Positions 1 through 64,000 of a stretch of DNA of 64,000 nucleotides are shown one piece after another; positions within the stretch are counted from its first letter, which is position 1; each line of letters opens with the position of its first letter. The stretch lies in the IMG/VR virus record IMGVR_UViG_2880395615_000010; one strand, written 5' to 3'. The DNA is from a virus (lineage: Duplodnaviria; Heunggongvirae; Uroviricota; Caudoviricetes). The notes under the pieces were generated by a model. The model saw only the letters and a list, made by a program, of their open reading frames with translations. It did no database searches and was not told where the DNA came from. Made by a program: the position numbers and the translations under genes.

Positions 1-11189: not shown

Positions 11190-13786
11190 CGTCCACCTCC
11201 GGAGAACAGACCACCATCGCGCATCTGTGCCTGAATTTCATCACGGGCACCCTTGCGGGCCATGTCATACACCGCCTTCAGCATCTGTGGACCTGGCAGA
11301 CCATTCGTACCGTCGTTCTGAATCACCACGTTGTTGTTCTGCTCAAATCTGATACCCTCTGAACGCCGCATTTGCGCCGGACTTCCGGTGCCACCGACAT
11401 AACCACCGGTGGCATAGCCGCGCATCAGCCGGTAGAGATTCCCCACGCCAATCCGGCTGGTTGCCTCCTTCGTGAAGACAAATTCACCACGGTGAACAAT
11501 CCCCGCTGGCTCATATTTGCCGCCGGTTCCCGTAAATCCTCCGGTTGCAAAATGGAATTTCGCCGCAGCGGCCTGAATGGCTGTACCGCCTGACGCGGAT
11601 GCGCCGCTACCAACAGCCCCGCCAATGGCGCTGCCGATACTCCCGACAATCCCCACCATTGCCTGCTTAAGCAGAATTTCTGTCATCATGGACAGCACGG
11701 AACGGGTGAAGCTGCGCCAGTTCTGCTCACTGCCGGTCAGCATCGCCGCCATATTCTGTGCAATACCATCAAAGGTCTGCGTGGCTGCACTTTTTACCTG
11801 CGACATACTGTCCGTGGCACTCTCTTCCCACTCACTCCAGCCGGACTTCAGGCCTGCCATCCAGCTCCCGCGAAGCTGGTCTTCAGCCGCCCAGGTCTTT
11901 TTCTGCTCTGACATGACGTTATTCAGCGCCAGCGGATTATCGCCATACTGTTCCTTCAGGCGCTGTTCCGTGGCTTCCCGTTCTGCCTGCCGGTCAGTCA
12001 GCCCCCGGCTTTTCGCATCAATGGCGGCCCGTTTTGCCCGTTGCTGCTGTGCGAATTTATCCGCCTGCTGCGCCAGCGCGTTCAGGCGCTCCTGATACGT
12101 AACCTTGTCGCCAAGTGCAGCCAGCTGACGTTTGTACTCCAGCGTCTCTTTTTCATGAGCAAGAAGAGATTTTTCCTCGATACTTAGCGATTTCTTCTGT
12201 CCATCCAGAACGTCAGCAGACAACTTCTCATGCAACACGGCATACTGGCTTTCGGCTGTCCACAAATCCCGGCGCTGCTGGCTGATTTTTTCATTCGCTC
12301 CGCTATGCTGCTCAAGCATTTTTAGTTCAGCTTGTAACGCAAGAAGAGCTGCATGTGCTCGATCTTCCTGACGCTCTCCCGCAGACACCTTCACGCCGGA
12401 CTGCTTCGGCTTTTTCAGCGTTGCTTCATAGTCCTTTTTCGCCGCCGCCATCAGCGTGTTGTAATCTGCCTGCAGGATTTTCCCGTCTTTCAGTGCCTTA
12501 TTCAGTTCTTCCTGACGGGCGGTATATTTCTCCAGCGGCGTCTGCAGGCGTTCGTAAGCCTTCTGCGCCTCTTCGGTATATTTCAGCCGTGATGCCTCAG
12601 ACTCGGCCAAGTCCTTTGCTGCCATCTCTCTGGCCTTTTCAAGATCGGCCTGCAACGTGGCGGCTGAAAGCCCAAGTTGCGCATTCGCTCTGTCCTCCCA
12701 TGCTCCCCGGAGATTGGCAAGAAATGCTGACGTTTTACCGCGTCGGTGGCTTCGGCTCTGATACCACTGCCATTTTTTATCCGCTTCATCAAAAGCCTTT
12801 TCAGCTTTGGCGAGCATATCAGCAGAGGAGTCCGGGCGGCCAATATCCAGCACCGCATCCCACATGGATTTGAATGCCTGTGCAGTCTTGTCTGCCCAGG
12901 TCTCCAGCGTGCCCATGTTCTCTTTCAGGCGGCGGGTCTGGTCATCAAACCCTTTCGTTGCGGCCTCGTTCGCTGCCTGCAATGCCCCGGCCTCATCGCC
13001 GGAACGCTGCAACTGAGCAACATACGCAATCTGCTCTGCCGTCACGTTACGGAACTGGCGCGCCATCGCCATCAGTCCCGACGTCGGATCAGTGGTCAGC
13101 TTCCCGAAGGCTTCAGCGACTTTATCCACCTCCACACCGGATGCAGACGCAAAACGCGCAACACTCTGGTTGATCGCATCAAACTGTTCACCACCACGCA
13201 CACCGGCATTCACCAGGGCTGCCAGTGACTCACTCGCCTGGTTAAACGTCAGCCCTGCGGCCTGTCCGGCTCTGGAGAGCGTCAACATGCGATCGGCAGT
13301 CAGTCCGGACTGATTACCGGAAAGAACCAGGGTTTTATTAAACGCTGAAAGCGTGGAATCCCCCTGGTACCAGGCGTACGCCAGCGCACCTGTCGCCACC
13401 GCCAGCGAGGTGACCCCGACCATCGGCAGGGTGATCGCACCGGCAAGCCCCCTGAGCATGGGGATCATCCCGCCGAAGGAGTCCTTCACCTGACCGCCCT
13501 GTTGCAGCAGGATCAGCCAGGGATTCTGACCACCGGCAAGCTGCGTGGCGATATCCGTAAACTGTGCGGGCAGGGTGCGCATGGCCGCTTTATACTGTCC
13601 GACGGAAATCCCCGCTTTTTGCGCAGCCAGCGCCTGACGGCTCAGGCCCTGTTCAACAGCAGTGGCAGTTTTTCTGGCGTCAGTATCCAGTCCTGAAAAA
13701 TGACGCCTTACCCGGCTCATCTGCTCATCGAAACGGACCGCATCCAGACTCAGGTCAATAATAAGATCACCAACCGGCTGGGACAT
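11186..13786 (-). CDS. H: Tail tape measure protein H, 866 aa
   Basis: Long Ala/Gln-rich coiled-coil protein at the tape-measure position. Confidence 0.9.
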   Translation of the reverse strand: MSQPVGDLIIDLSLDAVRFDEQMSRVRRHFSGLDTDARKTATAVEQGLSRQALAAQKAGISVGQYKAAMRTLPAQFTDIATQLAGGQNPWLILLQQGGQVKDSFGGMIPMLRGLAGAITLPMVGVTSLAVATGALAYAWYQGDSTLSAFNKTLVLSGNQSGLTADRMLTLSRAGQAAGLTFNQASESLAALVNAGVRGGEQFDAINQSVARFASASGVEVDKVAEAFGKLTTDPTSGLMAMARQFRNVTAEQIAYVAQLQRSGDEAGALQAANEAATKGFDDQTRRLKENMGTLETWADKTAQAFKSMWDAVLDIGRPDSSADMLAKAEKAFDEADKKWQWYQSRSHRRGKTSAFLANLRGAWEDRANAQLGLSAATLQADLEKAREMAAKDLAESEASRLKYTEEAQKAYERLQTPLEKYTARQEELNKALKDGKILQADYNTLMAAAKKDYEATLKKPKQSGVKVSAGERQEDRAHAALLALQAELKMLEQHSGANEKISQQRRDLWTAESQYAVLHEKLSADVLDGQKKSLSIEEKSLLAHEKETLEYKRQLAALGDKVTYQERLNALAQQADKFAQQQRAKRAAIDAKSRGLTDRQAEREATEQRLKEQYGDNPLALNNVMSEQKKTWAAEDQLRGSWMAGLKSGWSEWEESATDSMSQVKSAATQTFDGIAQNMAAMLTGSEQNWRSFTRSVLSMMTEILLKQAMVGIVGSIGSAIGGAVGSGASASGGTAIQAAAAKFHFATGGFTGTGGKYEPAGIVHRGEFVFTKEATSRIGVGNLYRLMRGYATGGYVGGTGSPAQMRRSEGIRFEQNNNVVIQNDGTNGLPGPQMLKAVYDMARKGARDEIQAQMRDGGLFSGGGR

Positions 13787-14180
13787 ATCTCACACCTCCT
13801 GGAATCCCCGCTGAAGCCATCATTAATGCGGCATCATCCACCATGACATCCGCCACATCCGCAGACGATAAAATATCGCCCCCTCCGTCCCCACCGAACC
13901 GGACGCCTCCGGCAAGTCCTGCCGCTTTCTGCATCAGCATTTTGTCCTCATCCAGCCTCTCCACCTGCTCTTCCTCATGCCGGGGGACAAGCAGACTGAA
14001 ATCAGAGGGATGCATATCCGGATCGCAAAAAAACAGGCTGAGTACAGCGTACATCAGCCCGGAAAAATGCATATCCAGTTGGGTATCCTGAAAATAATGC
14101 GTGCGGTAAAAATGTCGCCAGTCGGCATATTCGGTGGATGTCATCCCGGCAAGCATGGCGCGCCAGTCAGGCCTCCCCAT
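13767..14180 (-). CDS. T: Tail assembly chaperone T frame, expressed as a G-T fusion by -1 frameshift
   Basis: ORF in the -1 frame relative to G, starting just downstream of a GGGAAAG heptamer. Confidence 0.7.
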   Translation of the reverse strand: MGRPDWRAMLAGMTSTEYADWRHFYRTHYFQDTQLDMHFSGLMYAVLSLFFCDPDMHPSDFSLLVPRHEEEQVERLDEDKMLMQKAAGLAGGVRFGGDGGGDILSSADVADVMVDDAALMMASAGIPGGVRYVPAGW

Positions 14181-14206
14181 CTCTCGCGCCAGTCTGAGGG
14201 CAAAAT

Positions 14207-14638
14207 TCAGCTCGCCGTCGAAGACTTTCCCGCAGAAAAATCATCATCAGTAAGCGCGTTATTTTTCGCCACTTCGGTGATATCCGTATCCACATGAACA
14301 GCCCCGCTCATCCCGGACAGACGCAACACCACGTCTTCCGCCCGGGCAATGGCATCAGCAGGCCAGGTGGTGAGCACCTCCTGTTCGATCTGCATCACAG
14401 CCTCATTCATTGATGGTGACTCCGTTTTCTGTGGATGGTTATGCCACAGGGACATCGCCACCAGAAACGCGCCGGTTCTGACAAGGTCTTCCACGCTCAC
14501 CTGCAGGTTACCGCTGGCTTCAGCCTGTTCTGCCCGTCGTTTCAGCAGGGCAAGATGCTCGATACGCTGCAGCGCAGACAGCTCGGAAAGCGTGACGGAC
14601 ACACCGTTATATTCAAATTGTTCGGTTTTCAGAAACAT
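14207..14638 (-). CDS. G: Tail assembly chaperone G, 143 aa
   Basis: Lambda G-like size and position upstream of T. Confidence 0.8.
   Translation of the reverse strand: MFLKTEQFEYNGVSVTLSELSALQRIEHLALLKRRAEQAEASGNLQVSVEDLVRTGAFLVAMSLWHNHPQKTESPSMNEAVMQIEQEVLTTWPADAIARAEDVVLRLSGMSGAVHVDTDITEVAKNNALTDDDFSAGKSSTAS
14224..14230 (-). promoter_or_regulatory. Programmed -1 ribosomal frameshift slippery heptamer GGGAAAG (G to G-T)
   Basis: Plus-strand ctttccc, reverse complement gggaaag, at the 3' end of G. Confidence 0.55.
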
Positions 14639-14651
14639 GTATTACCTCCGT

Positions 14652-15404
14652 TTACCCTGCAGCGCCCGCTTCAGTAACGGTGACTTCAGCTACCGTGGCA
14701 AACTGACCATTACCGGAAATCACGGGGATACTCACTTTTCCAGCCTTAACCCCCGTCACAGTGATCGCCATATCTTTCACAGCAATGGTTCCCGTTGACG
14801 GATCGGCGGAAACCGCTCTGAACGTTTTGTCGGTTGCACTTTCCGGCTCAAAAGAAACCGTCAGGGTTGTTGTTTTCCCTTTTGCCACCGTACCAGATGT
14901 CGGCGTCACCTTAATCGCAGTGACCGGCGTAATTTCGCTGCGTTCTTCCGCCACAGAAGGTTTACCCACGTTGGTCACTTTCACCGTACGGGTGATCACT
15001 TCCTTCGCCGTTACGGCCTTACCGATACTGCTGACCCAGCCACGGAACACATCCACCGTGCCGTTCGGGAAACGGATTTTATAGGCCCGCACATCCCCGC
15101 TTTCAAACCAGCCTATAAGCCCTTTCTGACCTTCTTCTCCCGGTTTCCAGGCCAGCGTAAAACTGGTATCTCCTGCAGACTTCTGCCCCTGCCCGGTCGC
15201 AGTCCAGTCCGCGTCTTCATCATCCAGGTAGTTATCATCGTAGGGTTCTGCCGTCATCTCGCCCGGCGTCAGATCCTTTACCTGTGCCAGTCGCTGCCAG
15301 TTATCGTCTGACAACGGGTTTGCATAGGCATCACCCTGACCGTTATAAACCCACAGGGTGGTACCGGCACCTTTTACCGGTGCCAGAGGATTTGGTGTTG
15401 GCAT
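14652..15404 (-). CDS. V: Major tail protein V, 250 aa
   Basis: Lambda V-like size and position. Confidence 0.85.
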
Positions 15405-15411
15405 ATCGTCC

Positions 15412-15807
15412 TCACATCTCGTATGTAATGGAATAAGTCAAATCAGCAGAACTCCATAACGCCATATCGTCATCACGACGATACTCATAGCCCTGCGTAA
15501 CCATCGTGGTAATCAGGCCTGACAGTGCCGGGATCGCACTCATCGCCGGATAAATCCGGCTTTCCATCCACGAATCCAGCTCTGAATCCGGCACCTGAGC
15601 AGGCAGGAAAACTTCAATATGCAGCTCCGCCTGCCAGGTATCGCTGTCCAGCGCTTCGCCCGTGTATTCAGCGCCGGTGAGATAAACAGCAATTGCCGGA
15701 AAATCCGCCTCATCAAAAACAGCGGGGCGACCGTCAAACAGCGTCGCCCCGTGTTCATGCTGCTCGAGTGCATCCAGCACTGCAGCACGGATATCAGTAT
15801 GTTTCAT
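15412..15807 (-). CDS. U: Tail terminator protein U, 131 aa
   Basis: Lambda U-like size and position. Confidence 0.85.
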
Positions 15808-16379
15808 CGCTTTATCACAATCCTTAGTTGTTGTTTCAACGCATAGCCCAGTTCTTTTGGCAGACGTTCTCGCCGGATACGGTTAACGTTCTCATCAAAA
15901 GCCTGCTTCAGTGGGGCCGCCATCGGAATTTTAACCACCTGAATGGGAAGACGATTACGCTTTTTCCTTCCTTTATCGTCATTGCCCTTCGCATACCGGG
16001 CTTCTGGCAAACGTTGCATAACATGCCAGCGCCCATTATTTAATCGCTGGATGAATGCCCGCTGATAACGATGCTGACCGGCTTTAAGTATGCTGTTCGG
16101 ACGATGACCAAGCATCCTGATCCCCAGCTTAATAGCAGGGAGATCACCGCGGTTAACGATAATTCTGGCATTCGGATTTCTGACCGTGGCCCGTTTCAGT
16201 CTGGACCGTTCCTTTACCAGTTTCCGGCTCACCCTGGTCTCCCGGGCAACCTGTGATGAAGACTGATTAATCGCCGTTGTAGCCACGCGGTTAATAGCCA
16301 TTGCTGAAGCCGACGGAATGGCGTTTTTACGAACCCGGCTCAGATTTTCAATCGCCTGATCAAGCCCTTTTATCGCCAT
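15804..16379 (-). CDS. Z: Tail completion protein Z, 191 aa
   Basis: Lambda Z-like size and position. Confidence 0.85.
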   Translation of the reverse strand: MAIKGLDQAIENLSRVRKNAIPSASAMAINRVATTAINQSSSQVARETRVSRKLVKERSRLKRATVRNPNARIIVNRGDLPAIKLGIRMLGHRPNSILKAGQHRYQRAFIQRLNNGRWHVMQRLPEARYAKGNDDKGRKKRNRLPIQVVKIPMAAPLKQAFDENVNRIRRERLPKELGYALKQQLRIVIKR

Positions 16380-16393
16380 AATTCACCCTGCGT

Positions 16394-16747
16394 TTATCGT
16401 CGCCGGTTAACTGCGGGTGGTTGCCCACGGTTCAGCCAGAGATAACAACTGCCCCCGTCATCCGGAGAAACACGATCCACCCAGAACGTCTCACCATTAA
16501 TGGTCAACGTGTCACCACGCCGCACGGCACGAACCGTATCCGTCCGCACAAATAATGACGGGCTGCTTCCTTCAATACGGATCCCACTACTGGCAAAACC
16601 CAGCGACTCCGGATCGTCAAAAACCCCCTGAACTTCGCCGCCACGCTGTGCACCGGAGGTGAACTGCGCACTGATGCCCATCACTTCAACAATCGTACTG
16701 TCCACCCCGGCAAGGGCGGCATCAAAGGCATTCTGAAAATCACGCAT
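16394..16747 (-). CDS. FII: Head-tail connector protein FII, about 117 aa
   Basis: Lambda FII-like; likely start at MRDFQNAFDAALAG as in copy B. Confidence 0.75.
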   Translation of the reverse strand: MRDFQNAFDAALAGVDSTIVEVMGISAQFTSGAQRGGEVQGVFDDPESLGFASSGIRIEGSSPSLFVRTDTVRAVRRGDTLTINGETFWVDRVSPDDGGSCYLWLNRGQPPAVNRRR

Positions 16748-17162
16748 AAACAGCCATTCCACCATCAACGTGTGTTTTTGCATCTGAGGACATAATCAGA
16801 ATCACCCGACCAACATCCGCAAGCTCAACGGATTCCCCCGTTTCACCATCAACGCCACAGAGATGGAGGCAGGTCAGAACTCTGATGCGCGTTAACGCGC
16901 CGGATGTTTCCTCACGAACATCATGAGCCGCGTTTTCCCTCTCCCGGATATCCATATTCATAACCTGTACATCATCGCCGGATGACTGCATTTCCTCTTC
17001 CCATTCTGCCACCCGCTGCGCTATCTCTGCGGCACTCCCGGATATATCCGGCTCACGCCCCAGAATCAGGGCCAGTTCATCAAGCCGTTTCAGATTTTGC
17101 TCTTTCGTTGCCATATCATCCCCCTGTGAAAAAAGACACGGGGGCATTTCGCCCCCGCTCAC
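16740..17162 (-). CDS. FI: DNA packaging protein FI-like, 140 aa
   Basis: Position between E and FII; C-terminal half differs from copy B. Confidence 0.6.
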   Translation of the reverse strand: MSGGEMPPCLFSQGDDMATKEQNLKRLDELALILGREPDISGSAAEIAQRVAEWEEEMQSSGDDVQVMNMDIRERENAAHDVREETSGALTRIRVLTCLHLCGVDGETGESVELADVGRVILIMSSDAKTHVDGGMAVYA

Positions 17163-17165
17163 GGA

Positions 17166-18194
17166 TTATTTCACCTGTACCACCACAAACTCATCCGGGT
17201 CCGGCAACACCATCAGCGGCGCGGACTGCGTCATGGTAAATTCACGGGCGGGATCCCCTACCGTCAGCCAGTGTTTCGGATAACGGGAAGAGGCCACCAC
17301 ACCTTCGGACAACGCCTGCGCATCCTGAATGGCACCATAGCAACGAATGCCCTCTGCTGCCGTATTCCCCAGGACCAGCGAGCCCTCAGGCAGATAACGT
17401 TTTTCGGTACCGTCCTCTGCCACATAAGACGTTTTTGCCACCACAATGGCCAGATCGCCGTAATACCCTTTGAAGGACACCACCGCGCCCAGGTCTTTCA
17501 CCGCTGTTTCGAGTTGCGAATTAGAGCCGCGACGGGTATCCAGTTTTTCGCGGAACAATTTAAAGCCATTCAGCAGACGCCAGACGGTACCGTCCATAAT
17601 GGCAATATTCACAAGACCGCTGGCCTGGTCGCAGTAGAGGTCAAGATCATGTGTAGGATCGAACGTGTCACGATCCTGTTTTGACCACTCCTTACCACTA
17701 CCCTGAGTGATGTTATTCTTCGTCGACCTGCCAAAATCGACCTCAATTTTCTCGAACTGGTCTCCTTCCATCGTGTATTTGCCATACAGCACGGCATTCA
17801 CCGCCTGCATTTCTTCCACCTGGACAATGGCGTGCTCTTCCTGTTTGAGGTTATCAGTGATGATACGCAGACGACGGTAGGCCGGGTCGTTCAGCTGAGC
17901 CGGATCTTCACCGGGAAGACGCTCAACCGCCTGCTGGTAATTAAATTCGTGTTTCGGCTTGACGTAGCCCGGACGTAACACGCGGGTTTCACCACCACGA
18001 TGACGCAGCACTTTTCCTTCAACAACCGGGGAGACATAGGCCGCCACCGGCGTTTTTCCGGTAATTTTGTCCAGCATCACCTCTTCGGTATGGAAATTCA
18101 CCGTACGGCGGAAAAACAGCTCCAGAAACAGCGCACGAAATTTCACTTTTTGTTCGGTATAACCGAGTAACTGGCGGGTCGTAAACAATCCCAT
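17166..18194 (-). CDS. E: Major capsid protein E, 342 aa
   Basis: Strong resemblance to lambda E from memory (GYVKPKHE..., ...DPAREFTM.QSAPLM...). Confidence 0.9.
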   Translation of the reverse strand: MGLFTTRQLLGYTEQKVKFRALFLELFFRRTVNFHTEEVMLDKITGKTPVAAYVSPVVEGKVLRHRGGETRVLRPGYVKPKHEFNYQQAVERLPGEDPAQLNDPAYRRLRIITDNLKQEEHAIVQVEEMQAVNAVLYGKYTMEGDQFEKIEVDFGRSTKNNITQGSGKEWSKQDRDTFDPTHDLDLYCDQASGLVNIAIMDGTVWRLLNGFKLFREKLDTRRGSNSQLETAVKDLGAVVSFKGYYGDLAIVVAKTSYVAEDGTEKRYLPEGSLVLGNTAAEGIRCYGAIQDAQALSEGVVASSRYPKHWLTVGDPAREFTMTQSAPLMVLPDPDEFVVVQVK

Positions 18195-18251
18195 AAATCA
18201 GTTCCTTTCATTCAGAAATCAGTCAGGCCACCGCGGTGGCCTGATAACGTG

Positions 18252-18599
18252 TTACGGCAGCGCCGCGTGACTCAGGGCACTGCCGGCAAAGGCATTTGCC
18301 TTTTTGTGTTCATCCACACTGTCAGGCCAGCGGATTGCCTCCGTCGCAAAGGTCCCCGACTTGTAATACGTCAGTACCGTCTCTGTGCCTTCAAGCGGCA
18401 GTACCAGTATGCCAACCGCACTACCGGCTTTCTGTCCGTCCCAGACCACCAGTTTCCCGGTAGCTTCATCCAGCATCAGGGGCGTCAGTGCCGGTGTTGC
18501 CGAGGAAATCCCGCTGCTGCCTGTGGCGGTATGAGCCGGATCATTACCGGCAAAAATACGTACTTCCGCACGCTGTTCAGTGATGGTTTTCGTTACCAT
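18252..18599 (-). CDS. D: Head decoration protein D, 115 aa
   Basis: PAHTAT...TPLMLD...YKSGTF...AFAG motifs as in lambda D. Confidence 0.85.
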   Translation of the reverse strand: MVTKTITEQRAEVRIFAGNDPAHTATGSSGISSATPALTPLMLDEATGKLVVWDGQKAGSAVGILVLPLEGTETVLTYYKSGTFATEAIRWPDSVDEHKKANAFAGSALSHAALP

Positions 18600-18635
18600 A
18601 TTGTAAAAACCTCCTGTTGATGATCAGCACTGACT

Positions 18636-20141
18636 TCATGGCATGGCCATGAGCATTTTCACGTCCGCATCACCGTCTGCTGACGTCTGTGGCACGCCAC
18701 CCTGTACCGCTGCCGGTGAATGGTTCGCCATGATGCGTTCAAACAGGGCGGTTGTGGATGCAGAGACCGGTTCTGCCTTACCTGATCTCGCAGCCAGCAC
18801 AGCCCGGGCGCTCTCCACAGTCATTCCCGGGCAGGCAGCCAGCTGTTCAGCCTGCGCCTCATCCCCTTTTGCCTCATCCAGTGCCATGATCTGATCACGG
18901 AGTGAGGGTCCGGCATCCGCCTGCGGTGAAGCAGCCAGGATCGGGCGGGCTTTTTCCACCGTCATCTCCGGCATCGCCGCCAGCGTTGCCGCCAGTTGTT
19001 CACGACCGTTCGCTTCTTCACACGCCATAATGCGATCGGCTTCACTCTGCGTGGATGCCACCGGCTGCTGCGGTGCCGCCGCGGCCAGAATCGCCCGGGC
19101 CTGTGCAACGCTCATGCCCTGTTGTCCTGCCAGCATCGTGGCAAGCTGTTCACGTCCTTTCGCTTCCTGGCATGTCAGGATCCCCATCACTCGCTGGTTC
19201 TCCTGCGCGGCGGCTTCCGTTGCAGTTAATTGCGGCATAGTGCCTCCTCTGACATTACTGTTCAGCGCCGTGGCCATCACACTGATGGCATCCGACGCAT
19301 TGACTAATTCATCCGCCAGCCCGGCCTCAATGCCGGACTGACCTTCAAAAACGGCGGCCTCTGTTCCCGTGACAGCATCAACAGACAGACCGGTATACAT
19401 CGCCACTTTTTCAGCAAACATCCGGCGCGCCGCATCAATGCGCTGTTGCATGTCCTGGCGAACCTCTGCCGGCAACGCTTCAAACTGATTGCCATCCACC
19501 TTGTGCGCCCCTGAGTAAATCAGCGTGATATCAACACCGGCCTGCGCCAGATGACCGGCATAGCTGACATGGCTCATCATCACGCCAATGGAGCCGATAC
19601 GGGATGTCTGGGTAACCAGCCGTCGGGAGCAGGCCGACGCCAGCAGCATGGCTGCAGAGCAGGCCGTGTCATTGCACAGTGCCCAGACCGGCTTCTGCTG
19701 ACGGAGGCGGTAAATCATGTCAGCGCAGTCAAACGCGCCGGCGGCCTGCCCGCCCGGACTGTCAATGTCCAGCAGTACGCCCCGCACCTGGCTATCCGCC
19801 ATTGCCTGCTGAAGACAGGCGACAATGCCGTCATAGCCTGTCATTCCGGAAAATGGCCGCATACCCCCCAGCCGGTGCACCAGCGTGCCGGTCACCGGCA
19901 GTACAGCAATACCGTTCACCACCCGGTAAACACGGGCCGGTCGTTTACCTCCGGCCATGTACTCGTCCGTTTCAGCCAGCATTCCGGGAGCATCAAACTG
20001 TACCTGCTGTTGTGGTACCGAAAGACTTGATGCCCCCATCTCGCGCCCGAGCGCGCAAAAGAAAACCCGCGCATAGGCGGGCTCCAGAAGCAGCGGTTCA
20101 TTGAATGCTGCGGCAATAATGTGTGAAAGATTACGTCTCAC
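18636..20141 (-). CDS. C: Head maturation protease/scaffold C (with nested Nu3-like scaffold region), 501 aa
   Basis: Lambda C position between B and D; repeated Ala-rich scaffold-like C-terminal segments. Confidence 0.8.
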   Translation of the reverse strand: MRRNLSHIIAAAFNEPLLLEPAYARVFFCALGREMGASSLSVPQQQVQFDAPGMLAETDEYMAGGKRPARVYRVVNGIAVLPVTGTLVHRLGGMRPFSGMTGYDGIVACLQQAMADSQVRGVLLDIDSPGGQAAGAFDCADMIYRLRQQKPVWALCNDTACSAAMLLASACSRRLVTQTSRIGSIGVMMSHVSYAGHLAQAGVDITLIYSGAHKVDGNQFEALPAEVRQDMQQRIDAARRMFAEKVAMYTGLSVDAVTGTEAAVFEGQSGIEAGLADELVNASDAISVMATALNSNVRGGTMPQLTATEAAAQENQRVMGILTCQEAKGREQLATMLAGQQGMSVAQARAILAAAAPQQPVASTQSEADRIMACEEANGREQLAATLAAMPEMTVEKARPILAASPQADAGPSLRDQIMALDEAKGDEAQAEQLAACPGMTVESARAVLAARSGKAEPVSASTTALFERIMANHSPAAVQGGVPQTSADGDADVKMLMAMP

Positions 20142-21723
20142 GTGGTGTTGTCTCCTCTTCCGGCCTGCGACTCTCCGCTATCTGCTGCTCATACGCCTGC
20201 GCTATCCACACCGGACGTGAGAGTCCGGCTTTTTGTCGCTCAGCAGATTCCCTGACCTGCTGGCGGAAAATGTCCTGATAATCCTCGCCCATCAGCGCCA
20301 GCTCTTTCTCATACGTGCTCAGTCCGGCCTCAATGCGCATCACTGATTCCTGGACTTCCTTGAGCCCGTCAATGGCCATTCTTCCGGCTCCAATCCACTC
20401 AGCCCGTGACCAGGCTGATCGCGCCTGATAAAAATCAAAACGCGCCCGTGGCGGACGAATAATCCCCCGAAGAAGTGCCTCTTCCAGCCAGCAGGAAAAC
20501 ATCTGCGTGGCCAGCCGGGACGCAATAAATTTTCGTCGTCCCATAAAATAGCGCCACGACTCATTGGCGGAGGCGCGGGCACTTGAATAACTGACCTTCG
20601 AGTAATCCCGGGACAACTGTTCGTAGGAAACGCCAAGACCGGCGGCGATATACCGCAGCAGCGCCTGTTCAAGCGCCGAAAATCCATTGTCTGAATCCTG
20701 CGCAGTCTGCAGTTTCAGATCATCACCGGGGAAAAGGTGCGGAATTTTGACACCGCCCAGCGTCACGTTATTCGTGTCATACCAGCTGGAGAACTTCTCC
20801 AGAATATTAATAAGCGGATTATCCTTCTGCCCCTGCGGCGCACCGGCGATATATTCAAAGGCCTTTTCGGTATCAAGTTCACTTTCAATCGTCGCTGCAT
20901 ACATGGCTTTCACAATGGCCGACTGAAGCTGTGTTGCCTGCAGGGAATCCAGCATCTTCAGCCGTTCCATGACGCTGTAAAACTGATTAGCCCCACGGGT
21001 CTGCCCGTCCTCCACCGGCTCGAAAATATGCAGCATGGCCGGACGCCCGGTGGGTAGTTCACGCGGGATCCGTTCCCATCGTCCACTACCAGAGAACGGA
21101 AAATCATCCTCACAGATATGGTACGCAACGGCACGGCCATATCGATCGACCTCCACCCCGGCCCGCAGAAAACGGTTCCCCATACCGTGTCCTGGCGTGT
21201 CCACCCGTTTCGGACTCACGGCTTTAAAACGCGTACGAAACAGTTGCGTGCTCTCCGTATCCCAGACCGGCTGCACAAAGATTTCGCCGTTAAACGCATG
21301 AACGCCCACACCTTCACGGATAAATTCCGTAAACGTGCGTTTCCCTTCCACGTCGATCTCGCCAGACATCCCTTCGGCGTATTCCGACCAGGCCGCCTCC
21401 ACCTCATCGACAAAACTTTTTGCTGCAGTCTCCCGCATCCCCAGCCAGCGCCAGTTCGGACGGTAGCTGATCAGAAACATATGCCCGACAATATGATCCT
21501 TATGCAGTGCCACCGCATTGGCCGCTATCCCGTTATTGCGCACCAGATCATCTGCCCGGGCATTGCCCAGACGCAACGCGGGCAACAGGGCCGCATCGGC
21601 ACTCTGCGCCGGTGGCAACCACTCCGCCATTTGCCCGCCAAATCCTGCACCGCCCCCGTTGTAGCTGAGGCTCTCCCGAAGCGGAACACCGTTCACATCA
21701 ATCAGGACAGGCGTTCGTTTCAT
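20131..21723 (-). CDS. B: Portal protein B, 530 aa
   Basis: Lambda B-like size and position. Confidence 0.9.
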   Translation of the reverse strand: MKRTPVLIDVNGVPLRESLSYNGGGAGFGGQMAEWLPPAQSADAALLPALRLGNARADDLVRNNGIAANAVALHKDHIVGHMFLISYRPNWRWLGMRETAAKSFVDEVEAAWSEYAEGMSGEIDVEGKRTFTEFIREGVGVHAFNGEIFVQPVWDTESTQLFRTRFKAVSPKRVDTPGHGMGNRFLRAGVEVDRYGRAVAYHICEDDFPFSGSGRWERIPRELPTGRPAMLHIFEPVEDGQTRGANQFYSVMERLKMLDSLQATQLQSAIVKAMYAATIESELDTEKAFEYIAGAPQGQKDNPLINILEKFSSWYDTNNVTLGGVKIPHLFPGDDLKLQTAQDSDNGFSALEQALLRYIAAGLGVSYEQLSRDYSKVSYSSARASANESWRYFMGRRKFIASRLATQMFSCWLEEALLRGIIRPPRARFDFYQARSAWSRAEWIGAGRMAIDGLKEVQESVMRIEAGLSTYEKELALMGEDYQDIFRQQVRESAERQKAGLSRPVWIAQAYEQQIAESRRPEEETTPRET

Positions 21724-21926
21724 AACCTCACTCCCAGCGGACGACGGCGGCGGCTTGTTGTCCCCAGCACTGACTCCGCATCATTGATCGCCCGGTTAAG
21801 ATCATCCAGAGAGGCCGCCGTATATTCAATTCTTCGTCCATCTTTCTGGACAGACACCACCCGTTTACCGGTTAATAAATCAAGGCGCGCCTGACGCAGC
21901 GCCTGCAGTTCAGCGACTGTAACCAT
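21720..21926 (-). CDS. W: Head-tail joining protein W, 68 aa
   Basis: Lambda W-like size and position. Confidence 0.75.
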   Translation of the reverse strand: MVTVAELQALRQARLDLLTGKRVVSVQKDGRRIEYTAASLDDLNRAINDAESVLGTTSRRRRPLGVRL

Positions 21927-23895
21927 TCACTCCTCCGGACAGCTTCGCTGCCAGTTCTTTCAGGGTTGGCCGGGTCGTCTCTTCTTCCCGGGATTTTGCC
22001 AGTACAGCCAGATCAAGCTGCCAGCGTTGCACGGACACACGTAATGCCGCGTAGGCATACACCAGGCAGTCCAGCGCTTCGTTACGCCGCTTTTTGTTAT
22101 CCCACAGCAGACGCATCTTTCCTTTTTCCCACTTCTCCACCAGCTCTTCCGCCACCAGTTGCTGCGCCTCTGTCTGCGAAAAAATCTCCGGATCATCAGG
22201 AAAACGGATGGCATACGACGTGGCTTCATCCGCAGGCGAGGGATCGGCTTTCATACGGGCATAGAGAATTTCTTTTGCGGTGTCCGTTCCCACTTCACAC
22301 AGATACACGCCCCGCTGATTGCGGGTTTTTGGCATGGTGATCACCGGCTTGCCATAGACAGATGCGCCTTTTACCGGCAGCACCCGGAAAACACCGTGTT
22401 TTTTTGATCTCTGATAAACAATTTCACCATCGATCCCCCCGGTGTCCCAGCAGACACGGGAAATAGTCATTTCGGTGCCATCCGCATGGCGGTATTTTTT
22501 GTTGATCGCCGCATCCACACGTAACAGCGTCTCTTCCTCATCAGGACGCCCCATAATGATGATTTTATCCACCAGAAAGGCTTCCTCTCCCGGAGCCCAT
22601 CCCCAGACATACATCTCAAAACGGTTTCGCTGCGAGTCAATGCCCGCCGTCAGATAAACCACCCGGGCAGGCACCGCCGCCGTGTAACGCACCACCTTAT
22701 CCATCAGTACCTGGTGATCGAGTTTTTCGCCCACGGCCTCTTCCCAGGTCTCGCCCAGCGTGGTGTTCACAAAGGTTTTCAGGCCGTTGGGATCTTTCAG
22801 TGCATCCAGCCAGTCATAGACAATCTGTACCCAGGTGGTGAACGGACTGTACGCCGTCCAGATATGGAACGTGATGGAGCGCGGCGGCGGAATTTCATCA
22901 CCCCGGGCGCTGAAAAACGTCAGACCGTCACGGGTCCACATGCCCGTGTTTTCACAGATCCACCGCCCGTTGCTCTGGTCCAGTTCAGACTGATGGATCA
23001 CGCAGCCATGATGTTCACAGAGGTAGAAAACACTTTCAGGGCTGTCCTTCTCCCATTTAAGCCCAAAAGGCGTGGACTCATCGCCAAATTTCAGATACTG
23101 CTCCTCCCCACAGTGCGGGCAGGGCACATAAAAACGCATAAAATGCGCCGACTCGTTAGCGGCTTTTTCGATCTGGCAGGTGCCTTTGATTTTAGGCGTC
23201 GAGCCGCGAATGGATTTTGGCCACACCGACCCCTCAATACGCTTATCCCCCAGCAGGGTTGGCGAGCCCTCTTTTTCGACATCCGGCTCGAACGAGGAAA
23301 GTTCGTCATAGCAGACCACGTCCACGGATTTTTCACGGTAGTTTTTGGCGGCAGCGCCGCCCAGGCACCAGAAACCGACGCCCGATGAAAAGCGTTTCAG
23401 CGTGAGAGTATTGTCACGATGTTTACGCCCCAGCCATGGGGAAAGGTCTTTCAGGCATGGCACGTTCCGAATCGTCGCCTCCACGTGAGACTTCATAAAA
23501 TCTTCAGCGGCAGAATCCGTGGGCTGAAAAAGCAGACTGTTTCGGGATTTATGCTCAATAAAATACCCGACCACCCCCAGCAACATCTTTGTATAGCCAA
23601 CACGGGCAGATTTAATCAGATTAACAGTGCGGATCTGATCATTCCCCATGCTGTTCATGATGGCGATCTGGAATGGCAGCGTTTTCCATTCGCCCTCACC
23701 ATATGAAGATTCTTTAGGCAGATAATAATTTTGATCAGCCCATTCAACTGGCGTCACCGGCAATGCCCTTATCAGGGGCTGTAATGCAGTTGTGACAGCG
23801 CTCATCATATTATTCAGTTGTTGCTCTGATATATTCATCAAGTAAATCCGGTAATTTATCCCCTGCCCGCGCACACTGATTTGCCCCCTTAGCAA
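21910..23895 (-). CDS. A: Terminase large subunit A
   Basis: About 640-660 aa at the lambda A position; true start may be the internal Met near 23838 overlapping the Nu1 3' end. Confidence 0.9.
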   Translation of the reverse strand: MLRGQISVRGQGINYRIYLMNISEQQLNNMMSAVTTALQPLIRALPVTPVEWADQNYYLPKESSYGEGEWKTLPFQIAIMNSMGNDQIRTVNLIKSARVGYTKMLLGVVGYFIEHKSRNSLLFQPTDSAAEDFMKSHVEATIRNVPCLKDLSPWLGRKHRDNTLTLKRFSSGVGFWCLGGAAAKNYREKSVDVVCYDELSSFEPDVEKEGSPTLLGDKRIEGSVWPKSIRGSTPKIKGTCQIEKAANESAHFMRFYVPCPHCGEEQYLKFGDESTPFGLKWEKDSPESVFYLCEHHGCVIHQSELDQSNGRWICENTGMWTRDGLTFFSARGDEIPPPRSITFHIWTAYSPFTTWVQIVYDWLDALKDPNGLKTFVNTTLGETWEEAVGEKLDHQVLMDKVVRYTAAVPARVVYLTAGIDSQRNRFEMYVWGWAPGEEAFLVDKIIIMGRPDEEETLLRVDAAINKKYRHADGTEMTISRVCWDTGGIDGEIVYQRSKKHGVFRVLPVKGASVYGKPVITMPKTRNQRGVYLCEVGTDTAKEILYARMKADPSPADEATSYAIRFPDDPEIFSQTEAQQLVAEELVEKWEKGKMRLLWDNKKRRNEALDCLVYAYAALRVSVQRWQLDLAVLAKSREEETTRPTLKELAAKLSGGVNGYSR

Positions 23896-24319
23896 TAAGG
23901 GTTTTCAGATGGTCAAGATGGCGCGGTGTTAAATCAGGAAACTGTCGCTGCATGGATAAAGGGATGGAATCAAGCGTACTGGATAACGCCATTGCCAGCT
24001 TACTGAGGGCAAAAATACAGAACCCGGTGTCAATCAGTTTTCCTTTTGACACCTCATTTTTTAACTGCTGTGTAACAGCCTGTTCTGCTGTCAGTTCCCA
24101 TCTGGCAATAAGCAATTTCTCTTCATAGTCTTCTTCGCTATCGCCATCAGGCACATCGTTTTTACTTCTTCTCAGATACGATATGTAAAAATCGCGCCAG
24201 GCATCCAGATCCAGTTGCCCTCGCTTATTCGAGACCGGGGCACCCGGTAATTTCTGCAATCTGCGAAGCTGGCGATCGGTCAGACTCAAATGCCTGGCAA
24301 CTTCAGTCTGCGTAGCCAC
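23810..24319 (-). CDS. Nu1: Terminase small subunit Nu1, 169 aa
   Basis: N-terminal HTH, C-terminal region resembling lambda Nu1 (...SMQRQFPDL...LDEYI). Confidence 0.8.
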   Translation of the reverse strand: MATQTEVARHLSLTDRQLRRLQKLPGAPVSNKRGQLDLDAWRDFYISYLRRSKNDVPDGDSEEDYEEKLLIARWELTAEQAVTQQLKNEVSKGKLIDTGFCIFALSKLAMALSSTLDSIPLSMQRQFPDLTPRHLDHLKTLIAKGANQCARAGDKLPDLLDEYIRATTE

Positions 24320-24359
24320 TCCTCACCTCGCAAAAACTCTTACCTCACAATCAGCACAA

Positions 24360-24514
24360 AACCGGTCATGTCCGGTTTACATGTCCGTTTTTTGCACATG
24401 TCCGGTTCACGGACAGCCTGTTTTTATATTTTTCATATAGTTAACTTGCAGAGAAACCGGACATGGATCCCGGAAAATTTTCATAAATAGCGAAAACCCG
24501 CGAGGTCGCCGCCC
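24360..24514. other. cos: cos site: cosN 12-nt cohesive end at 24503-24514 plus CATGTCCG repeats (candidate cosB)
   Basis: Reverse complement of 24461-24514 reads GGGCGGCGACCTCGCGGGTTTTCGCTATTTATGAAAATTTTCCG, matching the lambda left end as I remember it; four CATGTCCG copies at 24367-24466. Confidence 0.8.
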
Positions 24515-24713
24515 CGTAACCTGTCGGATCGCCGGAAAGGACCCGCAAAATGATAATAATTATCATCTACATATCACAACGTGCATCTACGCCATCAAAC
24601 CACGTCAAATAATCAATTATGACGCAGGTATCGTATTAATTGATCTGCGTCAAATTAACGTAAAAGCAACTTCAGATAATACAAATCAGCAACACTGAAT
24701 ATGGGGAAACATT

Positions 24714-24899
24714 ATGTCATCAAAGAACAGAACCCGCAGAACAACAACCCGCAACATCCGATTTCCAAACCAGATGATTGAACAAATTAACATCGCTCTT
24801 GATCTGAAAGGTTCAGGAAACTTTTCAGCGTGGGTTATTGAAGCCTGCAGAAGAAGGCTGTCAACAGAGAGTTCGGGTATGAATTACATAATTAAGTAA
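24714..24899 (+). CDS. Small ribbon-helix-helix-like protein conserved at the lambda right end, 61 aa
   Basis: MSSKNRTRRTTTRNIRFPNQMIEQINIALDLKGSGNFSAWVIEACRRRL; SD GGGGA upstream. Confidence 0.5.
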   Translation: MSSKNRTRRTTTRNIRFPNQMIEQINIALDLKGSGNFSAWVIEACRRRLSTESSGMNYIIK

Positions 24900-25523
24900 C
24901 ATGGTGTTCACAGAACACGCAGTTACCGGACACATCAGTTTTCCATTCGCTCCCCGGCAGTACAGGCTTCCCCTCTGACGGGATAGCCTGAAAAAATAAC
25001 ACAGAAAATTATTTGTTATAATTAATATAACTTACTCAAAAAAAAAGCGACGAGAAAATCAGCATCAACGAACAATAAGCGCCAATACGTGATAACAAAT
25101 GGCAGCCATATTTATCTGCAGTATAAGCAATGGACAGGATAACCACACCAGAAACCGTCAGCATAAAATCCATTTGAACTTCCCCGGACAAAATCGACTC
25201 ATCTAAAGATTTACAGCTCTTTTTATTATCAATATGTTAAAAGTAAAATAAACAGATGTTCAATAACACGAATACAAAAACGTGCTGAAATTCAATGAAT
25301 CCATTTCTGTGTCATCAATTAATAGTGATAAACATCCGGCTTCTTCCACCATCGCACCGGACAGGCGACTATGAGGGGACAACGCCGCGCTCCGTTAACG
25401 CGGTAAACCCCGGTGTGTATCGTTTTTGATTATCCCCGCACACTCGCGCAGAGGAGTCTCCCTGTCGGGCTGCGGTCTCTGTTAATGAGGGAATACAGCG
25501 ACGATACGGCGCATCAACAAAAC

Positions 25524-25991
25524 TTATTTCAGGCACTGAGTGCGGATATAGTCCTGTGCCCCTTCCAGTTGCTTGTGCATCGTCATCAGCCGCTCTCTGA
25601 GGGTGAAATAATCCCGTGTAACGGTGTCTGCCAGTTGGGGGCCGGTTGCATTATCCACGCCGGAGGTGGTGGGGGCTTCACGCACGGAGCCTGGACAGGT
25701 GGCGTTGATCCGCAGGCGCTTACGACCAGCGGCAACGTCAGCGCGAAGAGTTTCATTTTCAGCTCTCGCATCGGCTAATTCCCTCGAGTATCTGGCATCA
25801 AGTGCAGCAACATCACGCTGGCGCTGCTGCATATCAGTAATGGTTGCATTTGCCTGCTCCAGCTCACTGACTTTTTTATCGCGCTGCTCTTTGTAGGTTA
25901 TGGCGTTATCACGGTAATGATTCAGCCCCAGACTAAGCGCACCACAGGCCACCAGCAGGGCAATGATGACCACGCACAGTACGCGGTTCAT
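25524..25991 (-). CDS. Rz: Spanin inner-membrane subunit Rz, 155 aa
   Basis: N-terminal TM segment, coiled-coil body, lambda Rz-like sequence. Confidence 0.85.
   Translation of the reverse strand: MNRVLCVVIIALLVACGALSLGLNHYRDNAITYKEQRDKKVSELEQANATITDMQQRQRDVAALDARYSRELADARAENETLRADVAAGRKRLRINATCPGSVREAPTTSGVDNATGPQLADTVTRDYFTLRERLMTMHKQLEGAQDYIRTQCLK
25586..25756 (-). CDS. Rz1: Spanin outer-membrane lipoprotein Rz1, embedded in Rz in another frame
   Basis: MKLFALTLPLVVSAC lipobox followed by CVKPPPPPAWIMQP proline-rich segment. Confidence 0.75.
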   Translation of the reverse strand: MKLFALTLPLVVSACGSTPPVQAPCVKPPPPPAWIMQPAPNWQTPLHGIISPSESG

Positions 25992-26289
25992 TTCACCACC
26001 AGCGTATCTGACCGATGAAATAACCGGAGGCCATAATCACAAACACCAGCCAGATAAGAATGAACTTCCAGGTGGATAATTTTTCAGCCATCACTCGAAT
26101 CTCCCGAATCAGTTTGCTAAAATCAAACACACTTTCTCCTTTGACTTTTCCAGAGTCAGGAAACACAAAACCCCGCTTGCAGCCAACAAACGGGGTTTTT
26201 ACTTTTATTCACTTAGTTTTTGTCAGTTCGCAGGATTTCGTGTTATCCGTCCGTGTGAGCAAACCGCATTTTTCAGCAAAATATTCTGC

Positions 26290-26823
26290 TTATCTGTCAA
26301 TTCCCCAGCACGCCAGCGCACTCTCCTGGTCGCGACGGGATACCTGACCGTAACAGTTGTTTGAGCGAATACGGCAGTCTCTGCCACCGTCCTTAATCCA
26401 CCAGCGAATCGCCTCACACGCCCCCCTGCGATCGCCTGCATTAATTCGTTTATAAAACGTCGACGGGAAACACTTACCGGGGCCAATGTTGTACGGACAG
26501 AATGACGCAATCCCCGCTTTCTGTGGTTCGGTCAATGGCACTTTGATGTTTTTCTCCACCCATGCCAGCGCCTTATTACGCTCAATGGCGTTAACCTGAG
26601 CGCATTTTGCCTTCGACAACTTCATGCCTGGAACAACAGGTTTACCATCCACCATGATGGCACCACGGCAGATGGTCCAGATCCCCGCACCATCACGGTA
26701 TGCCGTGGTGTGGTTACCTTCCTTTTCATCCAGAAACTGGTCGAGAATATCAGGCGCAGGCGCACCAGCGGCAATCAGCGCCAGAACGGCAGCCGACAGG
26801 CCGTATTTGATTTTGGTGTTCAT
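26290..26823 (-). CDS. R: Endolysin, lysozyme type with N-terminal signal-anchor-release (SAR) domain, 177 aa
   Basis: Hydrophobic Gly/Ala-rich N-terminus then E..D..T catalytic spacing (EGNHTTAYRDGAGIWTICRG). Confidence 0.85.
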   Translation of the reverse strand: MNTKIKYGLSAAVLALIAAGAPAPDILDQFLDEKEGNHTTAYRDGAGIWTICRGAIMVDGKPVVPGMKLSKAKCAQVNAIERNKALAWVEKNIKVPLTEPQKAGIASFCPYNIGPGKCFPSTFYKRINAGDRRGACEAIRWWIKDGGRDCRIRSNNCYGQVSRRDQESALACWGIDR

Positions 26824-26865
26824 GGATATTTATCAGGATTTATCGGCAACAGATAACGAGCCAGC

Positions 26866-27855
26866 TTATATACGTCCTTTAAGATAAGTCAGTCCTGGAT
26901 GAAACCAGTAAGCCGGCACTTTTTTAAAGGGCGGATTATCAAAATCACGAAGAAGAGCCTCCCGCACAACTGCATCCTTGTCCGCACCACTGGCCAGCGC
27001 TTCAATCTCAGCAGCTATCTGCAGATATCCCATGCAACGACCAATGCACTTCATCAGCCCCTGCTTTTTATTGTTCTTCAGGTAATCAATGGCAAATTCA
27101 ATGAGCTCCTCACTATGCTGGTGCGATGGCGGTGTTACTTTTCCATTTTCTGAGATGGTTATTTTCCCAGCATCACCGGATACAACAAAGGATGGCCGGT
27201 TACACTCCCATTCCAGGTCACTGAAATTATCATTATGAATACTGAAACACTCTGCGAGATTTCTGCTCATCACTTTCCGGCAATAATCGTAAAACGCAGC
27301 AAACTGCTCATCGCGGCGTTTTTTTTCAGGCTGCTGAAGATGCTCTTTCAACCATGAAGCGCAGCTTAGATTCGCCGCGCGATCAGGAATAGCTTCTTTC
27401 ATTTCGTCTGCTGCAAGCACCTCATTTTTTGTTGGGGTGCTTTTTTTCAATTCAGCGATATAGCACTCCAGTTTTTCAATACGCGATTCAACATCATCTT
27501 TTTCTGACCGCAGTGTTGACGGCGGCATCTTCAGAGAACAAGTAATTCTTCCCGGTAGCTTTCCTTTGTAGGTTATCAATACATCCTGCGCATCTAAAAT
27601 TACGGGGCGCTTTTCCGGTGACGGTTCATCCCCTTCGCATAACCCGGCAACAATATCCATGAAAAACTGCTTCGCCTGTTTTTTCGCCTCAGCTTCGTAG
27701 AACTCCAGCGTGGCACCTTCAGTACGGTCAAGACTAATCGCCACATGTGGCAACAACAACGACGGATGCCCGCCAATTTCAAGTGCCACAGTAACAGCAA
27801 TCTTATCCGGGTAATTATTTATCTCTTTAACAACCAGTTCGTATTTTTTCTTCAT
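26866..27855 (-). CDS. Uncharacterised 329-aa protein inserted between holin and endolysin
   Basis: Uninterrupted ORF tightly packed between S and R; no family recognised; no TM segments evident. Confidence 0.6.
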   Translation of the reverse strand: MKKKYELVVKEINNYPDKIAVTVALEIGGHPSLLLPHVAISLDRTEGATLEFYEAEAKKQAKQFFMDIVAGLCEGDEPSPEKRPVILDAQDVLITYKGKLPGRITCSLKMPPSTLRSEKDDVESRIEKLECYIAELKKSTPTKNEVLAADEMKEAIPDRAANLSCASWLKEHLQQPEKKRRDEQFAAFYDYCRKVMSRNLAECFSIHNDNFSDLEWECNRPSFVVSGDAGKITISENGKVTPPSHQHSEELIEFAIDYLKNNKKQGLMKCIGRCMGYLQIAAEIEALASGADKDAVVREALLRDFDNPPFKKVPAYWFHPGLTYLKGRI

Positions 27856-27859
27856 CGCT

Positions 27860-28066
27860 TTAGTCTCCCCGCGCCGTCTTACGGCGGTCCTCCCTGATTT
27901 TGAAATACAGGTTAGTCAGATACGTCAGCAGGCCAAACAGCAGACTCCCCAGTACACCTATTGCCACCCACTGGGACGGAGAGACTTTGTCCAGCAGCTG
28001 CAGTAACCAGTATCCCGTCCCCACCGCTGACGTGGTGTATGACACACCCGTTGTGATTTTTTCCAT
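27860..28066 (-). CDS. S: Class II holin (phage 21 S-like pinholin), about 68 aa
   Basis: [63 protein letters not shown] resembles S21; the ORF-track start at 28135 may give a longer form. Confidence 0.8.
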
Positions 28067-28321
28067 CTGATGTATGTCTCCGTCACCGCCGACAGAAAAT
28101 GAAAGTAAAGGAAAACAAAAAGCCGCCAGTGTCACCCACTGACGGCCAACTCCGGGAGCCGTGATTATGGCATTCAGGCTCTGCTAAAAATGCCAGATAA
28201 CATTCCGACCAACCCCTGATTCAGGTTATAAATGACACAATATCTTGACAACATCCGTCACTGTCTGTCAGAAAATGTACTGCTAAATATAAGTATCATG
28301 TGAAGTACATCTACCCGTTTT

Positions 28322-28357
28322 AGCCAGCGTCCTTCAGAGTGGGCGCTGGCTTTTTTT
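28322..28357 (+). terminator. Intrinsic-terminator-like hairpin with T7 tract (plus-strand orientation)
   Basis: 8-bp stem agccagcg/cgctggct, 14-nt loop, then ttttttt. Confidence 0.4.
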
Positions 28358-28358
28358 A

Positions 28359-28733
28359 TTATGCTGCCGGTGCATTTATCTCCAGCATCAGACTTTCTAT
28401 CTCAACGCCATACGCTGCATTTTTTGTAACATCCGTCAGCGTCAGCGCATTCAGTCCCAGTGTCAGACTGTCTTTTATAACCTGGAATGCCGGGCCAGCC
28501 ACTCCATTCAGTTTCGGAGTAACCGTGGCACTGCCGGCGGTGAACACCAGCTCCAGCGTCTGCCAGTCGTTACCGTAATCGCCGAACTCCCCCAGCTTCG
28601 TGTTTCCGGCTTTCCTGTGATGCATCAGATTCACTCTGCCGTCAGTGGTCTGAGTGAAGTACGACATCAGGAACGGATCCCCCCAGCAGCTCATCCAGAA
28701 TGGCATCCACTTCAGCATCAAGACGCGCCTCAA
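28359..28733 (-). pseudogene. C-terminal fragment paralogous to the 217-aa protein at 29202-29855
   Basis: Translation ...AGNTKLGEFGDYGNDWQTLELVFTAG...VTPKLNG aligns with the C-terminal about 100 aa of the upstream protein; N-terminal part missing. Confidence 0.4.
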
Positions 28734-28833
28734 GATTCTGGCGGAGTTGCTGTTTCAGTGCGCTTCTGACTTCTTCAGAGCGCAGGACGTCCTTCACTGC
28801 TTCAGCAGTGACCAGAGATTTTATTTCTGACAT
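28642..28833 (-). CDS. Small charged helical protein, 63 aa
   Basis: MSEIKSLVTAEAVKDVLRSEEVRSALKQQLRQNLEARL...; 3' end overlaps the fragment above out of frame. Confidence 0.3.
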   Translation of the reverse strand: MSEIKSLVTAEAVKDVLRSEEVRSALKQQLRQNLEARLDAEVDAILDELLGGSVPDVVLHSDH

Positions 28834-29201
28834 GGGATTTTCTCGTTGAAAGGTGTTGTTAAGAAAGTTGCTACGAAATGAGAGGCTCTTCGGGTTTTGT
28901 TCCGGCTGACTGGCTGGCGCTGATTTTTTCCGCCGCCGCGGCATCAATCTTTTTGCGTATATAGTTCCGGATAACCTTATACCCGCCACTTACCAGATAT
29001 AACGTGCACACCACCGTGCAGAAATACAATAAAATAAGCTGTACAAATCTCATTATCCCTCCCGGTTATTGATATGGTGTTGACATCGTTAATACCTGTT
29101 GGTTAAAAAAGTGTCCTGCATGTTTTGCTTTGGATATAACGACATTTGCCGCCGGTTCTGGCTCCTTGTTTTCCCTGCCCCGGCGGCCTTTTTTTTCCTG
29201 C

Positions 29202-29855
29202 TTACGGGTTATTCACTTCCACTGTTATACTTTCAATCAGCACCGGATATGTCGCACCGCTAGTGATATCGGTCACGCGCAATTTGTCTGCCGTAAACGT
29301 GCCGACCGGTGACTGTGACAGCATGAACGGCGTCCCGTCCTTACCATCAATGACCGGCGTCACCTCAATACTGTTGTTACCGGCAAAACGGAAGCCCAGC
29401 GTATGCCATTCGTTATCAAATGCGCCGAATGACCCCAGCTTCGTGTTCTGACCAGCATTTCCCTTGTAGTACATCACATTAAGGTCTGTGGCATCGCTCT
29501 GTACGTAAAACGACGCCAGCAGGTTATGACCGGCATTACCTTCCAGTGTGACGCCCTGAGGCAGTGAAGAAACCGGCCAGTACAGCGCCAGTGCGTACTG
29601 ATTAGCTGTCAGTATGCCATCAACTTTAAAACGACAACTGATAAGCCCGCCCTTCTCCAGCAGGTCTGCGCCATTACCGGCATCATGCTGCATAAACCAC
29701 GAGGAACTTCCTGTCTGTTTGGTCCACCTCAGCGCCTTACCTCCTGCAGCACCTGCATCATCAACTACCAATGCACGCCCTCCTTCAGCTCCCCATCCCT
29801 GCGGATTCAGTAAACCACCTGACTCTGTTGCACGGTAATAAAGCAGCGTTGTCAC
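29202..29855 (-). CDS. Conserved prophage protein, 217 aa (possible beta-sandwich/carbohydrate-binding type)
   Basis: ATGA overlap with the upstream DUF1737-like gene; paralogous fragment downstream. Confidence 0.55.
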   Translation of the reverse strand: MTTLLYYRATESGGLLNPQGWGAEGGRALVVDDAGAAGGKALRWTKQTGSSSWFMQHDAGNGADLLEKGGLISCRFKVDGILTANQYALALYWPVSSLPQGVTLEGNAGHNLLASFYVQSDATDLNVMYYKGNAGQNTKLGSFGAFDNEWHTLGFRFAGNNSIEVTPVIDGKDGTPFMLSQSPVGTFTADKLRVTDITSGATYPVLIESITVEVNNP

Positions 29856-30085
29856 TGATTTCCCGTCCGTTGGCCACCATCCCCCGTGCCGGGCACAACC
29901 ACTGGCGTGGTCACATCCCCCTCCGCGGCAATCGCCTGCATCAGGGTATAAGGGGTTATGGCCACCGGACTACCAAACGGCTGCCAGCCCTCTTTCAGTT
30001 TGTGTGTCAGCTTTTCCGCAAGCTCTGACGGCGACGCCGCCTTGACAACATCATAGTGTTTAAATGCCATGGTTCTTTCCACCAT
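29852..30085 (-). CDS. Small DUF1737-like protein, 77 aa
   Basis: Resembles the small proteins found near the stx/nanS-p locus of lambdoid phages (from memory); coupled to the next gene. Confidence 0.5.
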   Translation of the reverse strand: MVERTMAFKHYDVVKAASPSELAEKLTHKLKEGWQPFGSPVAITPYTLMQAIAAEGDVTTPVVVPGTGDGGQRTGNQ

Positions 30086-30321
30086 CTAAAAAATAATTCT
30101 TTAAGATACCTGACATGTAATACACAAAACCACACCTTAAATAAAAACCTCATCATAAAGCAGATATGCATGGATAAACTACAAGACGAGGTATAAACCA
30201 CCCTGCATTTAAATAAATAATAAACAACATCAGAAAAATAATTCTGCCCTATGGTTTACATTCAAAATTATCATTTATACTTTTCAGAACAACACCAGCA
30301 AGGCATAAACAAGGAAACTAA

Positions 30322-30657
30322 ATGAAGTGGATTGTGATTGATACAGTTATCCAGCCATCATGCGGAATATCTTTTTCAGTCATATGGAGTAAAATAAAAT
30401 TAATAATCTGGTATCAATCGGATGCTTTCTTACCTCCTGAAAGTATATTTACACTGACTCACACAGGTATCATGCTCAATAACAAAGTGCTACCTGTAAC
30501 CATTTACAACGTAGTACCATTCAATAAAACATTCTGGAATTTAATCAAAAACAGCCAGGAATGCCCTACAAATACAGATAACGTATTGAATGAATGCTTT
30601 AATAACCGTTGCACTCTGCAAATATGTCCTTATGGACTAAAACAGCAAAGTCCATAA
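30322..30657 (+). CDS. Hypothetical AT-rich cysteine-containing protein, 111 aa
   Basis: SD AAGGA 7 nt upstream of ATG; candidate -35 TTTACA / -10 TATACT upstream; opposite strand to all flanking phage genes. Confidence 0.45.
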
Positions 30658-30699
30658 GGAGTTTACTCACATCTGACAAAATCAATATAAACAGCCCCT

Positions 30700-30722
30700 C
30701 CGGAGAGGGGCTGGAGAGTGGC
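30700..30722 (-). terminator. Hairpin likely terminating the tRNA transcript
   Basis: cagcccctctccggaggggctg followed by a T-rich tract on the minus strand. Confidence 0.4.
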
Positions 30723-30948
30723 GCTATGTGCCATTGCATGGTGCCGGGTGCCTCCCGGTGAATTCAGTACCAGCACCTGAATCCGCGATTATCCCATATA
30801 CCTACTCGCTGATTGCCCCTCCGCACAGGGGGATTCACCATGCCAGTTTCTTTTAACAAACTCCCCGCAAACCAGACAACAGTCAACCGCCTGAATTGTG
30901 AGACATTTAAAAAAAAAGCCCGCAAAAGCGAGCCAGGGAAAATAAGTG

Positions 30949-31025
30949 TGGCGCGTTGTACTGGATTCGAACCAGTGACCGATTGCTTAGAAGGCAATTG
31001 CTCTGTCCGGCTGAGCTAACAACGC
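30949..31025 (-). tRNA. argO: tRNA-Arg (anticodon UCU)
   Basis: Perfect cloverleaf: acceptor gcgttgt/acaacgc, anticodon loop CTTCTAA, T-loop TTCGAAT, encoded CCA. Confidence 0.8.
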
Positions 31026-31038
31026 AGGATACAGATAA

Positions 31039-31116
31039 TGGACCGCCTTCGGGGACCCGAACTCCGCGCAACCAGCTTCGAAAGCTGGCGCTCTTTCCTG
31101 ATGAGCTAATGGCGGT
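31039..31116 (-). tRNA. argN: tRNA-Arg-like (anticodon read as UCG), imperfect stems
   Basis: Perfect anticodon stem ccagc/gctgg with loop TTTCGAA, but one mismatch each in the acceptor and T stems. Confidence 0.5.
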
Positions 31117-31122
31117 ATGTGA

Positions 31123-31198
31123 TGGTGGCCCTTGCTGGATTTGAACCAGCGACCTGGCGATTATGAGTCGCTCGCTCTCACCACTGAGCTAAAGGGCC
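31123..31198 (-). tRNA. ileZ: tRNA-Ile2 (anticodon CAU, ileX/ileZ-like)
   Basis: ggccctttagctcagtggtgagagc...ctCATaa...ggttcaaatccagcaagggccacca, very close to E. coli ileX from memory. Confidence 0.85.
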
Positions 31199-31247
31199 GG
31201 GAGCAGAATAATAATGGTGCGTAATTAATTCTGCAATCTCATCCGTT

Positions 31248-32297
31248 TCAAACGATTAAATCCTGAACTTCCCTGACTGTCTGCTCAAAACGTCCGGTCT
31301 CCAGCTCAACACCAATCGCACGACGCCCCAGTGCCATCGCCGCTTTTACCGTTGAACCCGACCCCATGAAAAAATCCGCAACCAGATCACCAGGACGGCT
31401 ACTTGCGCTGATTATCTGCTGCAGCATTTCTGCCGGTTTTTCGCACGGATGTTTCCCTGGATAGTACTGCACCGGTTTATACGTCCACACATCGGTGTAC
31501 GGCACCTGCACCGTCACACCGAAATACCTCCGCAAATTTTTATATTCACTCAGCAGTTCCATATACTGCCGGTTCAGCTCACTGTATGTGCTGACCAGTT
31601 GGTAATGGGACTTTTCCAGTTCTCCCCGCTGATGTTTCTCTTCTGCCACCCGGGCAAACAGCGACTGTAATTTCAGATAATCGCTTTCGTTCGGTAGCTG
31701 CCACTGACTGGCACTGAACCAGTGCGACACCATGTTTTTCTTTCCTGTGGCATCTGCAATCTGTTTTGCCGTTATCCCCAGGGCCGCGCGTGCATCACGA
31801 AAGTAAGAAATCAGCTGGGCCATCACATGCTGTTTCAGTTCCCTGCCCTTCGCCTCATACCCGGCATCTTTCGGGCGATACGGCCCCTGATAATGTTCCG
31901 CGAACAGAATGCGCTCTGTGGCGGGGAAATACGCCCGCAGGCTTTCCTTGTTGCATCCGTTCCAGCGTCCGGACGGCTTCGCCCAGATAATATGGTTCAG
32001 CACACTGAAGCGTTCACGCATCATGATTTCGATATCAGATGCCAGGCGATGACCACAGAACAGGTAAAGACTTCCGGCAGGTTTCAGCACCCGCCAGAAC
32101 TGCGCCAGACACTGGTCCAGCCACTTCAGGTAATCATCGTCGCCCTTCCACTGGTTATCCCAGCCCTCAGGCTTCACTTTAAAGTACGGCGGGTCCGTGA
32201 CTATCAGGTCAACAGAATTTTCGGGTAACGACCGGATAAATTCCAGGCAGTCGGCGTTGATTAACTCACAACTGGATATTTTTACAGTATTAAGCAT
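31248..32297 (-). CDS. DNA methyltransferase (DPPY motif), 349 aa
   Basis: DLIVTDPPYF motif plus C-terminal AdoMet-binding DFFMGSGST. Confidence 0.85.
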   Translation of the reverse strand: MLNTVKISSCELINADCLEFIRSLPENSVDLIVTDPPYFKVKPEGWDNQWKGDDDYLKWLDQCLAQFWRVLKPAGSLYLFCGHRLASDIEIMMRERFSVLNHIIWAKPSGRWNGCNKESLRAYFPATERILFAEHYQGPYRPKDAGYEAKGRELKQHVMAQLISYFRDARAALGITAKQIADATGKKNMVSHWFSASQWQLPNESDYLKLQSLFARVAEEKHQRGELEKSHYQLVSTYSELNRQYMELLSEYKNLRRYFGVTVQVPYTDVWTYKPVQYYPGKHPCEKPAEMLQQIISASSRPGDLVADFFMGSGSTVKAAMALGRRAIGVELETGRFEQTVREVQDLIV

Positions 32298-32447
32298 GGA
32301 TCATTAAGCCTGTCTCTGATAGGCTCATTCTGCTTTTGCGCAAAGCAGTGGGCCTGAGGTTTGCTTGTGAACCCAACGCATGAGCAGATGGCTGGTGGGT
32401 GCCCCTAACACCCACCAGCCGCCCATTTACCACAAATAAAAAAGCCT

Positions 32448-32645
32448 TCACTGCGGAAGGCGTCTGTAACAACCGAACTGATAGTCTGCCAGACCCGCCA
32501 TAACCAGCTGGGTCAGTATTAACTGGCAGCGTTCGCGTGAAAGGTAAGTATTCTGCGCTATCTCCCCGACTGTCGCCGGTTCGGTAACGCTTAATTCATT
32601 AAACACCACTCTGGCGGTTTCTGTCATATCCTGCTGTTTTAGCAT
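32448..32645 (-). CDS. Small hypothetical protein, about 65 aa
   Basis: ORF downstream of the Q-proximal terminator; start assumed at MLKQQDMTETARV. Confidence 0.3.
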   Translation of the reverse strand: MLKQQDMTETARVVFNELSVTEPATVGEIAQNTYLSRERCQLILTQLVMAGLADYQFGCYRRLPQ

Positions 32646-32764
32646 GTCTTTTTCCCTTTTCCGGTTAACGTGACACACCAATAACTCTTGTCGAAAAAGC
32701 CAGCAAGCTGAAAGAACGGTATTAATAACCACCAGCGAATTTATTGCGCTACTGTATATCGCGG

Positions 32765-32795
32765 ACACAAAAAAACCACCTTCCGGTGGCTTCCT
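32765..32795 (-). terminator. Intrinsic terminator downstream of Q (tR'-like)
   Basis: Minus strand gccaccggaaggtggc followed by ttttttt; expected position of the late-promoter short transcript. Confidence 0.45.
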
Positions 32796-32869
32796 TGTGC
32801 GAAAAAAACTTGCGTTTCGCCTCGCGATACAGCTTTGCGAAGCTTATACGGATTGAAGCAGTTTATTGA

Positions 32870-33433
32870 TCAGTTTGCAACATTTTTCTCTGTAACAAAA
32901 GCCATGCGCATGGGGGCATATAACATAAATTCAGATACCCCCAACCATTGATCAATTCGGCGTCTGCACGTAACCAACGACCAATCAGGATGATCTGCAT
33001 TTAACCTTTCGGCCATGTTCAGTTTGCTCATTCCCCGTCCTTCGTACCTTTGCCGGAGAACATTGATTAGCCCGGGATATTCCCCAAGCACCTCACTGAT
33101 AACGCGATCAATAATCAACGCCTCTGTGTCTGTACAATGTGACAACCAGCTCTTCTGCTTTCCTCTTGTCATATCCCGAAAAAATGCCTCAAGTTCCGGT
33201 TTTTCCAGCCCGGATTTCTTCATTCTGCGTAAAACCTCATTAACTGCTGTTTTCGTCAGCTTTTTCGAAACCAGTAACCGGTTAAACATATTTCCGGATT
33301 TACCCCCACCGATATACGACCACCGCCCCCACATCCGTAATTTCCCCTGGATCCAGACTGCTTCCAGCGTGTTCAGGCGTAAATGTTCGCCTCTTTTGCC
33401 TGTAATTTCCGGATATATCATATTTACGCTCAC
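32870..33433 (-). CDS. Q: Late-gene antiterminator Q-like protein, 187 aa
   Basis: Position between RusA and the tR'-like terminator; family assignment from context only. Confidence 0.55.
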   Translation of the reverse strand: MSVNMIYPEITGKRGEHLRLNTLEAVWIQGKLRMWGRWSYIGGGKSGNMFNRLLVSKKLTKTAVNEVLRRMKKSGLEKPELEAFFRDMTRGKQKSWLSHCTDTEALIIDRVISEVLGEYPGLINVLRQRYEGRGMSKLNMAERLNADHPDWSLVTCRRRIDQWLGVSEFMLYAPMRMAFVTEKNVAN

Positions 33434-33789
33434 TCACTCTCAATTTTGTAAATCTTCACACCCAGCCGTCCACCAGATACTGGCTGACCACGTACAATAT
33501 TGATTTCATCAAACTGCTCGTCATCAATGAGCACTCCCGCATGCGTCAGCGCATCCAGCGGTGCTTTCAGAATGTTGTCCAGGTCGCGACGACGCTTATC
33601 CGGTGGCTCTGCAATCACCTTTATCGCCAGCGTTCCGGACAGGCTTAATTTCAGCCGCTGCTGGCGAACAATAAGCGCCACAGCCCGGCGATAACGCTTT
33701 CCCTCCTCCGAGATAAAATATGTGCTGCCACGGCGTCGCCAGTAAGTGTTCACCGTCGGCGGGTAAGGTAAAACCAAATCTATGAGCAT
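33430..33789 (-). CDS. rusA: Holliday junction resolvase RusA, 119 aa
   Basis: MLIDLVLPYPPTVNTYW...RRDLDNILKAPLDALTHAGVLIDDEQF characteristic of RusA. Confidence 0.85.
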   Translation of the reverse strand: MLIDLVLPYPPTVNTYWRRRGSTYFISEEGKRYRRAVALIVRQQRLKLSLSGTLAIKVIAEPPDKRRRDLDNILKAPLDALTHAGVLIDDEQFDEINIVRGQPVSGGRLGVKIYKIESE

Positions 33790-33801
33790 CAGTCACCTCT
33801 T

Positions 33802-34779
33802 TTACCCAAGCACGCCAGTTGCAAAGGCGTGATCAAGAAAACGAAAAATTAAATCAACCTGAGAACCATGCTTTTCTTCGAACGCCAGCGGATCCGCATG
33901 AAGCTCGTTGTGATGCTCCCGACACAGCGGTAGCGTGAAAATATCGTGAGATTTTGTCCCCATTCCGCCCTGACCGTGACCAATCAGGTGATGGGGATCG
34001 TCTGCTGGCTTACCACAACATGTACACGGCTGTGTCTTTACCCAGCGCGTGTATTTCTCATTCACCCAGCGGCGACGTTTAGGCCGCTTCATGAATGATT
34101 CCGGTGACTCCGGATCAACGGCAATGCTGACCACCGTCTTTTCCTGTGGTGGGTTCTGTTGCTGGTGGGCGTGAGGCAACGGCGCAAAATTTTTTGTGCG
34201 CTGCTTCAGTATGCTGATGGCTGTCTGTTCTCCCGGTATGATGTCACTCTCGCGGTATACTGAGTGGATTTTTTCCGCGCGTAACCCCAGAGAACGATGT
34301 AATACTGCCTCCGGTAGTGCGTCCGCTACCTGATTGCAGAGCGCCCACCAGGATAATTCAGCCAGCGATAATTCCCGTTCCTGTGCACCACTTATTGCGT
34401 GACGTATGACGTCAATCATCCAGGCTGTCAGATTTTGTTGAGCAAGCTGCCCGAGTGATTCGGATGTCTGGTCGCGCAGCTGGTTGTCGCAGTGCCAGCA
34501 CAACACCATTGCGCCGGTACCGTAACGATGTATGACGGTTTCACTGTGGTGATAGTCTCCATGAGGCCACTGGCAGGATTTAACATGACGCAGGAGCCAG
34601 TCAGACAGTGCGCCAGCGCCGCCAGCAGCACGAATCACACGCTCATCGCTGAAAAATGGCAGTAATGATTTATCCTCCGCCAGCGGCTGGCGAACGGCAG
34701 GGACGACTCCGGACGGCAGACCGCGCATGCTTTTCGGTTCAGGCTCCACCAGCACTCGAGGGTTATGAAATACTTGCAT
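33802..34779 (-). CDS. nin-region DUF968-like protein with C-terminal HNH-like Cys/His motif
   Basis: C-terminal CTCCGKPADDPHHLIGHG...CREHHNELH; start probably the internal Met near 34779. Confidence 0.6.
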   Translation of the reverse strand: MQVFHNPRVLVEPEPKSMRGLPSGVVPAVRQPLAEDKSLLPFFSDERVIRAAGGAGALSDWLLRHVKSCQWPHGDYHHSETVIHRYGTGAMVLCWHCDNQLRDQTSESLGQLAQQNLTAWMIDVIRHAISGAQERELSLAELSWWALCNQVADALPEAVLHRSLGLRAEKIHSVYRESDIIPGEQTAISILKQRTKNFAPLPHAHQQQNPPQEKTVVSIAVDPESPESFMKRPKRRRWVNEKYTRWVKTQPCTCCGKPADDPHHLIGHGQGGMGTKSHDIFTLPLCREHHNELHADPLAFEEKHGSQVDLIFRFLDHAFATGVLG

Positions 34780-34852
34780 GGATTCACAGCCCGGCCTAAG
34801 GACCACAAGCCCGAGTTCCGGTACCAGAACAGGTCGAAGTAATATCCGCACG

Positions 34853-35125
34853 TTACCTCCAGATCCGTTGCTGGTATGTGCGGGATGGGCGCGGTGGGCG
34901 TTCGGAATAAGGGAGCCTGACATAGATTATCCAGTGACGATAATCGAGGCTGAGGGCTTTCTTAATCTCGTATCCGCGTCTGCGGTAGTTATGAATTAGC
35001 CATTCGGCCTGTTCTTCAGTACATGGTGGGTGTTGGTACCAGTCGGTTTTAAATGCGTGTGAACGCCGCCCATGCCGGATGGCAAGGTCGGTATCAGAAT
35101 TGTGAAATTTGGTTTTGTGCGCCAT
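34853..35125 (-). CDS. Hypothetical small basic protein, 90 aa
   Basis: ORF only. Confidence 0.3.
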   Translation of the reverse strand: MAHKTKFHNSDTDLAIRHGRRSHAFKTDWYQHPPCTEEQAEWLIHNYRRRGYEIKKALSLDYRHWIIYVRLPYSERPPRPSRTYQQRIWR

Positions 35126-35194
35126 CTGTTTTCTCTGCTGGCGCAGCAGGTGTCAGGTGTTCAGGCTGACGTGCGAATTGTAAACCAGAATGCC

Positions 35195-35222
35195 AGGAAA
35201 AAACAAAACCCGCCGAAGCGGG
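35195..35222 (-). terminator. Intrinsic terminator downstream of hok
   Basis: Minus strand aacccgcttcggcgggtt followed by ttgtttttt. Confidence 0.45.
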
Positions 35223-35292
35223 TTAAGTGCGGGTGCGTTGAGGATGCCTGACTCATCAGAGGTGGCGAGGGATTTCTCCCTCGCCTGGTCTC

Positions 35293-35448
35293 TTACTCCT
35301 CAGGTTCGTAAGCTGTGAAGACAGCGACCTCCGTCTGGCCGGTTCGGAGTCGTACCTCGCAGAGGTCTTTCCTCGTTACCAGTGCCGTCACAATGACGGT
35401 TAAACAGATGACGATCAGGGCGATAAGCATCGCCTTTTGCTGCTTCAT
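35293..35448 (-). CDS. hok: Hok/Gef-family type I toxin, 51 aa
   Basis: MKQQKAMLIALIVICLTVIVTALVTRKDLCEVRLRTGQTEVAVFTAYE matches the Hok pattern; SD AAGGAG upstream. Confidence 0.75.
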   Translation of the reverse strand: MKQQKAMLIALIVICLTVIVTALVTRKDLCEVRLRTGQTEVAVFTAYEPEE

Positions 35449-35739
35449 AGCCTGCTTCTCCTTGCCTTTCGGCACGTAAGAGGCTAACCTACGTGTGTAG
35501 AGCATAGATATGGCCTCAGATTAATGTTAAGCGTCTTGCCGGACGCGTAATGTTAACTGGGGCTTTTCTCTATCTGCCTTTTGGTGTTCATGCCTGAGAC
35601 AGATAGCCTCAAGCACCCGCAGCAATTCTACTTAACTCTCCTTTTCCCGCAAACCGTTTTTATCCCCAGCGGCAAATCGAATACACCACCAGCGTCACCG
35701 CCATCGCAATTCCTACCGTTGTGAATGCCTCAGGCCAGG

Positions 35740-36393
35740 TCATTGATTCACCTCCTGCGACAGTTCAGGCAACGCTTCCAGTGATGCTTTCACAAACCAC
35801 GCTGCCTGAACTATAACGCCATGGATCCAACGCAAATCAGCATCGCGATCTTTCTTTTTCATCTTTTCGCTACTTAAAGCCTGGCTTATGTGGCTGCGCA
35901 CCAGGTCTTCATGTAAATCCTTCGCATCCTCAATGGTGAAACCACCAGGCAGAAGAGCCGGAGTTACCGGAGAGCTGGTTGACGCTTCCGGGATTTTCCG
36001 AAAATTATTGGTTGACGAATCTTTATTTTCCCGAAAGTTTCCGGACTGAAGCATGGCTTCGCGGCAATCGTTCCAGCCTGTAGCGTATGCAGCCGCTTTG
36101 CTGCTGCCTTCAACTGGCGCATCCTGCCAATACATTTCTTCCGGCACTATCGGCGCTGGAGGGGCGGCAAATAGATATCCGCCAAAGTCAGGAAGCTCTC
36201 CAATGGCCTGTACGAACTTTTGTTTGCCTACGTCAACTCCTAATGGGTAATGAGCTATAATCTTTGCCACCGGCTCTGCTTCCAGCGATGCCAGCGCAAT
36301 CCGTGCCAGTTCCATTTGTTCACCACGGGTAAGCCCGTTTTCAAGCGGATTTTTAATGAACAATTCAATACGTTCTTTGGTAATAGTGGTCAT
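35740..36393 (-). CDS. Hypothetical phage protein, 217 aa
   Basis: ORF with SD; no recognisable motif. Confidence 0.5.
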   Translation of the reverse strand: MTTITKERIELFIKNPLENGLTRGEQMELARIALASLEAEPVAKIIAHYPLGVDVGKQKFVQAIGELPDFGGYLFAAPPAPIVPEEMYWQDAPVEGSSKAAAYATGWNDCREAMLQSGNFRENKDSSTNNFRKIPEASTSSPVTPALLPGGFTIEDAKDLHEDLVRSHISQALSSEKMKKKDRDADLRWIHGVIVQAAWFVKASLEALPELSQEVNQ

Positions 36394-36403
36394 GTGTTAC
36401 TCC

Positions 36404-36667
36404 TTAACCCGCAGTGCTTTCAACTGATGAGGGGAACAAAATCTTTTCATCAAACCCTGCATTCATATCATGAACAGCAACACACCAATCCATCGACGAA
36501 CGATTATCAAGAGCCTCCATGATTTCATCCATGCGGCGTAGGTCATACAGGTAAATGCTTTTATCGCCAATGGTGTAAAAGCCAATTTTTTTCGGTGATG
36601 GACAGCGATCAAGAACTTCCTGTAATTCGTTCAACCATGCCCGTTCTTTTTTTGTCAAAGTTGCCAT
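36404..36667 (-). CDS. Hypothetical phage protein, about 87 aa
   Basis: Start assumed at MATLTKKERAWLNELQ overlapping the upstream stop (ATGA). Confidence 0.4.
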   Translation of the reverse strand: MATLTKKERAWLNELQEVLDRCPSPKKIGFYTIGDKSIYLYDLRRMDEIMEALDNRSSMDWCVAVHDMNAGFDEKILFPSSVESTAG

Positions 36668-36668
36668 A

Positions 36669-36887
36669 TCAGTTTTCCTTATACGGATTAATTTTATTGT
36701 GCAGTGTGTTGAACGACGCCCATACAACGTCGGTATACAATTCAGTAACTGGCTCAATTATTTTCCCGATTGCCCAGACAAAAATTAGAGGGGATATCGG
36801 TATCATCAATACGATAAACAGAATGAGAAACCAAAATTCTGTCGCCCTACTTTTTTGCGGATATTCTTTTCTGAATAATGTAGTCAT
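36669..36887 (-). CDS. Small membrane protein, 72 aa
   Basis: One long hydrophobic segment FWFLILFIVLMIPISPLIFVWAIG. Confidence 0.4.
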   Translation of the reverse strand: MTTLFRKEYPQKSRATEFWFLILFIVLMIPISPLIFVWAIGKIIEPVTELYTDVVWASFNTLHNKINPYKEN

Positions 36888-37236
36888 TTCTTACCGCCCT
36901 TTCGGGCGGCCTCCCGACATTAATCGTTGTGGTAACTCATGGCTTCATTTGCAGCATCAACCGGATCAACCTCCCACCAGCAATAATTTGGTGCGTTTCC
37001 TTCAGGTGTCCACGGTTCTAATTCATTTTTTGCCACATTCTCGTCGCCAGTAATTTTAAAAATCTGCTCAGAGAATTTTTCACCCACTCGTTATATTTTT
37101 CAGTGTTAATAATTTTCTGTGTATTTGACATAGATATACCTCCAGTTAAGGATTAAATTTTATTTACAGTGCTGAACTTAATTATTCAGATTTGGATTAT
37201 GCTTTCTCTTCACGAAGTTCCGATTGTTAATTTGGC

Positions 37237-37659
37237 TCACAACAGCACCTTCTGAAAATTACCCTGATAGAAAGCCAGTACACGCTGCATAGCTTCGCTC
37301 TTCCGGCACTCGCTACAGATTATGTTTTGACGCCTGTCGTAGCGGCGTATTTCTCCGTCTGGTAATGACCAGATAAGGTCAGGATCAACCACAGATGGTT
37401 TCTTCAGATTTGCCCTTGAGAGTTTTTTGCGGGCGTTTTGCCAGTCCTTACGCGCCTGTTCAGACGGGAACAACCCGTAACCAGAGTTGTATACATCGCC
37501 GCTGGCAACCAGCTCTCTTGCGAGAACGCTCATCAGATATCTTGTCGCACCTGTCTTGACTTCCAGTTGCCGTAACGTCTCACGCCCACTCTGGCGTACG
37601 AGTTCAACAACCTGCCCTTTAATTTTTTCTCGCTCTTCTTGTGTAAAAACTTTTGCCAC
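37237..37659 (-). CDS. Hypothetical protein, 140 aa
   Basis: ORF immediately downstream of the replication initiator; CxxC at C-terminus. Confidence 0.45.
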   Translation of the reverse strand: MAKVFTQEEREKIKGQVVELVRQSGRETLRQLEVKTGATRYLMSVLARELVASGDVYNSGYGLFPSEQARKDWQNARKKLSRANLKKPSVVDPDLIWSLPDGEIRRYDRRQNIICSECRKSEAMQRVLAFYQGNFQKVLL

Positions 37660-37699
37660 AAGTCCTCCTGAAAATTACCTCATGACCAGAAATCAACAC

Positions 37700-38776
37700 T
37701 TACCCCCTGAAGCCCAGTGGAATTTCGGTATCTGGTTCAGAAATGTGATTCACGCAACGCTGGTTGTTCGTACCGCTTACCGGGAGCAACCAGGGGTTCT
37801 CAAAATTCCGGTCCGGTCCTAAAAACGTCGTCGCTCGCTGAACAAATTCCGTTCCCGTTTTCCCGGTAGCCGCCAAGTATCTTGCGTAACGCCTCACGCC
37901 ATCCAGCATGGCCTCTGGTGGCACCCCCTCGCGTAATCTGGCCTTCCAGGCACTGAAAGCGGATTTCTTCGGGTTTGCTCCGGCACGCAACGGGTACTCC
38001 CGCCAGACCTGTTCGAACACATCCGGATAATCCACTCGTCCCACAGACTGCCCGGTGTTTTCCGGGACTACCCGATCGGCTTCCCGCAGAATGGCGGAAT
38101 CGGCTTCAGGCTGCTGCAGTTGGTGTGATTGCTCCGGCCTTGCGGTCATCACCTGCTGCACAGCGCCCGAATCGGCTTTCAGCGCATACGCTGAATCGGC
38201 TTCCGGTGTCGTGCCTGCTGGCTGACCAAGATTGACGGTCTGAACATCCCCTGCCTGGTTCGTGGCGTTTTTTACGCCATGGACCATAGTGTTTTGATCT
38301 TCTTGATCTGTATCTTTATCTGTATCTTTATCTGTCGTTACTCGTCGTGACATGTGCGTGACATTTCGTGACGCGCCGTGACAATCGCCATTTTGTTCCC
38401 GCTTTCTTTCCCTCTCTCGCTGCGCCCTCTTGCGCTCTGCAGGAGATTTTGCGGTTTGCGAAATATTGCCGTTGTCCTCTTTAAGCACCTGGCGTTTTTC
38501 CCATCCAGTGATTAAATCACCATCAAGTACCCGCCCCTGCATCGTCTGCAAAATTGAATCAATTACCTCTTCTGTCACGTCGAGCGCACTTGCCAAATCT
38601 TCTGTCGTGACATCAATGTGACCTCGCGTGACATTTCGTGACGCGCTCACCAGGAGGTGGATATACACTGCCATCACTGTTGCAATTGGCTGCCCTGACA
38701 CCCTGGCAATTGTTCGCCACTTAGGGTCATTTGGCATGTCATGCCATAATCTGAGCCAAGCGTTAGCCATACTCAC
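37700..38776 (-). CDS. Replication initiator/organiser protein (lambda O-like role), 358 aa
   Basis: Position after the cro-like/YdaT-like genes; internal iteron clusters; conserved C-terminal region (VFEQVWREYPLRAGANPKKSAF...). Confidence 0.65.
   Translation of the reverse strand: MSMANAWLRLWHDMPNDPKWRTIARVSGQPIATVMAVYIHLLVSASRNVTRGHIDVTTEDLASALDVTEEVIDSILQTMQGRVLDGDLITGWEKRQVLKEDNGNISQTAKSPAERKRAQRERERKREQNGDCHGASRNVTHMSRRVTTDKDTDKDTDQEDQNTMVHGVKNATNQAGDVQTVNLGQPAGTTPEADSAYALKADSGAVQQVMTARPEQSHQLQQPEADSAILREADRVVPENTGQSVGRVDYPDVFEQVWREYPLRAGANPKKSAFSAWKARLREGVPPEAMLDGVRRYARYLAATGKTGTEFVQRATTFLGPDRNFENPWLLPVSGTNNQRCVNHISEPDTEIPLGFRG
38346..38382. repeat. Iteron cluster 1: four CGTGAC repeats at 10-11 bp spacing
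   Basis: cgtgac at 38346, 38357, 38367, 38377. Confidence 0.55.
38609..38645. repeat. Iteron cluster 2: four (C)GTGAC repeats at 10-11 bp spacing
   Basis: gtgac at 38609, 38620, 38630, 38640; 21-mer gcgtgacatttcgtgacgcgc identical to cluster 1. Confidence 0.55.
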
Positions 38777-38841
38777 CTCTTCTGATACCGAATCTTTTTA
38801 CTCACGAGTTGCCGGAAGCGATTCGATATGGCTATTGTCAG

Positions 38842-39267
38842 TCAATGTACTGCCACAGCATTTCCTGCCGGGCCACCACGGTTCATCTGATTGAAACCGG
38901 CGATTGCCACTGCGACAAAATCATCAGCGTCTCTCACCAATCGCTCCCGCGTCTCCACCAGCTCCCGAAAATAAGCTGAACTGTGGCTGCGCATTCTGGC
39001 CACCAGCAAAGGTGGCATTGCCTTTTCGATCGCTGGTAACAACGCCTGAATTTTTTCAACTGCATCAGGGGTGTCTTTCTCTACCCAGCGGAAAATTTTC
39101 TGGGTATTGCGAGCCAGGGCTTCCGGATGGCTGTCGTCATACAGTTCAGGAAACGTCATACCCAACTCAAAATAAGCCTGGGTTATTCCAGCTGCTGGAA
39201 CTTTTTCGCCATCAGGACGCGCCCAGGCATTCATCGCCATGCGGATGTGTTCATGCTTGATTTTCAT
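38842..39267 (-). CDS. ydaT: YdaT-like protein, 141 aa
   Basis: N-terminus MKIKHEHI matches my recollection of K-12 YdaT; overlaps the upstream HTH gene. Confidence 0.6.
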   Translation of the reverse strand: MKIKHEHIRMAMNAWARPDGEKVPAAGITQAYFELGMTFPELYDDSHPEALARNTQKIFRWVEKDTPDAVEKIQALLPAIEKAMPPLLVARMRSHSSAYFRELVETRERLVRDADDFVAVAIAGFNQMNRGGPAGNAVAVH

Positions 39268-39532
39268 GAATCAAGCTCCTAGTAAGTGGTTGTGTTAACG
39301 TTTTGGTATCTTCCAGCTCGGGCCAAATATTCATCCAATCAAAAGGCCTTAGTTGCTGACGTGTAACTTCACCATTACTGGCTCGCTCAATAAGGACACA
39401 TAACGATGCCCCTAAGATTTGACCTTTACTCAATGCCTTTCTTAGATAACCGATGCTAGTACCACACTCACATGCAAACATACGCTGTTCATCTGACGAA
39501 AGAGAATTGAGAAATATTCTTAATTCTTCCAT
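39251..39532 (-). CDS. Cro/YdaS-like HTH regulator, 93 aa
   Basis: HTH segment CGTSIGYLRKALS; divergent from the repressor-like gene. Confidence 0.6.
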   Translation of the reverse strand: MEELRIFLNSLSSDEQRMFACECGTSIGYLRKALSKGQILGASLCVLIERASNGEVTRQQLRPFDWMNIWPELEDTKTLTQPLTRSLIHENQA

Positions 39533-39632
39533 AGCTACTCCTTAGTAAACACAGCAAAGAATACCCACAGGTAAACAAAAGTCAATACCCCTAGGTTGTT
39601 TACCTTGCGGTAATCGCATCTATTATTTACCT
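39533..39632. promoter_or_regulatory. Divergent promoter/operator region of the immunity switch
   Basis: Inverted repeat ggtaaacaa...ttgtttacc plus repeated TTACC motifs between divergent HTH genes. Confidence 0.45.
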
Positions 39633-40052
39633 ATGGACAAATATGAATTTAGACGACAACAACTCATCAAAATTCGTGATGAGAAATGCGATGGTAAAGC
39701 GGTTAACGTGGCCAGAAAGATCGGTCGCGAGCCTTCTTATGTATCAAGAATGTTGTACCCAGAGGGGAAAAAAGGAAAAAAACGGATCGCTGATGATATG
39801 GTGGAGATTATAGAAGAGTCCTTTGGGTTACCCCGGGGATGGATGGATGGTATCGTTTCATCATCAACGAACACAGCCTCCAATTATGAAACAAGGGTTC
39901 TAACGCCACGACAACGTATTTTTTTAGATCTCTTAGACGAACTGCCAGAAAGTGAAGCGGATAACTTATTAAAAACTCTTGAAGAGAAAAAACAGTATTA
40001 CAATATGATCTACGAAGAAATCCGTAAAAAGAAAGCACAAAACGCATCATAA
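39633..40052 (+). CDS. Prophage repressor-like HTH protein without a peptidase domain, 139 aa
   Basis: HTH KAVNVARKIGREPSYVSRML; no Ser/Lys dyad region. Confidence 0.55.
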   Translation: MDKYEFRRQQLIKIRDEKCDGKAVNVARKIGREPSYVSRMLYPEGKKGKKRIADDMVEIIEESFGLPRGWMDGIVSSSTNTASNYETRVLTPRQRIFLDLLDELPESEADNLLKTLEEKKQYYNMIYEEIRKKKAQNAS

Positions 40053-40096
40053 CTCACCAAACAACCAGTCACCAGTTAAGACACATCAAAAAAAAT

Positions 40097-49901: not shown

Positions 49902-50501
49902 TCAGAACTTATAACCGACACCCACGATGAAACCGTCAGTGCGCCAGTCGCCACTGCCGGAGCCTTCATAAGCGACATCAACGGCCACTGATTCGGTCGG
50001 GTTAAACTGCACGCCAGCCCCCCACGCCAGAGATGTGTTGCTGTAGCGAGCGTCATCACTTCCGGTCAGCACGTCGTGCGTTTTCCTCTTGTTGTCAGTT
50101 ACGCGAAGATAATCCCCGGAGAAAGTCGACACACGGCTGTAAGCCATACCCGCCATCGCATACGCGCTGAACCATTCATTCACGCGCACAGACGGCCCCG
50201 CCATCACGCTGAACCAGCGGTTACGCACGGAATCTTCATGCCAGCGGATATCGCTGTAACGGGTCAGCTGGCGATTCTTGTCTCCTGCATAGCTGAATGA
50301 CGTCACCAGCCCCAGTGTGTCCGTAAACTCATAACGGTATTTCACGTTAATCCCGTTCAGATCATCGCTGCCGGGAACGTTCGTCGAGGCATGAAGATAC
50401 CCCGCGCTCAGCGTGGACTGATGTTCAGATGCCCATGCAGGCGCACCGGATACAGCCAGACAAATGGCTGCGGAAAAAATGGCGGCATAAAGTTTACGCA
50501 T
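49902..50501 (-). CDS. lom: Lom-family outer membrane protein (copy B)
   Basis: Near-identical to the copy A lom. Confidence 0.85.
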   Translation of the reverse strand: MRKLYAAIFSAAICLAVSGAPAWASEHQSTLSAGYLHASTNVPGSDDLNGINVKYRYEFTDTLGLVTSFSYAGDKNRQLTRYSDIRWHEDSVRNRWFSVMAGPSVRVNEWFSAYAMAGMAYSRVSTFSGDYLRVTDNKRKTHDVLTGSDDARYSNTSLAWGAGVQFNPTESVAVDVAYEGSGSGDWRTDGFIVGVGYKF

Positions 50502-50568
50502 AATTACCTCTCGCTTTTCTGCAATAAAAAAGGCGCCATTTCTGGCGCCCGTATATGGGTTATAAAAT

Positions 50569-53500
50569 TCAGCTGATACTGATGCCTGCTGTGGATTTTT
50601 TCATCACCACAACCAGCAGATCGCTGATACTTGCTGTGGGATACCAGTTATTTACCAGCCATGCTGACACCGAAAACTCCAGCGTCATGTGACCGTGACC
50701 GGCAGGCATATCAATAACGCCACTGTAAATCAGCGTATTATCCAGCGCGGTACGGTTATAAATTTCAGCACCGTTTTTCCGCACTATCAGACGGCATGAG
50801 GAGTAAATATCAGTATGCTCTCTCTCATGTTTAGCGCCGCTGAATGCCACCGCCGGAATAACAATTTGCCGGTCAAACGGCTGATCGTCATAAACCCTGA
50901 CGGTAATGGTCCCTGATGGCCACCGCTCCGGTGCACGGGAATCCCGGGGGAAAGCTTTGCCCACTGTTTTAACGAGATCGCCTTCAATCTGGTTCGCGGA
51001 CAGTTTTCCCAGAACCCGACAGTTCTCGTTAATCGTGACGTTGTTGAGCGTCCCGGAATTCGCATTCACGTTACCGCTGATATCAGCATTTCTTGCGGTC
51101 AGACTGCCCTCCGGCGTCAGGGAAAACGTCGGGGGATTGCCGGACGAGGTGATACTCACCGCAAACAGCCGCTTCAGGAACACATCGTTCATGAACAACT
51201 GATTCCCCTGCGCCACAAATAACGGCGTGGTGTTGCCGTCCTCCGGGTTAATCATCGCAATACGGTCAGCCAGCAGCAGTATGTTGCTCAGGGGCTGGCC
51301 ATCAGTATCCTCAATCCCCGCTCCAATACCGGCAACATAGGGAATGCCGTCTTTCGTTTTTTGAACCTTCAGCATGTACAGCGCAGCCAGGTCATCATTT
51401 GTGTCCTTCTGCACGCGCTGTATCTGCTGTATGGTGGCGCTCTGGTCTTCCAGCGTTTTACTGACCGTCTGTGTGATTTCATTGCGGGTTTCGGTGATGG
51501 TGGTCTTCATCTCCGCCATCTCATCCGCAAGCTGGCTGTTGTCTATCAGCTCCCACAGCCCCTGAGCCAGATGCAGTTTTCCTATTTTTTCCCGGAAAAA
51601 TTCCAGATACCCTTCACCATCATTGCTGGGCTGCCCGCTGATTTCCACAAACGCAGATTTCCCCACCAGGTTGACGCTGCGCACGTAAAACCAGAAATCC
51701 TTCCCGGGCTTAATGTGCGGGCCGGATACACTCCACTGACTGCCGGTCCCCAGATAACGGGCAGAGGTTTCCACCTGAGATATGTCTGCGATTTTTGTCT
51801 CCGAAAACCAGAACTCAAACTGTACCGTCGGGTCATACACCGCAAGACGCGGGACCGCTGTTATCTGAAAATAGCCCGGTGTCAGCTCAATCTGTGACGG
51901 CGCTGCCGGTGCGGCAATCCGGAACGATACCGACGCCGGATCGCCCTGCTGCCCCCACGCATTTACCGCCCGGACTGTCAGCCTGTAGTTCCCCGGCGCC
52001 AGTTGCGTGAAGCGGTATGTGGTTTCCGTCGTCCGGGCCGTGCTGACCAGCCGCTCACTGCCGTCATCCGCGACCACGGTCAGGCGAAGCATAAAGCTCA
52101 CGCCCTTCACCACCTTCGGCGTGTCCCATTTCGCCTGTGCCAGATACTGACCGTCAGCCGCGCTCACCTCCACCGTCAGGTGCTGCACTGCCGGTGGAAT
52201 AACGCTGTTCAGGGTGCCTGACTGCGGCTCAAAGCTGGCCCCGTTATCCACGATGGCTTCTTTTTCCGGTACGTGCTGCACCGCCGTGATGGCAAAGGTG
52301 CCGTCCGTGTTTTCCCGGATGGAGACACAGCGGAACAGGCGACGACGCAGTGACGGCAGGGAGAGTCCCCATACACCGTATGTCTCCACACCATCAGGCA
52401 GGGTGCTGACCTGTATCCGGTCCGGCGCGGGGTGTGCAGTGATGGCCACGCTCACCGGCTTACCGCTGCCGTTAATCAGGTTCACCGTGGCGGCACCTGT
52501 CTCCGGCAGGGTCACCTCACGGTCCAGTGTCAGGGTGCGGCTGGCGGCATCGATGGACAGGATACGTCCGCCGGTCATGGTCCCGGCATAGTCGTTATCA
52601 CAGATTTCAATAATGTCACCGGGTGTGTGACGCAGCCCCTGTGACCCGAGCGTGAAATCCACCGTCTGCGTTTCCAGCAGTCCGGTCTTTATCACCCACA
52701 GCCCGGCACGGTGGGCCTGACCGCGACTGGTGCAACCGAACGCATCCATCTTCAGCAGGTTGCGCCCGTAGCGCAGTATGGCTTCCGGGTCTTCCACCAG
52801 TTCCGTGGAGGTCTGCCAGCCGTTCTGCGGGTCGGTGTAATTCACCTCCACCGCCGTGTGGCGGTCCTTCAGGGCGCTGAAGCTGTAGCGAAACCCCACG
52901 CCGTTATCATCCACCACCACATCGCAGTTGGTGTACGGCCACACCACATCCGACGGGCGGTCCTGAACGAACGTCAGCGTCTGGCCGTTCCATACCGGCA
53001 TACAGCGCATCGCCGAGCAGAAATCACTGAGCACATCCCATGCCTTACGCTGTTGTGACAGGTACGCATTAAAGGTCATCCGCGGCTCGGTCCCCCCGAA
53101 ACCATCCGGCACCGTCTGGTCGCAGTACTGCGCAATGGCATACAGCGCCCATTTGTCCACGTCTGCCGCCCCCAGACGTTTTCCCATGCCGTAGCGCTGG
53201 TGAGTCAGCATGTCCCACAGGCACCAGGCCGGGTTATTGCTGTATGCCGGTTTCAGGCTGCCGTCCCAGATACCGCTGTAAGTGCGTTTTTCCGGGTCAT
53301 AGTTTGACGGTACCTGAATGATGCGACCGCGGATATGGTAGTTCACCGTCATCTGCTGGCCACCAAACTGCTCCGCATCCACCTGCAGCCCCACAATCGC
53401 CGTGTTCGGGTAGCACTGTTTCACATCGATGATTTCGGTGTATGACGACCAGAGCGTCTTATTCTGCAGCTGGTCCGGGGTGCTGTCCGCTGTCTCCCGG

Positions 53501-54045
53501 ACCATCCGGATGTTAAAGGGCCGGGGAGGCAGATTATCCAGAATCACCGACGCCAGGTACTGTGAGGTGGTCTTGCCGTTAATGGTGACATCCTTTTCCG
53601 TCACCCAGTTACCGTTACGCTGCAACTGAATCAGCAGTCGGACAGAAGAGGGATTACGGTCGCCCTTTGAGGTGGTCTCCAACAGTGACTGCACCCCGAA
53701 GGTGACCCGCAGGCGGTCAATGTTCGCGGATGTAATGGTGCGCGTCACCGGCTTTGCCTTCGTCACTTCCACGCCCAGTGCGGTTTCAGCTCCGGAGGAC
53801 TCAAAGCCTTCAGGTGGTGTCTGCTCCTGCTCCCCGGCGCGCCAGACCGCTGTCACACCATGTATCACAGGATTACCGTCCGTGTCCGTCAGCGGGGTTT
53901 TGTTCACCAGGATACTCTGCAACCCCTTCACCGGACCTTCAATCGGCCCTTCACCAATGGCATCAATCACGCTCATCATCTGCGTGGACTTAAGATTGTC
54001 CTTTGCCTCAACCGGCGTGTGCGCCCTGCCTCCACCTTTACCCAT
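50569..54045 (-). CDS. J: Tail tip host-specificity protein J (copy B), 1158 aa
   Basis: Co-linear with copy A J but the last about 130 aa differ. Confidence 0.9.
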
Positions 54046-54178
54046 AATGTTCCTCTCAATTGGTATTATTAATCGCAGTGATAGGATATTGCACAGCTAT
54101 TGCGCGATATCATCAGAACGCTGTTTGTTACCCTGTAACCAGCAAGCTCAGTCTGTTAACGGAATTAATGAGGGTTTT

Positions 54179-54706
54179 ATGAAATGTAAAATCATTGCTG
54201 CCATTGCCATGCTGACAGCAGCATCATGCGGATACGCAGCAGAACAGGAAGTCCCAATGAACCTTGTCAGTGCTGACGGAAAAGAAGTCAGCATTGGAAA
54301 AATAACCATTCAGGAGACCCCCTACGGTCTGCTGTTCACACCAGCCCTTCACTCTCTGTCTGAAGGCATTCATGGTTTTCATGTGCACGAAAAAGGAAAT
54401 TGCGCCCCGGCACTGAAAGACGGAAAACCGGTCGCAGCATTATCGGCTGGCGGTCACTTTGACCCGAAAAACACCGGCAAACATCTTGGCCCCTGGTCTC
54501 CGGATGGACACCTGGGCGACCTCCCTGCGCTGTTCGTGACGCATGACGGAAAAGCGAACTACCCGGTCCTGGCCCCGAGACTGAACTCATTAAAAGAGAT
54601 TAAAGGGCGTTCTCTCATGCTTCATGCTGGCGGTGATAACCATCATGACCATCCGGAGCCCCTGGGCGGTGGTGGTGCGAGAATGGCCTGCGGCATCATT
54701 CAATAA
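54179..54706 (+). CDS. sodC: Periplasmic Cu,Zn superoxide dismutase SodC, 175 aa
   Basis: Signal peptide then [11 protein letters not shown]...GGHFDP...GDLP...[12 protein letters not shown] motifs; SD GAGGG; only in copy B. Confidence 0.85.
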
Positions 54707-54713
54707 TCAGTCA

Positions 54714-54742
54714 GGTAAGGGGCGGGCCCCTTACCTTTATTC
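54714..54742 (+). terminator. Intrinsic terminator after sodC
   Basis: ggtaaggggcgggccccttacc followed by tttatt. Confidence 0.55.
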
Positions 54743-54896
54743 CTCAGGACGATAAATCCTTTCTCCCTGAAAAGAACGGCACATCCTCCCTCTCTGAGTT
54801 AATGTTTTTGTCGTGACATAAGAATAATTCCTTACACTCAATCTTCGTAACGCTCCCGCAGTTCCTGTCCGTGAGCACTGCGGGATTTTTTCGCTT

Positions 54897-55577
54897 TTAT
54901 GCCTGCCGCCCGATAACCACCACCTTCCCGCCCCCGCCTTCATCACGGGTGCTGATGTCCTGGGAGATTCGCCGGGAGCCAACCAGCATTTCACCGTAAG
55001 GCACCGGCATCGGGTTCCCCTGGGCAATCATGTTATCCAGCGACGAAAAGTACGTGTTCTGTTTACCGTTATCCGTTGCCCTGTATTCCGGTGTTTTTGG
55101 CTTCGGGGCAAGCATCTGAGCCACACCACCCAGTATCATGCTGGCACCCAGTGAAAACAGCATCGTGGTGGCAGAAAAACCGCCGGCACTCAGCGCTGCA
55201 CCCCAGGCTGCCATCGATGCTCCGGCCGTGAAGAAAGAGCCCACGATGGCTGCCGCCCCCAGCACAATCTGCAGTCCACCCTTTCCGGCCCCGGCCAGTC
55301 GCGGCACAATATGGATGACCGCCCCCTCACCCAGCTGTTCGTGAAGACGGGCGTACACCGCCTCCGGTGCCGTGTCCTCACCGCGAATACGTATCTGGTA
55401 CCAGCCTTCGTTCATCTGACGGCGGAATCCCGGCATCTGCATCGACAGGGCACGGATGGCTTCCGCTGCCGTGTTCACATACAGGCTGAGGCGGCGGCCA
55501 AATCGTTGCAAATCCCCGTGAAGGCAGATGCGTGCCAGTGGCGGTGACGCCAGAGGGAGTGTGTGCGTCGCTGCCAT
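54897..55577 (-). CDS. I: Tail assembly protein I (copy B)
   Basis: Homologous to 8844-9515. Confidence 0.8.
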   Translation of the reverse strand: MAATHTLPLASPPLARICLHGDLQRFGRRLSLYVNTAAEAIRALSMQMPGFRRQMNEGWYQIRIRGEDTAPEAVYARLHEQLGEGAVIHIVPRLAGAGKGGLQIVLGAAAIVGSFFTAGASMAAWGAALSAGGFSATTMLFSLGASMILGGVAQMLAPKPKTPEYRATDNGKQNTYFSSLDNMIAQGNPMPVPYGEMLVGSRRISQDISTRDEGGGGKVVVIGRQA

Positions 55578-56218
55578 TTATCGGTATACCTCTCTCGTTT
55601 GCTCAGTTGTTCAGGAATATGGTGCAGCAGCTCGCCGTCACCACAGTAAATGGCGGCATGATTCGGCACCGATGAACCAAAACAGCACAGCAGCACATCG
55701 CCCGGTTGTGCTGATGACAACGGCACCTGATACAGCCCTGTGGCCTCCAGATTATCCAGATAGAGATTCTGACCGTGACGCCACCAGTCATCCCCGCGAT
55801 GAAAATCCGGCATCTCAATCCCCGCCAGATGATAAGCATCCCGGAACAGCGTGTAACAGTCCGTCACCCCGTGCTCAAAGCGCCGTCCTGTCAGATGTGG
55901 CACACAGCGGAATTTATGAATTTCCCCCCGGCAGACCAGCCACCAGAACAGTGCACTTTTTATCTGCAGCCGCCGGTCGGCCTCGCTCAGCCAGGGCAGA
56001 CCACCGGGATGACTGTGGACCAGTGCCACAATCTCCCCCTGCATCTCTGCCCGCAGCCAGTCTTCCGGTGCGATACGAAAATACGCCTCCGGCTCTGCAG
56101 AGATATTCACACAAGGGATATACCGTTCCCCCTCCGGCGTGCTTATCACGAAGCCGCACGACTCCGCAGGCGCACACCGCCGGGCATGCGCCAGAATCGC
56201 TGATTCAGTCTGTGTCAT
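55475..56218 (-). CDS. K: Tail assembly protein K (copy B)
   Basis: Start at MTQTESAILAHARRC as in copy A; the ORF-track N-terminal extension is probably not translated. Confidence 0.75.
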   Translation of the reverse strand: MTQTESAILAHARRCAPAESCGFVISTPEGERYIPCVNISAEPEAYFRIAPEDWLRAEMQGEIVALVHSHPGGLPWLSEADRRLQIKSALFWWLVCRGEIHKFRCVPHLTGRRFEHGVTDCYTLFRDAYHLAGIEMPDFHRGDDWWRHGQNLYLDNLEATGLYQVPLSSAQPGDVLLCCFGSSVPNHAAIYCGDGELLHHIPEQLSKRERYTDKWQRRTHSLWRHRHWHASAFTGICNDLAAASACM

Positions 56219-56228
56219 AAAACAGGAT

Positions 56229-56927
56229 TTACTGCGAAAGTTTATTGATGGAAAGGAAACCGCCAAAATTGACCGCCATGCCGCGCATCTCACACCCGCG
56301 CATGCATTTACTGCATCTGTCCTTCCGGATATCCGTGGTGGGGTTGTCGAACTCATCCGCCACTGCCGGACCGTTATACCCGCATTCATCGCCCCGGTAA
56401 TCCCACATACAGGTGTTCGCCAGCATGATGCGACCGGGAAACAGCGCCCCGTCCGTCTCCGTCGGTGTCGCCAGCACAAACGAGGCCGTCATGGCCGTCA
56501 GCGATGACATCTGCTCCACCACCCACCGGTCCGTCAGCTCCTGCTCAGGGTCTGCCTCAGGATTGCCTGCCACAAAATTCACCGCATCCAGAAAACGGGC
56601 ATACACCCGGCGGCGGACCACCGTGGCCCCCACCAGGCTCTGCAAATCCTCCGCCATCCCGGTGACAAGGCCGAAAAGATTGGACACCGTCAGCGACGGG
56701 CGGGCACTGCTGCCCTTTCCGTTCATCTCAAAGCCGCTGCCCTCAATCGGGTACGCCTGATATTCACGCCCCTGCCAGGTCACCGCCTCCCCTTTTTCAT
56801 TCAGCTCATTGCAGAAAAAATACCGCTCACCACCCTGTACCGTCAGGTCGATTTCCCAGAGTACCACCCGCGGTGACTGCTCTGATTTAACCGACTCGTT
56901 CAGACTTTCTTCGTGAATATCCTGCAT
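56229..56927 (-). CDS. L: Minor tail protein L (copy B)
   Basis: Homologous to copy A. Confidence 0.85.
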   Translation of the reverse strand: MQDIHEESLNESVKSEQSPRVVLWEIDLTVQGGERYFFCNELNEKGEAVTWQGREYQAYPIEGSGFEMNGKGSSARPSLTVSNLFGLVTGMAEDLQSLVGATVVRRRVYARFLDAVNFVAGNPEADPEQELTDRWVVEQMSSLTAMTASFVLATPTETDGALFPGRIMLANTCMWDYRGDECGYNGPAVADEFDNPTTDIRKDRCSKCMRGCEMRGMAVNFGGFLSINKLSQ

Positions 56928-57256
56928 CAGTTCACCACCTGCTTAAACTCGGCACTGAATTCAACCCGCAGCATGCGAACCCGTGATGACCAGGCGGCAC
57001 AGGTCACCTTTATCTGCCGCCAGGCATAAGGCGGTGTCCACAGAAACGCCTTCCAGCCACCGTGCTCTGCCAGGAATGCCTCCAGATGTCGGGCCTCCTC
57101 CCGGGTCACGGAAAGCGTCACACGGTATGTTTTCAGGTCAGCATTCAGCCCCGCCGCCATACGCTGCGAATACCCGTCACCAAAACGCACTTCACGCACC
57201 GATGGCTGCGAGTTCACCTCCATATCCGGCTTCACTTTCCAGCGAAATGTTTTCAT
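56927..57256 (-). CDS. M: Minor tail protein M (copy B)
   Basis: Homologous to copy A. Confidence 0.85.
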   Translation of the reverse strand: MKTFRWKVKPDMEVNSQPSVREVRFGDGYSQRMAAGLNADLKTYRVTLSVTREEARHLEAFLAEHGGWKAFLWTPPYAWRQIKVTCAAWSSRVRMLRVEFSAEFKQVVN

Positions 57257-59832
57257 CGCCTGCCTCCGGAAAAGACGCCGCCATCACGCATCTGCGCCTG
57301 AATCTCATCCTGCGCCCCCTTGCGGGCCATGTCATACACCGCCTTCATCAGCTGCGGCCCCGCCTGTCCGTTGGAGCCGTCGTTCTGAATCACCACGTGA
57401 TTGTTCTGATTAAAATTAATGCCTTCCGTCCGCCGCATCTGCGCCGGACTTCCGGCACCGCCCACATAACCACCTTCCGCATAGCCCCGCATCAGGCGGT
57501 ACAGGTTGCCGACGCCAATCCGGCTGGTTGCCTCCTTCGTGAAGACAAACTCCCCGCGATGAACAATCCCCGCAGGCTCATATTTGCCGCCCGTCCCCGT
57601 AAATCCCCCGGTCGCGAAATGGAAGTTCGCCGCCGCAGCCTGAATGGCCGTCCCCGTGGAGGCAGACGCCCCACCACCGAAAGCACCACCAATGGCGCTG
57701 CCGATACTCCCGACAATCCCCACCATTGCCTGCTTAAGCAGAATTTCTGTCATCATGGACAGCACGGAGCGGGTGAAGCTGCGCCAGTTCTGTTCACTGC
57801 CGGTCAGCATCACCGCCATATTCTGTGCAATACCGTCAAAGGTCTGCGTGGCCACGCTTTTAACCTGCGAAAAACTGTCCGTCGCACTTTCCGCCCACTC
57901 GCCCCAGCCGGACTTCAGCCCGGCCATCCAGCTTCCACGAAGCTGCTCCTCCGCAGACCAGGTGTTCTTCAGTGCCGATGTGGCCTTCGCCAGCGCAGCC
58001 GGATTATCACCGTACACGTCACGAAGGCGCTGCTCTTCCGACTCCCGCTGCGCCTGACGGTCGGTGAGGCCCCGCGCCTGGGCACTGATTGCCGCCTGCT
58101 TCGCACTCTGCTGCTGTTCAAACCGCGCCGCCTGCTGTGCCAGCTCATTCAGCCGTTTCTGGTGTTCAACTTTGTCTCCCAGCTCAGCCAGCTGGCGTTT
58201 GTACTCCAGCGTCTCTTTCTCATGGGTCAGCAGGGATTTTTCCTGCTCAGATAACTGCCGTTTCGTGGCTGCCTCTTTCAGGACCGCATACTGATTTTCC
58301 GCTTTCCATAAATCGCGACGCTGCTGGCTGATTTTCTCATTCGCACCGCTGTGTTTTTCCAGCGTCCGGAGCTCGGTTTCAAGCGCCAGCAGGGCAGCAT
58401 GCGCCTGGTCTTCCTGACGCTCACCGGCTGACACTTTGACTCCTGACGACTTCGGCTTTTTCAGCGTCGATTCATAATCCTTTTTCGCCGCCGCCATCAG
58501 CGTGTTGTAATCCGCCTGCAGGATTTTCCCGTCTTTCAGGGCCTTATTCAGTTCTTCCTGACGGGCGGTATATTTCTCCAGCGGCGTCAGCAGACGCTCA
58601 TACGCCTTCTGCGCCTCTCCGGTATACTTCAGCTGTGATGCGTCCCGTTCGGCCCGGTCCCTGGCGGCCAGTTCACCGGCTTTTTCCATATCCGACTGCA
58701 GCGTGGCCGCTGCCAGCCCCAGACGGGCATTTTCCCGGTCATTCCATGCGCCCTGAAGGTTGGCCCGGAAAGAGGCGGTTTTTCCCCGGCGCTGGCTCCG
58801 GCTCTGGTACCACTGCCATTTTTTATCTGCCTCATCAAATGCCTTCTGTGCACTGGCGAGCATATCCGCTGAGGACTCAGGACGACCGATATCCAGAATG
58901 GCATCCCACATCGATTTGAATGCCTTCCCTGTTTTATCCGCCCAGGTCTCCAGTGTTCCCATGTTTTCTTTCAGGCGACGGGTCTGCTCATCAAAGCCTT
59001 TCGTGGCGATATCGTTCGCCGCCTGCAATGCCCCGGCCTCGTCTCCGGAACGCTGCAGCTGTGCAACATACGCAATCTGCTCTGCCGTCACGTTACGGAA
59101 CTGGCGCGCCATCGCCATCAGTCCCGACGTCGGGTCGGTGGTCAGTTTTCCGAAAGCCTCTGCCACCTTGTCCACCTCCACACCGGATGCAGAAGCAAAA
59201 CGCGCGACACTCTGGTTGATGGCATCAAACTGTTCACCACCACGCACACCGGCATTCACCAGGGCTGCCAGTGACTCACTCGCCTGGTTAAACGTCAGCC
59301 CTGCGGCCTGTCCGGCTCTGGAGAGCGTCAGCATGCGATCGGCAGTCAGTCCGGACTGATTACCGGAAAGAACCAGGGTTTTATTAAACGCTGAAAGCGT
59401 GGAATCCCCCTGGTACCAGGCGTACGCCAGCGCACCTGTCGCCACCGCCAGCGAGGTGACCCCGACCATCGGCAGGGTGATCGCACCGGCAAGTCCCCTG
59501 AACATGGGGATCATCCCGCCGAAGGAGTCCTTCACCTGACCGCCCTGTTGCAGCAGGATCAGCCAGGGATTCTGACCACCGGCAAGCTGCGTGGCGATAT
59601 CCGTAAACTGTGCGGGCAGGGTTCGCATGGCCGCTTTATACTGCCCGACGGAAATCCCGGCTTTTTGTGCAGCCAGCGCCTGACGACTCAGGTTCTGCTC
59701 AACAACACCGGCGGTTTTTCTGGCGTCAGTCTCCAGTCCGGAAAAATGACGCCTTACCCGGCTCATCTGCTCATCGAAACGGACCGCATCCAGACTCAGG
59801 TCAATAACAAGATCACCAACCGGCTGGGACAT
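57253..59832 (-). CDS. H: Tail tape measure protein H (copy B), 859 aa
   Basis: Homologous to copy A. Confidence 0.9.
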   Translation of the reverse strand: MSQPVGDLVIDLSLDAVRFDEQMSRVRRHFSGLETDARKTAGVVEQNLSRQALAAQKAGISVGQYKAAMRTLPAQFTDIATQLAGGQNPWLILLQQGGQVKDSFGGMIPMFRGLAGAITLPMVGVTSLAVATGALAYAWYQGDSTLSAFNKTLVLSGNQSGLTADRMLTLSRAGQAAGLTFNQASESLAALVNAGVRGGEQFDAINQSVARFASASGVEVDKVAEAFGKLTTDPTSGLMAMARQFRNVTAEQIAYVAQLQRSGDEAGALQAANDIATKGFDEQTRRLKENMGTLETWADKTGKAFKSMWDAILDIGRPESSADMLASAQKAFDEADKKWQWYQSRSQRRGKTASFRANLQGAWNDRENARLGLAAATLQSDMEKAGELAARDRAERDASQLKYTGEAQKAYERLLTPLEKYTARQEELNKALKDGKILQADYNTLMAAAKKDYESTLKKPKSSGVKVSAGERQEDQAHAALLALETELRTLEKHSGANEKISQQRRDLWKAENQYAVLKEAATKRQLSEQEKSLLTHEKETLEYKRQLAELGDKVEHQKRLNELAQQAARFEQQQSAKQAAISAQARGLTDRQAQRESEEQRLRDVYGDNPAALAKATSALKNTWSAEEQLRGSWMAGLKSGWGEWAESATDSFSQVKSVATQTFDGIAQNMAVMLTGSEQNWRSFTRSVLSMMTEILLKQAMVGIVGSIGSAIGGAFGGGASASTGTAIQAAAANFHFATGGFTGTGGKYEPAGIVHRGEFVFTKEATSRIGVGNLYRLMRGYAEGGYVGGAGSPAQMRRTEGINFNQNNHVVIQNDGSNGQAGPQLMKAVYDMARKGAQDEIQAQMRDGGVFSGGRR

Positions 59833-60226
59833 ATCTCACACCTCCGGAAATCCCCGCTGAAGCCATCATTAATGCGACATCATCCTCGCTGACATCCGCC
59901 ACATCCGCAGACGATAAAATCTCACGCCCTCCGTCCCCACCAAACCGGACGCCTCCGGCAAGTCCTGCCGCTTTCTGCATCAGCATTTTTTCCTCATCCG
60001 GCATCTCCGTCTGCGCTTCCTCACGCCGGGGGGCAAGCAGACTGAAATCAGAGGGATGCATATCCGGATCGCAAAAAAACAGGCTGAGTACGGCGTACGT
60101 CAGCCCGGAAAAATGCATATCCAGTTGGGTATCGAGAAAATAATGCGTACGGTAAAAATGTCGCCAGTCGGCATATTCGGTGGATGTCATCCCGGCAAGC
60201 ATGGCGCGCCAGTCAGGCCTCCCCAT
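59813..60226 (-). CDS. T: Tail assembly chaperone T frame (copy B)
   Basis: Homologous to copy A; slippery ctttccc at 60271-60277. Confidence 0.7.
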   Translation of the reverse strand: MGRPDWRAMLAGMTSTEYADWRHFYRTHYFLDTQLDMHFSGLTYAVLSLFFCDPDMHPSDFSLLAPRREEAQTEMPDEEKMLMQKAAGLAGGVRFGGDGGREILSSADVADVSEDDVALMMASAGISGGVRYVPAGW

Positions 60227-60252
60227 CTCACGCGCCAGTCTGAGGGCAAAAT

Positions 60253-60684
60253 TCAGCTCGCCGTCGAAGACTTTCCCGCAGAAAAATCATCATCAGTCAG
60301 CGCGTTATTTTTCGCCACTTCGGTGCTGTCAGTATCCGCATGAACAGCCCCGCTCATCCCGGACAGACGCAACACCACATCTTCCGCCCGGGCAATGGCA
60401 TCCGCAGGCCAGGTGGTGAGCACCTCCTGTTCGATCTGCATCACAGCCTCATTCATTGACGGTGATGCCGTTTTCTGCGGATGGTTATGCCACAGGGACA
60501 TCGCCACCAGAAACGCGCCGGTTCTGACGAGATCTTCCACGCTTACCTGCAGGTTGCCGCTGGATTCTGCCTGTTCTGCACGCCGTTTCAGGAGGGCAAG
60601 ATGCTCAATACGCTGCAGCGCAGACAATTCGGAAAGCGTGACGGACACACCGTTATATTCAAATTGTTCTGTTTTCAGAAACAT
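60253..60684 (-). CDS. G: Tail assembly chaperone G (copy B)
   Basis: Homologous to copy A. Confidence 0.8.
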   Translation of the reverse strand: MFLKTEQFEYNGVSVTLSELSALQRIEHLALLKRRAEQAESSGNLQVSVEDLVRTGAFLVAMSLWHNHPQKTASPSMNEAVMQIEQEVLTTWPADAIARAEDVVLRLSGMSGAVHADTDSTEVAKNNALTDDDFSAGKSSTAS

Positions 60685-60697
60685 GTATTACCTCCGT

Positions 60698-61450
60698 TTA
60701 CCCTGCAGCGCCCGCTTCAGTAACGGTGACTTCAGCCACTGCGGCGAACTGACCATTTCCGCTCACCACAGGGATCTGCACCTTACCTGTCGCCACGCCG
60801 TTTACCGTAATTGTCATATCTTTCACACTAATGGTGGCTTTCGACGGATCGGCGGAAACCGCTCTGAACGTCTTGTCGGTTGCACTTTCCGGCTCAAAAG
60901 AAACCGTCAGGGTGGTTGTTTTCCCTTTTGCCACCGTACCGGATGTCGGCGTCACCTTAATCGCAGTGACCGGCGTAATTTTGCTGCGTTCTTCCGCCAC
61001 GGAAGGTTTGCCCACGTTGGTCACTTTCACCGTGCGGGTGATCACTTCTTTCGCCGTCACGGCCTTACCGATACTGCTGACCCAGCCACGAAACACATCC
61101 ACCGTGCCGTTCGGAAAACGGATTTTATAGGCCCGCACATCCCCGCTTTCAAACCAGCCTATAAGCCCTTTCTGACCTTCTTCTCCCGGTTTCCAGGCCA
61201 GCGTAAAACTGGTATCTCCTGCAGACTTCTGCCCCTGCCCGGTCGCGGTCCAGTCCGCGTCTTCATCATCCAGGTAGTTATCATCGTAGGGTTCTGCCGT
61301 CATCTCGCCCGGCGTCAGATCCTTCACCTTAGCCAGTCGCAGCCAGTCATCGTCTGACAACGGGTTTGCATAGGCGTCACCCTGACCGTTATAAACCCAC
61401 AGGGTGGTACCGGCACCTTTTACCGGCGCCAGGGGATTTGGTGTTGCCAT
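60698..61450 (-). CDS. V: Major tail protein V (copy B)
   Basis: Homologous to copy A. Confidence 0.85.
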
Positions 61451-61457
61451 ATCGTCC

Positions 61458-64000: not shown

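Follow-up and report, generated by a model that had tools for sequence, protein, structure and literature searches.

A predicted prophage cos that joins a lambda-identical nicking module to non-lambda R boxes and a diverged TerS binding domain

The modular design of packaging in lambda-like phages is well known, and lambda versus phage 21 is its textbook case, the two phages sharing cosN while each has a private cosB and a private TerS binding domain (PMC4669245). The cosB sites of phi80, 21 and Gifsy-1 are arranged in the order R3-I1-R2-R1 with R2 inverted, and that of N15 is simple (PMC4669245, PMC9026076, PMC4856287). Because cosB and the recognition helix of TerS differ, each phage favours its own DNA in packaging by a factor of more than 1000, as found in work from the Feiss laboratory (PMC4669245, PMC9026076, PMC4856287). 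The same laboratory described N15, with its simple cosB, and Monarch, with a complex one, as one TerS specificity in two architectures. Within the lambda site, I2 extends over bp 18-50, of which bp 30-35 are the essential part (PMC4856287), and nicking is disrupted when the spacing between cosN and R3 is shifted by more than 1-2 bp (PMC4669245).

A putative cos and the Nu1 protein of prophages Sp4 and Sp14 of E. coli O157:H7 Sakai were printed by Asadulghani et al. in 2009 (Fig. S8; PMC2669165). Only cosQ, cosN and one IHF site were labelled in that figure; R boxes and a specificity class were not given, and the printed alignment ends at the first bases of R3 (PMC2669165). Sp4 DNA was detected in particles and was presumably packaged by the Sp14 terminase (PMC2669165).

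This study concerns a site in a 64-kb stretch of DNA, which is referred to in its entirety as the window. The prophage is read on the minus strand, and bp n counted from the cohesive end corresponds to window coordinate 24515-n. To judge from its sequence, window 24359-24544 (minus strand) is very probably the cos, where DNA packaging begins, of a lambda-like E. coli prophage, composed of two modules, in which neither the R boxes nor the TerS binding domain are those of lambda (Table 1). Nu1 (MATQTEVARHLSLTDRQLRRLQKLPGAP...) and the cosQ-cosN-I2 segment up to ...GGGATCCATGT are the same as in Sp4/Sp14, up to machine-reading noise in the printed text of Fig. S8. The cos itself has thus already been published.

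With regard to the first module, minus strand 24514-24470 reads GGGCGGCGACCTCGCGGGTTTTCGCTATTTATGAAAATTTTCCGG and is identical to the lambda left end at 45 of 45 positions (blastn against J02459 bases 1-45). Since a column-by-column comparison places the first mismatch at bp 46, the identical length is 45 nt and not 44, as given in the first-pass annotation; its match to the lambda left end is real, and alignment to the lambda cos showed it to be no shorter than had been read but 1 nt longer. cosN agrees with both lambda and phage 21 at 12/12 positions, and the cohesive end shows strong identity to GGGCGGCGACCT, with CG flanking both nick positions. On the other side of the nick, 205 nt (window 24515-24719), cosQ included, are approximately 93% identical to the lambda right end. 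The cosQ heptamer and its 30-bp distance from cosN are the same as those labelled for lambda, Sp4 and Sp14 in Fig. S8 of Asadulghani et al., and cosQ is kept in all relatives compared. I2 is present as an AT-rich segment between cosN and R3. Identity to lambda stops at bp 45, and the lambda R core CGTTTCC is absent from bp 46-200, which agrees with the earlier statement that the adjoining region is not lambda-like.

Table 1. Positions of the predicted cos elements and terminase genes in the window, with the corresponding elements of lambda and phage 21 (bp from the cohesive end)
Feature	Sequence or product	Window position	bp	Strand	Basis or remark	Lambda	Phage 21
cosQ	GGGTCCT (heptamer)	24544-24538		minus	pattern match; 30 bp upstream of bp 1		
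cosN, predicted 12-nt cohesive end	GGGCGGCGACCT	24514-24503	1-12	minus	nick sites placed after lambda		
Lambda-identical stretch	cosN and most of I2	24514-24470	1-45	minus	blastn, 100% to J02459 1-45		
R3-type box	CATGTCCGGTTTC	24465-24453	50-62 (core TCCGGTT 54-60)	minus	same position as lambda/21 R3 (bp 50-65)	core CGTTTCC, 53-59	core CGTGTCGG, 53-60
I1-type IHF site	TTTCATATAGTTA	24431-24443	72-84	plus	2 mismatches to WATCAANNNNTTR	74-86 (2 mismatches)	74-86 (1 mismatch)
R2-type box, inverted relative to R3	CATGTCCGGTTCA	24397-24409	106-118	plus	pattern match and conservation	core 114-120 (inverted)	core 112-119 (inverted)
Extra degenerate copy	CATGTCCGTTTTT	24380-24392	123-135	plus	without CCGG core; not conserved		
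R1-type box, inverted like R2	CATGTCCGGTTTA	24367-24379	136-148	plus	within near-palindrome AAACCGGTCATGTCCGGTTT, 24359-24379	core 155-161	core 153-160
TerS	Nu1 family, 169 aa, GTG start	23810-24319	start at 196	minus	Pfam Phage_Nu1, phrog_57; 'terminase small subunit' in DEC5B		
TerL	gpA family, 642 aa	21910-23838		minus	Pfam GpA_ATPase and GpA_nuclease		

The octamer CATGTCCG marks the second module. The window contains exactly four copies of it, three on the plus strand (24367, 24380 and 24397) and one on the minus strand (24458-24465). The count and the positions bear out the four repeat copies beside cosN, three direct and one inverted, that had been noticed at first reading. A total of four is not above chance for the window (2.7 expected), but all four copies lie inside 99 bp; three or more copies within 100 bp did not occur in any of 3000 shuffles, and such clustering has an analytic expectation of approximately 3e-8. 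The longer form CATGTCCGGTTT, allowing at most one mismatch, has five matches, all inside 24359-24465.

These boxes form a complex cosB, with an R3-type box, an I1-like site and an inverted R2-type box in succession. The I1-like site resembles I1 of lambda and of 21 in place, strand and quality. The third box has the orientation of R2 and not that of lambda's R1. A reading in the direct R1 orientation, CATGACCGGTTT (minus strand, 24370-24359, bp 145-156), is present only because the site is palindromic in the window, where the near-palindrome can also be given as AAACCGGACATGACCGGTTT; this reading is not kept in E. kobei, whose third box is not palindromic. As the elements stand at lambda-like positions, the site has the lambda layout with different boxes. 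It shares with lambda the cosQ heptamer, the 12-nt cohesive end, similar coordinates of R3, I1 and R2 and the inversion of R2, whereas the R core is CATGTCCGGTT instead of CGTTTCC and the third box, direct in lambda, is inverted. Two further candidates were set aside. The direct CTGTCCG beside R2 (bp 99-105) was rejected as a fifth box, given that it is not conserved, and a plus-strand ORF overlapping cosB (24290-24490, 66 aa) was treated as spurious because it is unannotated in RefSeq relatives and spans conserved non-coding elements.

Six E. coli-type sequences, the window included, were compared closely (mean column identity 92%). The R3, I1-like, R2 and R1-type elements show little or no variation, in contrast to the spacers and the middle copy. 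R3 is invariant in all six; R2 is kept in five, strain E02 having one substitution; and the R1-type box is nearly invariant. At the middle copy, the five E. coli relatives read CATGTCTG, CATGTCTA or TAGTGTCTA, with CTG or CTA in place of CCG, and the Salmonella, Citrobacter and Klebsiella sites lack it. Three of the four copies first noticed are therefore conserved in relatives, whereas the middle one (24380-24387) reads CATGTCCG in the window only. The direct CTGTCCG beside R2 is likewise variable, being CTTTCCA or TCTTCTG in relatives.

The architecture extends to other genera. Full-length TerS homologues with 61-80% identity were found in Klebsiella, Salmonella, Citrobacter, Enterobacter and a second E. 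coli lineage, and all have the same arrangement. The resulting set of complex sites comprises eight members with TerS 61-100% identical (E. coli, Klebsiella, two from Salmonella, Citrobacter and Enterobacter). The distance from the R3 core TCCGGTT to the inverted R2 core AACCGGA is exactly 54 bp in 8/8 of them. An IHF consensus lies on the same strand at +18 from the R3 core in seven of the eight, with 0-2 mismatches and a perfect match in three, and the distance from cosQ to R3 is 82-84 bp. The third inverted box is present in four of the eight (the relatives having it are L001, L041 and L045) and is thus absent from half of the relatives. Across genera, the boxes co-occur with the TerS binding-domain clade in this fixed geometry. 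The cohesive ends to which this cosB/TerS class is joined differ: it is lambda's (12/12) in the window, in PhiR12_1 and in Klebsiella, that of Gifsy-1 (12/12) in a Salmonella locus (L043), and that of N15 (12/12) in a Citrobacter locus. The exchange point is between I2 and R3, where lambda identity ends in the window.

The cos stands directly upstream of intact TerS and TerL genes, which belong to the Nu1 and gpA families according to Pfam. Over 639 aa, TerL and lambda gpA share 66% identity. The similarity of TerS is limited to its C-terminal part: Pfam Phage_Nu1 covers only aa 61-150, and BLASTP aligned aa 73-164 with lambda Nu1 (46% identity) and aa 64-166 with 21 gp1 (40%), while aa 1-70 gave no BLASTP similarity to either protein. 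Since the C-terminal half is lambda-like and the N-terminal 70 aa cannot be aligned by BLASTP, TerS is, on these comparisons, a mosaic of a lambda-like C-terminal half and a strongly diverged DNA-binding domain. The lambda-like part, aa 73-164, is putatively that for TerL binding and oligomerisation.

Several comparisons point to the nature of the diverged domain. The phrog_57 match spans full-length TerS, and the N-terminal 70 aa alone match phrog_57 (E=1.2e-11), the PHROG that also holds lambda Nu1 and 21 gp1. In a multiple alignment, aa 1-55 appear as a diverged winged-HTH in register with that of lambda, with a wing approximately five residues shorter. The recognition helix (R16-K23) reads RQLRRLQK, as opposed to RTIQNWQE in lambda and RTIERWQS in 21, and the positions aligned to specificity residues 20 and 24 are R and K, as opposed to Q and E in lambda and E and S in 21. 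The AlphaFold2 model, built with 22 homologues (mean pLDDT 73, pTM 0.30), has two helices (4-10 and 15-22) followed by a wing and a further helix (38-54), giving the order helix, turn, helix, wing, helix for the binding domain. Its best Foldseek matches are MerR-type winged-HTH domains and chain B of 6HN7, the RppC complex with lambda TerS(1-98), which aligns over 58 columns with an rmsd of 2.5 and a target TM-score of 0.59. As all of these matches have E-values of 0.56 or more and are not significant, they are to be read as consistent support only. Alignment of shallow profiles for the binding domain with hhalign was weak (E=0.003, probability 10%), and a search of NCBIfam and PDB sequences with the domain returned nothing useful.

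More distant relatives of the binding domain (42-67% identical) were found in phages phiARM81ld, vB_EcoM-705R4 and LPPA33 and in 26 genomic loci, including those of Enterobacter, Escherichia whittamii, Aeromonas, Pseudomonas, Azospirillum, Roseomonas and Microbulbifer. A box of the TTCCG[GC]TTCCGGTT type is located just upstream of TerS, 15-50 bp before its start, in 22 of them (the three phages and 19 genomic loci); in phiARM81ld it lies at bp 55-68 from the genome end. It is absent from six loci with a changed recognition helix. The sequence TTCCGGTTCCGGTT is found at the R3 position in these relatives, and in those from Aeromonas, Pseudomonas and Azospirillum and in the E. coli phage 705R4 a single tandem TTCCGGTTCCGGTT at this position, directly before TerS, makes up a simple site. 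The enterobacterial members of the clade, the window included, have the complex site containing an IHF element, so that both architectures occur in the TCCGGTT clade, as they do in N15/Monarch.

Residue 20 of the helix varies together with the base 5' of TCCGG. Arginine is always accompanied by G (ATG-TCCGGTT; five loci, 13 boxes), and aspartate, asparagine, glutamate, serine or threonine by T (T-TCCGGTT; 25 loci). This covariation is suggestive of recognition of the base by the residue. A single evolutionary event may also account for it, since the Arg-20 loci may all belong to one clade.

Regarding the previously described specificities, neither the CGTTTCC boxes of lambda nor its helix is present, as described above. 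Comparison with the left end and gp1 of N15 led to rejection of the N15/Monarch class. Neither the binding domain (MAVLLNKSDMASSLGISVQAFDKWG...) nor the R3 region of N15 is related in sequence to its counterpart in the window, N15 is absent among the tblastn hits, and, judged from the N15 sequence, the window has neither an N15-type R3 at bp 48-60 nor an N15-type helix. The Gifsy-1 class was suspected from the Gifsy-1 cohesive end of the Salmonella locus L043 and was rejected as well. Gifsy-1 also has a lambda-like cos with three R boxes, but with CAGATCC as R core and a TerS binding domain of the lambda/21 type, neither of which is found in the window, and only cosQ, cosN and I2 are shared with L043. 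Lambda, 21, N15 and Gifsy-1 all have other R boxes and another TerS binding domain, and the site is therefore expected to have a packaging specificity of its own although its cohesive ends are shared with lambda. All computational comparisons support the initial proposal, in which a lambda-type nicking site is combined with a TerS that differs in DNA-binding specificity: cosQ, cosN and I2 are lambda-identical, TerL and the C-terminal half of TerS are lambda-like (66% and 46%), the N-terminus has no BLASTP similarity to lambda or 21, and the boxes are placed as in lambda and 21 and co-occur with the binding domain.

Phage 21 deserves the closest comparison, since the site could instead have 21 packaging specificity, its boxes being variant 21-type R sequences usable by a 21-type terminase. 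Both have R3, I1 and inverted R2 in this order, the 21 R core, CATGTCGG in R1 and inverted R2 or CGTGTCGG in R3, is identical to CATGTCCG at seven of eight positions, and an extra degenerate box lies between R2 and R1 in both (GTGTCCG in 21). However, the 21 sequences M81255, OL657228 and X02501 align over bp 1-41/47 only, with no blastn similarity past bp 47, so the site is not the cosB of 21; in this comparison, which had been suggested with the first-pass annotation, the two cosB sites do not align. Furthermore, C(A/G)TGTCGG is not found at bp 53-60, 112-119 and 153-160, and the core at R3 is displaced by 3 bp relative to cosN (bp 50-57, as opposed to bp 53-60 in 21), and a shift of more than 1-2 bp between cosN and R3 disrupts nicking in lambda (PMC4669245). 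In 21, the gp1 binding domain resembles that of lambda (53% identity over 60 aa), whereas that of the window has no BLASTP similarity to 21 gp1 and carries R and K, not E and S, at positions 20 and 24 of a helix other than RTIERWQS. Finally, TCCGGTT, the core conserved in relatives, is missing from 21. We consider 21 specificity very unlikely for these reasons, although some cross-recognition may exist between the two R cores, because they differ at one position only. That the repeats are non-functional, arising by chance or as duplication relics in a decaying prophage, would be in line with their unremarkable number in the window and with the poor conservation of one copy, but it is hard to reconcile with their confinement to 99 bp, the conservation of three boxes while the spacers vary, the 54-bp spacing kept in 8/8 sites and the presence of the core at the R3 position in distant TerS relatives; we regard it as scarcely credible. 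It is only slightly easier to view the inverted repeats as terminator-like hairpins or as the operators of some regulator that is not TerS, for example the product of the divergent YlcI/YnfO-family gene at 24714-24899. A consensus scan gave two terminator-like hairpins where 0.5 were expected, one overlapping R2 (24399-24415, plus strand) and the other R3 (24473-24457, minus strand), and the R1 region is a near-perfect palindrome; yet the stems are only 5-6 bp long, the partner arms are not conserved (the CTGTCCG beside R2 being replaced as described above, and Salmonella and Citrobacter having no R3 partner), and the third box of E. kobei is not palindromic. The boxes also track the TerS binding-domain clade even in phages whose gene order from the genome end begins with TerS. 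We regard a hairpin or operator role as very improbable.

An alternative of a different kind accepts the cos as functional in type and holds that the prophage is not autonomously packageable, being mobilised only with co-resident prophages of the same cos class. This we find possible, if doubtful. In DEC5B, PGAP marks as frameshifted an integrase whose region is identical to that of the prophage, and several late-region genes there are pseudogene fragments. Many members of the cos class are visibly defective; for example, an IS66-family element interrupts TerS in O157 SS17, as it does in Sakai Sp4, and S19-141 has an internal stop. On the other hand, the 341-aa int ORF is uninterrupted and keeps the C-terminal H...Y motif region, and TerS, TerL, portal, protease, D, E, FI, FII, Z, U, V, G, T, H, M, L, K, I and J are at their annotated full lengths, as is the uninterrupted W among the head and tail genes. 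Packaging also needs excision and concatemer formation. It is plausible, given the intact cos and genes and the relatives that are isolated phages or were found packaged, that the prophage can still be packaged, as the first-pass annotation suggested.

From the identities, positions, conservation, co-occurrence and gene integrity described above, we infer the following mechanism for the two-module cos. In the first module, a gpA-type TerL would nick at cosN and produce the 12-nt cohesive ends of lambda. In the second, with the R-box consensus CATGTCCGGTT(T/C), comprising direct R3, I1, inverted R2, inverted R1 and one degenerate copy, IHF would bend the DNA at I1, after the model of lambda, so that R3 and R2 would come to face each other. 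Two TerS N-terminal winged-HTH domains would dock on them as a dimer, the TCCGGTT core being read by the recognition helix RQLRRLQK, and the docked TerS would anchor TerL on cosN. R1 may be an accessory site. We are evenly divided over the broader proposal that the binding domain and the TCCGGTT boxes represent a distinct, uncharacterised specificity class, separate from lambda, 21, N15/Monarch, Gifsy-1 and probably phi80. Such a class would range from simple versions (Aeromonas, Pseudomonas, Azospirillum) to IHF-dependent complex ones (enterobacterial), would have recombined at I2/R3 with at least three cohesive-end types, would follow a residue-20 rule (arginine with G, other residues with T) and would form a cross-packaging group in EHEC and other E. 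coli.

The 191-nt cos (24330-24520) was covered to at least 80% in 1163 of 5426 complete E. coli genomes (approximately 21%), and at least the cosN/I2 part was matched in 4442 of the 5426. Over window 12000-36000 (24 kb), the prophage is 99.4% identical to the one next to mtfA in E. coli O55:H7 DEC5B, with no difference in the cos region (window 24301-24560). O157 SS17 has a cos 94.8% identical over the 191 nt, its TerS being interrupted as described for Sp4. In the isolated phages PhiR12_1 to _5, the cos is 92% and the binding domain 97% identical. With respect to earlier descriptions, no account of R boxes of the TCCGGTT class was found in the literature covered, two 2015 Virology papers from the Feiss laboratory that may mention the class lying outside its scope; searches with the motif strings returned p53-site and primer papers only, and no paper on the PhiR12 phages was found.

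The principle is not new, and the swap of a cosB/TerS module is an ordinary and expected event in the lambda-like phage family. Its consequences are of interest given that packaging specificity decides which DNA goes into which capsid, and that genomes of the O157/O55 lineage hold many lambdoid prophages with T3SS effector and toxin cargo. A shared cosN combined with private cosB/TerS classes determines whether a defective prophage is rescued by the terminase of a neighbour, the presumed packaging of Sp4 by Sp14 being an example, and the box consensus, geometry and distribution make such compatibility groups predictable from sequence. The residue-20/base covariation and the coexistence of simple and complex sites also offer a natural system for the recognition rules of winged-HTH domains in small terminases. 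If the proposed class is real, it would constitute a compatibility group in EHEC and related E. coli that decides which helpers mobilise which defective prophages, together with their effector cargo.

The class of cosB to which the window belongs, defined by R boxes with a TCCGGTT core (R3, R2 and R1) and a diverged DNA-binding domain of the terminase small subunit (TerS), was found behind more than one type of cohesive end. In a Salmonella locus (L043, Logan SRR30624611), the window-type TerS and cosB lie behind the Gifsy-1-type end GGGCGGCAGCGT, and in a Citrobacter locus (L044, Logan SRR8128027) behind the N15-type end GGGCGGCGTCCG, with 12 of 12 positions matching in each case. Over bp 1-75, counted from the predicted cos ends, the junction falls between I2 and R3 in both loci alike, which suggests, from sequence comparison, that recombination has taken place repeatedly at a boundary around bp 45-50. 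Phage 21 carries an unannotated R-like element, AGTGTCCG, at bp 122-129 between R2 and R1, in a similar place to the degenerate middle copy of the window (bp 123-135).

In Gamma- and Alphaproteobacteria, the TerS binding domain has distant relatives (L005-L007 and L013-L031), and all of these loci exhibit tandem TTCCG[GC]TTCCGGTT directly upstream of TerS, within about 100 bp and mostly at 15-50 bp, with a cosQ-like GGGTCCT further upstream. This arrangement looks like an N15-style simple cosB of the distant clade. With regard to the loci with an altered recognition helix, namely the two Pararoseomonas baculiformis loci L032 and L033 and the Acidiphilium rubrum locus L037, no TCCGGTT boxes were observed upstream of TerS. 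GGGTTGCGGGTTGCGG repeats are present upstream of TerS in L032, whose helix reads QQAVSAL; L033 has the same helix, and the upstream stretch examined there contained no GGGTTGCGGGTTGCGG repeats. L037, with the helix GQSAVAKL, exhibits GGGAATTCC-like palindromes upstream of TerS. The L032 repeats and the L037 palindromes may represent other packaging specificities.

Damaged copies of TerS are frequent among members of the cos class of the window. In O157:H7 SS17, TerS is truncated by an IS66-family element, the same defect as that published for the Sakai prophage Sp4, and the copy in S19-141 contains an internal stop; cos is intact in both. A separate PHROGs family, phrog_7289 (91 positions, function unknown), matches only the N-terminal half of the window TerS (aa 2-90, E=1e-59); truncated copies, or copies disrupted by an IS, are its probable source.

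Features of the window discussed in the text
Feature	Window coordinates	Strand	Description
Prophage ORFs at the tail-fibre end	1-2924	-	
TerS	23810-24319	-	
Degenerate middle copy	24380-24392		
YlcI/YnfO-family small gene	24714-24899	+	DUF3950, 61 aa; opposite strand, between lysis genes and cos
Three prophage-borne tRNA genes	30949-31198	-	Arg-tct, Arg-tcg and CAT-anticodon tRNA; upstream of lysis cassette
Integrase ORF	44633-45658	+	341 aa, open

The YlcI/YnfO-family gene sits within a segment about 93% identical to the right end of lambda. The CAT-anticodon tRNA is assigned to Met by ARAGORN and to Ile by RefSeq, and the tRNA-Ser that RefSeq places beside the integrase in E. coli O55:H7 DEC5B, which harbors a prophage 99.4% identical to the window over the 24-kb stretch 12000-36000, received no ARAGORN call. 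The window and DEC5B have identical integrase sequences, and in the PGAP annotation the DEC5B copy is a tyrosine recombinase flagged as frameshifted. The ORFs at the tail-fibre end correspond to genes of the NleG/DUF1076 type III effector family in the DEC5B annotation, and these effector-family genes would be carried along as cargo if the phage were packaged.

Follow-up and report, generated by a model that had tools for sequence, protein, structure and literature searches.

The gene that lies between the holin and lysozyme genes of the viral DNA studied here (the window, a stretch of 64,000 nucleotides) belongs, as an ordinary member of the long form, to the catalogued YdfR/DUF1327 family and stands in that family's usual place. 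The original prediction had put it forward as the top candidate for something undescribed, a view that does not hold, given that its product is covered by both DUF1327 and phrog_1085 and that relatives fill the same slot in the Qin prophage of Escherichia coli K-12 and in Stx2 phages. The evidence lends good support to the description of the gene as a YdfR-family member of accessory, moron-like character that is expressed late and whose product is a cytoplasmic protein. As to its activity, analogy with the K-12 relative allows the tentative suggestion, which may well prove wrong, of a late-expressed protein that would bind RNase E or RNA and modulate late RNA decay, with a second activity added by its C-terminal domain.

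Family assignment

In Pfam, residues 1-100 of the 329-aa protein match DUF1327 (PF07041; profile positions 1-88 of 93, E 8.5e-39), and the score of 132.1 bits is above the gathering score, the cut-off being 25. The match to phrog_1085 runs from end to end (aa 1-329, profile positions 1-296 of 296, E 2.5e-180), and close homologs carry the name 'YdfR family protein' in RefSeq/nr. The residues that are near-invariant in DUF1327, scored in an alignment of 27 diverse members, are all kept in the window protein (Y5, E6, L7, V9, V21, E46, G47, Y53, E54 and A57). In position, too, the gene resembles K-12 ydfR: both belong to a lambdoid prophage and stand directly downstream of the gene for a class II holin and upstream of that for the lysozyme.

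In the PHROG catalogue, phrog_1085 belongs to the category of unknown function, and the same is true of all eight PHROG matches of the protein. Similarity to a lysis-annotated family was found neither in Pfam, where DUF1327 is the only match, nor among the eight PHROG matches, and no defence model of PADLOC-DB v2 matched the window protein at E <= 1. PADLOC searches with the family variants and with the phrog_1853 partner described below returned nothing beyond a chance-level match to JetA (E 0.045). Two matches in NCBIfam, HpnC (E 0.065) and CdaM (E 0.18), were set aside as chance-level. The original prediction had recognised no motif in the protein, and in Pfam, PHROG, NCBIfam and PADLOC no characterised lysis-accessory, defence or virulence family was indeed matched. 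A literature search returned no paper in which the ORF that separates S from R in Stx-type phages is given a function.

The gene and its cassette

The ORF list and the sequence of the window give an intact, ATG-initiated reading frame of 329 codons, and its location between a pinholin and a SAR lysozyme gene, as originally described, is confirmed by the identification of both neighbors in Pfam (Table 1). The gap of 4 nt between the holin stop and the ORF agrees with the earlier figure, and the gap between the ORF and the lysozyme ATG measures 42 nt and not 43, a trivial off-by-one. Judged from its sequence, the ORF is a real gene and not a chance reading frame, because it has DUF1327 and full-length PHROG matches, a Shine-Dalgarno sequence and a dN/dS of ~0.25.

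Table 1. Features of the lysis cassette and of the 329-aa protein in the window; dN/dS values are medians of pairwise Nei-Gojobori estimates among diverged copies.
Feature	Nucleotides	Residues	Strand	Basis or description	Median dN/dS
Rz i-spanin	25524..25991		minus	PF03245, E 2.2e-47	0.34
Rz1 o-spanin, 61-aa ORF embedded in Rz	25586..25771		minus	lipobox-like 'VVSAC'	
Small 57-aa ORF, between lysozyme and Rz genes	25993..26166		minus		
RrrQ-type 177-aa lysozyme	26290..26823		minus	PF00959 Phage_lysozyme, E 2.6e-24	0.07
Long-form YdfR-family gene, 329 aa (subject)	26866..27855	1-329	minus	DUF1327, phrog_1085, RefSeq name	
N-terminal DUF1327 domain	27631..27855	1-75	minus	three beta strands, then helix; pLDDT 63-88 over aa 1-70	0.26
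Variable middle	27226..27630	76-210	minus	alignments; helices predicted, low confidence	
Linker		76-117			
Predicted coiled-coil helix		about 118-140		low confidence	
Optional insert		about 141-176		only in some members	
Helix 'KKRRDEQFAAFYDYC'		177-205			
C-terminal orphan domain (119 aa)	26869..27225	211-329	minus		0.25
Shine-Dalgarno GGGGAGA	27864..27870		minus	8 nt 5' of the ATG of the 329-aa ORF, within the final codons of the holin gene	
S21-type class II holin (pinholin family), 68 aa	27860..28066		minus	PF04971 Phage_holin_2_1, E 1.4e-32	0.07
Terminator-like hairpin just upstream of the holin	28121..28147		minus	consensus scan only	

The holin of the window has a single start, with no in-frame start codon among the 13 codons upstream, and the dual-start antiholin motif is absent. 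The 177-aa lysozyme has a weakly hydrophobic, SAR-like segment at its N-terminal end (Kyte-Doolittle maximum 1.74 over 19 residues from aa 9). A consensus scan of the region from 25 to 33 kb found no sigma-70-like promoter on the minus strand, a result that fits expression of the ORF within the antiterminated late transcript and is thus compatible with the co-transcription with the lysis genes that had been proposed. The hairpin upstream of the holin has a stem of 11 bp, with seven G-C pairs and a T-rich tail, and read-through of this hairpin would be required of an antiterminated late transcript.

This arrangement is that of the Qin prophage, in which essQ (holin) is followed, after a gap of 4 nt, by ydfR, rrrQ (177-aa lysozyme) and rzpQ/rzoQ. 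K-12 YdfR (b1555) is 41% identical to the N-terminal domain of the window protein over residues 1-74 (E 1e-17), and a membrane segment is absent from both proteins. The K-12 protein, of 103 aa, consists of DUF1327 and a short tail, whereas the window protein has ~255 residues more, which form the helical middle and the 119-aa C-terminal domain.

Domain architecture

Alignments of homologs reveal a mosaic protein, in which DUF1327 is followed by a helical middle and a C-terminal domain, and in which sub-segments are present or absent from one homolog to another. The full-length AlphaFold2 model is poor (pLDDT 49), and the confident model of the C-terminal domain (pLDDT 86.5, pTM 0.80) was obtained domain-wise, for aa 211-329, from a more diverse alignment. 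The fold predicted for this domain is a three-stranded beta-meander with four helices, and its invariant motif, defined with divergent carriers of 34-43% identity, reads G-R-x-M-G-x-L-Q-x-A-A-E ... D-N-P-P-F-K ... W-x-x-P-G-x-x-Y-L. When 1.84 billion representative proteins were searched exhaustively with a HMMER profile, only 106 relatives emerged.

The C-terminal domain is an orphan domain, catalogued only within PHROG families of unknown function, because it gave no match in Pfam, nothing below E 0.045 against PDB sequence profiles and no match at E <= 0.001 in BFVD, and because it is not a copy of DUF1327. The notion that it is a diverged duplicate of DUF1327, both domains having a beta-meander followed by a helix, was rejected on the basis of an hhalign probability of 0.1%. 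Matches to PARP-1 BRCT chains (E 0.006-0.12, profile positions 114-185), which appeared in the search of PDB profiles with the full-length alignment, were also rejected, because they fall in a low-confidence charged helical linker, were not reproduced in Pfam and have no structural support. The low-confidence model of the N-terminal domain, used as a Foldseek query against the PDB, gave no match at E <= 0.001 and only ADAR dsRBDs at E 0.3-1.2.

Neither a membrane segment nor a signal peptide was found in the 329-aa protein, in which the Kyte-Doolittle maximum over 19 residues is 1.09; in the same cassette the maxima are 1.83 for the holin, 1.74 for the SAR lysozyme and 2.82 for Rz.

Family forms and spread

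The family comprises proteins with DUF1327 only (~100-117 aa), N-terminal plus middle forms (183-211 aa), forms with the C-terminal half only (185-213 aa) and fusions (268-333 aa), with lengths that include 329, 305, 296, 268, 211 and 185 aa and with C-termini that are interchangeable; that of the 305-aa form, for instance, is different and unrelated. In O157:H7 the slot is filled by a C-half-only protein alone. The protein BCI50300 of the Stx2a phage Stx2_95 is 94.5% identical to the window protein, with the same architecture and slot, and gp05 of Stx2 phage 86, a 268-aa 'YdfR family protein', shares both of these features. The long forms grouped in phrog_1085 and RefSeq show no essential difference from the window gene, apart from some that lack the insert at aa 141-176 and some that are followed by a convergent phrog_1853 gene, which the window lacks.

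This second gene encodes a protein of ~105 aa on the opposite strand and follows the C-terminal domain in 23 of 59 distinct slots, compared with none of the 28 slots of N or N+middle type (Fisher's exact p = 4e-5, for slots that are phylogenetically non-independent). It belongs to the PHROG category of unknown function and has no match in Pfam or PADLOC. Distant relatives also have the pair formed by the C-terminal domain and phrog_1853, as does Stx2 phage 86 (gp06).

Copies of the 2.8-kb cassette with 100% identity occur in E. coli 2013C-4465, D1, O55:H7 DEC5B and others, and the window is on this ground an E. coli lambdoid prophage, one without stx. Of 5426 complete E. coli genomes, 2389 (~44%) have part of the ORF and 491 have at least 80% of it, so that it is frequent enough to be regarded as a passenger of such cassettes. 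The original prediction had named evidence of a common passenger ORF, in combination with a deletion that gives no phenotype, as a point that would tell against it, and these counts are evidence of the former kind. A scan of species-representative genomes gave Escherichia and Shigella only. It was assemblies of metagenomes and pathogens that supplied the divergent members; these have no match in complete E. coli genomes, and the DNA on either side of them is similar to Salmonella Gifsy-2 and Fels-1.

Occupancy of the slot and relation to lysis

The original prediction had proposed that lysis cassettes be surveyed for presence or absence of the gene, and two sets of loci were used. The first consisted of 83 loci fetched via the C-terminal domain, in all of which each detected holin or lysozyme gene flanks the gene in the order S21-type holin, gene, lysozyme (three of the 83 lack one or both flanking genes). 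The second consisted of 80 loci fetched via the holin (at least 93% identical), 74 of them classifiable. A 177-aa lysozyme of RrrQ type is present in 56 of the 74, and in these the YdfR-family modules occupy the slot in 51 and are absent from five; the modules are N+middle in 35 loci, N only in three, N+middle+C, as in the window, in six, and middle+C in seven. In 17 other loci a 165-aa SAR lysozyme of phage-21/RrrD type abuts the holin, with no gene between them, and the last locus has N+middle modules and a flank too short to reveal the lysozyme.

An occupied slot is thus the rule for cassettes with the 177-aa lysozyme. The earlier statement that holin and endolysin genes normally stand in tight succession remains valid for cassettes with the phage-21-type lysozyme (17 of 17 without an insert) and fails for those of the 177-aa type. 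The gene does not belong to the core lysis machinery, and the holin-lysozyme pair can dispense with it, because nearly the same holin works in the 17 R21-type cassettes that lack it. In distant relatives, whose C-terminal domain is about 35-43% identical, the gene has the Q antiterminator (PF06323) on one side and a holin, usually an HP1-type one, on the other, with a lysozyme after the holin in two loci and also Rz in two. Conservation therefore concerns a promoter-proximal position, close to the lysis genes, within the late operon, and not the holin-lysozyme gap, because these relatives sit upstream of the holin.

These observations bear on the proposal that the gene encodes a regulator of lysis, that is, a cytoplasmic factor that would control lysis timing or endolysin release for the RrrQ-type SAR lysozyme or the single-start S21-type holin, as an analogue of an antiholin or of Mu releasin. 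This proposal is unlikely, even though the association of the modules with one type of lysozyme, the Shine-Dalgarno sequence, which lies within the end of the holin gene and so permits translational coupling, and the lack of a dual-start antiholin motif in the holin all speak for it. The association can also be explained by the co-inheritance of adjacent DNA. In addition, N-only, C-only and N+C forms share the slot beside near-identical lysozymes, and because they are interchangeable in this way a single specific regulatory contact is disfavored; distant relatives, moreover, lie upstream of a different holin family. The known regulators S21-71 and S107 (antiholins), P1 LydB, T4 RI and Mu releasin are, like the window gene, late genes in or beside a holin-endolysin cassette, and none of them shows sequence similarity to the window protein in Pfam or PHROG. 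Most lysis regulators of this kind act in or at the membrane or in the periplasm, whereas the window protein has no hydrophobic segment, nor has it any PHROG match of the lysis category.

A further point in favor of the regulator is the Keio ydfR deletion, which the supplement of PMC3879167, a screen of envelope permeability cited by PMC13232886, lists among its hits. It is plausible that this phenotype reflects polarity on the downstream rrrQ, because the kan cassette lies directly upstream of this SAR lysozyme gene. A direct role of the gene in lysis, which was among the options first suggested, is therefore unlikely, because there are 17 loci free of the gene, the protein has no membrane segment and the distant relatives are located upstream of the holin.

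Selection and composition

Both terminal domains are, by their dN/dS values, under purifying selection (Table 1). The composition of the gene is foreign to the cassette and moron-like, with a GC3 of 0.44 compared with 0.58-0.67 in the neighbors. In CP015241, which has an identical locus, RefSeq annotates a 112-codon YdfR pseudogene "missing C-terminus" and leaves the remainder unannotated, and this call, made on an intact gene, is a mis-annotation in at least one genome.

Foreign composition, in the moron-rich region from Q to the lysis genes that also hosts stx and nanS-p, has to be weighed together with the idea that the gene serves in conflict or to the benefit of the lysogen, through superinfection exclusion, abortive infection, anti-defence or phage competition, with a rapid swapping of modules. 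The extreme mosaicism with interchangeable C-termini, the narrow taxonomic range, the small sequence space (106 representatives among the 1.84 billion proteins) and the convergent phrog_1853 partner that accompanies the C-terminal domain, in distant relatives as well, are in agreement with such a role. It is nevertheless quite improbable: PADLOC is blank for the protein, the variants and the partner, the partner gene itself is absent from the window, and expression in the lysogen is not expected, because there is no promoter-like site on the strand of the gene. Furthermore, K-12 ydfR has almost no RNA-seq reads under standard growth (PMC13232886), as is expected of a late prophage gene.

It is hardly credible that the ORF is a non-functional or decaying passenger, a fusion relic of cassette recombination, since, despite the RefSeq call of a truncated pseudogene and the many truncated and rearranged forms of the family, the ORF is intact, identical or near-identical copies exist in many genomes, dN/dS is ~0.25 in both terminal domains, and the C-terminal domain is conserved down to ~35% identity with invariant motifs and a confidently predicted fold.

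A possible link to RNase E

The reading based on RNase E comes from a 2026 screen for partners of the N-terminal half of this enzyme, in which a two-hybrid assay with RNase G as bait recovered residues 1-72 of K-12 YdfR (PMC13232886). Full-length K-12 YdfR was positive in the two-hybrid assay against Rne residues 1-597, purification of Strep-YdfR brought down Rne residues 1-598 as well, and RNA was enriched in the YdfR eluates (PMC13232886). The interaction surface was located within residues 1-72 of YdfR, and its overexpression altered few transcripts and left growth unaffected (PMC13232886). Binding to RNase E and RNA is a property shown for the K-12 protein only (PMC13232886).

The N-terminal domain of the window protein matches the segment mapped in K-12 and keeps the near-invariant residues, which favors an extension of the RNase E reading to this protein. 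According to the mechanism proposed, a soluble cytoplasmic protein would be made only after induction, from the Q-dependent late operon, alongside the holin, the lysozyme and the spanins. Its DUF1327 part would attach to the catalytic N-terminal half of the host's RNase E, and perhaps to RNA as well, in the way reported for K-12 YdfR; the helical middle would serve as a spacer or an oligomerisation element, and the orphan C-terminal domain would provide a second binding or effector activity. In combination, these domains may modulate or retarget the RNase E-dependent decay of RNA late in infection.

Several points weigh against the RNase E reading. The main weakness is that C-half-only proteins hold the same slot without DUF1327, and because they do so, selection for the slot does not need the putative RNase E-binding domain. 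The K-12 relative is short and only 41% identical, the C-terminal domain, which is the larger conserved part, has no known RNase E-related function, and the fold searches lend no support to RNA binding, the dsRBD-like matches being non-significant.

If DUF1327 binds the N-terminal domain of RNase E as in K-12, other RNase E binders may be functional analogues of the window protein. The host proteins RapZ and RraA are binders of RNase E's catalytic domain or modulators of the degradosome, and no homology between them and the window protein was detected. Phages also encode proteins of these kinds, among them phiKZ Dip, T7 gp0.7 and T4 Srd, to which the window protein may be likened on the same condition.

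Implications

A bolder extension of the RNase E reading, to which only a small probability can be given, would see the YdfR family as modular RNase E adaptors of phages, in which DUF1327 is the docking element and interchangeable C-terminal modules retarget or block host RNA decay at the time of late expression and lysis; by the same long shot, these modules would include the orphan C-terminal domain, with the convergent phrog_1853 gene as its partner in some cases. If that were true, the holin-lysozyme slot of Stx-type prophages would be a hotspot for the manipulation of RNA decay.

The slot is, in any event, a hotspot of module shuffling, and upon induction it is strongly transcribed in the Stx-converting prophages of pathogenic E. 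coli and in related ones. Of practical interest is that Pfam has no family for the conserved 119-aa C-terminal domain. Should the link to RNase E extend to the whole family, these proteins would constitute a temperate-phage factor that acts, during the late phase, on the decay of host RNA, and such a factor could affect late transcripts, including stx read-through, as well as burst size or the timing of lysis.

Composition of the lysis cassette

In the holin-anchored loci (L096-L175) two SAR lysozyme types are paired with near-identical holins (at least 93% identity): the 165-aa R21/RrrD-type lysozyme always directly abuts the holin, and YdfR-family modules nearly always stand between the holin and the 177-aa RrrQ-type lysozyme. 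The phage 21 S gene has a dual-start antiholin arrangement (S71/S68), whereas the S21-type holin of the window lacks it and has a single start, since the 13 upstream codons include no ATG, GTG or TTG in frame. Between the lysozyme and Rz lies a 57-aa ORF that matches phrog_6632, a family labelled "unknown function" (E 1.4e-29); its C-terminal stretch is hydrophobic (…WKFILIWLVFVIMASGYFIGQIRWW), and it may be an additional small membrane protein of the cassette.

The 2.8-kb cassette of the RefSeq genome NZ_CP015241.1 is 100% identical to that of the window, and there PGAP annotates only the first 112 codons, as a pseudogene of the "YdfR family protein" type that is "missing C-terminus". The 329-codon ORF is intact, and approximately 650 bp of it carry no annotation; the pseudogene call is probably an artefact of a short family model.

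Features of the window and of related loci
Feature	Locus	Coordinates	Strand	Remark
57-aa ORF	window	25993-26166	-	between lysozyme and Rz
329-codon ORF	window	26866-27855	-	
S21-type holin region	window	27860-28106	-	
ORFs upstream of holin	window	28359-29855	-	RefSeq: truncated pseudogene fragments
111-aa ORF	window	30322-30657	+	opposite strand; low GC (0.32-0.35)
Three tRNA genes, then STnc100 sRNA	window	30683-31198	-	sRNA match, 132 bits
sok antitoxin RNA	window	35443-35618	-	Rfam, 117 bits
DicF sRNA	window	41196-41247	+	Rfam, 77 bits
PGAP pseudogene	NZ_CP015241.1 (L002)	9446-9781		
phrog_1853 gene	L176	4302-4616		Stx2 phage 86 gp06
phrog_1853 gene	L093	4807-5124		
phrog_1853 gene	L090	2378-2713		
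phrog_1853 gene	L095	585-902		
Region of DUF4406/YdfR-long overlap	L091	3639-4945		
Region of DUF4406/YdfR-long overlap	L090	1089-2377		

Regions outside the cassette

Stx-type prophages typically carry a tRNA cluster like the one upstream of the holin in their Q-to-S region, although no stx genes are present in the window. It comprises Arg-TCG, Arg-TCT and a tRNA with a CAT anticodon, which is assigned to Met by ARAGORN and to Ile by RefSeq. At the identical RefSeq locus the 111-aa ORF is labelled anti-adapter protein IraM, a typical moron expressed in lysogens. The ORFs upstream of the holin correspond to fragments labelled by RefSeq as truncated DUF6645 (NanS-p-like esterase), DUF826 and DUF1737 pseudogenes. 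The tRNA-to-holin region looks partly decayed, in contrast with the intact lysis cassette. The sok and DicF RNAs are both standard in the early regions of lambdoid prophages, and a hokD-type toxin adjoins sok in the identical RefSeq locus.

Neighbours of the YdfR-family gene

In two distant relatives (L091 and L090) a DUF4406 gene (nucleoside 2-deoxyribosyltransferase-like) lies upstream of the long YdfR gene and shares its final 4 nt with it, an overlap that suggests translational coupling of the two. A HicAB toxin-antitoxin pair lies on the opposite strand between Q and the long YdfR gene in three loci.

Another neighbour, absent from the window, is the convergent phrog_1853 gene (approximately 105 aa). 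Its protein has no Pfam or PADLOC match and is conserved at 37–41% identity in distant relatives. In three RrrQ-type cassettes of the holin-anchored loci it is the only gene in a 687-bp filler. Of the 59 distinct slots that contain the C-domain, 23 have the phrog_1853 gene directly after the C-domain gene, against none of the 28 that lack the domain, and the C-domain and the phrog_1853 protein may be functional partners.

Follow-up and report, generated by a model that had tools for sequence, protein, structure and literature searches.

The locus occupies positions 28359-30085 of a 64-kb window (the whole stretch of DNA analysed, 64,000 nucleotides) and lies in the late region of a lambdoid prophage, with all of its features on the minus strand. 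The gene order begins upstream with a DNA methyltransferase (32297..31248, minus) followed by three tRNAs (31198..30949, minus), and iraM (30322..30657) is encoded on the strand opposite to the other genes. The locus itself opens with a DUF1737 ORF (30085/30070..29852, minus; PF08410, E=1e-16) that reads as 77 aa from the ATG at 30085 or 72 aa from the ATG at 30070. A 217-aa ORF with a DUF6645 match (29855..29202, minus; PF20350, E=4.9e-70) comes next, then an intact 60-aa DUF1378 gene (29053..28871, minus; Pfam DUF1378, E=5.8e-40, full length), a 63-aa ORF that matches positions 1-57 of 75 of Pfam DUF826 (28833..28642, minus), and an ORF that overlaps the latter out of frame and matches DUF6645 positions 44-115 of 119 (28733..28359, minus; E=2.9e-9). 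Farther downstream lie a class II (P21-type) holin of a B-type lysis module (28066..27860, minus; Pfam Phage_holin_2_1, E=3.5e-32), a long YdfR-family ORF and a lysozyme. The initial annotation had already placed the 77-aa, 217-aa and 63-aa ORFs and the overlapping fragment here, and its description of the 77-aa product as DUF1737-like is borne out by the Pfam match. The DUF1378 gene was missing from it. A promoter scan of 27800-31300 found no minus-strand sigma-70-like sites and so gives no evidence of independent transcription; expression of the locus would depend on the late transcript.

NanS-p proteins are sialate 9-O-acetylesterases built of a DUF1737 domain, a SASA/SGNH catalytic domain and a lectin-like C-terminal domain. 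Their genes (933W L0105; phi24B vb_24B_21/gp84; RefSeq SASA family carbohydrate esterases WP_000143000.1 and WP_064234946.1) stand downstream of Q/tRNA/(stx) and upstream of DUF1378, DUF826 and holin. The locus holds the same position, in a lambdoid late region with the tRNA/stx region on one side and lysis genes on the other, and its synteny agrees with that of 933W, PV15-279 and 23CRST047. All three full-length proteins that we compared, from PV15-279 (645 aa, allele A), 180-PT54 (616 aa, allele B) and 933W (645 aa), have the order DUF1737-SASA-DUF6645, the SASA domain being a PF03629 match.

When complete E. coli genomes and phages were searched by megablast, window 28674..30070 matched, at 99.4-99.5% identity, regions of many O157:H7 and O103:H2 genomes that are longer by about 1.07 kb and carry annotations of a SASA family carbohydrate esterase, of DUF1378 and of DUF826. 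In phage 933W the matches are L0105 (nanS-p) and L0106, which lie downstream of stx2, at about 83% identity, and no phage record in the INPHARED set spans at least 80% of the locus. A wholly intact archetype is found in 23CRST047, which has the methyltransferase, three tRNAs, iraM, nanS-p (647 aa), DUF1378, DUF826 (89 aa) and holin in an order syntenic with the upstream half of the window. DUF1378 is the usual downstream neighbour of nanS-p allele A, and a single DUF1378 protein, WP_001213059.1, is common to the scarred genomes and to genomes with intact nanS-p. The intact 89-aa DUF826 gene occupies the same place in PV15-279 and 23CRST047. For allele B the neighbours differ: in 180-PT54 a 207-nt holin lies directly downstream of nanS-p(B), and in B-type prophages YdfR and lysozyme come after the holin.

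Compared with these intact genes, the locus carries two junctions, both of which were mapped by local BLAST and short alignments, as a global MAFFT alignment put the 5′ DUF1737 segment wrongly. The first, J1 (29873|29872), is a deletion of 1069 bp (356 codons and 1 nt, 3n+1) inside nanS-p allele A. On its 5′ side, the 198 nt at 30070..29873 (minus) match nt 1-198 of the allele A ORF with 97.5% identity (BLAST against the PV15-279 gene); they encode codons 1-66, comprising the whole DUF1737 domain and part of the linker, with 95.5% protein identity. On its 3′ side, 29872..28674 follows allele A from ORF nt 1268 through DUF1378 into DUF826 with 99.67% identity (BLAST). The nanS-p part of this segment (29872..29202, minus; 99.67% DNA identity) begins with the final two bases of codon 423 and runs through codons 424-645 to the stop, and tblastn gives 99.1% identity over residues 424-645. 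Direct comparison of the three sequences shows that the joint is blunt, with zero microhomology (GGTGGC|CAACGG). The A-specific linker TTPVVVPGTGDGG is kept in the 5′ remnant and the A-specific linker DVTTPVVVPGTGDGG runs up to the breakpoint, where B-type alleles have a different, shorter linker. Because both flanks are A-type, J1 is an A-to-A deletion and not a joint between the two alleles.

The J1 deletion covers codons 67-423, which is the entire SASA/SGNH catalytic domain including the GQSN block. Residues 67-423 of nanS-p are absent from the whole 64-kb window by tblastn with both full-length proteins, and a Pfam search found no SASA match in any ORF of the locus, in agreement with the earlier impression that SGNH motifs are lacking. 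The proposal of the initial annotation that the locus is the remnant of a single large nanS-p-type esterase that has lost its catalytic middle is upheld: alignment against full-length nanS-p proteins matches both their N-terminal and their C-terminal regions, and an intact 645-aa allele differs from the locus by the one missing block.

An intact nanS-p gene is a single continuous ORF of about 616-647 aa, and at this locus it is split into the 72/77-aa and 217-aa ORFs. Past J1 the DUF1737 frame reads QRTGNQ and ends at the TGA at 29854..29852, seven codons beyond the junction; in the original frame this translated tail (29872..29852, minus) corresponds to codons 423-430. The GTG at 29855 that opens the 217-aa ORF is the internal codon Val429 of the intact gene (...S-V429-T-T-L-L...), has only a weak Shine-Dalgarno-like motif (GGGA) ahead of it, and overlaps the TGA by 4 nt (GTGA). 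The two ORFs had been described as translationally coupled. The 4-nt overlap is literally there, but it arises only from the frameshifted reading at Val429, and since the shifted frame happens to meet a TGA overlapping that internal codon, the apparent coupling follows from the frameshift as a by-product. At 29864-29858 a G_GGA_AAT heptamer stands in the right register for a -1 shift into the frame of the C-terminal domain. The 90 nt downstream of it fold no better than shuffles (z=+0.77). A programmed -1 frameshift gene pair was rejected, because no stimulatory structure follows and the intact gene reads the heptamer as ordinary coding sequence.

At the second junction, J2 (28678|28677), codon 52 of DUF826 (of 89) is joined to nt 1532 of nanS-p allele B. 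The sequence is GGGGGGA|TCCGTT, in which a single shared A provides 1 nt of microhomology. Homology to intact DUF826 stops at 28678, after codon 52, and the 63-aa ORF is a truncated DUF826 gene made of 52 native codons (28833..28678) and 11 foreign ones. The foreign DNA is the 3′-terminal 320 nt of allele B (28678..28359, minus; residues 512-616 and the stop; 100% DNA identity). Window 28340..28678, which covers these 320 nt, has 100% DNA identity to the 3′ ends of intact genes annotated as SASA family carbohydrate esterase in many genomes, and at all 105 residues the fragment agrees with the 616-aa protein of 180-PT54. The module downstream of the fragment (holin, YdfR, lysozyme) is the same as that after nanS-p(B) in B-type prophages, and the holin also follows the fragment in DEC5B. 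The fragment represents about half of a jelly-roll domain. It cannot fold alone, because it has lost the domain's first half along with two of the four sugar-site positions, and it would be inert.

Two further observations can be made on this side of the locus. The holin at 27860..28066 marks the far side of the mosaic joint. J2 also creates a GGATCC (BamHI) site that is absent from both parents; a cloning artefact is not indicated, since neither parent has the site and the junction is found in seven natural isolates.

Both allele-A remnants retain complete domains. For the DUF1737 ORF the homologous start is the second ATG (30070), the in-frame ATG at 30085 lying upstream of it, and the domain is N-terminal as in NanS-p. 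The peptide matches phrog_2036 (67 positions) and the 217-aa piece matches phrog_3591 (265 positions) in PHROGs. The C-terminal DUF6645/lectin-like jelly-roll domain of NanS-p is complete in the 3′ remnant. The crystal structure PDB 6YP6 shows the C-terminal domain of phi24B vb_24B_21, a lectin-like jelly roll (Franke et al. 2020, J Struct Biol 212:107596, cited in PMC10462455). Its 218-aa chain, named NanS-p, and the 217-aa ORF can be aligned over their full lengths (E=5.4e-97). Identity to the corresponding domain of 933W NanS-p is 68.7%. The four aromatic residues proposed to bind sugar, given as Y510, Y515, Y540 and F611 (PMC10462455), are retained as Y87, Y92, Y117 and F187. Unlike the crystallised domain, the 217-aa product is the orphan frame of a frameshifting deletion and not part of an enzyme. 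The coding remnant of this domain has two base differences from the intact allele, both non-synonymous (T to I, H to Y), a number too small to prove anything. Genome entries named "DUF6645 domain-containing protein" are full-length esterases of 616-626 aa. Short DUF6645-only proteins in the large protein database searched are mostly partial by name, and the rest are unnamed or hypothetical assembly calls, including one 217-aa cluster from run assemblies; such entries say little about true single-domain genes.

The 72-aa product can be compared with gp84, the NanS-p of phi24B, which is reported in a 2026 preprint to decorate the capsid (bioRxiv 10.64898/2026.04.10.717836). According to the same source, its DUF1737 domain (residues 2-57) forms a hexamer on the central hexons of the T=9 capsid, gp84 is proteolytically cut between domains, DUF1737 alone staying on the capsid, and DUF1737 proteins are mostly single-domain. 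Hexameric binding of this kind is known only for phi24B. The 72-aa product holds the whole of this fold region. It differs from gp84 in that the loop around the Tyr42 "tooth" is three residues shorter, and from single-domain DUF1737 proteins in that it is a nanS-p truncation with a 6-residue out-of-frame tail. The 5′ break of J1 falls after residue 66, 15 residues beyond the end of the DUF1737 fold, and the 3′ break falls 6 residues ahead of the start of the crystallised domain. Because both breakpoints are in interdomain linkers, the two end-domains left by J1 are those that natural processing also sets free. The prophage that carries the scar has a capsid protein of the lambda gpE family, unlike the T=9 podovirus phi24B.

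Queries spanning J1 and queries spanning J2 gave full-length matches in an identical set of seven of 5426 complete E. coli genomes: D1, O157:H16 98-3133, O55:H7 DEC5B, MFDS1001074, O2:H16 BA92, Z1323HEC0355 and Z1323CEC0012. No genome in that set of 5426 has J1 only or J2 only. The structure is not a sequencing artefact, since these seven independent complete genomes share it, with 98.7-99.9% identity over the 2.1-kb locus and 99.5-100% across each junction. The two junctions occur together in one prophage lineage, which appears to have spread among strains of differing serotype.

In the four genomes for which RefSeq (PGAP) annotation was retrieved (DEC5B, D1, MFDS1001074 and BA92), all four pieces are called partial pseudogenes. 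This fits with the existence of near-identical intact homologues that differ from the locus by the disrupting lesions J1 and J2. Among the seven carriers, the 217-aa ORF is intact in six and the DUF1737 ORF in all. In BA92 an in-frame 264-bp deletion has removed residues 72-159 of the 217-aa ORF, the jelly-roll core, and in D1 an IS66-family element has inserted between DUF1378 and DUF826. Both changes are signs of relaxed constraint, in a sample of just seven genomes. MFDS1001074 keeps 151 bp of B-type intergenic DNA that is missing from the window. Inactivation of this accessory gene in a prophage has a precedent, as nanS-p alleles in Stx2a phages have been found disrupted by IS elements (PMC10462455). 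D1 resembles these cases in carrying its IS66-family element; in the window, by contrast, the gene was inactivated by deletion and illegitimate recombination, without an IS element.

By its sequence, the locus is unambiguously derived from the NanS-p family: it has the N-terminal DUF1737 and the C-terminal DUF6645, with 97.5-99.7% DNA identity flanking the deletion. It would fail as a functional esterase, because it has neither a SASA domain nor a continuous ORF, and it differs further from NanS-p genes in that DUF826 is fused to part of a second allele. The locus is very probably what is left of a phage accessory gene, nanS-p, that no longer functions and owes its present form to two illegitimate recombination events. 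It sits in the late operon of a lambda-like prophage, with the tRNA/iraM region on one side and the lysis cassette on the other. In one event, a 1069-bp deletion in allele A removed the catalytic domain and, being 3n+1, shifted the frame. What remains is a DUF1737 peptide of 72/77 aa and, in the old frame, an orphan C-terminal domain that opens at an internal GTG by chance. In the other event, a non-homologous join of DUF826 codon 52 to nt 1532 of an allele B from another lambdoid phage exchanged the original 3′ end of DUF826 and the lysis module for the 3′ end, holin, YdfR and lysozyme of the B type. Late transcription probably still yields the DUF1737 peptide from its native start, and the 217-aa domain is likely to be translated weakly, if at all.

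Several observations sit uneasily with a plain relic. Both surviving pieces of allele A are complete structural domains; both J1 breaks lie in interdomain linkers, which would be uncommon for a random deletion; the 217-aa ORF has stayed intact in all carriers but one and the DUF1737 ORF in every one; and, for the two domain ORFs, "non-functional" is a reading of the sequence. These facts could instead suit a functional variant without esterase, in which a stand-alone DUF1737 capsid-decoration protein and a lectin-like protein, the latter produced by termination-reinitiation at the GTGA, would mimic the two products of natural NanS-p maturation by proteolysis. The linker positions of the breakpoints favor such a variant, as do the near match of the 217-aa ORF boundaries to PDB 6YP6, the four conserved sugar-binding aromatics, the short PHROGs families that match each piece alone, and the reported behavior of gp84, which is cleaved into domains of which DUF1737 alone decorates the capsid, most DUF1737 proteins being single-domain (bioRxiv 10.64898/2026.04.10.717836). 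We nevertheless regard it as unlikely. J1 disrupts the frame, the GTG is simply internal codon 429 with a weak GGGA motif, the core of the 217-aa ORF is missing in BA92, and both substitutions relative to the intact allele are non-synonymous. Short DUF6645-only proteins are mostly partial by name or else unnamed or hypothetical, and the named genome entries are full-length. The capsid here is of the lambda gpE type, whereas DUF1737 binding was shown on the T=9 capsid of phi24B, and the lineage is rare (7/5426). Improbable, in our estimation, is also the specific claim that the prophage makes a free DUF1737 decoration peptide together with either a free lectin-like domain (by GTGA reinitiation) or a DUF1737-lectin fusion (by a -1 slip at GGGAAAT, 29864-29858). 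If true, it would mean that an esterase-less, mucus-binding NanS-p variant was retained and spread in seven strains of different serotypes.

The history of the second DUF6645 segment and the order of events can also be read in other ways. The initial annotation had noted that the fragment aligns with about 100 aa at the C-terminus of the 217-aa protein, and this is so: ORF 28359..28733 aligns to residues 109-217 with 38% identity (E=7e-19), a similarity much too strong to be due to chance. It went on to suggest that the C-terminal domain had been duplicated after the catalytic loss. Two DUF6645-type segments 0.5 kb apart in the same orientation would fit an in-situ duplication, but copies made in this way should be each other's closest relatives, and these are 37-38% identical in protein with only a weak 78-82% patch of DNA similarity. 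Each instead has a 99.7-100% identical counterpart in a different intact allele elsewhere. Since the second segment is 100% identical to allele B, and is joined to the shortened DUF826 gene on one side and runs on into the B-type holin module on the other, the duplication must be withdrawn, and we consider it very improbable. Equally remote is a single complex event, in which an A-type patch (C-terminal domain, DUF1378 and the 5′ part of DUF826) would have replaced the middle of a resident B-type nanS-p. This would account for J1 and J2 always occurring together with no intermediate among the 5426 genomes, a point that also leaves the order and independence of two separate events less certain, and prophages with iraM beside a B-like nanS-p do exist (e.g., MLI114). 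However, the 5′ flank of J1 has the A-specific linker (…DVTTPVVVPGTGDGG), which B-type alleles lack, and the archetype with intact iraM, nanS-p(A), DUF1378 and DUF826 exists in 23CRST047; the patch model was rejected on these two grounds.

As a decayed nanS-p gene, the locus is an ordinary pseudogene scar; features of this kind are already known, and the gene arrangement is not a new one. NanS-p esterase activity is a trait linked to growth on mucin 9-O-acetylated sialic acids, and the prophage would have lost this activity at the locus. Beyond annotation the scar has little import, although, as a natural domain-excision allele, it could help to separate the roles of the capsid-binding DUF1737 and the lectin-like domain. 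It also offers a base-resolved case of decay and mosaicism in a lambdoid late region by illegitimate recombination between co-resident phages. The window carries a second lambdoid prophage as well, whose genes for head and tail share 77-97% identity with their counterparts in the first, so co-resident phages able to recombine are at hand.

In the allele-B lysis module (holin, YdfR and lysozyme genes), a 329-aa ORF on the minus strand (26866..27855) has the holin on one side and the lysozyme on the other. The first ~100 aa of this ORF are YdfR/DUF1327, and in DEC5B, an E. coli O55:H7 genome with the same scarred nanS-p locus, the RefSeq annotation (PGAP) recognizes just this part, as a C-terminally truncated pseudogene. 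Over its full length, however, the ORF aligns with phrog_1085 (E=2.5e-180). The 3′ two-thirds of the ORF (26866..27560), the portion left without PGAP annotation in DEC5B, was found in 339 genomes. The pseudogene call appears mistaken, and the ORF probably encodes a genuine, long late protein of the YdfR family.

A strong terminator-like hairpin on the plus strand (28322..28351; 11 pairs, 8 of them G-C, then a T-run) is positioned just beyond the stop of the allele-B fragment, the remnant of a second nanS-p allele. Antisense transcription entering the late operon would be halted at this predicted hairpin.

The anti-adapter protein gene iraM (30322..30657, plus strand; WP_000871291.1 in RefSeq relatives), for which no Pfam match was obtained, is flanked by the phage tRNA cluster on one side and by nanS-p, the decayed sialate O-acetylesterase gene, on the other. 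The arrangement of iraM and nanS-p is common, occurring in 1379 genomes at a coverage of at least 80%. In Stx phages, the stx genes occupy the slot taken here by iraM. The first tRNA of the cluster (31123..31198, minus strand) is called tRNA-Met (CAT) by ARAGORN; RefSeq relatives label the same gene tRNA-Ile (ileZ-type), as in the Stx phage 933W. Under the tRNA-Ile label, the CAT anticodon is presumably lysidine-modified.

A full-length nanS-p-type gene also occurs in a different phage background. Genome L009 (NZ_OZ039818.1) carries this 626-aa gene (2501..4381), annotated as DUF6645 domain-containing, within a P2-like myovirus prophage and flanked by lysis genes (LysC) and tail genes, so the esterase module extends beyond lambdoid phages.

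The window holds two lambdoid prophages in the same orientation, at 1..~18000 and 48207..64000. Their structural genes are 77-97% identical across ~14 kb, a stretch that includes the tail genes and reaches to the major capsid region, near 17-18 kb in one prophage and 63-64 kb in the other, and thus provide ample substrate for inter-prophage recombination. The major capsid protein encoded at 17166..18194 belongs to the lambda gpE family.

A phage integrase (44633..45658) adjoins type III effector cargo, namely an AvrPphF-ORF-2-like (EspJ-like) ORF (46181..46930, plus strand) and a TccP/EspFU-like ORF (47255..48127, plus strand) with five EspF-type proline-rich repeats. This cargo beside the integrase points to a host of the EPEC/EHEC lineage. 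The EspF-type repeats are encoded by a 141-nt tandem repeat at 47507..48106, present in 4.3 copies with 97% matches.

What the first reader, a model, noticed from the sequence alone, without database searches (positions are those of the whole stretch)
30100..30730. AT-rich plus-strand ORF at the position where Stx phages carry stx
Reading from Q, the order is methyltransferase, ileZ-argN-argO-like tRNAs, then this locus, then a DUF1737-like gene and the holin. That is the slot occupied by stxAB in Stx phages as I remember them. No stx-like sequence is present. Instead there is a 111-aa ORF on the opposite strand to every flanking phage gene, in a locally AT-rich segment, with a good SD (AAGGA) and a candidate sigma70 promoter (TTTACA, 15-nt spacer, TATACT). 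The protein has six cysteines and no family I can name.
Basis: partly seen in the sequence, partly recalled or inferred. Interest (0 to 1): 0.6.

Follow-up and report, generated by a model that had tools for sequence, protein, structure and literature searches.

The report
iraL, a known RpoS-stabilising prophage gene
The AT-rich opposite-strand ORF is iraL, an already characterised prophage-borne gene whose product blocks RssB-directed degradation of the stress sigma factor RpoS; it lies next to, not in, the empty site where related phages carry Shiga toxin genes.

Summary
The ORF is real (window 30322-30657, + strand, 111 aa) and is not a chance ORF. Its protein is identical to IraL of uropathogenic E. 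coli CFT073 (RefSeq WP_000871291.1).

The gene is the cargo of a 621-bp, 32% GC cassette (30072-30692). The cassette lies between the start codon of a nanS-p/DUF1737 remnant and the terminator hairpin of a convergent STnc100-family sRNA (30872-30683, minus strand).

Alignment with Stx2 phages puts the stx2AB insertion point at window 30905/30908, on the far side of that sRNA. That site is empty here. The two slots are adjacent and independent: Stx2c phage 1717 carries both stx2c and an IraM-family gene.

About 1,370-1,430 of 5,426 complete E. coli genomes carry the same block.

Corrections: the protein has five cysteines, not six, and it belongs to a named family. Its relatives are cytoplasmic, so secretion is unlikely.

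Verdict: already known, low interest. Two side leads remain: an unstudied third paralogue on Stx2 phages, and an invariant four-cysteine C-terminal tail.

The parts
30322..30657 (+). iraL coding sequence (111 aa plus stop), an RssB anti-adaptor of the IraM/IraL family
   Evidence: The ORF is listed. The protein is identical to CFT073 IraL WP_000871291.1, with 2 synonymous nucleotide differences. NCBIfam NF007393 scores 162 bits. PDB 8twd IraM matches at E=9e-32.
30311..30315 (+). Shine-Dalgarno sequence AAGGA, 6 nt upstream of the ATG
   Evidence: Read from the sequence.
30255..30281 (+). Sigma-70-type promoter: -35 TTTACA (30255-30260), 15-nt spacer, -10 TATACT (30276-30281)
   Evidence: Both hexamers are identical to those upstream of CFT073 iraL. 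The -100..+33 region is 126/133 identical. The generic scan missed this promoter because it only allows 16-18-nt spacers.
30289..30289 (+). Inferred transcription start site
   Evidence: The 5'-RACE mRNA start in CFT073 is ACATCACCAGCAAGGCATAAACAAGGAAACCA (PMC4045071). The window has ACAACACCAGCAAGGCATAAACAAGGAAACTA starting at 30289.
30072..30692 (+). The iraL moron cassette (621 bp, about 32% GC), absent from otherwise homologous loci
   Evidence: In iraL-less loci L016, L017 and L015, homology stops at window 30071 and resumes at 30690-30693. A different unit fills the gap: 232 bp in L015 and L016, and a longer, partly duplicated stretch in L017.
30692..30713 (.). Palindromic GC-rich hairpin, 35 nt after the iraL stop codon. 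On the minus strand it is the intrinsic terminator of the STnc100-like sRNA. On the plus strand it has no T-tract.
   Evidence: One search reports a 9-pair stem followed by TTTATATTGA on the minus strand.
30683..30872 (-). STnc100-family sRNA gene (related to PasD), convergent with iraL
   Evidence: Rfam RF02076 scores 132.4 bits against a gathering score of 47. The same element follows stx2B in Stx2a and Stx2c phages.
30905..30908 (.). Empty stx insertion point
   Evidence: Window 30908-32300 aligns to L015 6232-7625, and window 30693-30905 aligns to L015 4663-4899. stx2A and stx2B lie in the 1.33 kb between them. The pattern is the same in phage 1717.
30917..30934 (-). Intrinsic-terminator-like hairpin plus T-run just downstream of the tRNA cluster
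30949..31198 (-). Three phage tRNA genes: CAT anticodon (annotated Ile in RefSeq), Arg-TCG and Arg-TCT
29852..30070 (-). DUF1737 gene, the N-terminal remnant of a nanS-p sialate esterase. The conserved start is the ATG at 30070-30068.
   Evidence: Pfam PF08410, E=1e-16. Homology to the N-termini of nanS-p/yjhS genes ends at 30071. The RefSeq start in strain D1 maps to 30070.
29202..29855 (-). DUF6645 gene, the C-terminal remnant of nanS-p. The SASA esterase core is missing.
   Evidence: Pfam PF20350, E=5e-70. It aligns to the 3' end of yjhS in L015.

Best explanation
The ORF is iraL, a prophage 'moron' that encodes a small cytoplasmic anti-adaptor.

In the lysogen it is transcribed from its own sigma-70 promoter, antisense to the silent late operon. 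IraL binds RssB, the response-regulator-like adaptor that hands RpoS (sigma-S) to the ClpXP protease. With RssB blocked, RpoS is degraded more slowly and accumulates even during exponential growth. This pre-arms the host's general stress response.

Shown for the identical protein in CFT073: RssB binding, a roughly two-fold longer RpoS half-life, and transfer of the effect to K-12 with the native promoter.

Shown here: sequence identity, the promoter and start-site match, the fold, the cassette boundaries and the gene's population spread.

Inferred: that the gene is expressed and has this effect in the strain the window comes from. Also inferred: that late transcription driven by the phage antiterminator Q, running antisense through iraL, damps it after induction.
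For: - Identity: the protein is 100% identical to CFT073 IraL (WP_000871291.1), with 2 synonymous differences in 336 nt.
- Family: NCBIfam 'anti-adapter protein IraM' scores 162 bits against a cut-off of 121. Residues 1-78 match IraM in PDB 8twd at E=9e-32.
- Fold: the AF2 model of residues 1-78 superposes on IraM in the RssB complex with TM 0.90 and rmsd 1.3 A.
- Contact residues: 11 of the 15 IraM residues that touch RssB (PMC10844676) are identical and 4 are conservatively changed.
- Promoter: the -100..+33 region used for complementation in the paper is 126/133 identical, with both hexamers intact. The measured start site maps to 30289.
- Selection: dN/dS is 0.10-0.17 against the paralogues.
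- Synteny: the layout is the same in the CFT073 potB prophage, O104:H4 HUSEC2011, E. albertii and deposited phage genomes named as virions (vB_EcoS).
- Spread: the 1-kb block is present in 1,373 of 5,426 genomes.
Against: - Nothing contradicts the identification.
- Expression was not measured for this strain, and rssB, rpoS and clpXP lie outside the window.
- The -35 hexamer has a suboptimal 15-nt spacer.
- No canonical plus-strand terminator follows the gene.
- The current Pfam-A copy gives no hit.
- The C-terminal 30 residues are modelled with pLDDT below 50, so their role is unknown.
Confidence: 0.95

Rival explanations
1. It is a chance ORF in AT-rich spacer DNA with no protein product.
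For: The segment has low GC (32-35%). Pfam gives no hit. The -35/-10 spacing is non-canonical.
Against: - The protein is identical to an experimentally characterised one (PMC4045071).
- dN/dS is 0.10-0.17 across paralogues whose dS is saturated.
- The CDS is at least 95% identical in about 1,415 records.
- There is a solved homologue.
Confidence: 0.01
2. It is a secreted cysteine-rich toxin or effector that takes the place of Shiga toxin as the phage's virulence cargo.
For: The gene lies in the same Q-to-holin cargo region as stx. The window's prophages carry type III effector genes: four NleG, an EspJ-like gene and a TccP-like gene. The C-terminal tail is cysteine-rich.
Against: - The stx slot is a different, empty junction at 30905/30908.
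- Residues 1-78 are predicted to adopt the cytoplasmic IraM/PmrD fold that binds RssB.
- I saw no signal-peptide-like N-terminus on reading the sequence. Residue 7 is Asp, and the first residues form a beta-strand in 8twd.
- IraL acts on RssB inside the cell.
Confidence: 0.02
3. It is a PmrD-like connector that protects a phosphorylated response regulator other than RssB (for example PmrA), in addition to or instead of acting as an anti-adaptor.
For: The model matches E. coli PmrD 4hn7 (E=8e-4, TM 0.73). Precomputed annotations list PF11183 (which I recall as the PmrD family) for all relatives. IraM raises net RssB phosphorylation, much as PmrD does for PmrA.
Against: Identity to PmrD is only 14%. 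The current Pfam-A copy gives no hit at all, PF11183 included. IraL was isolated by, and explains, an RssB/RpoS phenotype and binds RssB directly.
Confidence: 0.03

Closest known systems
IraL of uropathogenic E. coli CFT073 (c1429; WP_000871291.1; Hryckowian et al. 2014, PMC4045071)
   Same: The amino-acid sequence is identical. The promoter hexamers are the same and the -100..+33 region is 95% identical. The neighbours are the same: STnc100-like sRNA, tRNA Ile/Arg/Arg, a DUF1737 gene and a class II holin, inside a lambdoid prophage.
   Different: - There are two synonymous substitutions.
- A 9-bp indel lies about 190 nt upstream of the start site.
- The window lacks the DUF3927 gene and the second STnc100-like copy that lie between the tRNAs and iraL in CFT073.
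- The window has a methyltransferase where CFT073 has IS200.
- The host prophage here carries NleG effector genes.
IraM (YcgW/ElbA) of E. coli K-12, the Mg2+-starvation anti-adaptor (PDB 8twd)
   Same: It belongs to the same family, at 62% amino-acid identity. It has the same beta-barrel-plus-helix fold and the same target, RssB. The C81/C92/C97/C102 and CPYG tail is invariant.
   Different: - In K-12, iraM lies beside the e14 attachment site (icdC), not in a Q-to-holin late region.
- By my recollection of the literature, iraM is induced through PhoPQ at low Mg2+, whereas IraL acts in unstressed log phase (PMC4045071).
- In two-hybrid assays IraM binds both RssB domains and IraL binds only the N-terminal domain.
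- All four contact-residue substitutions fall in the clusters that touch the RssB C-terminal domain and linker.
IraM-family gene of Stx2c/Stx2a phages (phage 1717 gp43 YP_002274253.1; also phage 2851, WGPS4/6/8, F349)
   Same: It occupies the homologous slot, antisense, between the STnc100-like sRNA and nanS-p. It is 75% identical at the amino-acid level. The locus is colinear with window 29889-30905 at 70% DNA identity.
   Different: It is a distinct lineage (107 aa; dS 1.2 against iraL). It sits directly beside an occupied stx2 slot. It is found in 236 of 5,426 genomes, mostly O157:H7 among those listed. I found no experimental study of it.
AsxR/AgvB-type antisense 'anti-sRNA' morons of EHEC prophages (Tree et al. 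2014, PMC4104026)
   Same: The architecture is the same: cargo transcribed antisense to the late operon and convergent with a sense sRNA. It lies between the moron CDS or tRNAs and the conserved downstream phage ORF. In iraL-less relatives, the unit that occupies the iraL slot (232 bp in L015 and L016) ends in a plus-strand terminator at the place described for AsxR.
   Different: iraL encodes a protein, not a 51-60-nt RNA. The Rfam AsxR and AgvB models gave no hit in that unit at E<=1, so I do not assert what it is.

Membership tests
IraM/IraL/RssC family of RssB anti-adaptors (NCBIfam NF007393 / PRK09919) | Full-length sequence match above the curated family cut-off | tested here: met
   162 bits against a cut-off of 121; residues 1-110 match profile positions 1-113 of 114.
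IraM/IraL/RssC family of RssB anti-adaptors (NCBIfam NF007393 / PRK09919) | Orthology to the characterised IraL: at least 95% identity over the whole CDS, the criterion used in PMC4045071 | tested here: met
   334/336 nt and 111/111 aa identical to CFT073 iraL.
IraM/IraL/RssC family of RssB anti-adaptors (NCBIfam NF007393 / PRK09919) | PmrD-like antiparallel beta-barrel plus C-terminal helix in residues 1-78 | tested here: met
   In the AF2 model, the 10-residue block means of pLDDT for residues 1-80 are 76-93, with strands E2-66 and helix H69-77. Foldseek's top hit is 8twd_A, with TM 0.90 and rmsd 1.3 A. This is a prediction, not a solved structure.
IraM/IraL/RssC family of RssB anti-adaptors (NCBIfam NF007393 / PRK09919) | Conservation of the residues that contact RssB in the IraM-RssB crystal structure | tested here: met
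   Cluster I (I4, I6, W22, K26, I42) is 5/5 identical. Cluster II has C14, F18 and W30 identical, with T13S and L75I. Cluster III has I61 and Y62 identical, with H63N and I64V. P66 is identical.
IraM/IraL/RssC family of RssB anti-adaptors (NCBIfam NF007393 / PRK09919) | Physical binding to RssB and stabilisation of RpoS against ClpXP | not testable with these tools
   Shown for the identical protein in CFT073, S. sonnei and K-12 (PMC4045071). Not measured for this strain. rssB, rpoS and clpXP are not in the window.
Lambdoid-phage 'moron' (independently expressed cargo in the late region) | Located between the Q antiterminator/pR' and the lysis cassette | tested here: met
   Q-like gene at 32870-33433, holin at 27860-28135, lysozyme at 26290-26823 and Rz at 25524-25991.
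Lambdoid-phage 'moron' (independently expressed cargo in the late region) | Presence/absence polymorphism with sharp junctions among otherwise homologous phages, and atypical base composition | tested here: met
   The junctions are at 30071/30072 and 30692/30693 against L015, L016 and L017. GC is 32% against 52%.
Lambdoid-phage 'moron' (independently expressed cargo in the late region) | Own promoter and own terminator | tested here: inconclusive
   The promoter is supported by the match to the mapped CFT073 start site. On the plus strand only a hairpin without a T-run follows the gene; it is shared with the convergent sRNA.
Shiga toxin (stxAB) locus | stxA and stxB coding sequences between the phage tRNAs and the STnc100-like element | tested here: not met
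   The two flanks of stx2AB in L015 and L003 abut at window 30905/30908, with nothing between them.
PmrD connector family (PF11183, which I recall as PmrD) | Match to the Pfam family model | tested here: inconclusive
   The current Pfam-A copy gives no hit even at E<=10. Precomputed annotations list PF11183.15 for all 19 longer relatives. The fold resembles 4hn7 at 14% identity. I do not file the protein under this family.
STnc100 sRNA (Rfam RF02076), the adjacent element | Covariance-model score above the gathering threshold over the full model | tested here: met
   132.4 bits against 47; model positions 1-206 of 206; window 30872-30683, minus strand.

The most novel reading that the evidence does not exclude
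IraM-family anti-adaptors may be recurrent cargo of one specific antisense slot beside the stx insertion point. Their position may make them lysogeny-specific.

On this reading they are expressed from their own promoter while the late operon is silent. They are then shut off by Q-driven antisense transcription, and by overlap with the convergent STnc100-like sRNA, once the prophage is induced.

The unstudied third lineage on Stx2c/Stx2a phages would then couple toxin-phage carriage to raised log-phase RpoS in O157:H7. That could explain the high-sigma-S STEC strains that Hryckowian et al. found to lack iraL.

The invariant Cys4-CPYG tail would be a metal- or redox-sensing module that tunes the anti-adaptor.
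Probability: 0.2. Interest if true: 0.45.

Novelty: already known. Interest (0 to 1): 0.12.

Why it matters
For this window the result mainly closes the question. The 'mystery ORF in the stx slot' is a named, functionally characterised gene that public annotation already labels, although as IraM rather than IraL.

Two points have some value.

First, the map of the region is now base-precise:
- tRNAs and their terminator;
- the empty stx junction at 30905/30908;
- the STnc100-like sRNA;
- the iraL cassette at 30072-30692;
- the start of nanS-p.

This shows that lambdoid phages have at least two independent cargo slots here, and that toxin and sigma-S-stabiliser cargo can be combined.

Second, an attaching/effacing-type strain is seen carrying iraL on a prophage that also carries NleG effector genes. 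The original paper found iraL under-represented in EHEC/STEC.

Tried and rejected
- Pfam-A scans at E<=0.01 and E<=10 gave nothing for the ORF or for K-12 IraM. The family is visible only through NCBIfam, the PDB and precomputed annotations.
- The generic promoter scan did not report the iraL promoter, because its spacer is 15 nt. It found only one unrelated intragenic match, fewer than the shuffles gave.
- Rfam at E<=1 found no AsxR or AgvB match in the 232-bp unit that replaces iraL in Stx2a phage L015. I therefore do not claim that iraL replaces AsxR, only that it sits where Tree et al. place it.
- The genome-contig scan reached only 8 loci, because it depends on two peptide patterns. It missed Salmonella rssC.
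- The protein search returned only 20 clusters at 90% identity; every one that carries a source name is Escherichia.
- AF2 did not fold the Cys-rich tail (pLDDT below 50). The zinc-knuckle idea is therefore neither supported nor excluded.
- Literature searches for IraM with Stx2c, or with Shiga toxin and phage, found no paper on the Stx-phage paralogue.
- The chance-ORF and secreted-toxin readings were considered and rejected; see the rival explanations.

Full report
**1. The observation**

- A 111-codon ATG ORF lies on the plus strand at 30322-30657. Every neighbouring phage gene and the three tRNA genes are on the minus strand.
- AAGGA lies 6 nt before the ATG. TTTACA (30255-30260) and TATACT (30276-30281) are separated by 15 nt.
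- The ORF is 34.5% GC and the stretch 30090-30690 is 32.4% GC. The flanks and the whole window are 51-52% GC.
- Read in the phage's direction, the gene order is as stated: Q-like DUF1133 gene, DNA methyltransferase, tRNA-Ile(CAT)/Arg/Arg, this locus, DUF1737 gene, DUF6645 gene, DUF1378/DUF826 genes, P21-type holin, lysozyme, Rz.
- One detail is wrong. The protein has five cysteines (positions 14, 81, 92, 97 and 102), not six.

**2. What the ORF is**

The ORF is iraL.
- NCBIfam model NF007393, 'anti-adapter protein IraM', matches end to end at 162 bits against a curated cut-off of 121.
- Residues 1-78 match the IraM chain of PDB 8twd, the IraM-RssB complex, at E=9e-32.
- Megablast against 5,426 complete E. 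coli genomes finds the locus annotated as IraM in more than a thousand of them.
- In CFT073 the gene lies in the prophage beside potC. Its product is RefSeq protein WP_000871291.1.
- The window's translation is identical to that protein. Only two nucleotides, both synonymous, differ across 336.

That CFT073 gene is iraL (c1429), described by Hryckowian et al. 2014 (PMC4045071). Their findings were:
- Deleting iraL lowers sigma-S in log phase in CFT073 and in Shigella sonnei.
- Deletion halves the sigma-S half-life, from about 5 to about 2.5 min.
- The gene with its native promoter raises sigma-S in K-12.
- IraL co-purifies with RssB. [quoted passage not shown]

**3. The promoter**

The paper's 5'-RACE places the mRNA start at ACATCACCAGCAAGGCATAAACAAGGAAACCA. 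The window has ACAACACCAGCAAGGCATAAACAAGGAAACTA beginning at 30289.

The -100..+33 segment that sufficed for complementation is 126/133 identical, and both hexamers are unchanged. The generic scan missed it only because it demands a 16-18-nt spacer.

**4. Further support that it is a working protein gene**

- Selection: dN/dS against the K-12 and Stx-phage paralogues is 0.10-0.17, with dS of 1.2-2.0.
- Fold: an AF2 model built on 16 family members gives a confident beta-barrel plus helix for residues 1-78. It superposes on IraM in 8twd with TM 0.90 and rmsd 1.3 A. PmrD structures are the next hits.
- Contact residues: Brugger et al. (PMC10844676) list 15 IraM residues that contact RssB. Eleven are identical in IraL and four are conservatively changed: T13S, H63N, I64V and L75I.
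- All four changes lie in the clusters that touch the RssB C-terminal domain and linker. The cluster that docks on the N-terminal receiver domain is 5/5 identical.
- That pattern fits the published two-hybrid difference, in which IraL binds only the N-terminal domain. This link is my inference.

**5. Anatomy of the locus and the stx question**

I aligned window 29000-32300 with six related loci:
- the CFT073 prophage;
- two other iraL prophages;
- a deposited phage genome (vB_EcoS-640R1);
- Stx2a phage Stx2_14040;
- Stx2c phage 1717.

I then aligned window 29800-31000 with two iraL-less prophages. Four results follow.

(a) The methyltransferase and tRNA segment is shared with Stx2 phages down to window 30908. 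There, in those phages, stx2A begins.

(b) The sequence immediately downstream of stx2B in Stx2 phages corresponds to window 30905-30693. The stx2AB insertion point therefore maps to the 30905/30908 junction, which is empty here.

(c) Window 30872-30683 on the minus strand is a full-length match to the Rfam sRNA family STnc100, at 132 bits against a gathering score of 47.
- The same element follows stx2B in both Stx2 phages and lies beside iraL in CFT073.
- A 2026 preprint relates STnc100 to PasD sRNAs found upstream of the sialate esterase gene.
- Its terminator hairpin (30713-30692) lies 35 nt from the iraL stop codon. iraL and the sRNA are therefore convergent and share the hairpin.
- On the plus strand the hairpin has no T-run.

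(d) In iraL-less relatives, homology stops at 30071, the start codon of nanS-p/DUF1737, and resumes at 30690-30693.
- In L015 and L016 a 232-bp unit fills the gap. L017 has a longer, partly duplicated stretch.
- The unit carries a plus-strand terminator-bearing element at the place where Tree et al. 2014 (PMC4104026) put the antisense anti-sRNA AsxR.
- The Rfam AsxR and AgvB models did not match it.

The iraL cassette is thus 30072-30692, or 621 bp.

Phage 1717 carries, in order, stx2c, the STnc100-like element, an antisense IraM-family gene and nanS-p. The two slots are therefore adjacent and independent. iraL is beside the stx slot, not in it.

**6. Distribution**

- The iraL CDS is at least 95% identical in about 1,415 records.
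- The 651-bp query is covered at least 80% in 1,428 genomes.
- The 1,086-bp block from DUF1737 to the sRNA is covered at least 80% in 1,373 genomes.
- The identical protein occurs in UPEC CFT073, O104:H4 HUSEC2011, a canine isolate, a wastewater isolate and the E. albertii type strain.
- Four deposited phage genomes carry a 98% identical copy.
- K-12-type iraM (about 71% nucleotide identity) is the best match in most of the 3,332 records that fall in the 60-80% identity band. It lies beside the e14 attachment site, not in a late region.

**7. How it most likely works here**

- In the lysogen the late operon is silent and iraL is read from its own promoter. This step is inferred from CFT073.
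- IraL binds RssB. RssB can then no longer present sigma-S to ClpXP, and sigma-S accumulates in growing cells. These steps were shown for the identical protein.
- In CFT073, iraL expression rises in a fur mutant and on a shift to 37 C.
- After induction, Q-modified polymerase would cross the tRNAs, the sRNA and then iraL in the antisense direction. This should interfere with iraL expression. That step is inference only.

**8. Comparison and novelty**

This is a known gene in its known kind of context. The paper calls that context the 'potB genomic island', which one search shows to be a lambdoid prophage.

What I did not find stated in the papers I read is modest:
- the base-level relation to the stx junction and to the STnc100-like sRNA;
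- the third lineage on Stx2 phages, present in 236 genomes, for which I found no study;
- the invariance of C81, C92, C97, C102 and CPYG. It holds across all 16 family members and across 32%-identical chromosomal homologues. Yet the tail was cut from the crystal construct and is modelled with low confidence.

**9. Verdict**

- Novelty: already known.
- Interest: low.

Noticed in passing
window 30683-30872 (minus strand): A full-length STnc100-family sRNA gene (Rfam RF02076, 132 bits) is convergent with iraL and shares its terminator hairpin. RefSeq annotates a 126-nt 'hypothetical protein' pseudogene on the opposite strand here. The same element follows stx2B in Stx2a and Stx2c phages.
   Followed up: partly
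L003 5001-5324 (Stx2-converting phage 1717, NC_011357.1 26252-26575): A third IraM-family lineage (107 aa, 75% identical to IraL) lies in the iraL slot directly after stx2cB and the STnc100-like element. It occurs in 41 deposited Stx2 phage records and in 236 of 5,426 complete E. coli genomes, mostly O157:H7 among those listed. No paper in the searched library discusses it.
   Followed up: partly
window 30562-30636 (codons 81-105 of iraL): C81, C92, C97, C102 and the CPYG motif are invariant in all 16 family members. They are also invariant in 32%-identical chromosomal homologues from an Enterobacteriaceae MAG and from Pseudescherichia. Yet the tail is modelled with pLDDT below 50, and it was removed from the IraM crystal construct. 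A metal site is possible; this is unexplained.
   Followed up: partly
window 29202-30070 (minus strand): The nanS-p (sialate O-acetylesterase) gene that normally follows this locus is reduced to a DUF1737 N-terminal ORF and a DUF6645 C-terminal ORF. About 1.2 kb encoding the SASA esterase core is missing relative to Stx2a phage yjhS. A second DUF6645 fragment lies at 28359-28733.
   Followed up: partly
window 1-2924: Four tandem NleG-family type III effector genes lie at the tail-fibre end of the iraL-bearing prophage. This points to an attaching/effacing (EPEC/EHEC-type) host.
   Followed up: no
window 46181-48127: An EspJ-like gene (AvrPphF-ORF-2 domain, 46181-46930) is followed by a TccP/EspFu-like gene (47255-48127). 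The second has copies of a 141-bp proline-rich repeat: five EspF-repeat stretches by Pfam. Both lie at the end of a second lambdoid prophage.
   Followed up: no
window 1-18000 versus 46000-64000: Two lambdoid prophages lie in tandem. Their tail and head genes are colinear at an offset of about 45.3-46.1 kb and are 74-95% identical. An integrase gene at 44633-45658 lies between them. This is a substrate for inter-prophage recombination.
   Followed up: no
window 35443-35618 and 41196-41247: A sok antitoxin RNA of a hok/sok module (Rfam, 117 bits) and a DicF sRNA (77 bits) lie in the early region of the iraL-bearing prophage.
   Followed up: no
L006 22553-23465 (CFT073), L002, L004, L007, L017, L018: In L004, L007 and L017 a second, roughly 70-73% identical STnc100-like segment lies between the tRNAs and the iraL-proximal copy. 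The annotations place a small DUF3927 gene in the same interval in CFT073, L002 and L018. The repeated segment may act as a recombination linker that lets cargo units be stacked.
   Followed up: no

What the first reader, a model, noticed from the sequence alone, without database searches (positions are those of the whole stretch)
35195..35700. hok-like type I toxin in the nin region
A 51-aa ORF matches the Hok/Gef pattern closely (hydrophobic helix, conserved Cys, ...FTAYE), has a strong SD and a downstream intrinsic terminator. The 250 bp upstream should contain the overlapping mok-like frame and an antisense sok-like RNA, but I could not place these confidently by eye.
Basis: partly seen in the sequence, partly recalled or inferred. 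Interest (0 to 1): 0.4.

Follow-up and report, generated by a model that had tools for sequence, protein, structure and literature searches.

The report
Known hok/mok/sok toxin-antitoxin cassette
This is a complete copy of the well-known hok/sok RNA-controlled toxin-antitoxin cassette (HokD/HokW type) in the early region of a lambda-like E. coli prophage; it is real, but it is already annotated and has been studied experimentally in close relatives.

Summary
On the minus strand, 35293-35448 encodes a 51-aa Hok/Gef toxin (Pfam 80.6 bits, cut-off 22). It is 50/51 identical to K-12 HokD and 46/51 identical to HokW of phage 933W.

All the regulatory parts that define a hok/sok locus are present:
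- an in-frame 70-codon mok ORF (35293-35505);
- a 170-nt leader matching Rfam RF01794 (117 bits, cut-off 59);
- a 5'-3' end pairing (tac 35607-35618 with fbi 35231-35243) that appears in the minimum-energy fold and shows compensatory changes across 33 homologues;
- an anti-SD box over the mok SD;
- a 71-nt antisense Sok gene on the plus strand (35497-35567), whose promoter hexamers and the spacer between them are identical to those of sokW. The sokW -10 was mutated in the published promoter-less construct.

The same 551 bp occurs at 100% identity in several E. coli genomes, where PGAP labels the gene hokD. It is 92.5% identical to hokW-sokW, which has been shown to be a working type I toxin-antitoxin system.

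The cassette lies between the replication genes and the RusA/Q-like genes, so "nin region" is correct. It is the positional counterpart of K-12 hokD, which lost its leader to relBE.

Verdict: already known, low interest.

The parts
35647..35652 (-). Putative -35 hexamer (TTGCGG) of the hok promoter, 16-nt spacer
   Evidence: Read from the sequence. It is a weak match to consensus and was not flagged by the consensus scan. Inferred.
35625..35630 (-). -10 hexamer (TAGAAT) of the hok promoter, 6 nt upstream of the mRNA 5' end
   Evidence: 31 of the 33 aligned hok loci carry a TANNNT hexamer 6 nt upstream of the conserved GGG 5' end, although their upstream flanks are otherwise unrelated. Citrobacter L047 and Kluyvera L027 deviate at one position.
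35197..35618 (-). Predicted full-length hok mRNA (about 416-420 nt), from the conserved GGGUGCUUGAGG 5' end to the U run of the terminator
   Evidence: The Rfam model starts at 35618. MFE -169.8 kcal/mol, z = -8.0 against shuffles. The structure is supported on 33 homologues: 87.4% of cells paired against 39-46% for slid controls.
35607..35618 (-). tac (translational activator) element at the extreme 5' end of the mRNA
   Evidence: Pairs with fbi in the MFE fold. Duplex energy -21.5 kcal/mol. Shows covariation with fbi.
35559..35565 (-). ucb / anti-SD box (AAGCCCC). Pairs with the mok SD in the full-length fold and with tac in the 62-110 nt nascent folds and in the Rfam consensus.
   Evidence: The roles of the elements are taken from PMC9841398.
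35514..35517 (-). mok Shine-Dalgarno sequence (GAGG)
   Evidence: A GAGG lies roughly 7-12 nt (most often 8-10) upstream of the mok ATG in the homologues. It is paired with ucb in the full-length MFE.
35293..35505 (-). mok ORF, 70 codons, in frame with hok (an N-terminally extended Hok)
   Evidence: Matches the annotated mokW of 933W. An ORF at this position that runs across the hok start is kept in 28 of 33 homologues, in frame 0 or +1; two more stop at the hok ATG.
35480..35484 (-). dcb (GCCUC). Pairs with the mok SD region in the tac/ucb ('open') conformer.
   Evidence: Constrained fold. Invariant in all 33 homologues. Model taken from PMC9841398.
35458..35463 (-). hok Shine-Dalgarno sequence (AAGGAG), 9 nt before the ATG
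   Evidence: Sequence. Conserved across the alignment.
35293..35448 (-). hok toxin gene, 51 aa (HokD/HokW type)
   Evidence: Pfam HOK_GEF 80.6 bits. PHROG 251. 100% identical DNA is annotated hokD in RefSeq genomes.
35264..35285 (-). GC-rich 3'-UTR hairpin. It would be the last stem-loop of the processed (truncated) mRNA.
   Evidence: Helix 16: 97% of cells paired, 3 pairs with compensatory changes. Its protective role is inferred from R1 (PMC9841398).
35231..35243 (-). fbi (fold-back inhibition) element, complementary to tac with a 1-nt bulge
   Evidence: It lies 45-56 nt after the hok stop codon in 33 of the 37 loci examined; of the other four, one is the IS-disrupted hokC type, one has a frameshifted hok, and two Photorhabdus duplexes run two pairs longer and start at nt 46.
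35197..35224 (-). Intrinsic terminator (stem-loop 35207-35224 plus U run 35197-35206)
   Evidence: Shared with K-12 hokD but not with 933W hokW.
35462..35467 (+). Sok promoter -35 hexamer (TTGCCT)
   Evidence: Sequence. The complement GGCAA is invariant in 33 homologues. Identical in 933W.
35485..35490 (+). Sok promoter -10 hexamer (TAACCT), 17-nt spacer
   Evidence: Identical to sokW. Comparing primer YO-421 with the wild-type sequence shows that this hexamer was changed in the 'pro-less' construct, which lost antitoxin activity.
35497..35567 (+). Sok antisense RNA, 71 nt: a 15-nt single-stranded 5' tail complementary to the mok start region, a long hairpin and a UUUU end
   Evidence: Coordinates transferred from the sokW misc_RNA of AF125520. 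Fold energy -28.6 kcal/mol for the 71-mer; a 79-nt stretch that includes it gave z = -5.4.

Best explanation
The region is a complete hok/mok/sok type I toxin-antitoxin cassette of the HokD/HokW subgroup, carried in the nin-equivalent region of a lambdoid prophage.

Proposed mechanism:
1. A weak constitutive promoter (-10 TAGAAT) makes a stable hok mRNA of about 418 nt.
2. In the full-length RNA the 5' end (tac) pairs with fbi near the 3' end, and the ucb box covers the mok Shine-Dalgarno sequence. In this state the RNA is neither translated nor bound by Sok.
3. Slow 3' trimming removes the terminator and fbi. The 5' end then refolds onto ucb, which frees the mok SD.
4. Ribosomes translating mok run across the hok SD and so switch on hok. 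Hok is a 51-aa inner-membrane peptide that depolarises and kills the cell.
5. The unstable 71-nt Sok RNA is made from a convergent promoter inside the mok/hok overlap. Its 5' tail pairs with the mok start region, and the duplex is cut by RNase III. Hok is therefore made only when Sok stops being replenished.

Shown here: all of the sequence elements, the predicted folds and their covariation.

Inferred from R1 hok/sok and hokW-sokW: processing, translational coupling, RNase III/Hfq dependence and toxicity.

The most likely physiological role is the one shown for hokW-sokW, namely earlier host killing and lysis with more phage released on prophage induction. Prophage retention or phage exclusion are alternatives.
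For: Toxin: Pfam HOK_GEF 80.6 bits and PHROG 251. It is 50/51 identical to K-12 HokD and 46/51 identical to HokW.

Leader: RF01794 at 117.1 bits against a cut-off of 59, covering the full model 1-157.

mok: a 70-codon ORF. An ORF at this position that runs across the hok start is kept in 28 of 33 homologues; two more stop at the hok ATG.

tac/fbi:
- The pairing is present in the MFE of the 419-nt RNA, z = -8.0.
- Position 4 is U-A in 21 sequences and C-G in 11. Position 12 is G-C in 18 and A-U in 5.

Whole-mRNA structure on 33 sequences from Escherichia, Shigella, phage 933W, Kluyvera, Photorhabdus, Pantoea, Citrobacter, Pseudocitrobacter and unclassified Enterobacteriaceae:
- 87.4% of cells are paired, against 39-46% in the slid controls.
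- 32 pairs show double changes, against 9-19 in the controls.

Alternative conformers exist: a metastable 5' hairpin at 40 nt, a tac/ucb stem at 62-110 nt, and a tac/ucb plus SDmok/dcb conformer only 2.3 kcal/mol above the MFE of the truncated RNA.

Sok:
- Its coordinates and promoter are identical to annotated sokW.
- Its -10 hexamer is the one mutated in the published promoter-less construct.
- It has a stable hairpin with a free 5' tail.
- G-U pairs are common in leader helix 2, which is needed only on the mRNA strand. They are almost absent from helix 5, which must fold on both strands.

Experiments on the 92.5%-identical hokW-sokW show that HokW is toxic. sokW neutralises it in a manner dependent on its promoter, RNase III and Hfq. 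HokW also goes to the inner membrane (PMC8621323).

The mechanistic model is from PMC9841398.
Against: - There are no expression or toxicity data for this exact allele (Hok I34L relative to HokD; 6 of 19 differences in the Sok 5' tail region relative to SokW).
- The simple sigma-70 consensus scan flagged neither the hok nor the sok promoter. Both have weak hexamers.
- The unconstrained MFE of the truncated mRNA gives the metastable-type 5' hairpin rather than the tac/ucb stem.
- The tac/ucb pairs are invariant, so they carry no covariation evidence.
- Native chromosomal hokA, hokB and hokC loci did not mediate post-segregational killing in earlier work, as summarised in bioRxiv 10.1101/2025.08.07.668861. 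An intact sequence therefore does not guarantee a phenotype.
- I found no YUNR U-turn motif in the predicted target loop.
Confidence: 0.9

Rival explanations
1. The locus is sequence-intact but physiologically silent, like several chromosomal hok/sok copies. It would be a hitch-hiking remnant with no measurable killing, maintenance or lysis role in this prophage.
For: [quoted passage not shown] E. coli genomes carry a median of 2 and up to 11 such copies, which suggests redundancy. Both promoters are weak by consensus.
Against: No IS insertion, frameshift or loss of tac, fbi, mok or sok is present, unlike the K-12 copies. The promoter and hairpin of Sok are identical to functional sokW. The structure is under visible purifying and compensatory selection across genera.
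Confidence: 0.12
2. It is a relBEF-type hokD: a Hok ORF expressed only as the distal gene of a relBE operon, with no antisense control, as in K-12 Qin.
For: RefSeq names the identical gene hokD. The protein is 50/51 identical to K-12 HokD, and the 3' UTR and terminator are shared with K-12 hokD. The flanking DUF968 (ydfU-like) gene is syntenic with Qin.
Against: Homology to K-12 begins only 14 nt upstream of the hok ATG. The window instead carries the full 170-nt leader with mok, sok and tac. The upstream genes are not RelB/RelE: there is no Pfam hit, and the PHROG families are of unknown function.
Confidence: 0.01
3. It is a working hok/sok module whose main role is not assisting lysis. Instead it would act in abortive-infection defence against superinfecting phages (as reported for R1 hok/sok against T4) or in addiction that penalises prophage loss.
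For: The TA literature lists these roles for hok/sok. hok genes are about four-fold enriched in prophages. The cassette occurs in unrelated genomic contexts: the nin region here and in phages Evi and pPE4, and the right end of 933W. That fits a selfish or defensive module.
Against: No direct evidence exists for this cassette. No enrichment of hok near defence systems was found. The only experiment on a prophage copy points to a lysis and release role.
Confidence: 0.3

Closest known systems
hokW-mokW-sokW of Stx2 phage 933W / Sakai prophage Sp5 (AF125520; PMC8621323)
   Same: 92.5% DNA identity over the cassette, and a 538-bp colinear block at 35221-35758. Both have a 51-aa toxin (46/51 identical), an in-frame 70-codon mok and a 71-nt Sok with an identical promoter and hairpin.
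   Different: The Sok 5' recognition tail and its target differ at 6 of 19 positions. The C-terminus is FTAYEPEE rather than FVDYESEK. 933W lacks the terminator that follows fbi here. The cassette sits at the right end of 933W, not in the nin region.
hokD (relF) of the K-12 Qin cryptic prophage
   Same: The toxin is 50/51 identical. The 3' UTR, fbi and terminator are shared (96.6% identity over 265 nt). The position next to the DUF968/ydfU gene of a DicF-carrying lambdoid prophage is the same.
   Different: K-12 hokD has lost the whole leader (promoter, tac, ucb, mok start, sok), which is replaced by relBE. K-12 also carries rem between ydfU and hokD. The window copy keeps the complete regulatory region.
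hok/sok of plasmid R1 (the archetype)
   Same: It has the same set of elements (tac, fbi, ucb, dcb, mok, Sok with a 5' tail plus hairpin) and the same predicted conformational logic.
   Different: Hok is only about 44% identical to the closely related HokW. By my recollection of the R1 sequence, which I did not check here, R1 mok is out of frame with hok. The leader here has a stem extension of 16 nt relative to the Rfam consensus, and of 18-22 nt relative to the short-stem homologues. It is prophage-borne rather than plasmid-borne.
hokC (gef)/mokC/sokC of E. coli
   Same: mok is in frame, and the leader architecture and tac/fbi sequences are the same.
   Different: The toxin is about 80% identical and the Sok stem is shorter. 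The K-12 copy is disrupted downstream by IS186.

Membership tests
[quoted passage not shown] | Small (about 50 aa) Hok/Gef-family membrane toxin ORF | tested here: met
   Pfam PF01848 at 80.6 bits against a cut-off of 22, covering 42 of 42 profile positions. PHROG 251 at E=4e-33. NCBIfam Hok subfamily at only 49 bits against a cut-off of 73.
[quoted passage not shown] | Upstream overlapping mok ORF with its own SD, reading across the hok SD and start (translational coupling) | tested here: met
   The 70-codon ORF 35293-35505 has a GAGG 8 nt upstream of its ATG. An ORF at this position that runs across the hok start is kept in 28 of 33 homologues, in frame 0 or +1. The coupling itself was not tested.
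[quoted passage not shown] | cis-encoded antisense Sok RNA gene (promoter, 5' tail complementary to the mok translation start, hairpin, U-tract) | tested here: met
   35497-35567 on the plus strand. The promoter hexamers and hairpin are identical to annotated and experimentally validated sokW. Transcription in this strain is not testable here.
[quoted passage not shown] | tac/fbi pairing between the 5' and 3' ends of the mRNA | tested here: met
   12 bp plus a bulge, -21.5 kcal/mol, present in the MFE. Compensatory changes occur at two positions across genera.
[quoted passage not shown] | ucb anti-SD that alternates between the mok SD (closed form) and tac (open form), with dcb pairing to the SD region in the open form | tested here: met
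   The closed form is in the MFE. The open form appears in the 62-110 nt folds and lies 2.3 kcal/mol above the MFE in the truncated RNA. Helix 5 has 6 pairs with compensatory changes. The tac/ucb pairs are invariant, so they are uninformative.
[quoted passage not shown] | Match to the curated covariance model of the leader (Rfam RF01794) | tested here: met
   117.1 bits against a gathering score of 59, covering the full model length.
[quoted passage not shown] | Toxicity of Hok, neutralisation by Sok, and 3' processing of the mRNA | not testable with these tools
   Shown for HokW/sokW and for HokD overexpression, but not for this allele.
relBEF-linked hokD (K-12 Qin arrangement) | Hok ORF directly downstream of relB-relE with no leader, mok or sok of its own | tested here: not met
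   The leader is present, and homology with K-12 breaks 14 nt upstream of the ATG. No RelB/RelE domains are found upstream.

The most novel reading that the evidence does not exclude
The cassette's placement may wire it to prophage induction. It is co-oriented with the early-right operon, lies between the replication genes and the Q-like gene, and has the Sok promoter firing head-on into that operon. Its own terminator is the only strong minus-strand intrinsic terminator in this interval. Read-through from the early promoter could occlude Psok and deliver hok sequence on a long transcript, which would time host killing. The hok terminator could also act as a nin-type terminator gating Q expression. 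The same placement and orientation recur in phages Evi and pPE4 and in Qin.
Probability: 0.15. Interest if true: 0.35.

Novelty: already known. Interest (0 to 1): 0.1.

Why it matters
It matters little as a discovery. The cassette is annotated in thousands of E. coli genomes and many phages, and its mechanism is textbook.

Its modest value is as a clean reference for what K-12 hokD looked like before relBE replaced its leader. It is also one more example of hok/sok recurring at the nin position of lambdoid prophages, which could be used to ask how prophage induction triggers Hok.

Tried and rejected
1. The consensus promoter scan did not flag the hok or sok promoters. Its only hit (minus strand 35530..35501, inside the leader) matches chance expectation and was dismissed.
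2. The unconstrained fold of the 3'-truncated mRNA gave the metastable-type 5' hairpin, not the tac/ucb stem. A constrained fold was needed.
3. The NCBIfam Hok models score below their cut-offs, so they give no equivalog-level naming.
4. The weak Rfam hits on the 3' UTR (isrK 27.8 bits against 50; rsmX, CsrC, a CRISPR repeat and a snoRNA) are all below their thresholds. They reflect only the hairpin plus terminator, and I rejected them.
5. The relBEF-type hokD reading was rejected by alignment.
6. I looked by eye for a YUNR U-turn motif in the predicted Sok-target loop and found none, so I make no claim about it.
7. The first 25-kb query was one base too long and was repeated.

Full report
**Observation**

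The minus strand of 35293-35448 encodes a 51-aa peptide, MKQQKAMLIALIVICLTVIVTALVTRKDLCEVRLRTGQTEVAVFTAYEPEE. It matches Pfam HOK_GEF over the whole profile (E=6.3e-23, 80.6 bits, cut-off 22). It also matches PHROG 251 'MokW-like host killing' (E=4e-33). An AAGGAG Shine-Dalgarno sequence lies 9 nt upstream. A GC-rich stem-loop with a U run lies downstream at 35224..35207.

**The missing elements**

A gathering-threshold Rfam scan of the whole window finds RF01794 ('sok') at 35443-35618 with 117.1 bits (cut-off 59, E=5e-26), covering the full model length.

The alignment shows that the hit is on the hok-coding strand and that the model ends at the hok SD and start codon. The Rfam model therefore describes the hok mRNA leader, and the Sok RNA is its complement.

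The ORF list contains an in-frame 70-codon ORF (35293-35505) starting 57 nt upstream of hok. This is mok.

**Identity with known loci**

- The 551-bp region is 100% identical in E. coli D1, O157:H16 98-3133 and O55:H7 DEC5B, where PGAP calls the gene hokD.
- 2919 of 5426 complete E. coli genomes hold at least 80% of it.
- Among phages it is 92.5% identical to the hokW/mokW/sokW locus of Stx2 phage 933W and its relatives.
- The 933W GenBank record annotates mokW, hokW and a 71-nt SokW antisense RNA.
- Transferring those coordinates through the alignment puts Sok at 35497-35567 on the plus strand.
- The Sok -35 (TTGCCT, 35462-35467) and -10 (TAACCT, 35485-35490) hexamers and the 17-nt spacer are identical in the two loci.

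Takada et al. 2021 (PMC8621323) studied hokW-sokW directly:
- HokW is toxic from pBAD.
- sokW expressed from its own promoter neutralises it.
- Mutating the sokW promoter restores toxicity, and sokW supplied in trans rescues it.
- RNase III and Hfq contribute to the neutralisation.
- After mitomycin C, sokW disappears, HokW appears in the inner membrane, and phage release is halved without the locus.

Comparing their mutagenic primer YO-421 with the wild-type sequence shows that the changed hexamer is exactly this TAACCT.

**RNA architecture**

Folding the predicted 419-nt transcript (35618 down to 35200) gives -169.8 kcal/mol, z = -8.0 against shuffles. In this fold nt 1-12 pair with 35231-35243 (12 bp and one bulge). 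That is the tac/fbi end pairing that defines hok mRNAs. In the same fold the AAGCCCC box (ucb, 35559-35565) covers the mok GAGG SD. This is the 'closed' form described for R1 (PMC9841398).

The alternative folds of the model also exist here:
- The first 40 nt form a hairpin in which tac pairs immediately downstream (the metastable structure).
- At 62-110 nt the tac/ucb stem of the Rfam consensus forms.

The unconstrained MFE of the truncated RNA is instead the metastable-type hairpin.

Sok folds into a 15-nt free 5' tail (complementary to the mok start codon region), a long hairpin and a UUUU end.

**Comparative test**

A scan of one genome per species with the Hok peptide returned 47 loci. 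Of the 37 loci examined, counting the window and 933W, 33 have a complement of the 5' end lying 45-56 nt after the hok stop codon. In the two Photorhabdus loci L033 and L034 the predicted duplex is two pairs longer and so starts at nt 46, although the element sits at the usual position. Two loci deviate outright: L017 (hokC type; in K-12 the hokC copy is disrupted downstream by IS186) and L046 (frameshifted hok). The element co-varies with tac:
- Position 4 is U-A in Escherichia/Kluyvera types and C-G in Photorhabdus and Pantoea.
- Position 12 is G-C or A-U.

I aligned 33 distinct mRNAs and mapped the window's MFE structure onto the alignment:
- 87.4% of cells form pairs, against 39-46% when partners are slid.
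- 32 pairs have changes on both sides, against 9-19 in the slid controls.
- 0 of 500 shuffles reached the observed covariation.

This structure was derived from one of the aligned sequences, so the paired-cell excess is partly expected. The compensatory counts are the stronger evidence.

G-U pairs are frequent in leader helix 2, which lies outside Sok. They are nearly absent from helix 5, which must fold on both strands as the mRNA hairpin and the Sok hairpin.

A TANNNT hexamer sits 6 nt upstream of the conserved GGG in 31 of the 33 loci, although the upstream flanks are otherwise unrelated. Citrobacter L047 (GAAAAT) and Kluyvera L027 (TACTAT) deviate at one position. This supports 35618 as the transcription start.

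An ORF at the mok position that runs across the hok start is kept in 28 of 33 sequences. It is in frame 0 or +1, which fits a coupling device rather than a conserved protein. Two more (L018, L019) stop just at the hok ATG.

**Genomic context**

Window 28836-42448 is 98-99.8% identical to annotated prophages in E. coli D1 and DEC5B. The element is a full-length lambdoid prophage at tRNA-Ser/mtfA. It carries head, tail and lysis genes, a DUF1133 (Q-like) gene, RusA, DUF968, the hok cassette, replication genes, an immunity region, DicF/dicB, an exonuclease and an integrase.

The cassette lies between the replication genes and RusA/Q, and it is co-oriented with them. 'nin region' is therefore correct. 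The same placement is seen in phages Evi and pPE4.

The locus is the positional counterpart of K-12 hokD: the ydfU/DUF968 gene is 85% identical, and the hok ORF plus 3' UTR is 96.6% identical. In K-12, however, homology stops 14 nt upstream of the ATG, where relBE replaces the leader. In 933W the same 538-bp block (35221-35758) lies at the right end of the phage genome, so the cassette moves as a unit.

**Mechanism and role**

The steps shown here are the presence, arrangement, predicted folding and covariation of all elements. The following steps are inferred from R1 and hokW work:
- 3' exonucleolytic activation of the mRNA;
- mok-hok translational coupling;
- Sok binding followed by RNase III cleavage;
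- membrane depolarisation by Hok.

The physiological role is uncertain. The only experiment on a prophage copy points to earlier killing and better phage release on induction. Addiction and phage exclusion remain possible, and several chromosomal copies were inactive in older assays.

One speculative point is that early-operon read-through would collide with Psok. The hok terminator is also the only strong minus-strand intrinsic terminator between the replication genes and the Q-like gene.

**Verdict**

The finding is real and was correctly interpreted. It is an already known, annotated and experimentally characterised kind of locus, so interest is low.

Noticed in passing
window 35443-35618 (minus strand): The Rfam RF01794 model named 'sok antitoxin' matches the hok-sense strand and ends at the hok SD/ATG. 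It actually models the hok mRNA leader. Strand calls taken from this family will place 'Sok' on the wrong strand.
   Followed up: yes
window 35307-35310 (minus strand; Tyr47 codon of hok, UACG): The Tyr codon in ...FTAYE... sits in a UACG motif that is invariant in all 33 aligned hok genes. A preprint states that hokC, hokD and hokE mRNAs undergo TadA A-to-I editing that recodes the equivalent Tyr to Cys. This Hok may therefore gain its second Cys by RNA editing.
   Followed up: partly
window 35660-35743 (minus strand): A 27-aa hydrophobic ORF (MTWPEAFTTVGIAMAVTLVVYSICRWG) lies just upstream of the hok promoter and overlaps the stop codon of the 217-aa gene. It is kept as an ORF in 933W and in other E. 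coli copies of the cassette (81-96% aa identity). It has no Pfam, NCBIfam or PHROG hit (Pfam was not run on this ORF). It could be an unannotated small membrane protein or just a chance ORF.
   Followed up: partly
window 35072-35251 (plus strand): RefSeq annotates a 59-aa 'hypothetical protein' (WP_001112736.1) here, antisense to the hok 3' UTR, fbi and terminator. It has no family support and is probably a spurious call.
   Followed up: partly
window 35740-36393 (minus strand): RefSeq relatives label part of this 217-aa ORF upstream of the cassette 'dTDP-6-deoxy-L-hexose 3-O-methyltransferase'. It has no Pfam hit and matches only PHROGs of unknown function. This looks like a misannotation.
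   Followed up: partly
window 35462 (left homology breakpoint with K-12) and 35142-35199: K-12 Qin hokD homology starts 14 nt upstream of the hok ATG, where relBE has replaced the leader. K-12 also has rem inserted between ydfU and hokD, which this prophage lacks.
   Followed up: yes
window 30683-30872, 30952-31198, 41196-41247: Other RNA genes of the prophage: STnc100 sRNA (132 bits), three tRNAs (annotated Arg, Arg and Ile in relatives) downstream of the Q-like gene, and DicF (76.7 bits) next to dicB.
   Followed up: no
window 35497-35515 against L001 2777-2795: The Sok 5' recognition tail differs from SokW at 6 of 19 positions, while the hairpin and promoter are identical. This could insulate co-resident hok/sok copies from cross-talk; E. 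coli genomes hold up to 11 copies.
   Followed up: partly
L020, L024 (genome contigs); L054 (phage PP818812): E. coli-type hokD sequences at 93-98% identity sit on very short contigs (275 and 431 nt) assigned to Acinetobacter idrijaensis and Xanthomonas pisi. They also occur in an 'Actinobacillus phage' with an E. coli-like nin region. Contamination or host misassignment is likely.
   Followed up: no
window 35207-35224 (minus strand), within 32800-39800: The hok terminator is the strongest minus-strand intrinsic-terminator-like site between the replication genes and the Q-like gene. It may double as a nin-type terminator of the early operon.
   Followed up: no

What the first reader, a model, noticed from the sequence alone, without database searches (positions are those of the whole stretch)
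35740..37659. No helicase loader gene between the initiator and the nin region; four uncharacterised genes instead
In lambda-type replication modules the initiator is followed by a helicase loader (P or a DnaC-like protein). Here the next genes are 140, 72, about 87 and 217 aa with no ATPase motifs I can see; the 72-aa one has a single transmembrane segment. Either replication relies on host loading through the initiator's conserved C-terminal domain, or these genes supply an unrecognised function. A membrane protein in this position could also be a superinfection exclusion factor.
Basis: inference. Interest (0 to 1): 0.4.

Follow-up and report, generated by a model that had tools for sequence, protein, structure and literature searches.

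The report
Lambdoid prophage lacking a helicase-loader gene
This E. coli prophage really has a replication initiator but no helicase-loader gene; the genes in that position are ordinary accessory genes, and the initiator ends in the same short tail as the host protein DnaT, so it most likely borrows the host loader DnaC.

Summary
None matches a helicase or loader family, and no DnaC- or lambda-P-like sequence occurs anywhere in the 64 kb.

The genes are ordinary ren/nin-region cargo. The 140-aa protein is DUF977, a homologue of lambda Ren. The 72-aa protein is DUF4014 with one membrane segment. The 87-aa and 217-aa proteins belong to PHROG families of unknown function.

The informative part is the initiator. 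It carries its own origin: two GTCACG iteron arrays and an AT-rich repeat. It ends in "SEPDTEIPLGFRG", the C-terminal tail of host DnaT.

Across related loci, initiators with this tail are followed by a true DnaC homologue or by no loader. Initiators with a lambda-O-like tail are always followed by a lambda-P-like loader. Phage Tritos has a 98% identical initiator followed directly by DUF977, has no loader gene, and forms plaques on K-12.

The best reading is an initiator-only module that recruits host DnaB-DnaC. O-only lambdoid modules were already reported in 2025 as an unexplained class, so the absence itself is not new. The link between tail type and loader type is a testable lead.

The parts
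37700..38776 (-). Replication initiator ('phage replisome organizer'), 356-358 aa. It has an N-terminal origin-binding helical domain (about aa 3-80), a basic helix, a disordered linker of about 110 aa, a C-terminal helical bundle (aa about 250-320) and a disordered tail.
   Evidence: phrog_3729 'replication initiation protein' matches full length at E = 9e-256. The C-terminal half matches phrog_1701 'DnaD-like helicase loader'. There is no Pfam hit. AlphaFold2 models. RefSeq names relatives 'phage replisome organizer'.
37703..37777 (-). Codes for the C-terminal tail (aa 334-358), '...NNQRCVNHISEPDTEIPLGFRG'. This is the same motif as the extreme C-terminus of E. coli DnaT ('[20 protein letters not shown]'). 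I call it tail type T1.
   Evidence: NCBIfam DnaT equivalog model positions 156-179 of 179. PDB DnaT chains 6aep and 2ru8. BLASTP gives 14 of 25 identical, end to end, E = 2e-6. The motif is conserved in homologues only 45-58% identical overall, while the adjacent linker varies.
38606..38642 (-). Origin iteron array I: four GTCAC(G) repeats spaced 10, 10 and 11 bp, inside the initiator gene.
   Evidence: The pattern search gives 2 hits in the window against 0 expected.
38336..38382 (-). Origin iteron array II: five GTCACG/GTAACG repeats spaced 10, 10, 11 and 10 bp.
   Evidence: Both arrays are conserved in divergent initiator genes with the same N-terminal domain, with GTCACG changing to GTAACG throughout in some lineages.
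38297..38336 (-). AT-rich 12-bp repeats, (GATAAAGATACA)x3, directly after array II. This is the probable DNA-unwinding element. It encodes the TDKDTDKDTD stretch of the protein.
   Evidence: Tandem Repeats Finder reports period 12, 2.9 copies. Copy number varies between alleles, 3 here and 5 in L004.
37237..37659 (-). 140-aa DUF977 protein (called 'LygF' in some records). It is the Ren homologue at the ren position. It has an N-terminal winged-helix-like part and a C-terminal ECRKSEAMQRVLAFY motif.
   Evidence: Pfam DUF977 E = 9e-31 over the full length. phrog_142 'Ren-like exclusion protein' E = 1e-47. BLASTP to lambda Ren gives 12 of 20 identical in the C-terminal motif, E = 9e-7.
36920..37131 (-). 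Frameshifted remnant of a 70-aa gene (phrog_4659).
   Evidence: The 55-aa ORF matches phrog_4659 positions 17-70 of 70. RefSeq marks it 'frameshifted'. An intact 70-aa copy is present in L004.
36669..36887 (-). 72-aa DUF4014 protein with one membrane segment. Function unknown.
   Evidence: Pfam DUF4014 E = 4e-25. phrog_1832. Hydropathy. No PADLOC hit.
36404..36667 (-). 87-aa protein of phrog_1714. Function unknown.
   Evidence: phrog_1714 E = 1e-50 over the full length. No Pfam, NCBIfam or PADLOC hit.
35740..36393 (-). 217-aa mosaic ORF. The N-terminal ~115 aa match phrog_60, phrog_5117 and phrog_660. The rest matches other PHROGs of unknown function.
   Evidence: PHROG hits. RefSeq splits it into a partial pseudogene plus a 176-aa CDS. 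No Pfam, PDB or PADLOC hit.
35293..35505 (-). mok/hok type I toxin gene, which ends this block. A terminator-like hairpin follows at 35224-35207.
   Evidence: NCBIfam Hok family E = 7e-13. RefSeq names it hokD. Terminator scan.
38842..39532 (-). Upstream context: a Cro/YdaS-like gene (39251-39532) and a cII/YdaT-like gene (38842-39267). A pR-like promoter lies at 39585-39558, and a divergent CI-like repressor gene at 39633-40052 (+).

Best explanation
This is an initiator-only ("O-only") lambdoid replication module.

**Proposed mechanism**
1. The initiator binds the two phased GTCACG iteron arrays that lie inside its own gene. The adjacent AT-rich repeat is opened. (Inferred by analogy with ori-lambda.)
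2. The initiator's C-terminal part is a small DnaT/DnaD-like helical bundle plus a disordered tail ending in IPxGFRG. It brings the host DnaB-DnaC complex to the opened origin. Host DnaC therefore acts as the loader, and the phage needs no loader gene of its own. (Inferred from comparative evidence.)

**The genes at 35740-37659** take no part in helicase loading. They are a Ren homologue (DUF977), a dead small gene, a DUF4014 membrane protein, an 87-aa protein and a 217-aa mosaic protein. They are exchangeable early-operon cargo between the replication gene and hok/DUF968/rusA/Q.

**Shown here**
- gene content and the absence of any loader
- the iteron arrays
- the tail motif
- the optional DnaC cassette in relatives
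- the tail-to-loader association
- the viability of a loaderless relative

**Inferred**
- that the tail, or the C-terminal domain, contacts DnaC or DnaB-DnaC
- that replication depends on host dnaC
For: 1. **No loader or helicase homologue** in the four proteins or anywhere in the window.
2. **An optional loader cassette.** A prophage with a 96% identical initiator, including the whole C-terminal domain, has a 246-aa gene 6 nt downstream. That gene is IstB/DnaC family (Pfam 1.5e-19) and 49% identical to E. coli DnaC over its full length. DUF1627 and then the same DUF977 follow. The junctions lie at gene boundaries with unrelated intergenic sequence, which is a mosaic joint and not a recent deletion.
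3. **Frequencies in IMG/VR loci**.

| Initiator type | Tail | No loader | DnaC-like next | P-like next |
|---|---|---|---|---|
| Window type | T1 | 71 | 2, plus one fused initiator-DnaC ORF | 0 |
| SfV type | T1 | 72 | 0 | 0 |
| P0104 type | T2 ('...EPLD...ALDCxDW..') | 0 | 0 | 71 |

4. **Independent lineages.**
   - T1 followed by a DnaC homologue: host dnaT-dnaC; Rac ydaU-ydaV, where YdaU ends ...LPDSAIPPGFRG and YdaV is 50% identical to DnaC; P0081, P0112, P0137 and L123; Shigella phage 75/02.
   - T1 followed by nothing: SfV, 2H10, L112, L121.
   - T2-like tail followed by a P-like gene: P0148, L101, L104, L105, L125, L149. Lambda O itself ends KLDLTNTDWIYGVDL and is followed by P.
5. **Host range of the tail.** In the species-level scan, T1 tails appeared only in Enterobacterales, the order whose dnaC gene was domesticated from a phage (PMC5109545). 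Homologues from Pseudomonas, Bordetella and others have other tails. Vibrio and Burkholderia phage hits stop before the tail.
6. **Homology of the C-terminal region.** hhalign of the C-terminal core plus tail against DnaT and DnaT-like domains gives probability 77%, E = 2e-5, over 79 columns. Alleles with the same N-terminal domain carry a bona fide Pfam DnaT domain instead (PF17948).
7. **A loaderless relative is viable.** Phage Tritos has a 98% identical initiator followed directly by DUF977, and no loader in its complete 46-kb genome. It makes virions, formed a plaque on MG1655 hsdR- and was propagated to confluent lysis (PMC9928086).
8. **The origin is embedded in the initiator gene.** The iteron pattern gives 2 hits against 0 expected and is conserved with covariation in divergent homologues.
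Against: - No experiment or interaction prediction links the tail to DnaC.
- The 2026 preprimosome structures place the DnaT C-terminal domain on PriA and on ssDNA. Their authors favour the DnaT N-terminal domain as the DnaB/DnaC recruiter (PMC13377028).
- Prior work, which I recall but did not check, implicated the DnaT tail in ssDNA binding.
- The tail match is short, and its database-wide E-values are weak (0.0077 in NCBIfam, 0.36 in the PDB search).
- IMG/VR loci are highly redundant E. coli prophages. The independent evidence is roughly 11 T1 lineages against about 8 T2 lineages, not hundreds.
- This particular prophage shows some decay (one frameshifted small gene), so its own replication competence is unproven.
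Confidence: 0.62

Rival explanations
1. The initiator mimics DnaT and works through the host replication-restart machinery. Its DnaT-like C-terminal domain and tail dock on PriA (with or without PriB) at the opened origin. PriA then directs DnaB-DnaC loading. Host DnaC is still the loader, but the direct partner of the phage protein is PriA.
For: - The DnaT C-terminal domain docks on PriA and forms a filament on ssDNA in the preprimosome structures (PMC13377028).
- Tail and core resemble DnaT.
- In a related O-only lambdoid phage, LLS, growth is enhanced by RecBCD (PMC12315714). That fits a link with recombination-dependent, PriA-type replication.
Against: - The strict synteny of the tail is with dnaC homologues, not with priA or priB.
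- The core of this initiator is far diverged from the DnaT domain that contacts PriA. Pfam DnaT is not detected.
- An origin-bound initiator does not obviously need a fork-recognition factor.
Confidence: 0.17
2. One of the downstream genes is an unrecognised helicase loader or adaptor that replaces P or DnaC. DUF977 is the most likely candidate, because it is tightly linked to the initiator.
For: - The initiator and DUF977 are adjacent with a constant gap of about 43 nt in 71 of 74 evaluable loci.
- Natural initiator-DUF977 fusion ORFs exist in the protein database (P0054).
- DUF977 has no tested function.
Against: - DUF977 also follows modules that do encode a DnaC homologue: L004, Shigella phage 75/02 and Rac ydaV-ydaW.
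- SfV/2H10-type solo modules lack it and carry a PerC-like gene instead.
- It is homologous to lambda Ren. From prior knowledge, Ren is not needed for lambda replication, since lambda dv plasmids need only O and P.
- It has no ATPase motifs.
- The other genes of the block are absent from Tritos.
Confidence: 0.08
3. The loader gene was lost by deletion in a decaying prophage, so the module is simply non-functional.
For: - The neighbouring small gene is frameshifted.
- The identical early region in strain DEC5B lies in a prophage with a frameshifted integrase and several truncated lysis-region genes.
- Relatives with a DnaC gene exist.
Against: - The loaderless joint is the majority form (71 of 74) and is shared by a plaque-forming phage with a complete genome.
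- The joint has its own intergenic sequence and ribosome-binding site, and is not a scar.
- The integrase ORF is intact in this window.
- An independent family, SfV type, is loaderless in 72 of 72 loci.
Confidence: 0.05

Closest known systems
O-only lambdoid replication modules (phage LLS and 34 of 314 Enterobacterales lambdoid phages; Zheng, Casjens, Davidson, Amundsen and Smith, Genome Res 2025, PMC12315714)
   Same: [quoted passage not shown] The authors state that none of these phages has been studied experimentally and that their replication is not understood.
   Different: I did not check whether LLS carries this same initiator family. That paper calls the gene a lambda O homologue. The initiator here has no Pfam Phage_rep_O domain. 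It belongs to the 'replisome organizer' N-domain family and has a DnaT-like C-terminus.
Lambda O-P-ren module
   Same: The gene order is cro, cII, initiator, then a Ren homologue. The origin (iterons plus an AT-rich region) lies inside the initiator gene. The initiator's C-terminal part is the one expected to recruit the helicase complex.
   Different: There is no P gene. The N-terminal domain, the iteron sequence and the C-terminal tail all differ: IPxGFRG here, against ...LDLTNTDWIYGVDL in lambda O. Initiators with lambda-O-like tails always had a P-like gene next.
Rac prophage ydaU-ydaV-ydaW and Shigella Stx phage 75/02 'primosomal protein I'-DnaC-LygF modules
   Same: The initiators have the same C-terminal IPPGFRG tail, and a DUF977 gene lies downstream. 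The immunity-region types (YdaS/YdaT-like) are the same.
   Different: Those modules carry a DnaC homologue about 50% identical to host DnaC directly after the initiator. This window does not.
E. coli DnaT (primosomal protein i) and the dnaT-dnaC operon
   Same: The last ~20 residues are the same motif. There is probable distant homology of the preceding helical domain. In loader-carrying relatives, the gene next to the tail-bearing gene is a DnaC homologue, as in dnaT-dnaC.
   Different: The DnaT N-terminal oligomerisation domain and the acidic PriB-binding linker are absent. The phage protein instead has an origin-binding domain with its own iterons. It is not a DnaT orthologue: the NCBIfam score is 15.9 against a cutoff of 201.
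Iteron-plasmid initiators (for example pSC101 RepA, RK2 TrfA, R6K pi) that recruit host DnaB-DnaC without a loader of their own
   Same: One element-encoded initiator binds iterons next to an AT-rich region and relies on the host helicase and loader. (Prior knowledge; not tested here.)
   Different: The folds are unrelated. Those plasmids generally also use host DnaA, and I did not look for DnaA boxes here.

Membership tests
Lambda P helicase loader (Pfam PF06992 Phage_lambda_P) | Sequence match to the P family in a gene directly after the initiator | tested here: not met
   No Pfam hit for any of the proteins. tblastn of lambda P and two P-like proteins against the whole window gives best E = 0.45. 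The same tests detect P-like genes in relatives.
DnaC/DnaI/IstB AAA+ helicase loaders (Pfam PF01695) | AAA+ fold with Walker A and B motifs; match to IstB_IS21 or DnaC | tested here: not met
   No Pfam or NCBIfam hit. tblastn with five DnaC sequences gives best E = 0.27. No Walker A motif occurs in any early-region ORF.
DnaB-type replicative helicase or primase-helicase (as in P22 gp12 or N15 RepA) | A large P-loop ATPase gene in the replication module | tested here: not met
   Pfam and PHROGs give no such hit for the ORFs between cII and hok. There is no Walker A motif there. RefSeq annotates none in the prophage. No DnaB sequence was used as a direct query.
Ren / DUF977 (PF06163; phrog_142) | Full-length match to DUF977, the C-terminal ECRxSxAMxRVLAxY motif shared with lambda Ren, and a position directly after the replication genes | tested here: met
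   Pfam E = 9e-31 against a cutoff of 22.1 bits, with a score of 107 bits. phrog_142 E = 1e-47. The motif aligns to lambda Ren. Position. The Ren function (escape from Rex exclusion) was not tested.
DUF4014 (PF13198) | Full-length match to the 72-residue model | tested here: met
   E = 4e-25, positions 1-72 of 72.
O-only (initiator-solo) lambdoid replication module | An initiator gene after cro/cII | tested here: met
O-only (initiator-solo) lambdoid replication module | No loader or helicase gene anywhere in the phage | tested here: met
   for this window. for the complete genome of the close relative Tritos.
O-only (initiator-solo) lambdoid replication module | The module supports phage growth | not testable with these tools
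   Indirect only. Tritos, with a 98% identical initiator and the same joint, forms plaques and was propagated on K-12 (PMC9928086).
Lambda-type origin inside the initiator gene | Phased iterons followed by an AT-rich segment within the initiator coding sequence | tested here: met
   Two arrays with 10/10/11-bp spacing and a 12-bp AT-rich repeat. The pattern gives 2 hits against 0 expected. It is conserved in divergent homologues. Binding and unwinding were not tested.
DnaT (NCBIfam NF002770; Pfam PF17948 DnaT DNA-binding domain) | C-terminal tail ...SEPDxxIPPGFRG | tested here: met
DnaT (NCBIfam NF002770; Pfam PF17948 DnaT DNA-binding domain) | DnaT three-helix ssDNA-binding domain | tested here: inconclusive
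DnaT (NCBIfam NF002770; Pfam PF17948 DnaT DNA-binding domain) | DnaT N-terminal oligomerisation domain and acidic PriB-binding linker | tested here: not met
   BLASTP finds only the tail. The NCBIfam score is 15.9 against a cutoff of 201. The N-terminus is a replisome-organizer domain.
Known superinfection-exclusion or defence proteins | Match to a described defence or exclusion family | tested here: not met
   PADLOC gives no hit for the five proteins. PHROGs give no exclusion annotation apart from the Ren-like name of DUF977. A new exclusion function for DUF4014 cannot be excluded.

The most novel reading that the evidence does not exclude
The short C-terminal tail ...(S/T)xPDxxIPxGFRG may be a portable docking peptide for DnaC-type loaders, or for the DnaB-DnaC complex. 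It is shared by host DnaT and by at least four architecturally different phage initiators.

A second tail type, lambda-O-like ...LD..(D/E)W.., would be the equivalent peptide for P-type loaders.

This would explain three things:
- why T1-tailed phages can drop their loader gene in Enterobacterales;
- which part of DnaT could recruit DnaB/DnaC to the preprimosome, a step stated to be unknown in 2026 (PMC13377028);
- where the dnaT-dnaC operon came from: a domesticated phage initiator-loader pair whose origin-binding domain was replaced.
Probability: 0.35. Interest if true: 0.75.

Novelty: new member of a known kind. Interest (0 to 1): 0.5.

Why it matters
Taken alone, the missing loader is a documented but unexplained feature of about a tenth of enterobacterial lambdoid phages.

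The comparison done here turns it into a concrete hypothesis that is cheap to test. The last ~13 residues of the initiator predict which loader the phage depends on. Phages with the DnaT-type tail can live off host DnaC.

If that holds, it would:
- explain how O-only lambdoid phages replicate, including serotype-converting SfV and many prophages of pathogenic E. coli;
- give a rule for annotating replication modules;
- point to the element of DnaT that hands DnaB-DnaC to restart complexes.

Tried and rejected
**Searches that added little**
- The search for homologous proteins with only the C-terminal 134 aa returned almost only fragments of the same protein and was useless for diversity. The full-length search was used instead.
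- The full-length AlphaFold2 model has mean pLDDT 58. I did not run a fold search on its N-terminal domain.
- PADLOC on the five proteins gave nothing. A PDB sequence search of the 217-aa protein gave nothing.
- Literature searches for DUF977, LygF, YdaW, YdaU and 'DnaT-like' found no functional work. Wrobel and Wegrzyn 2002, 'Evolution of lambdoid replication modules', is not held. I could not check whether a phage origin for dnaT was proposed there.

**Ideas considered and set aside**
- A recent deletion of the dnaC cassette. The junction sequences differ on both sides.
- SfV orf40 as a hidden DUF977 or P homologue. It is a PerC-like protein with no similarity to DUF977.
- The RefSeq name 'dTDP-6-deoxy-L-hexose 3-O-methyltransferase' for part of the 217-aa ORF. 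No Pfam or NCBIfam search here supports it.

**A script error, corrected**
My first pass at the tail/loader table miscounted P-like genes, because their longest ORFs start more than 160 nt upstream of the initiator stop.

**Not used:** The search of protein representatives.
Full report
**What is there**

The finding lies in the rightward early operon of a lambdoid prophage of E. coli. The 4.4 kb around it is 100% identical to E. coli O55:H7 DEC5B. All genes of interest are on the minus strand.

In transcription order:
- a pR-like promoter at 39585-39558
- a Cro/YdaS-like gene (39251-39532)
- a cII/YdaT-like gene (38842-39267)
- the initiator (37700-38776)
- a 140-aa gene (37237-37659)
- a frameshifted remnant of a 70-aa gene (36920-37131)
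- a 72-aa gene (36669-36887)
- an 87-aa gene (36404-36667)
- a 217-aa ORF (35740-36393)
- mok/hok (35293-35505), followed by a terminator-like hairpin
- then DUF968, RusA, a Q-like antiterminator and a DNA methylase

It missed the dead 70-aa gene.

**Is a loader really missing?**

Yes.
- Pfam, PHROGs and NCBIfam give no helicase, AAA+, DnaC/IstB or lambda-P hit for any protein between cII and hok.
- tblastn of E. coli DnaC, four phage DnaC homologues, lambda P and two P-like proteins against all 64 kb gives nothing better than E = 0.27.
- No early-region ORF has a Walker A motif.

The same reference set readily finds loaders in related loci, so the negative result is meaningful.

**What the four genes are**

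| Gene | Identity | Evidence |
|---|---|---|
| 140 aa | DUF977 (Pfam 9e-31); phrog_142 'Ren-like exclusion protein' | |
| 72 aa | DUF4014, one membrane segment | |
| 87 aa | phrog_1714, function unknown | |
| 217 aa | patchwork of PHROGs of unknown function; RefSeq splits it into a pseudogene piece and a CDS whose enzyme name no search here supports | |

The C-terminus of the 140-aa protein, ECRKSEAMQRVLAFY, aligns with ECRQSAAMKRVLAVY of lambda Ren. It also sits where ren sits in lambda, directly after the replication genes.

None of the five proteins hits PADLOC.

Across 80 loci with a nearly identical initiator, DUF977 is almost always present, but the other genes come and go. Phage Tritos has none of them. 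They are exchangeable cargo, not a conserved functional partner of the initiator.

**The initiator is the informative part**

It matches phrog_3729 'replication initiation protein' end to end. Its C-terminal half matches phrog_1701 'DnaD-like helicase loader'. Pfam does not cover it.

AlphaFold2 shows:
- a helical N-terminal domain
- a long disordered linker
- a confident 3-4-helix C-terminal bundle
- a disordered tail

Inside the gene lie two arrays of GTCACG repeats spaced 10, 10 and 11 bp, at 38606-38642 and 38336-38382. The second array is followed by three copies of an AT-rich 12-mer.
- The array pattern occurs twice in the window, against zero expected.
- It is conserved in every divergent initiator gene with the same N-terminal domain. 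In some lineages every copy has changed to GTAACG.

This is an origin embedded in the initiator gene, as in lambda.

**The tail**

The protein ends ...VNHISEPDTEIPLGFRG. E. coli DnaT ends ...[17 protein letters not shown].

The motif is kept in homologues only 45-58% identical overall, while the residues just before it vary freely. That pattern is typical of a short docking motif.

The protein family is modular:
- The same N-terminal domain is joined in other alleles to a true Pfam DnaT domain (PF17948). Those alleles have a different, acidic tail, ...EPLD...ALDCxDW.. (T2).
- The core found here occurs with either tail.
- A third core, found in Rac YdaU and in P0081, carries the DnaT-type tail (T1).
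- Three unrelated N-terminal domains are found with T1.

**Tail type predicts the next gene**

A prophage with a 96% identical initiator has, 6 nt downstream, a gene 49% identical over its full length to host DnaC. DUF1627 follows, then the same DUF977 and small genes as here. The junctions are at gene boundaries and have unrelated spacers.

Counts in IMG/VR loci:

| Initiator type | Tail | No loader | DnaC homologue next | P-like gene next |
|---|---|---|---|---|
| Window type | T1 | 71 | 2, plus one fused ORF | 0 |
| SfV type | T1 | 72 | 0 | 0 |
| P0104 type | T2 | 0 | 0 | 71 |

By lineage:
- T1 followed by a DnaC homologue: host dnaT-dnaC, Rac ydaU-ydaV, Shigella phage 75/02, P0081, P0112, P0137 and an Enterobacter prophage.
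- T1 followed by nothing: SfV, 2H10, and a Superficieibacter and a Scandinavium prophage.
- T2-like tail followed by a P-like gene: Yersinia, E. albertii, Serratia, Rahnella, Erwinia and Pantoea prophages.
- Lambda O itself ends KLDLTNTDWIYGVDL and is followed by P.

I saw no exception. In the species-level scan, T1 tails occur only in Enterobacterales.

**Interpretation**

A phage that depends on a P-type loader must carry one, because the host has none. A phage whose initiator is built to work with a DnaC-type loader can use the host's copy, so the phage copy is optional and is usually lost.

It argues against the second, a hidden function in the four genes.

That loaderless modules work is shown by Tritos. 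Its initiator is 98% identical and is followed directly by DUF977, and its complete genome has no loader. It produced virions and a plaque on MG1655 and was propagated.

**What remains inferred**

- No experiment shows that the tail touches DnaC.
- The 2026 preprimosome structures show the DnaT C-terminal domain on PriA and ssDNA. Their authors suggest the N-terminal domain recruits DnaB/DnaC, and state that this step is unknown.
- A PriA-mediated route therefore remains a serious rival (0.17).
- A hidden loader (0.08) and simple decay (0.05) are unlikely, for the reasons above.

**Novelty**

Zheng et al. (Genome Res 2025) already reported that phage LLS and 34 of 314 enterobacterial lambdoid phages encode only an O homologue. 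They noted that these phages are unstudied and their replication not understood. The absence is therefore a known class, and this prophage is a further member of it.

I found nothing in the searchable literature about the DnaT-type tail on phage initiators or about its association with loader type. One older paper that might bear on a phage origin of dnaT could not be read.

I set interest at 0.5. The flagged genes are ordinary. The comparison yields a sharp, testable explanation for an open question, and a possible handle on how DnaT recruits DnaB-DnaC.

Noticed in passing
window 2942-17985 versus 48207-63999: Two long stretches are 77-97% identical in the same orientation. The window therefore holds the late (tail) regions of two lambdoid prophages in tandem. 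The prophage studied here ends with an intact 341-aa integrase ORF at 44633-45658.
   Followed up: partly
window 46181-46930 and 47255-48127: Between the two prophages lie a 249-aa ORF and a 290-aa ORF. The 290-aa ORF is built of ~47-aa proline-rich repeats (IPPAPNWPAPPPPVQNEQSRPLPDVAQRLVQHLAEHGIQPAR...); the DNA repeats span 47484-48106. From memory they look like the type III effectors EspJ and TccP/EspFU of O157:H7/O55:H7 prophage CP-933U/Sp14. No search was run to check this.
   Followed up: no
window 38297-38336; L004 about 4260-4330: The AT-rich 12-bp origin repeat varies in copy number between alleles, 3 copies here and 5 in L004. This changes the TDKD repeat of the initiator protein by 8 residues. 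The origin sequence and the protein linker are thus coupled.
   Followed up: partly
L015 (IMG/VR); P0054, P0131, P0138: Natural read-through fusions exist: initiator-DnaC (609 aa, L015), initiator-DUF977 (P0054) and DnaT-domain initiator-lambda-P-like (P0131, P0138). They could be sequencing errors or real fusions. The P0131/P0138 sequences could be used for structure prediction of a tail-loader contact.
   Followed up: no
window 35293-35505 (-), hairpin 35224-35207: A mok/hok type I toxin gene ends the block. In prophage Tritos of strain LF82 the homologous hokD was reported as transcribed about 3800-fold above the prophage background in lysogens (PMC9928086).
   Followed up: no
window 30949-31198 (-): Three tRNA genes (Arg-TCT, Arg-TCG, and a CAT anticodon that RefSeq calls Ile) lie downstream of the DNA methylase gene, as in Stx-type lambdoid phages.
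   Followed up: no
window 40097-40133: A perfect 16-bp-stem palindrome lies just beyond the end of the CI-like repressor gene. It scores as a terminator on both strands.
   Followed up: no
window 35740-36393; L003 23208-23861: RefSeq annotates the 3' 531 nt of the 217-aa ORF as 'dTDP-6-deoxy-L-hexose 3-O-methyltransferase'. Pfam, NCBIfam and PDB searches give no support for any enzyme, so the name looks like an annotation artefact.
   Followed up: partly
L116, L117 (Castellaniella, Pseudothauera prophages): Betaproteobacterial initiators with the same N-terminal domain end in a third tail...HGG(Y/F)(E/D)xR(N/D)YGxGG(A/R)L. They are followed by a DnaC-like gene. Tail-loader pairing may therefore extend beyond the two types described.
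   Followed up: no

What the first reader, a model, noticed from the sequence alone, without database searches (positions are those of the whole stretch)
38346..38645. Two matching iteron clusters inside the replication initiator gene
Within the 358-aa initiator ORF there are two clusters, 263 bp apart, each of four (C)GTGAC repeats at 10-11 bp spacing (one helical turn), sharing an identical 21-mer gcgtgacatttcgtgacgcgc. An origin embedded in the initiator gene is the lambda arrangement, but two spaced clusters are less usual. A short tandem coding repeat (tctgtatcttta, encoding DKDTDKDTD) lies between them at 38301-38340.
Basis: partly seen in the sequence, partly recalled or inferred. Interest (0 to 1): 0.45.

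Follow-up and report, generated by a model that had tools for sequence, protein, structure and literature searches.

The report
Two-part replication origin inside initiator gene
A prophage replication-initiator gene carries, written into its own codons, two matching arrays of a 6-base site plus an A+T-rich tract. This layout is conserved across many bacteria and is most likely the phage's replication origin: a known kind of arrangement in an unstudied but very common family.

Summary
Gene 37700-38776 (- strand) holds two arrays of four (C)GTGAC units, each spaced 11-10-10 bp, sharing an identical 21-mer. Six of the seven GTGAC-N4-7-GTGAC pairs in the 64-kb window lie here (0.4 expected).

The motif is a DNA signal, not a peptide repeat. 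It sits in all three reading frames. In 21 diverged homologues (host GC 0.34-0.69) the codons that spell it are fixed, for example GTC 21/21 and GGT 21/21, while other conserved residues use 3-6 codons.

Across 55 representative relatives, 50 keep the two-array layout. They fall into three word classes (GTCACG, CGAACGC, GTAACG), and both arrays always change together.

Array B is followed in nearly all by an (A)GATA(A/C)A tract, GC about 0.34, which is also under codon-level selection. It flanks array B; it does not lie between the arrays.

The protein has a DnaD-like winged-helix N-domain. In relatives the next gene is often a lambda-P-like or DnaC-like loader or a DnaB helicase.

Best reading: a lambda- or SPP1-style origin embedded in the initiator gene. 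Array B plus the A+T tract would form the unwinding core, and array A, inside the DNA-binding-domain codons, would be an auxiliary site. Binding and origin activity are inferred, not shown.

The parts
37700..38776 (-). Replication initiator / replisome-organizer gene. It is 358 aa from the GTG at 38776; the probable true start is the ATG at 38770, giving 356 aa.
   Evidence: ORF list. phrog_3729 'replication initiation protein' E 8.7e-256; phrog_1701 and phrog_9327 (helicase-loader / primosomal) on the C-terminal half. No Pfam family. Homologues are named 'phage replisome organizer'.
38492..38770 (-). Codons for the N-terminal winged-helix domain (aa 3-95), the presumed origin-binding domain.
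38606..38642 (-). Array A: four direct GTCAC(G) units in gene orientation, spaced 10-10-11. It encodes aa 45-58 (SASRNVTRGHIDVT), the end of helix 3 and the following loop of the winged-helix domain.
   Evidence: The units fall in reading frames 2, 0, 1 and 0. Codons are fixed across 21 diverged loci: TCA 20/21; GTC, ACG, GGT and GTC each 21/21. The spacer base (R51 third position) is free.
38574..38579 (+). Single inverted iteron unit, 33 bp from the last unit of array A. It encodes D66-V67-T68.
   Evidence: V67 is GTG in 18/18 loci that have DVT. Locus L094 keeps GTGAC through different amino acids (C-D).
38336..38382 (-). Array B: four perfect GTCACG units plus one degenerate unit (GTAACG, 38336-38341), spaced 10-10-11-10. 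It encodes aa 132-147 at the start of the disordered linker.
   Evidence: (repeat D8). The units fall in frames 1, 2, 0 and 2. AlphaFold2 pLDDT is below 55 from aa 131 onward.
38291..38335 (-). A+T-rich (A)GATA(A/C)A tandem tract, purine-rich on the coding strand; candidate DNA-unwinding element. It encodes DKDTDKDTDQEDQN, holds GATC sites at 38296 and 38305, and has a 13-mer-like GATCTGTATCTTT at 38305.
   Evidence: It is the lowest-GC 40-mer of the gene (0.25, at 38292-38331). In 48 relatives the 45 nt after the last array-B unit average GC 0.34, against 0.54 for the N-domain codons. Codon choice there is GAT:GAC 157:6 and AAA:AAG 118:25, against 154:159 and 65:93 elsewhere. GATC sites and the 13-mer-like match.
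38390..38443 (-). Codons for the basic helix (aa 112-129, AERKRAQRERERKREQ) between the two arrays. It is a candidate specificity determinant of the protein.
   Evidence: Helix 112-129 at pLDDT about 75. This segment holds the class-specific residues that are not themselves iteron-encoded: a 9-aa indel plus K116/R117/Q119 against A/K/W.
37700..38026 (-). Codons for the C-terminal helical domain and tail (aa 251-358), the presumed helicase / primosome-recruitment module. It is exchanged independently of the N-terminal module.
   Evidence: pLDDT 81-95 over aa 251-330. Phage hits H8-H11 share only window 37700-38178. The tail gives a weak DnaT C-terminus match (E 0.0077, below the cutoff). PF17948 (DnaT) is found in 16 of 69 homologues.

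Best explanation
The region is the vegetative replication origin of a lambdoid (Qin/Rac-like) prophage, written into the coding sequence of its own initiator.

Shown:
- Two arrays of a 6-bp site (GTCACG), one per helical turn and all in one orientation, lie 260 bp apart. One inverted copy follows array A.
- An (A)GATA(A/C)A A+T-rich tract abuts array B.
- All three elements are kept by selection on the DNA itself across many Proteobacterial prophages.
- The two arrays always carry the same word, even where that word differs between subfamilies.

Inferred mechanism:
- The initiator's N-terminal DnaD-like winged-helix module, perhaps with the adjacent basic helix, binds the units side by side on one face of the helix and oligomerises, like the lambda O-some or SPP1 gp38 at oriL.
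- Array B with the adjacent tract is the core where the duplex opens.
- Array A, 190-340 bp upstream in relatives, is a second loading platform. It either joins the same nucleoprotein complex by looping out the intervening DNA, or tunes initiation and initiator expression.
- The C-terminal module then recruits the helicase. In relatives this would go through a neighbouring P-like, DnaC-like or DnaB gene. In this phage, which has no such gene, it presumably uses host primosome proteins.
- Early rightward-type transcription runs through the origin, as in lambda.
For: - Clustering is far beyond chance.
- The motif occupies all three reading frames.
- Synonymous-codon resampling: 6-11 GTCAC in the first 170 codons against a null mean of 0.5-2.9. 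None of 2000 resamples reached the observed count in 22 of 23 loci, from hosts of GC 0.34-0.69, and the rest of each gene holds 0-1 copies.
- Iteron codons are fixed (major-codon fraction 0.91) while other conserved 4- to 6-fold residues are saturated (0.44). The spacer base varies freely.
- The inverted unit is retained in one locus through different amino acids.
- 50 of 55 representative loci have the same hexamer in both arrays at 10-11 bp spacing, in three classes: GTCACG, CGAACGC and GTAACG(C). Copy number ranges from 2+2 to 6+9. Insertions in the protein add further units.
- The A+T tract adjoins array B and is under codon-level selection.
- Initiator identity: (downstream IstB/DnaC-like in 3 loci, DnaB in 2, lambda P in 2).
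- Upstream regulator genes vary (YdaT 5, CII 3, YdaS 2, Cro and others among 32 loci) while the sites stay, so the only constant partner is the initiator N-module itself.
- The N-module with its sites and the C-module recombine independently, as expected for an origin-specificity unit.
- Precedents: lambda and Stx phage O (PMC7466680, PMC3349717), SPP1 gp38 at oriL inside gene 38 (PMC6316719), and TP901-1 ORF13 and Tuc2009 Rep2009 binding repeats within their own genes (PMC8965321).
Against: - There is no binding or replication data for this family. The literature searches found no study of it.
- The core site is only 6 bp, which is short for a specific initiator site.
- The recognition helix of the predicted helix-turn-helix is acidic, and outside the iteron-encoded loop the folded domain has no residue that tracks the iteron class. 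How specificity is read is therefore unclear.
- Array A has no A+T-rich neighbour, so its role is open.
- No DnaA box or IHF consensus (up to 1 mismatch) lies in 38200-38800.
- Helical phasing between the arrays cannot be established, because the signal near a 10-bp period is confounded by gain and loss of end units.
- Five of the 55 representatives lack a shared repeated word.
- The related sequences share ancestry, so the counts are not fully independent. Saturation at neighbouring synonymous sites argues that this does not explain the result.
Confidence: 0.72

Rival explanations
1. Both arrays are initiator-binding sites, but only array B with the A+T tract is the origin. Array A would be a separate control element inside the gene: an autoregulatory roadblock to transcription of the initiator's own gene, or a titration or handcuffing site that limits initiation, as iterons outside the minimal origin do in plasmids.
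For: Array A lacks an adjacent A+T-rich stretch (GC 0.475-0.625 in windows overlapping the array), whereas array B always has one. The distance between the arrays varies from 189 to 340 bp, which a strict architectural complex might not tolerate. The module occurs up to six times per E. coli genome, so cross-talk control is plausible.
Against: Array A is conserved as strictly as array B, with fixed position (nt 129-160 from the ATG) and fixed 10-10-11 spacing in all GTCACG-class loci. It also co-varies with array B. This fits an integral part of the origin equally well. In Stx phages, weakly bound distal iterons are still essential for replication (PMC7466680).
Confidence: 0.3
2. The repeats are binding sites for another regulator, such as the CII/YdaT-like activator or the repressor. 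They would drive or control an internal, possibly antisense, promoter, in the way lambda CII uses TTGC-N6-TTGC repeats at promoters that lie inside genes.
For: Short direct repeats one helical turn apart are the lambda CII site format (own knowledge). One promoter-like match, GTGACA-16-GACAAT, lies on the antisense strand at 38358-38385 inside array B. A YdaT/CII-like gene lies immediately upstream in the window.
Against: Promoter-like matches in the region are at the chance level (3 found, 2.1 expected). Upstream genes differ widely among loci that keep the same GTCACG arrays: only 5 of 32 are YdaT and 3 are CII. The word classes follow the initiator N-module, and the arrays sit at fixed codon positions of that module in hosts ranging from Enterobacterales to Burkholderiales and Pseudomonadales. 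An adjoining conserved A+T tract is not a feature of CII-type promoters.
Confidence: 0.06
3. The pattern comes from the protein or the RNA: a duplicated peptide motif (ASRNVT...VTT) needed by the protein, or an mRNA element (GUCACG repeats) used for translational control.
For: The peptide ASRNVT occurs twice. S46, V49, T50, R51, G52, S136 and T147 are invariant, and V56 and T57 nearly so, in 69 homologues.
Against: The DNA word lies in all three frames and is encoded by different residue pairs: S-R, V-T, G-H and C-H. Synonymous codons are fixed far beyond background. In other subfamilies the loop peptide is entirely different (NATERGRTQ, ETTGNAGVTQG) yet again spells a repeated DNA word shared with array B. 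The inverted unit is conserved as double-stranded symmetry and would not be the same RNA word. No Rfam family matches the gene.
Confidence: 0.03

Closest known systems
Phage lambda and Stx-phage origin (ori-lambda inside gene O)
   Same: The origin lies inside the initiator gene. An array of four or more initiator sites is followed, in the direction of transcription, by an A+T-rich tract that encodes part of the inter-domain linker. Extra iterons appear as extra amino acids. The N-terminal module with its sites is a specificity unit, and the C-terminal module contacts the helicase-loading system (PMC7466680, PMC3349717).
   Different: Lambda iterons are 18-19-bp inverted repeats in one contiguous array. 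Here the conserved core is a 6-bp direct repeat, one per helical turn, in two arrays 260 bp apart, and one array lies inside the codons of the folded DNA-binding domain. The protein matches no Pfam family, so it has no lambda-O-type match. Its fold is DnaD-NTD-like. This phage has no P-like loader gene.
Replisome organizers of Gram-positive phages: SPP1 gp38 (oriL/oriR), TP901-1 ORF13, Tuc2009 Rep2009, r1t ORF11
   Same: The initiator has a DnaD-like / replisome-organizer N-terminal domain and binds direct repeats inside its own gene, next to an A+T-rich unwinding element. SPP1 gp38 binds two separate repeat regions (PMC6316719, PMC8965321). NCBI names this family 'phage replisome organizer'. 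PHROG replisome-organizer families match weakly (E 4.5e-6 and 2.2e-4).
   Different: Sequence similarity is marginal: TIGR01714 scores 15.4 bits against a cutoff of 49.8. The two SPP1 sites are about 13 kb apart and each has its own A+T region. Here both arrays lie within 300 bp of one gene and only one has the A+T tract. The hosts are Proteobacteria.
Satellite phage P4 ori / crr (own knowledge, not tested here)
   Same: A bipartite cis requirement: two separated clusters of a short repeated site (an octamer), both bound by the same initiator.
   Different: P4 alpha protein is a primase-helicase unrelated to this protein. ori and crr are about 4.5 kb apart and are not embedded in the domain-coding part of the initiator gene.
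Iteron plasmids (RepA / pi-type winged-helix initiators)
   Different: Plasmid iterons are about 17-22 bp and usually intergenic, with DnaA boxes nearby. Here the core is 6 bp, lies within a gene, and has no DnaA box within 38200-38800.

Membership tests
Lambda-type origin embedded in the initiator gene | Array of repeated sites inside the initiator's own coding sequence | tested here: met
   The ORF is identified as an initiator.
Lambda-type origin embedded in the initiator gene | A+T-rich tract directly following the iterons in the direction of transcription, within the linker-coding region | tested here: met
   The lowest-GC 40-mer (0.25) lies at 38292-38331, abutting array B. It is conserved and under codon-level selection in 48 relatives. 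The linker is disordered in the model.
Lambda-type origin embedded in the initiator gene | Iterons are about 18-19-bp inverted repeats in a single contiguous array | tested here: not met
   Only a 6-bp core (GTCACG) is conserved and the flanks vary. The repeats are direct and form two arrays 260 bp apart.
Lambda-type origin embedded in the initiator gene | Initiator is a sequence homologue of lambda O | tested here: not met
   No Pfam family matches the protein or the N-domains of 69 homologues at E <= 0.01. Some phage records label the protein 'DNA replication protein O', but that is annotation only.
Lambda-type origin embedded in the initiator gene | Initiator binds the repeats, and the fragment supports initiator-dependent replication | not testable with these tools
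   Requires EMSA or footprinting and an origin-cloning assay.
Phage replisome organizer (TIGR01714 / DnaD-like N-domain; SPP1 gp38, TP901-1 ORF13, Tuc2009 Rep2009) | N-terminal domain belongs to the replisome-organizer / DnaD-NTD winged-helix family | tested here: inconclusive
Phage replisome organizer (TIGR01714 / DnaD-like N-domain; SPP1 gp38, TP901-1 ORF13, Tuc2009 Rep2009) | Direct repeats serving as the origin lie within the organizer's own gene | tested here: met
   Met at the sequence level. Origin function is not tested.
Phage replisome organizer (TIGR01714 / DnaD-like N-domain; SPP1 gp38, TP901-1 ORF13, Tuc2009 Rep2009) | Gene is followed by a helicase-loader and/or replicative-helicase gene | tested here: inconclusive
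   In the window the next gene is DUF977 / Ren-like, with no loader. Among 26 relatives the next gene is IstB/DnaC-like in 3, DnaB in 2 and lambda P in 2. O-only modules are known in 34 of 314 lambdoid phages (PMC12315714).
Iteron-plasmid origin | 17-22-bp iterons with host DnaA box(es) next to the A+T-rich region | tested here: not met
   The core is 6 bp. No TTATNCACA match with up to 1 mismatch lies in 38200-38800.

The most novel reading that the evidence does not exclude
The iteron word and its reader could be partly the same nucleotides. Array A is written into the codons of a surface loop (aa 46-57) of the initiator's own winged-helix domain. Within the folded domain, the only residues that differ consistently between the GTCACG and CGAACGC classes are those encoded by the iterons themselves. 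That would be a self-referential way for origin specificity to switch, and it would explain why a second array is kept inside the domain-coding region.

The evidence does not exclude this. It also does not favour it over the simpler view that the loop is a permissive place to store DNA sites and that specificity sits in the basic helix at aa 104-125.
Probability: 0.1. Interest if true: 0.8.

Novelty: new variant of a known kind. Interest (0 to 1): 0.45.

Why it matters
This module, at 80% identity or more, is present in 1972 of 5426 complete E. coli genomes, with up to six copies per genome. Relatives occur across Proteobacteria. Lambdoid phages that carry only an O-type gene and no helicase or loader are explicitly described as unstudied, with replication "not yet understood" (PMC12315714).

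The comparative analysis gives a base-resolved, testable map of the origin: which bases are constrained, which are free, where unwinding should start, and three natural specificity classes. It also allows a clean experimental design, because synonymous recoding can separate the DNA signal from the protein. The map could help predict incompatibility or cross-activation between co-resident prophages, including those of O157-type strains.

It is also a clear example of how strongly a cis-element can dictate invariant residues and codons in a protein. That matters when conserved residues are read as evidence of protein function.

Tried and rejected
- The first IMG/VR scan with the window's N-domain returned only 99%-identical loci and was useless for divergence tests. 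It was replaced by a scan of one genome per species and by scans seeded with divergent members.
- DnaA boxes and IHF sites: none with up to 1 mismatch.
- Helical phasing between the arrays: there is a signal near a 10-bp period (Rayleigh R 0.5), but it is confounded by gain and loss of terminal units and by shared ancestry, so it is not claimed.
- A conserved palindrome after the A+T tract: hairpin scores are only slightly above shuffles (5.96 against 4.9), so it is not claimed.
- The GAATCGGCTT / EADS repeats at 38075-38206 were considered as further iterons. They were rejected because all four copies are in one reading frame and lie in a segment unique to this variant.
- Six literature searches found no description of this family's origin. 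The r1t replisome-organizer paper (PMC136552) is not held in the library.
- Rfam found nothing in the gene.
Full report
**1. What is in the sequence**

The finding lies in a 358-aa ORF on the minus strand (37700-38776). The ORF sits in a lambdoid early-right-type operon:
- a CI/DicA-like repressor gene (39633-40052, +);
- a Cro/YdaS-like gene (39251-39532, -);
- a CII/YdaT-like gene (38842-39267, -);
- this ORF;
- a DUF977 / Ren-like gene (37237-37659, -).

Read on the + strand, CGTGAC occurs at 38346, 38357, 38367 and 38377 (array B). It occurs again at 38606, 38627 and 38637, with TGTGAC at 38617 (array A). Both arrays have the same 11-10-10 spacing. An inverted copy lies at 38574-38579. A one-mismatch fifth unit of array B (CGTTAC, 38336-38341) is a perfect unit in a Shigella homologue. 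The shared 21-mer is confirmed at 38356-38376 and 38626-38646.

Six of the seven GTGAC-N4-7-GTGAC pairs in the whole 64-kb window fall in these two arrays, against 0.4 expected.

The arrays are 260 bp apart start to start (the 21-mers 270 bp, the gap 223 bp), not 263. The DKDTD-coding tandem repeat lies beside array B on the far side from array A, not between the arrays.

**2. The repeat is a DNA signal, not a peptide repeat**

In gene orientation the word is GTCAC(G). Its eight copies fall in all three reading frames and are spelled by different residue pairs: S-R, V-T, G-H and C-H.

I collected 37 usable homologous loci from one genome per species, from Enterobacterales, Pseudomonadales, Burkholderiales, Neisseriales and others, at 42-98% protein identity. 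Three tests followed.

- Codon resampling. For the 23 loci that use GTCAC, I resampled synonymous codons while keeping each protein sequence. The first 170 codons hold 6-11 GTCAC, against a null mean of 0.5-2.9. None of 2000 resamples reached the observed count in 22 of 23 loci. The rest of each gene holds 0-1 copies.
- Site by site, in 21 alignable loci. S46 is TCA in 20/21, against a background of 16% of Ser codons. V49 is GTC in 21/21 (background 22%). T50 is ACG in 21/21. G52 is GGT in 21/21 (background 17%). V56 is GTC in 21/21. V67 is GTG in 18/18. The third base of R51, which lies in a spacer between units, is free. Other conserved 4- to 6-fold-degenerate residues of the same domain use 3-6 codons, with a mean major-codon fraction of 0.44 against 0.91 at iteron codons.
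- One locus (L094) keeps the inverted GTGAC through Cys-Asp instead of Val-Thr.

Several "invariant residues" of this protein family are therefore invariant because the DNA word is.

**3. The two-array layout is the family rule, and the arrays co-vary**

In the GTCACG class, array A sits at nt 129/139/149/160 from the ATG and the inverted unit at nt 193. Array B has 3-5 or more units about 190-340 bp further on.

Other subfamilies carry a different word, but again the same word in both arrays, at 10-11-bp spacing, in all frames, and absent from the rest of the gene. The words are CGAACGC (peptide NATERGRTQ...) and GTAACG(C) (for example ETTGNAGVTQG in both places).

After adding IMG/VR loci seeded with divergent members and dereplicating to 55 representatives, 50 show the shared-word, two-array pattern:
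- GTCACG: 25;
- CGAACGC: 18;
- GTAACG(C): 7.

Copy number ranges from 2+2 to 6+9. Insertions in the protein, such as TCHGVSL in E. albertii and E. coli O157-type variants, are insertions of further units.

Five representatives lack a clear shared word. Two of them carry an inserted domain and a different repeat.

**4. The A+T-rich tract**

The lowest-GC 40-mer of the gene (0.25; 38292-38331) starts 5 bp downstream, in gene orientation, of the degenerate last unit of array B. The same holds in relatives, including genes of 60-68% GC.

The 45 nt after the last unit average GC 0.34, against 0.54 for the N-domain codons. They consist of tandem (A)GATA(A/C)A hexamers that encode DKDKDK or DTDTDT. 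Codon choice there is GAT:GAC 157:6 and AAA:AAG 118:25, against 154:159 and 65:93 elsewhere in the same genes. The tract is thus under DNA-level selection. It is also independent of iteron class.

In the window the tract contains GATC sites at 38296 and 38305 and a 13-mer-like GATCTGTATCTTT with 2 mismatches. No DnaA box or IHF consensus lies nearby.

**5. The protein**

- PHROGs identifies it as a replication initiation protein (phrog_3729, E 8.7e-256). The N- and C-terminal halves match separate families: N-terminal replication initiation / replisome organizer, and C-terminal DnaD-like loader / primosomal protein.
- Pfam has no model for it.
- TIGR01714 (phage replisome organizer N-terminal region) scores below its cutoff.
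- AlphaFold2, run with 69 sequences, gives a confident winged-helix domain (aa 4-95), a basic helix (aa 112-129), a disordered linker (aa 130-250) and a helical C-terminal domain.

Array A encodes the end of helix 3 and the loop at 48-57 of the folded domain. The inverted unit encodes the residues just before the second helix of the helix-turn-helix. Array B and the A+T tract encode the start of the disordered linker, as in lambda O.

In relatives the next gene is often a loader or a helicase: IstB/DnaC-like in 3, DnaB in 2 and lambda P in 2 of 26. The upstream regulators are heterogeneous. The only element that always travels with the sites is therefore the initiator's N-module.

Phage hits H8-H11 share only the C-terminal part (37700-38178). 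Other E. coli variants share only the N-module, up to the DKDTDK tract. This is the mosaic pattern expected for an origin-specificity unit joined to an exchangeable helicase-recruitment unit.

**6. Mechanism: what is shown and what is inferred**

Shown: the anatomy, its conservation, DNA-level selection on both arrays, on the inverted unit and on the tract, co-variation of the two arrays, and the initiator-type fold and gene context.

Inferred: the initiator N-module binds the units on one face of the helix and oligomerises. Array B plus the tract is where the duplex opens. Array A is an auxiliary platform, acting through looping into one complex or through a control function. The C-terminal module brings in the helicase.

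How specificity is read is open. Between the GTCACG and CGAACGC classes, the only consistently different residues are those encoded by the arrays themselves and a segment around the basic helix, with a 9-aa indel and K116/R117/Q119 against A/K/W. The basic helix is therefore the best candidate reader that is not itself iteron-encoded.

Phasing between the arrays could not be settled.

**7. Rivals**

- A peptide or RNA explanation is essentially excluded by the frame and codon data and by the conserved inverted unit. Rfam finds nothing in the gene.
- Sites for a CII/YdaT-type activator or an internal promoter are unlikely. Neighbouring regulators vary, and promoter-like matches are at the chance level. 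One antisense match does lie inside array B.
- The serious open alternative concerns only array A: part of the origin proper, or an autoregulatory / copy-control site.

**8. Comparison with what is known**

The arrangement works like ori-lambda inside gene O (PMC7466680, PMC3349717) and like the replisome organizers of SPP1, TP901-1 and Tuc2009, which bind repeats inside their own genes (PMC6316719, PMC8965321).

It is not a member of the lambda O family: there is no sequence match, the iterons are not 18-19-bp inverted repeats, and there is no single array. It reaches the replisome-organizer family only at the fold level.

I found no paper that describes this family's origin, and the annotated phage record has no origin feature. 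A 2025 survey notes that lambdoid phages with only an O-type gene and no loader are unstudied (PMC12315714). The window's phage is of that type.

**9. Verdict**

Novelty: a new variant of a known kind. It is an initiator-embedded iteron origin, but bipartite, with a 6-bp core once per helical turn, one array inside the DNA-binding-domain codons, three co-varying word classes and a conserved GATA(A/C)A tract.

Interest is moderate (0.45). It is not surprising in principle. It is, however, very widespread (36% of complete E. coli genomes), sharply defined and directly testable.

Noticed in passing
window 38075-38206: Four copies of (G)AATCGGCTT (+ strand), arranged as two 36-nt repeats 96 bp apart and encoding EADS / KADS / EADS / EADR. 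All four are in the same reading frame and lie in a linker segment unique to this 358-aa variant. They look like a peptide-level or recent duplication rather than further iterons.
   Followed up: partly
window 38256-38286: An imperfect 13-pair inverted repeat (TGGTTCGTGGCGT-TTTTT-ACGCCATGGACCA) lies just beyond the A+T tract, inside the gene. Relatives often have a short G+C-rich palindrome (CCCCC...GGGGG) 45-70 nt after the last iteron. Enrichment over shuffles is small (5.96 against 4.9).
   Followed up: partly
window 37237-37659 (-) and the whole replication module: No helicase or helicase-loader gene follows the initiator. The next gene is DUF977 / LygF / Ren-like. Lambdoid phages with only an O-type gene are reported as experimentally unstudied (PMC12315714). 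The C-terminal tail (...EPDTEIPLGFRG) weakly resembles the DnaT C-terminus and recurs in relatives with otherwise different C-domains.
   Followed up: partly
window 38280-38660 compared with E. coli genomes: The origin segment is present, at 80% identity or more, in 1972 of 5426 complete E. coli genomes, with up to 6 places in one genome. Co-resident prophages with the same iteron word raise the question of cross-activation or incompatibility.
   Followed up: no
window 38358-38385 (+): A promoter-like match, GTGACA-16-GACAAT, lies on the antisense strand and is built from units of array B. Promoter-like matches in the region as a whole are at the chance level.
   Followed up: no
window 41196-41247 (+) and 41245-41454 (+): A DicF sRNA (Rfam 76.7 bits, above the gathering score) is followed by a sub-threshold STnc100-like match. 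Together with the DicA-like repressor and an 838-aa RecE-like ORF (41855-44371), this marks the element as a Qin/Rac-type lambdoid prophage.
   Followed up: no
window 40097-40133: A perfect-looking palindrome, matched on both strands by an unrelated Rfam hairpin model, lies in the gap after the repressor gene. It may be a bidirectional terminator.
   Followed up: no
L115:2504-3694 and L117:2501-3805: Two initiator homologues (Serratia, Pantoea) lack the two-array pattern. Right after the winged-helix domain they carry an inserted domain of about 100 aa (YVYYVATTDG..VGIS.NPWAR), with TACTACGTA / GTAGTA repeats at the place of array B.
   Followed up: partly
L107, L109, L114 (Ventosimonas / Entomomonas MAGs): Low-GC relatives keep the GATAAA tract, up to eight tandem copies. 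They have at most one or two GAACG-like units and no clear array A. These may be degenerate origins or origins with differently read sites.
   Followed up: partly
window 38390-38443 and relatives: Between iteron classes, the basic helix after the winged-helix domain differs by a 9-aa indel and three conserved residues (K116/R117/Q119 against A/K/W). The rest of the folded domain has no class-specific residue outside the iteron-encoded loop.
   Followed up: partly
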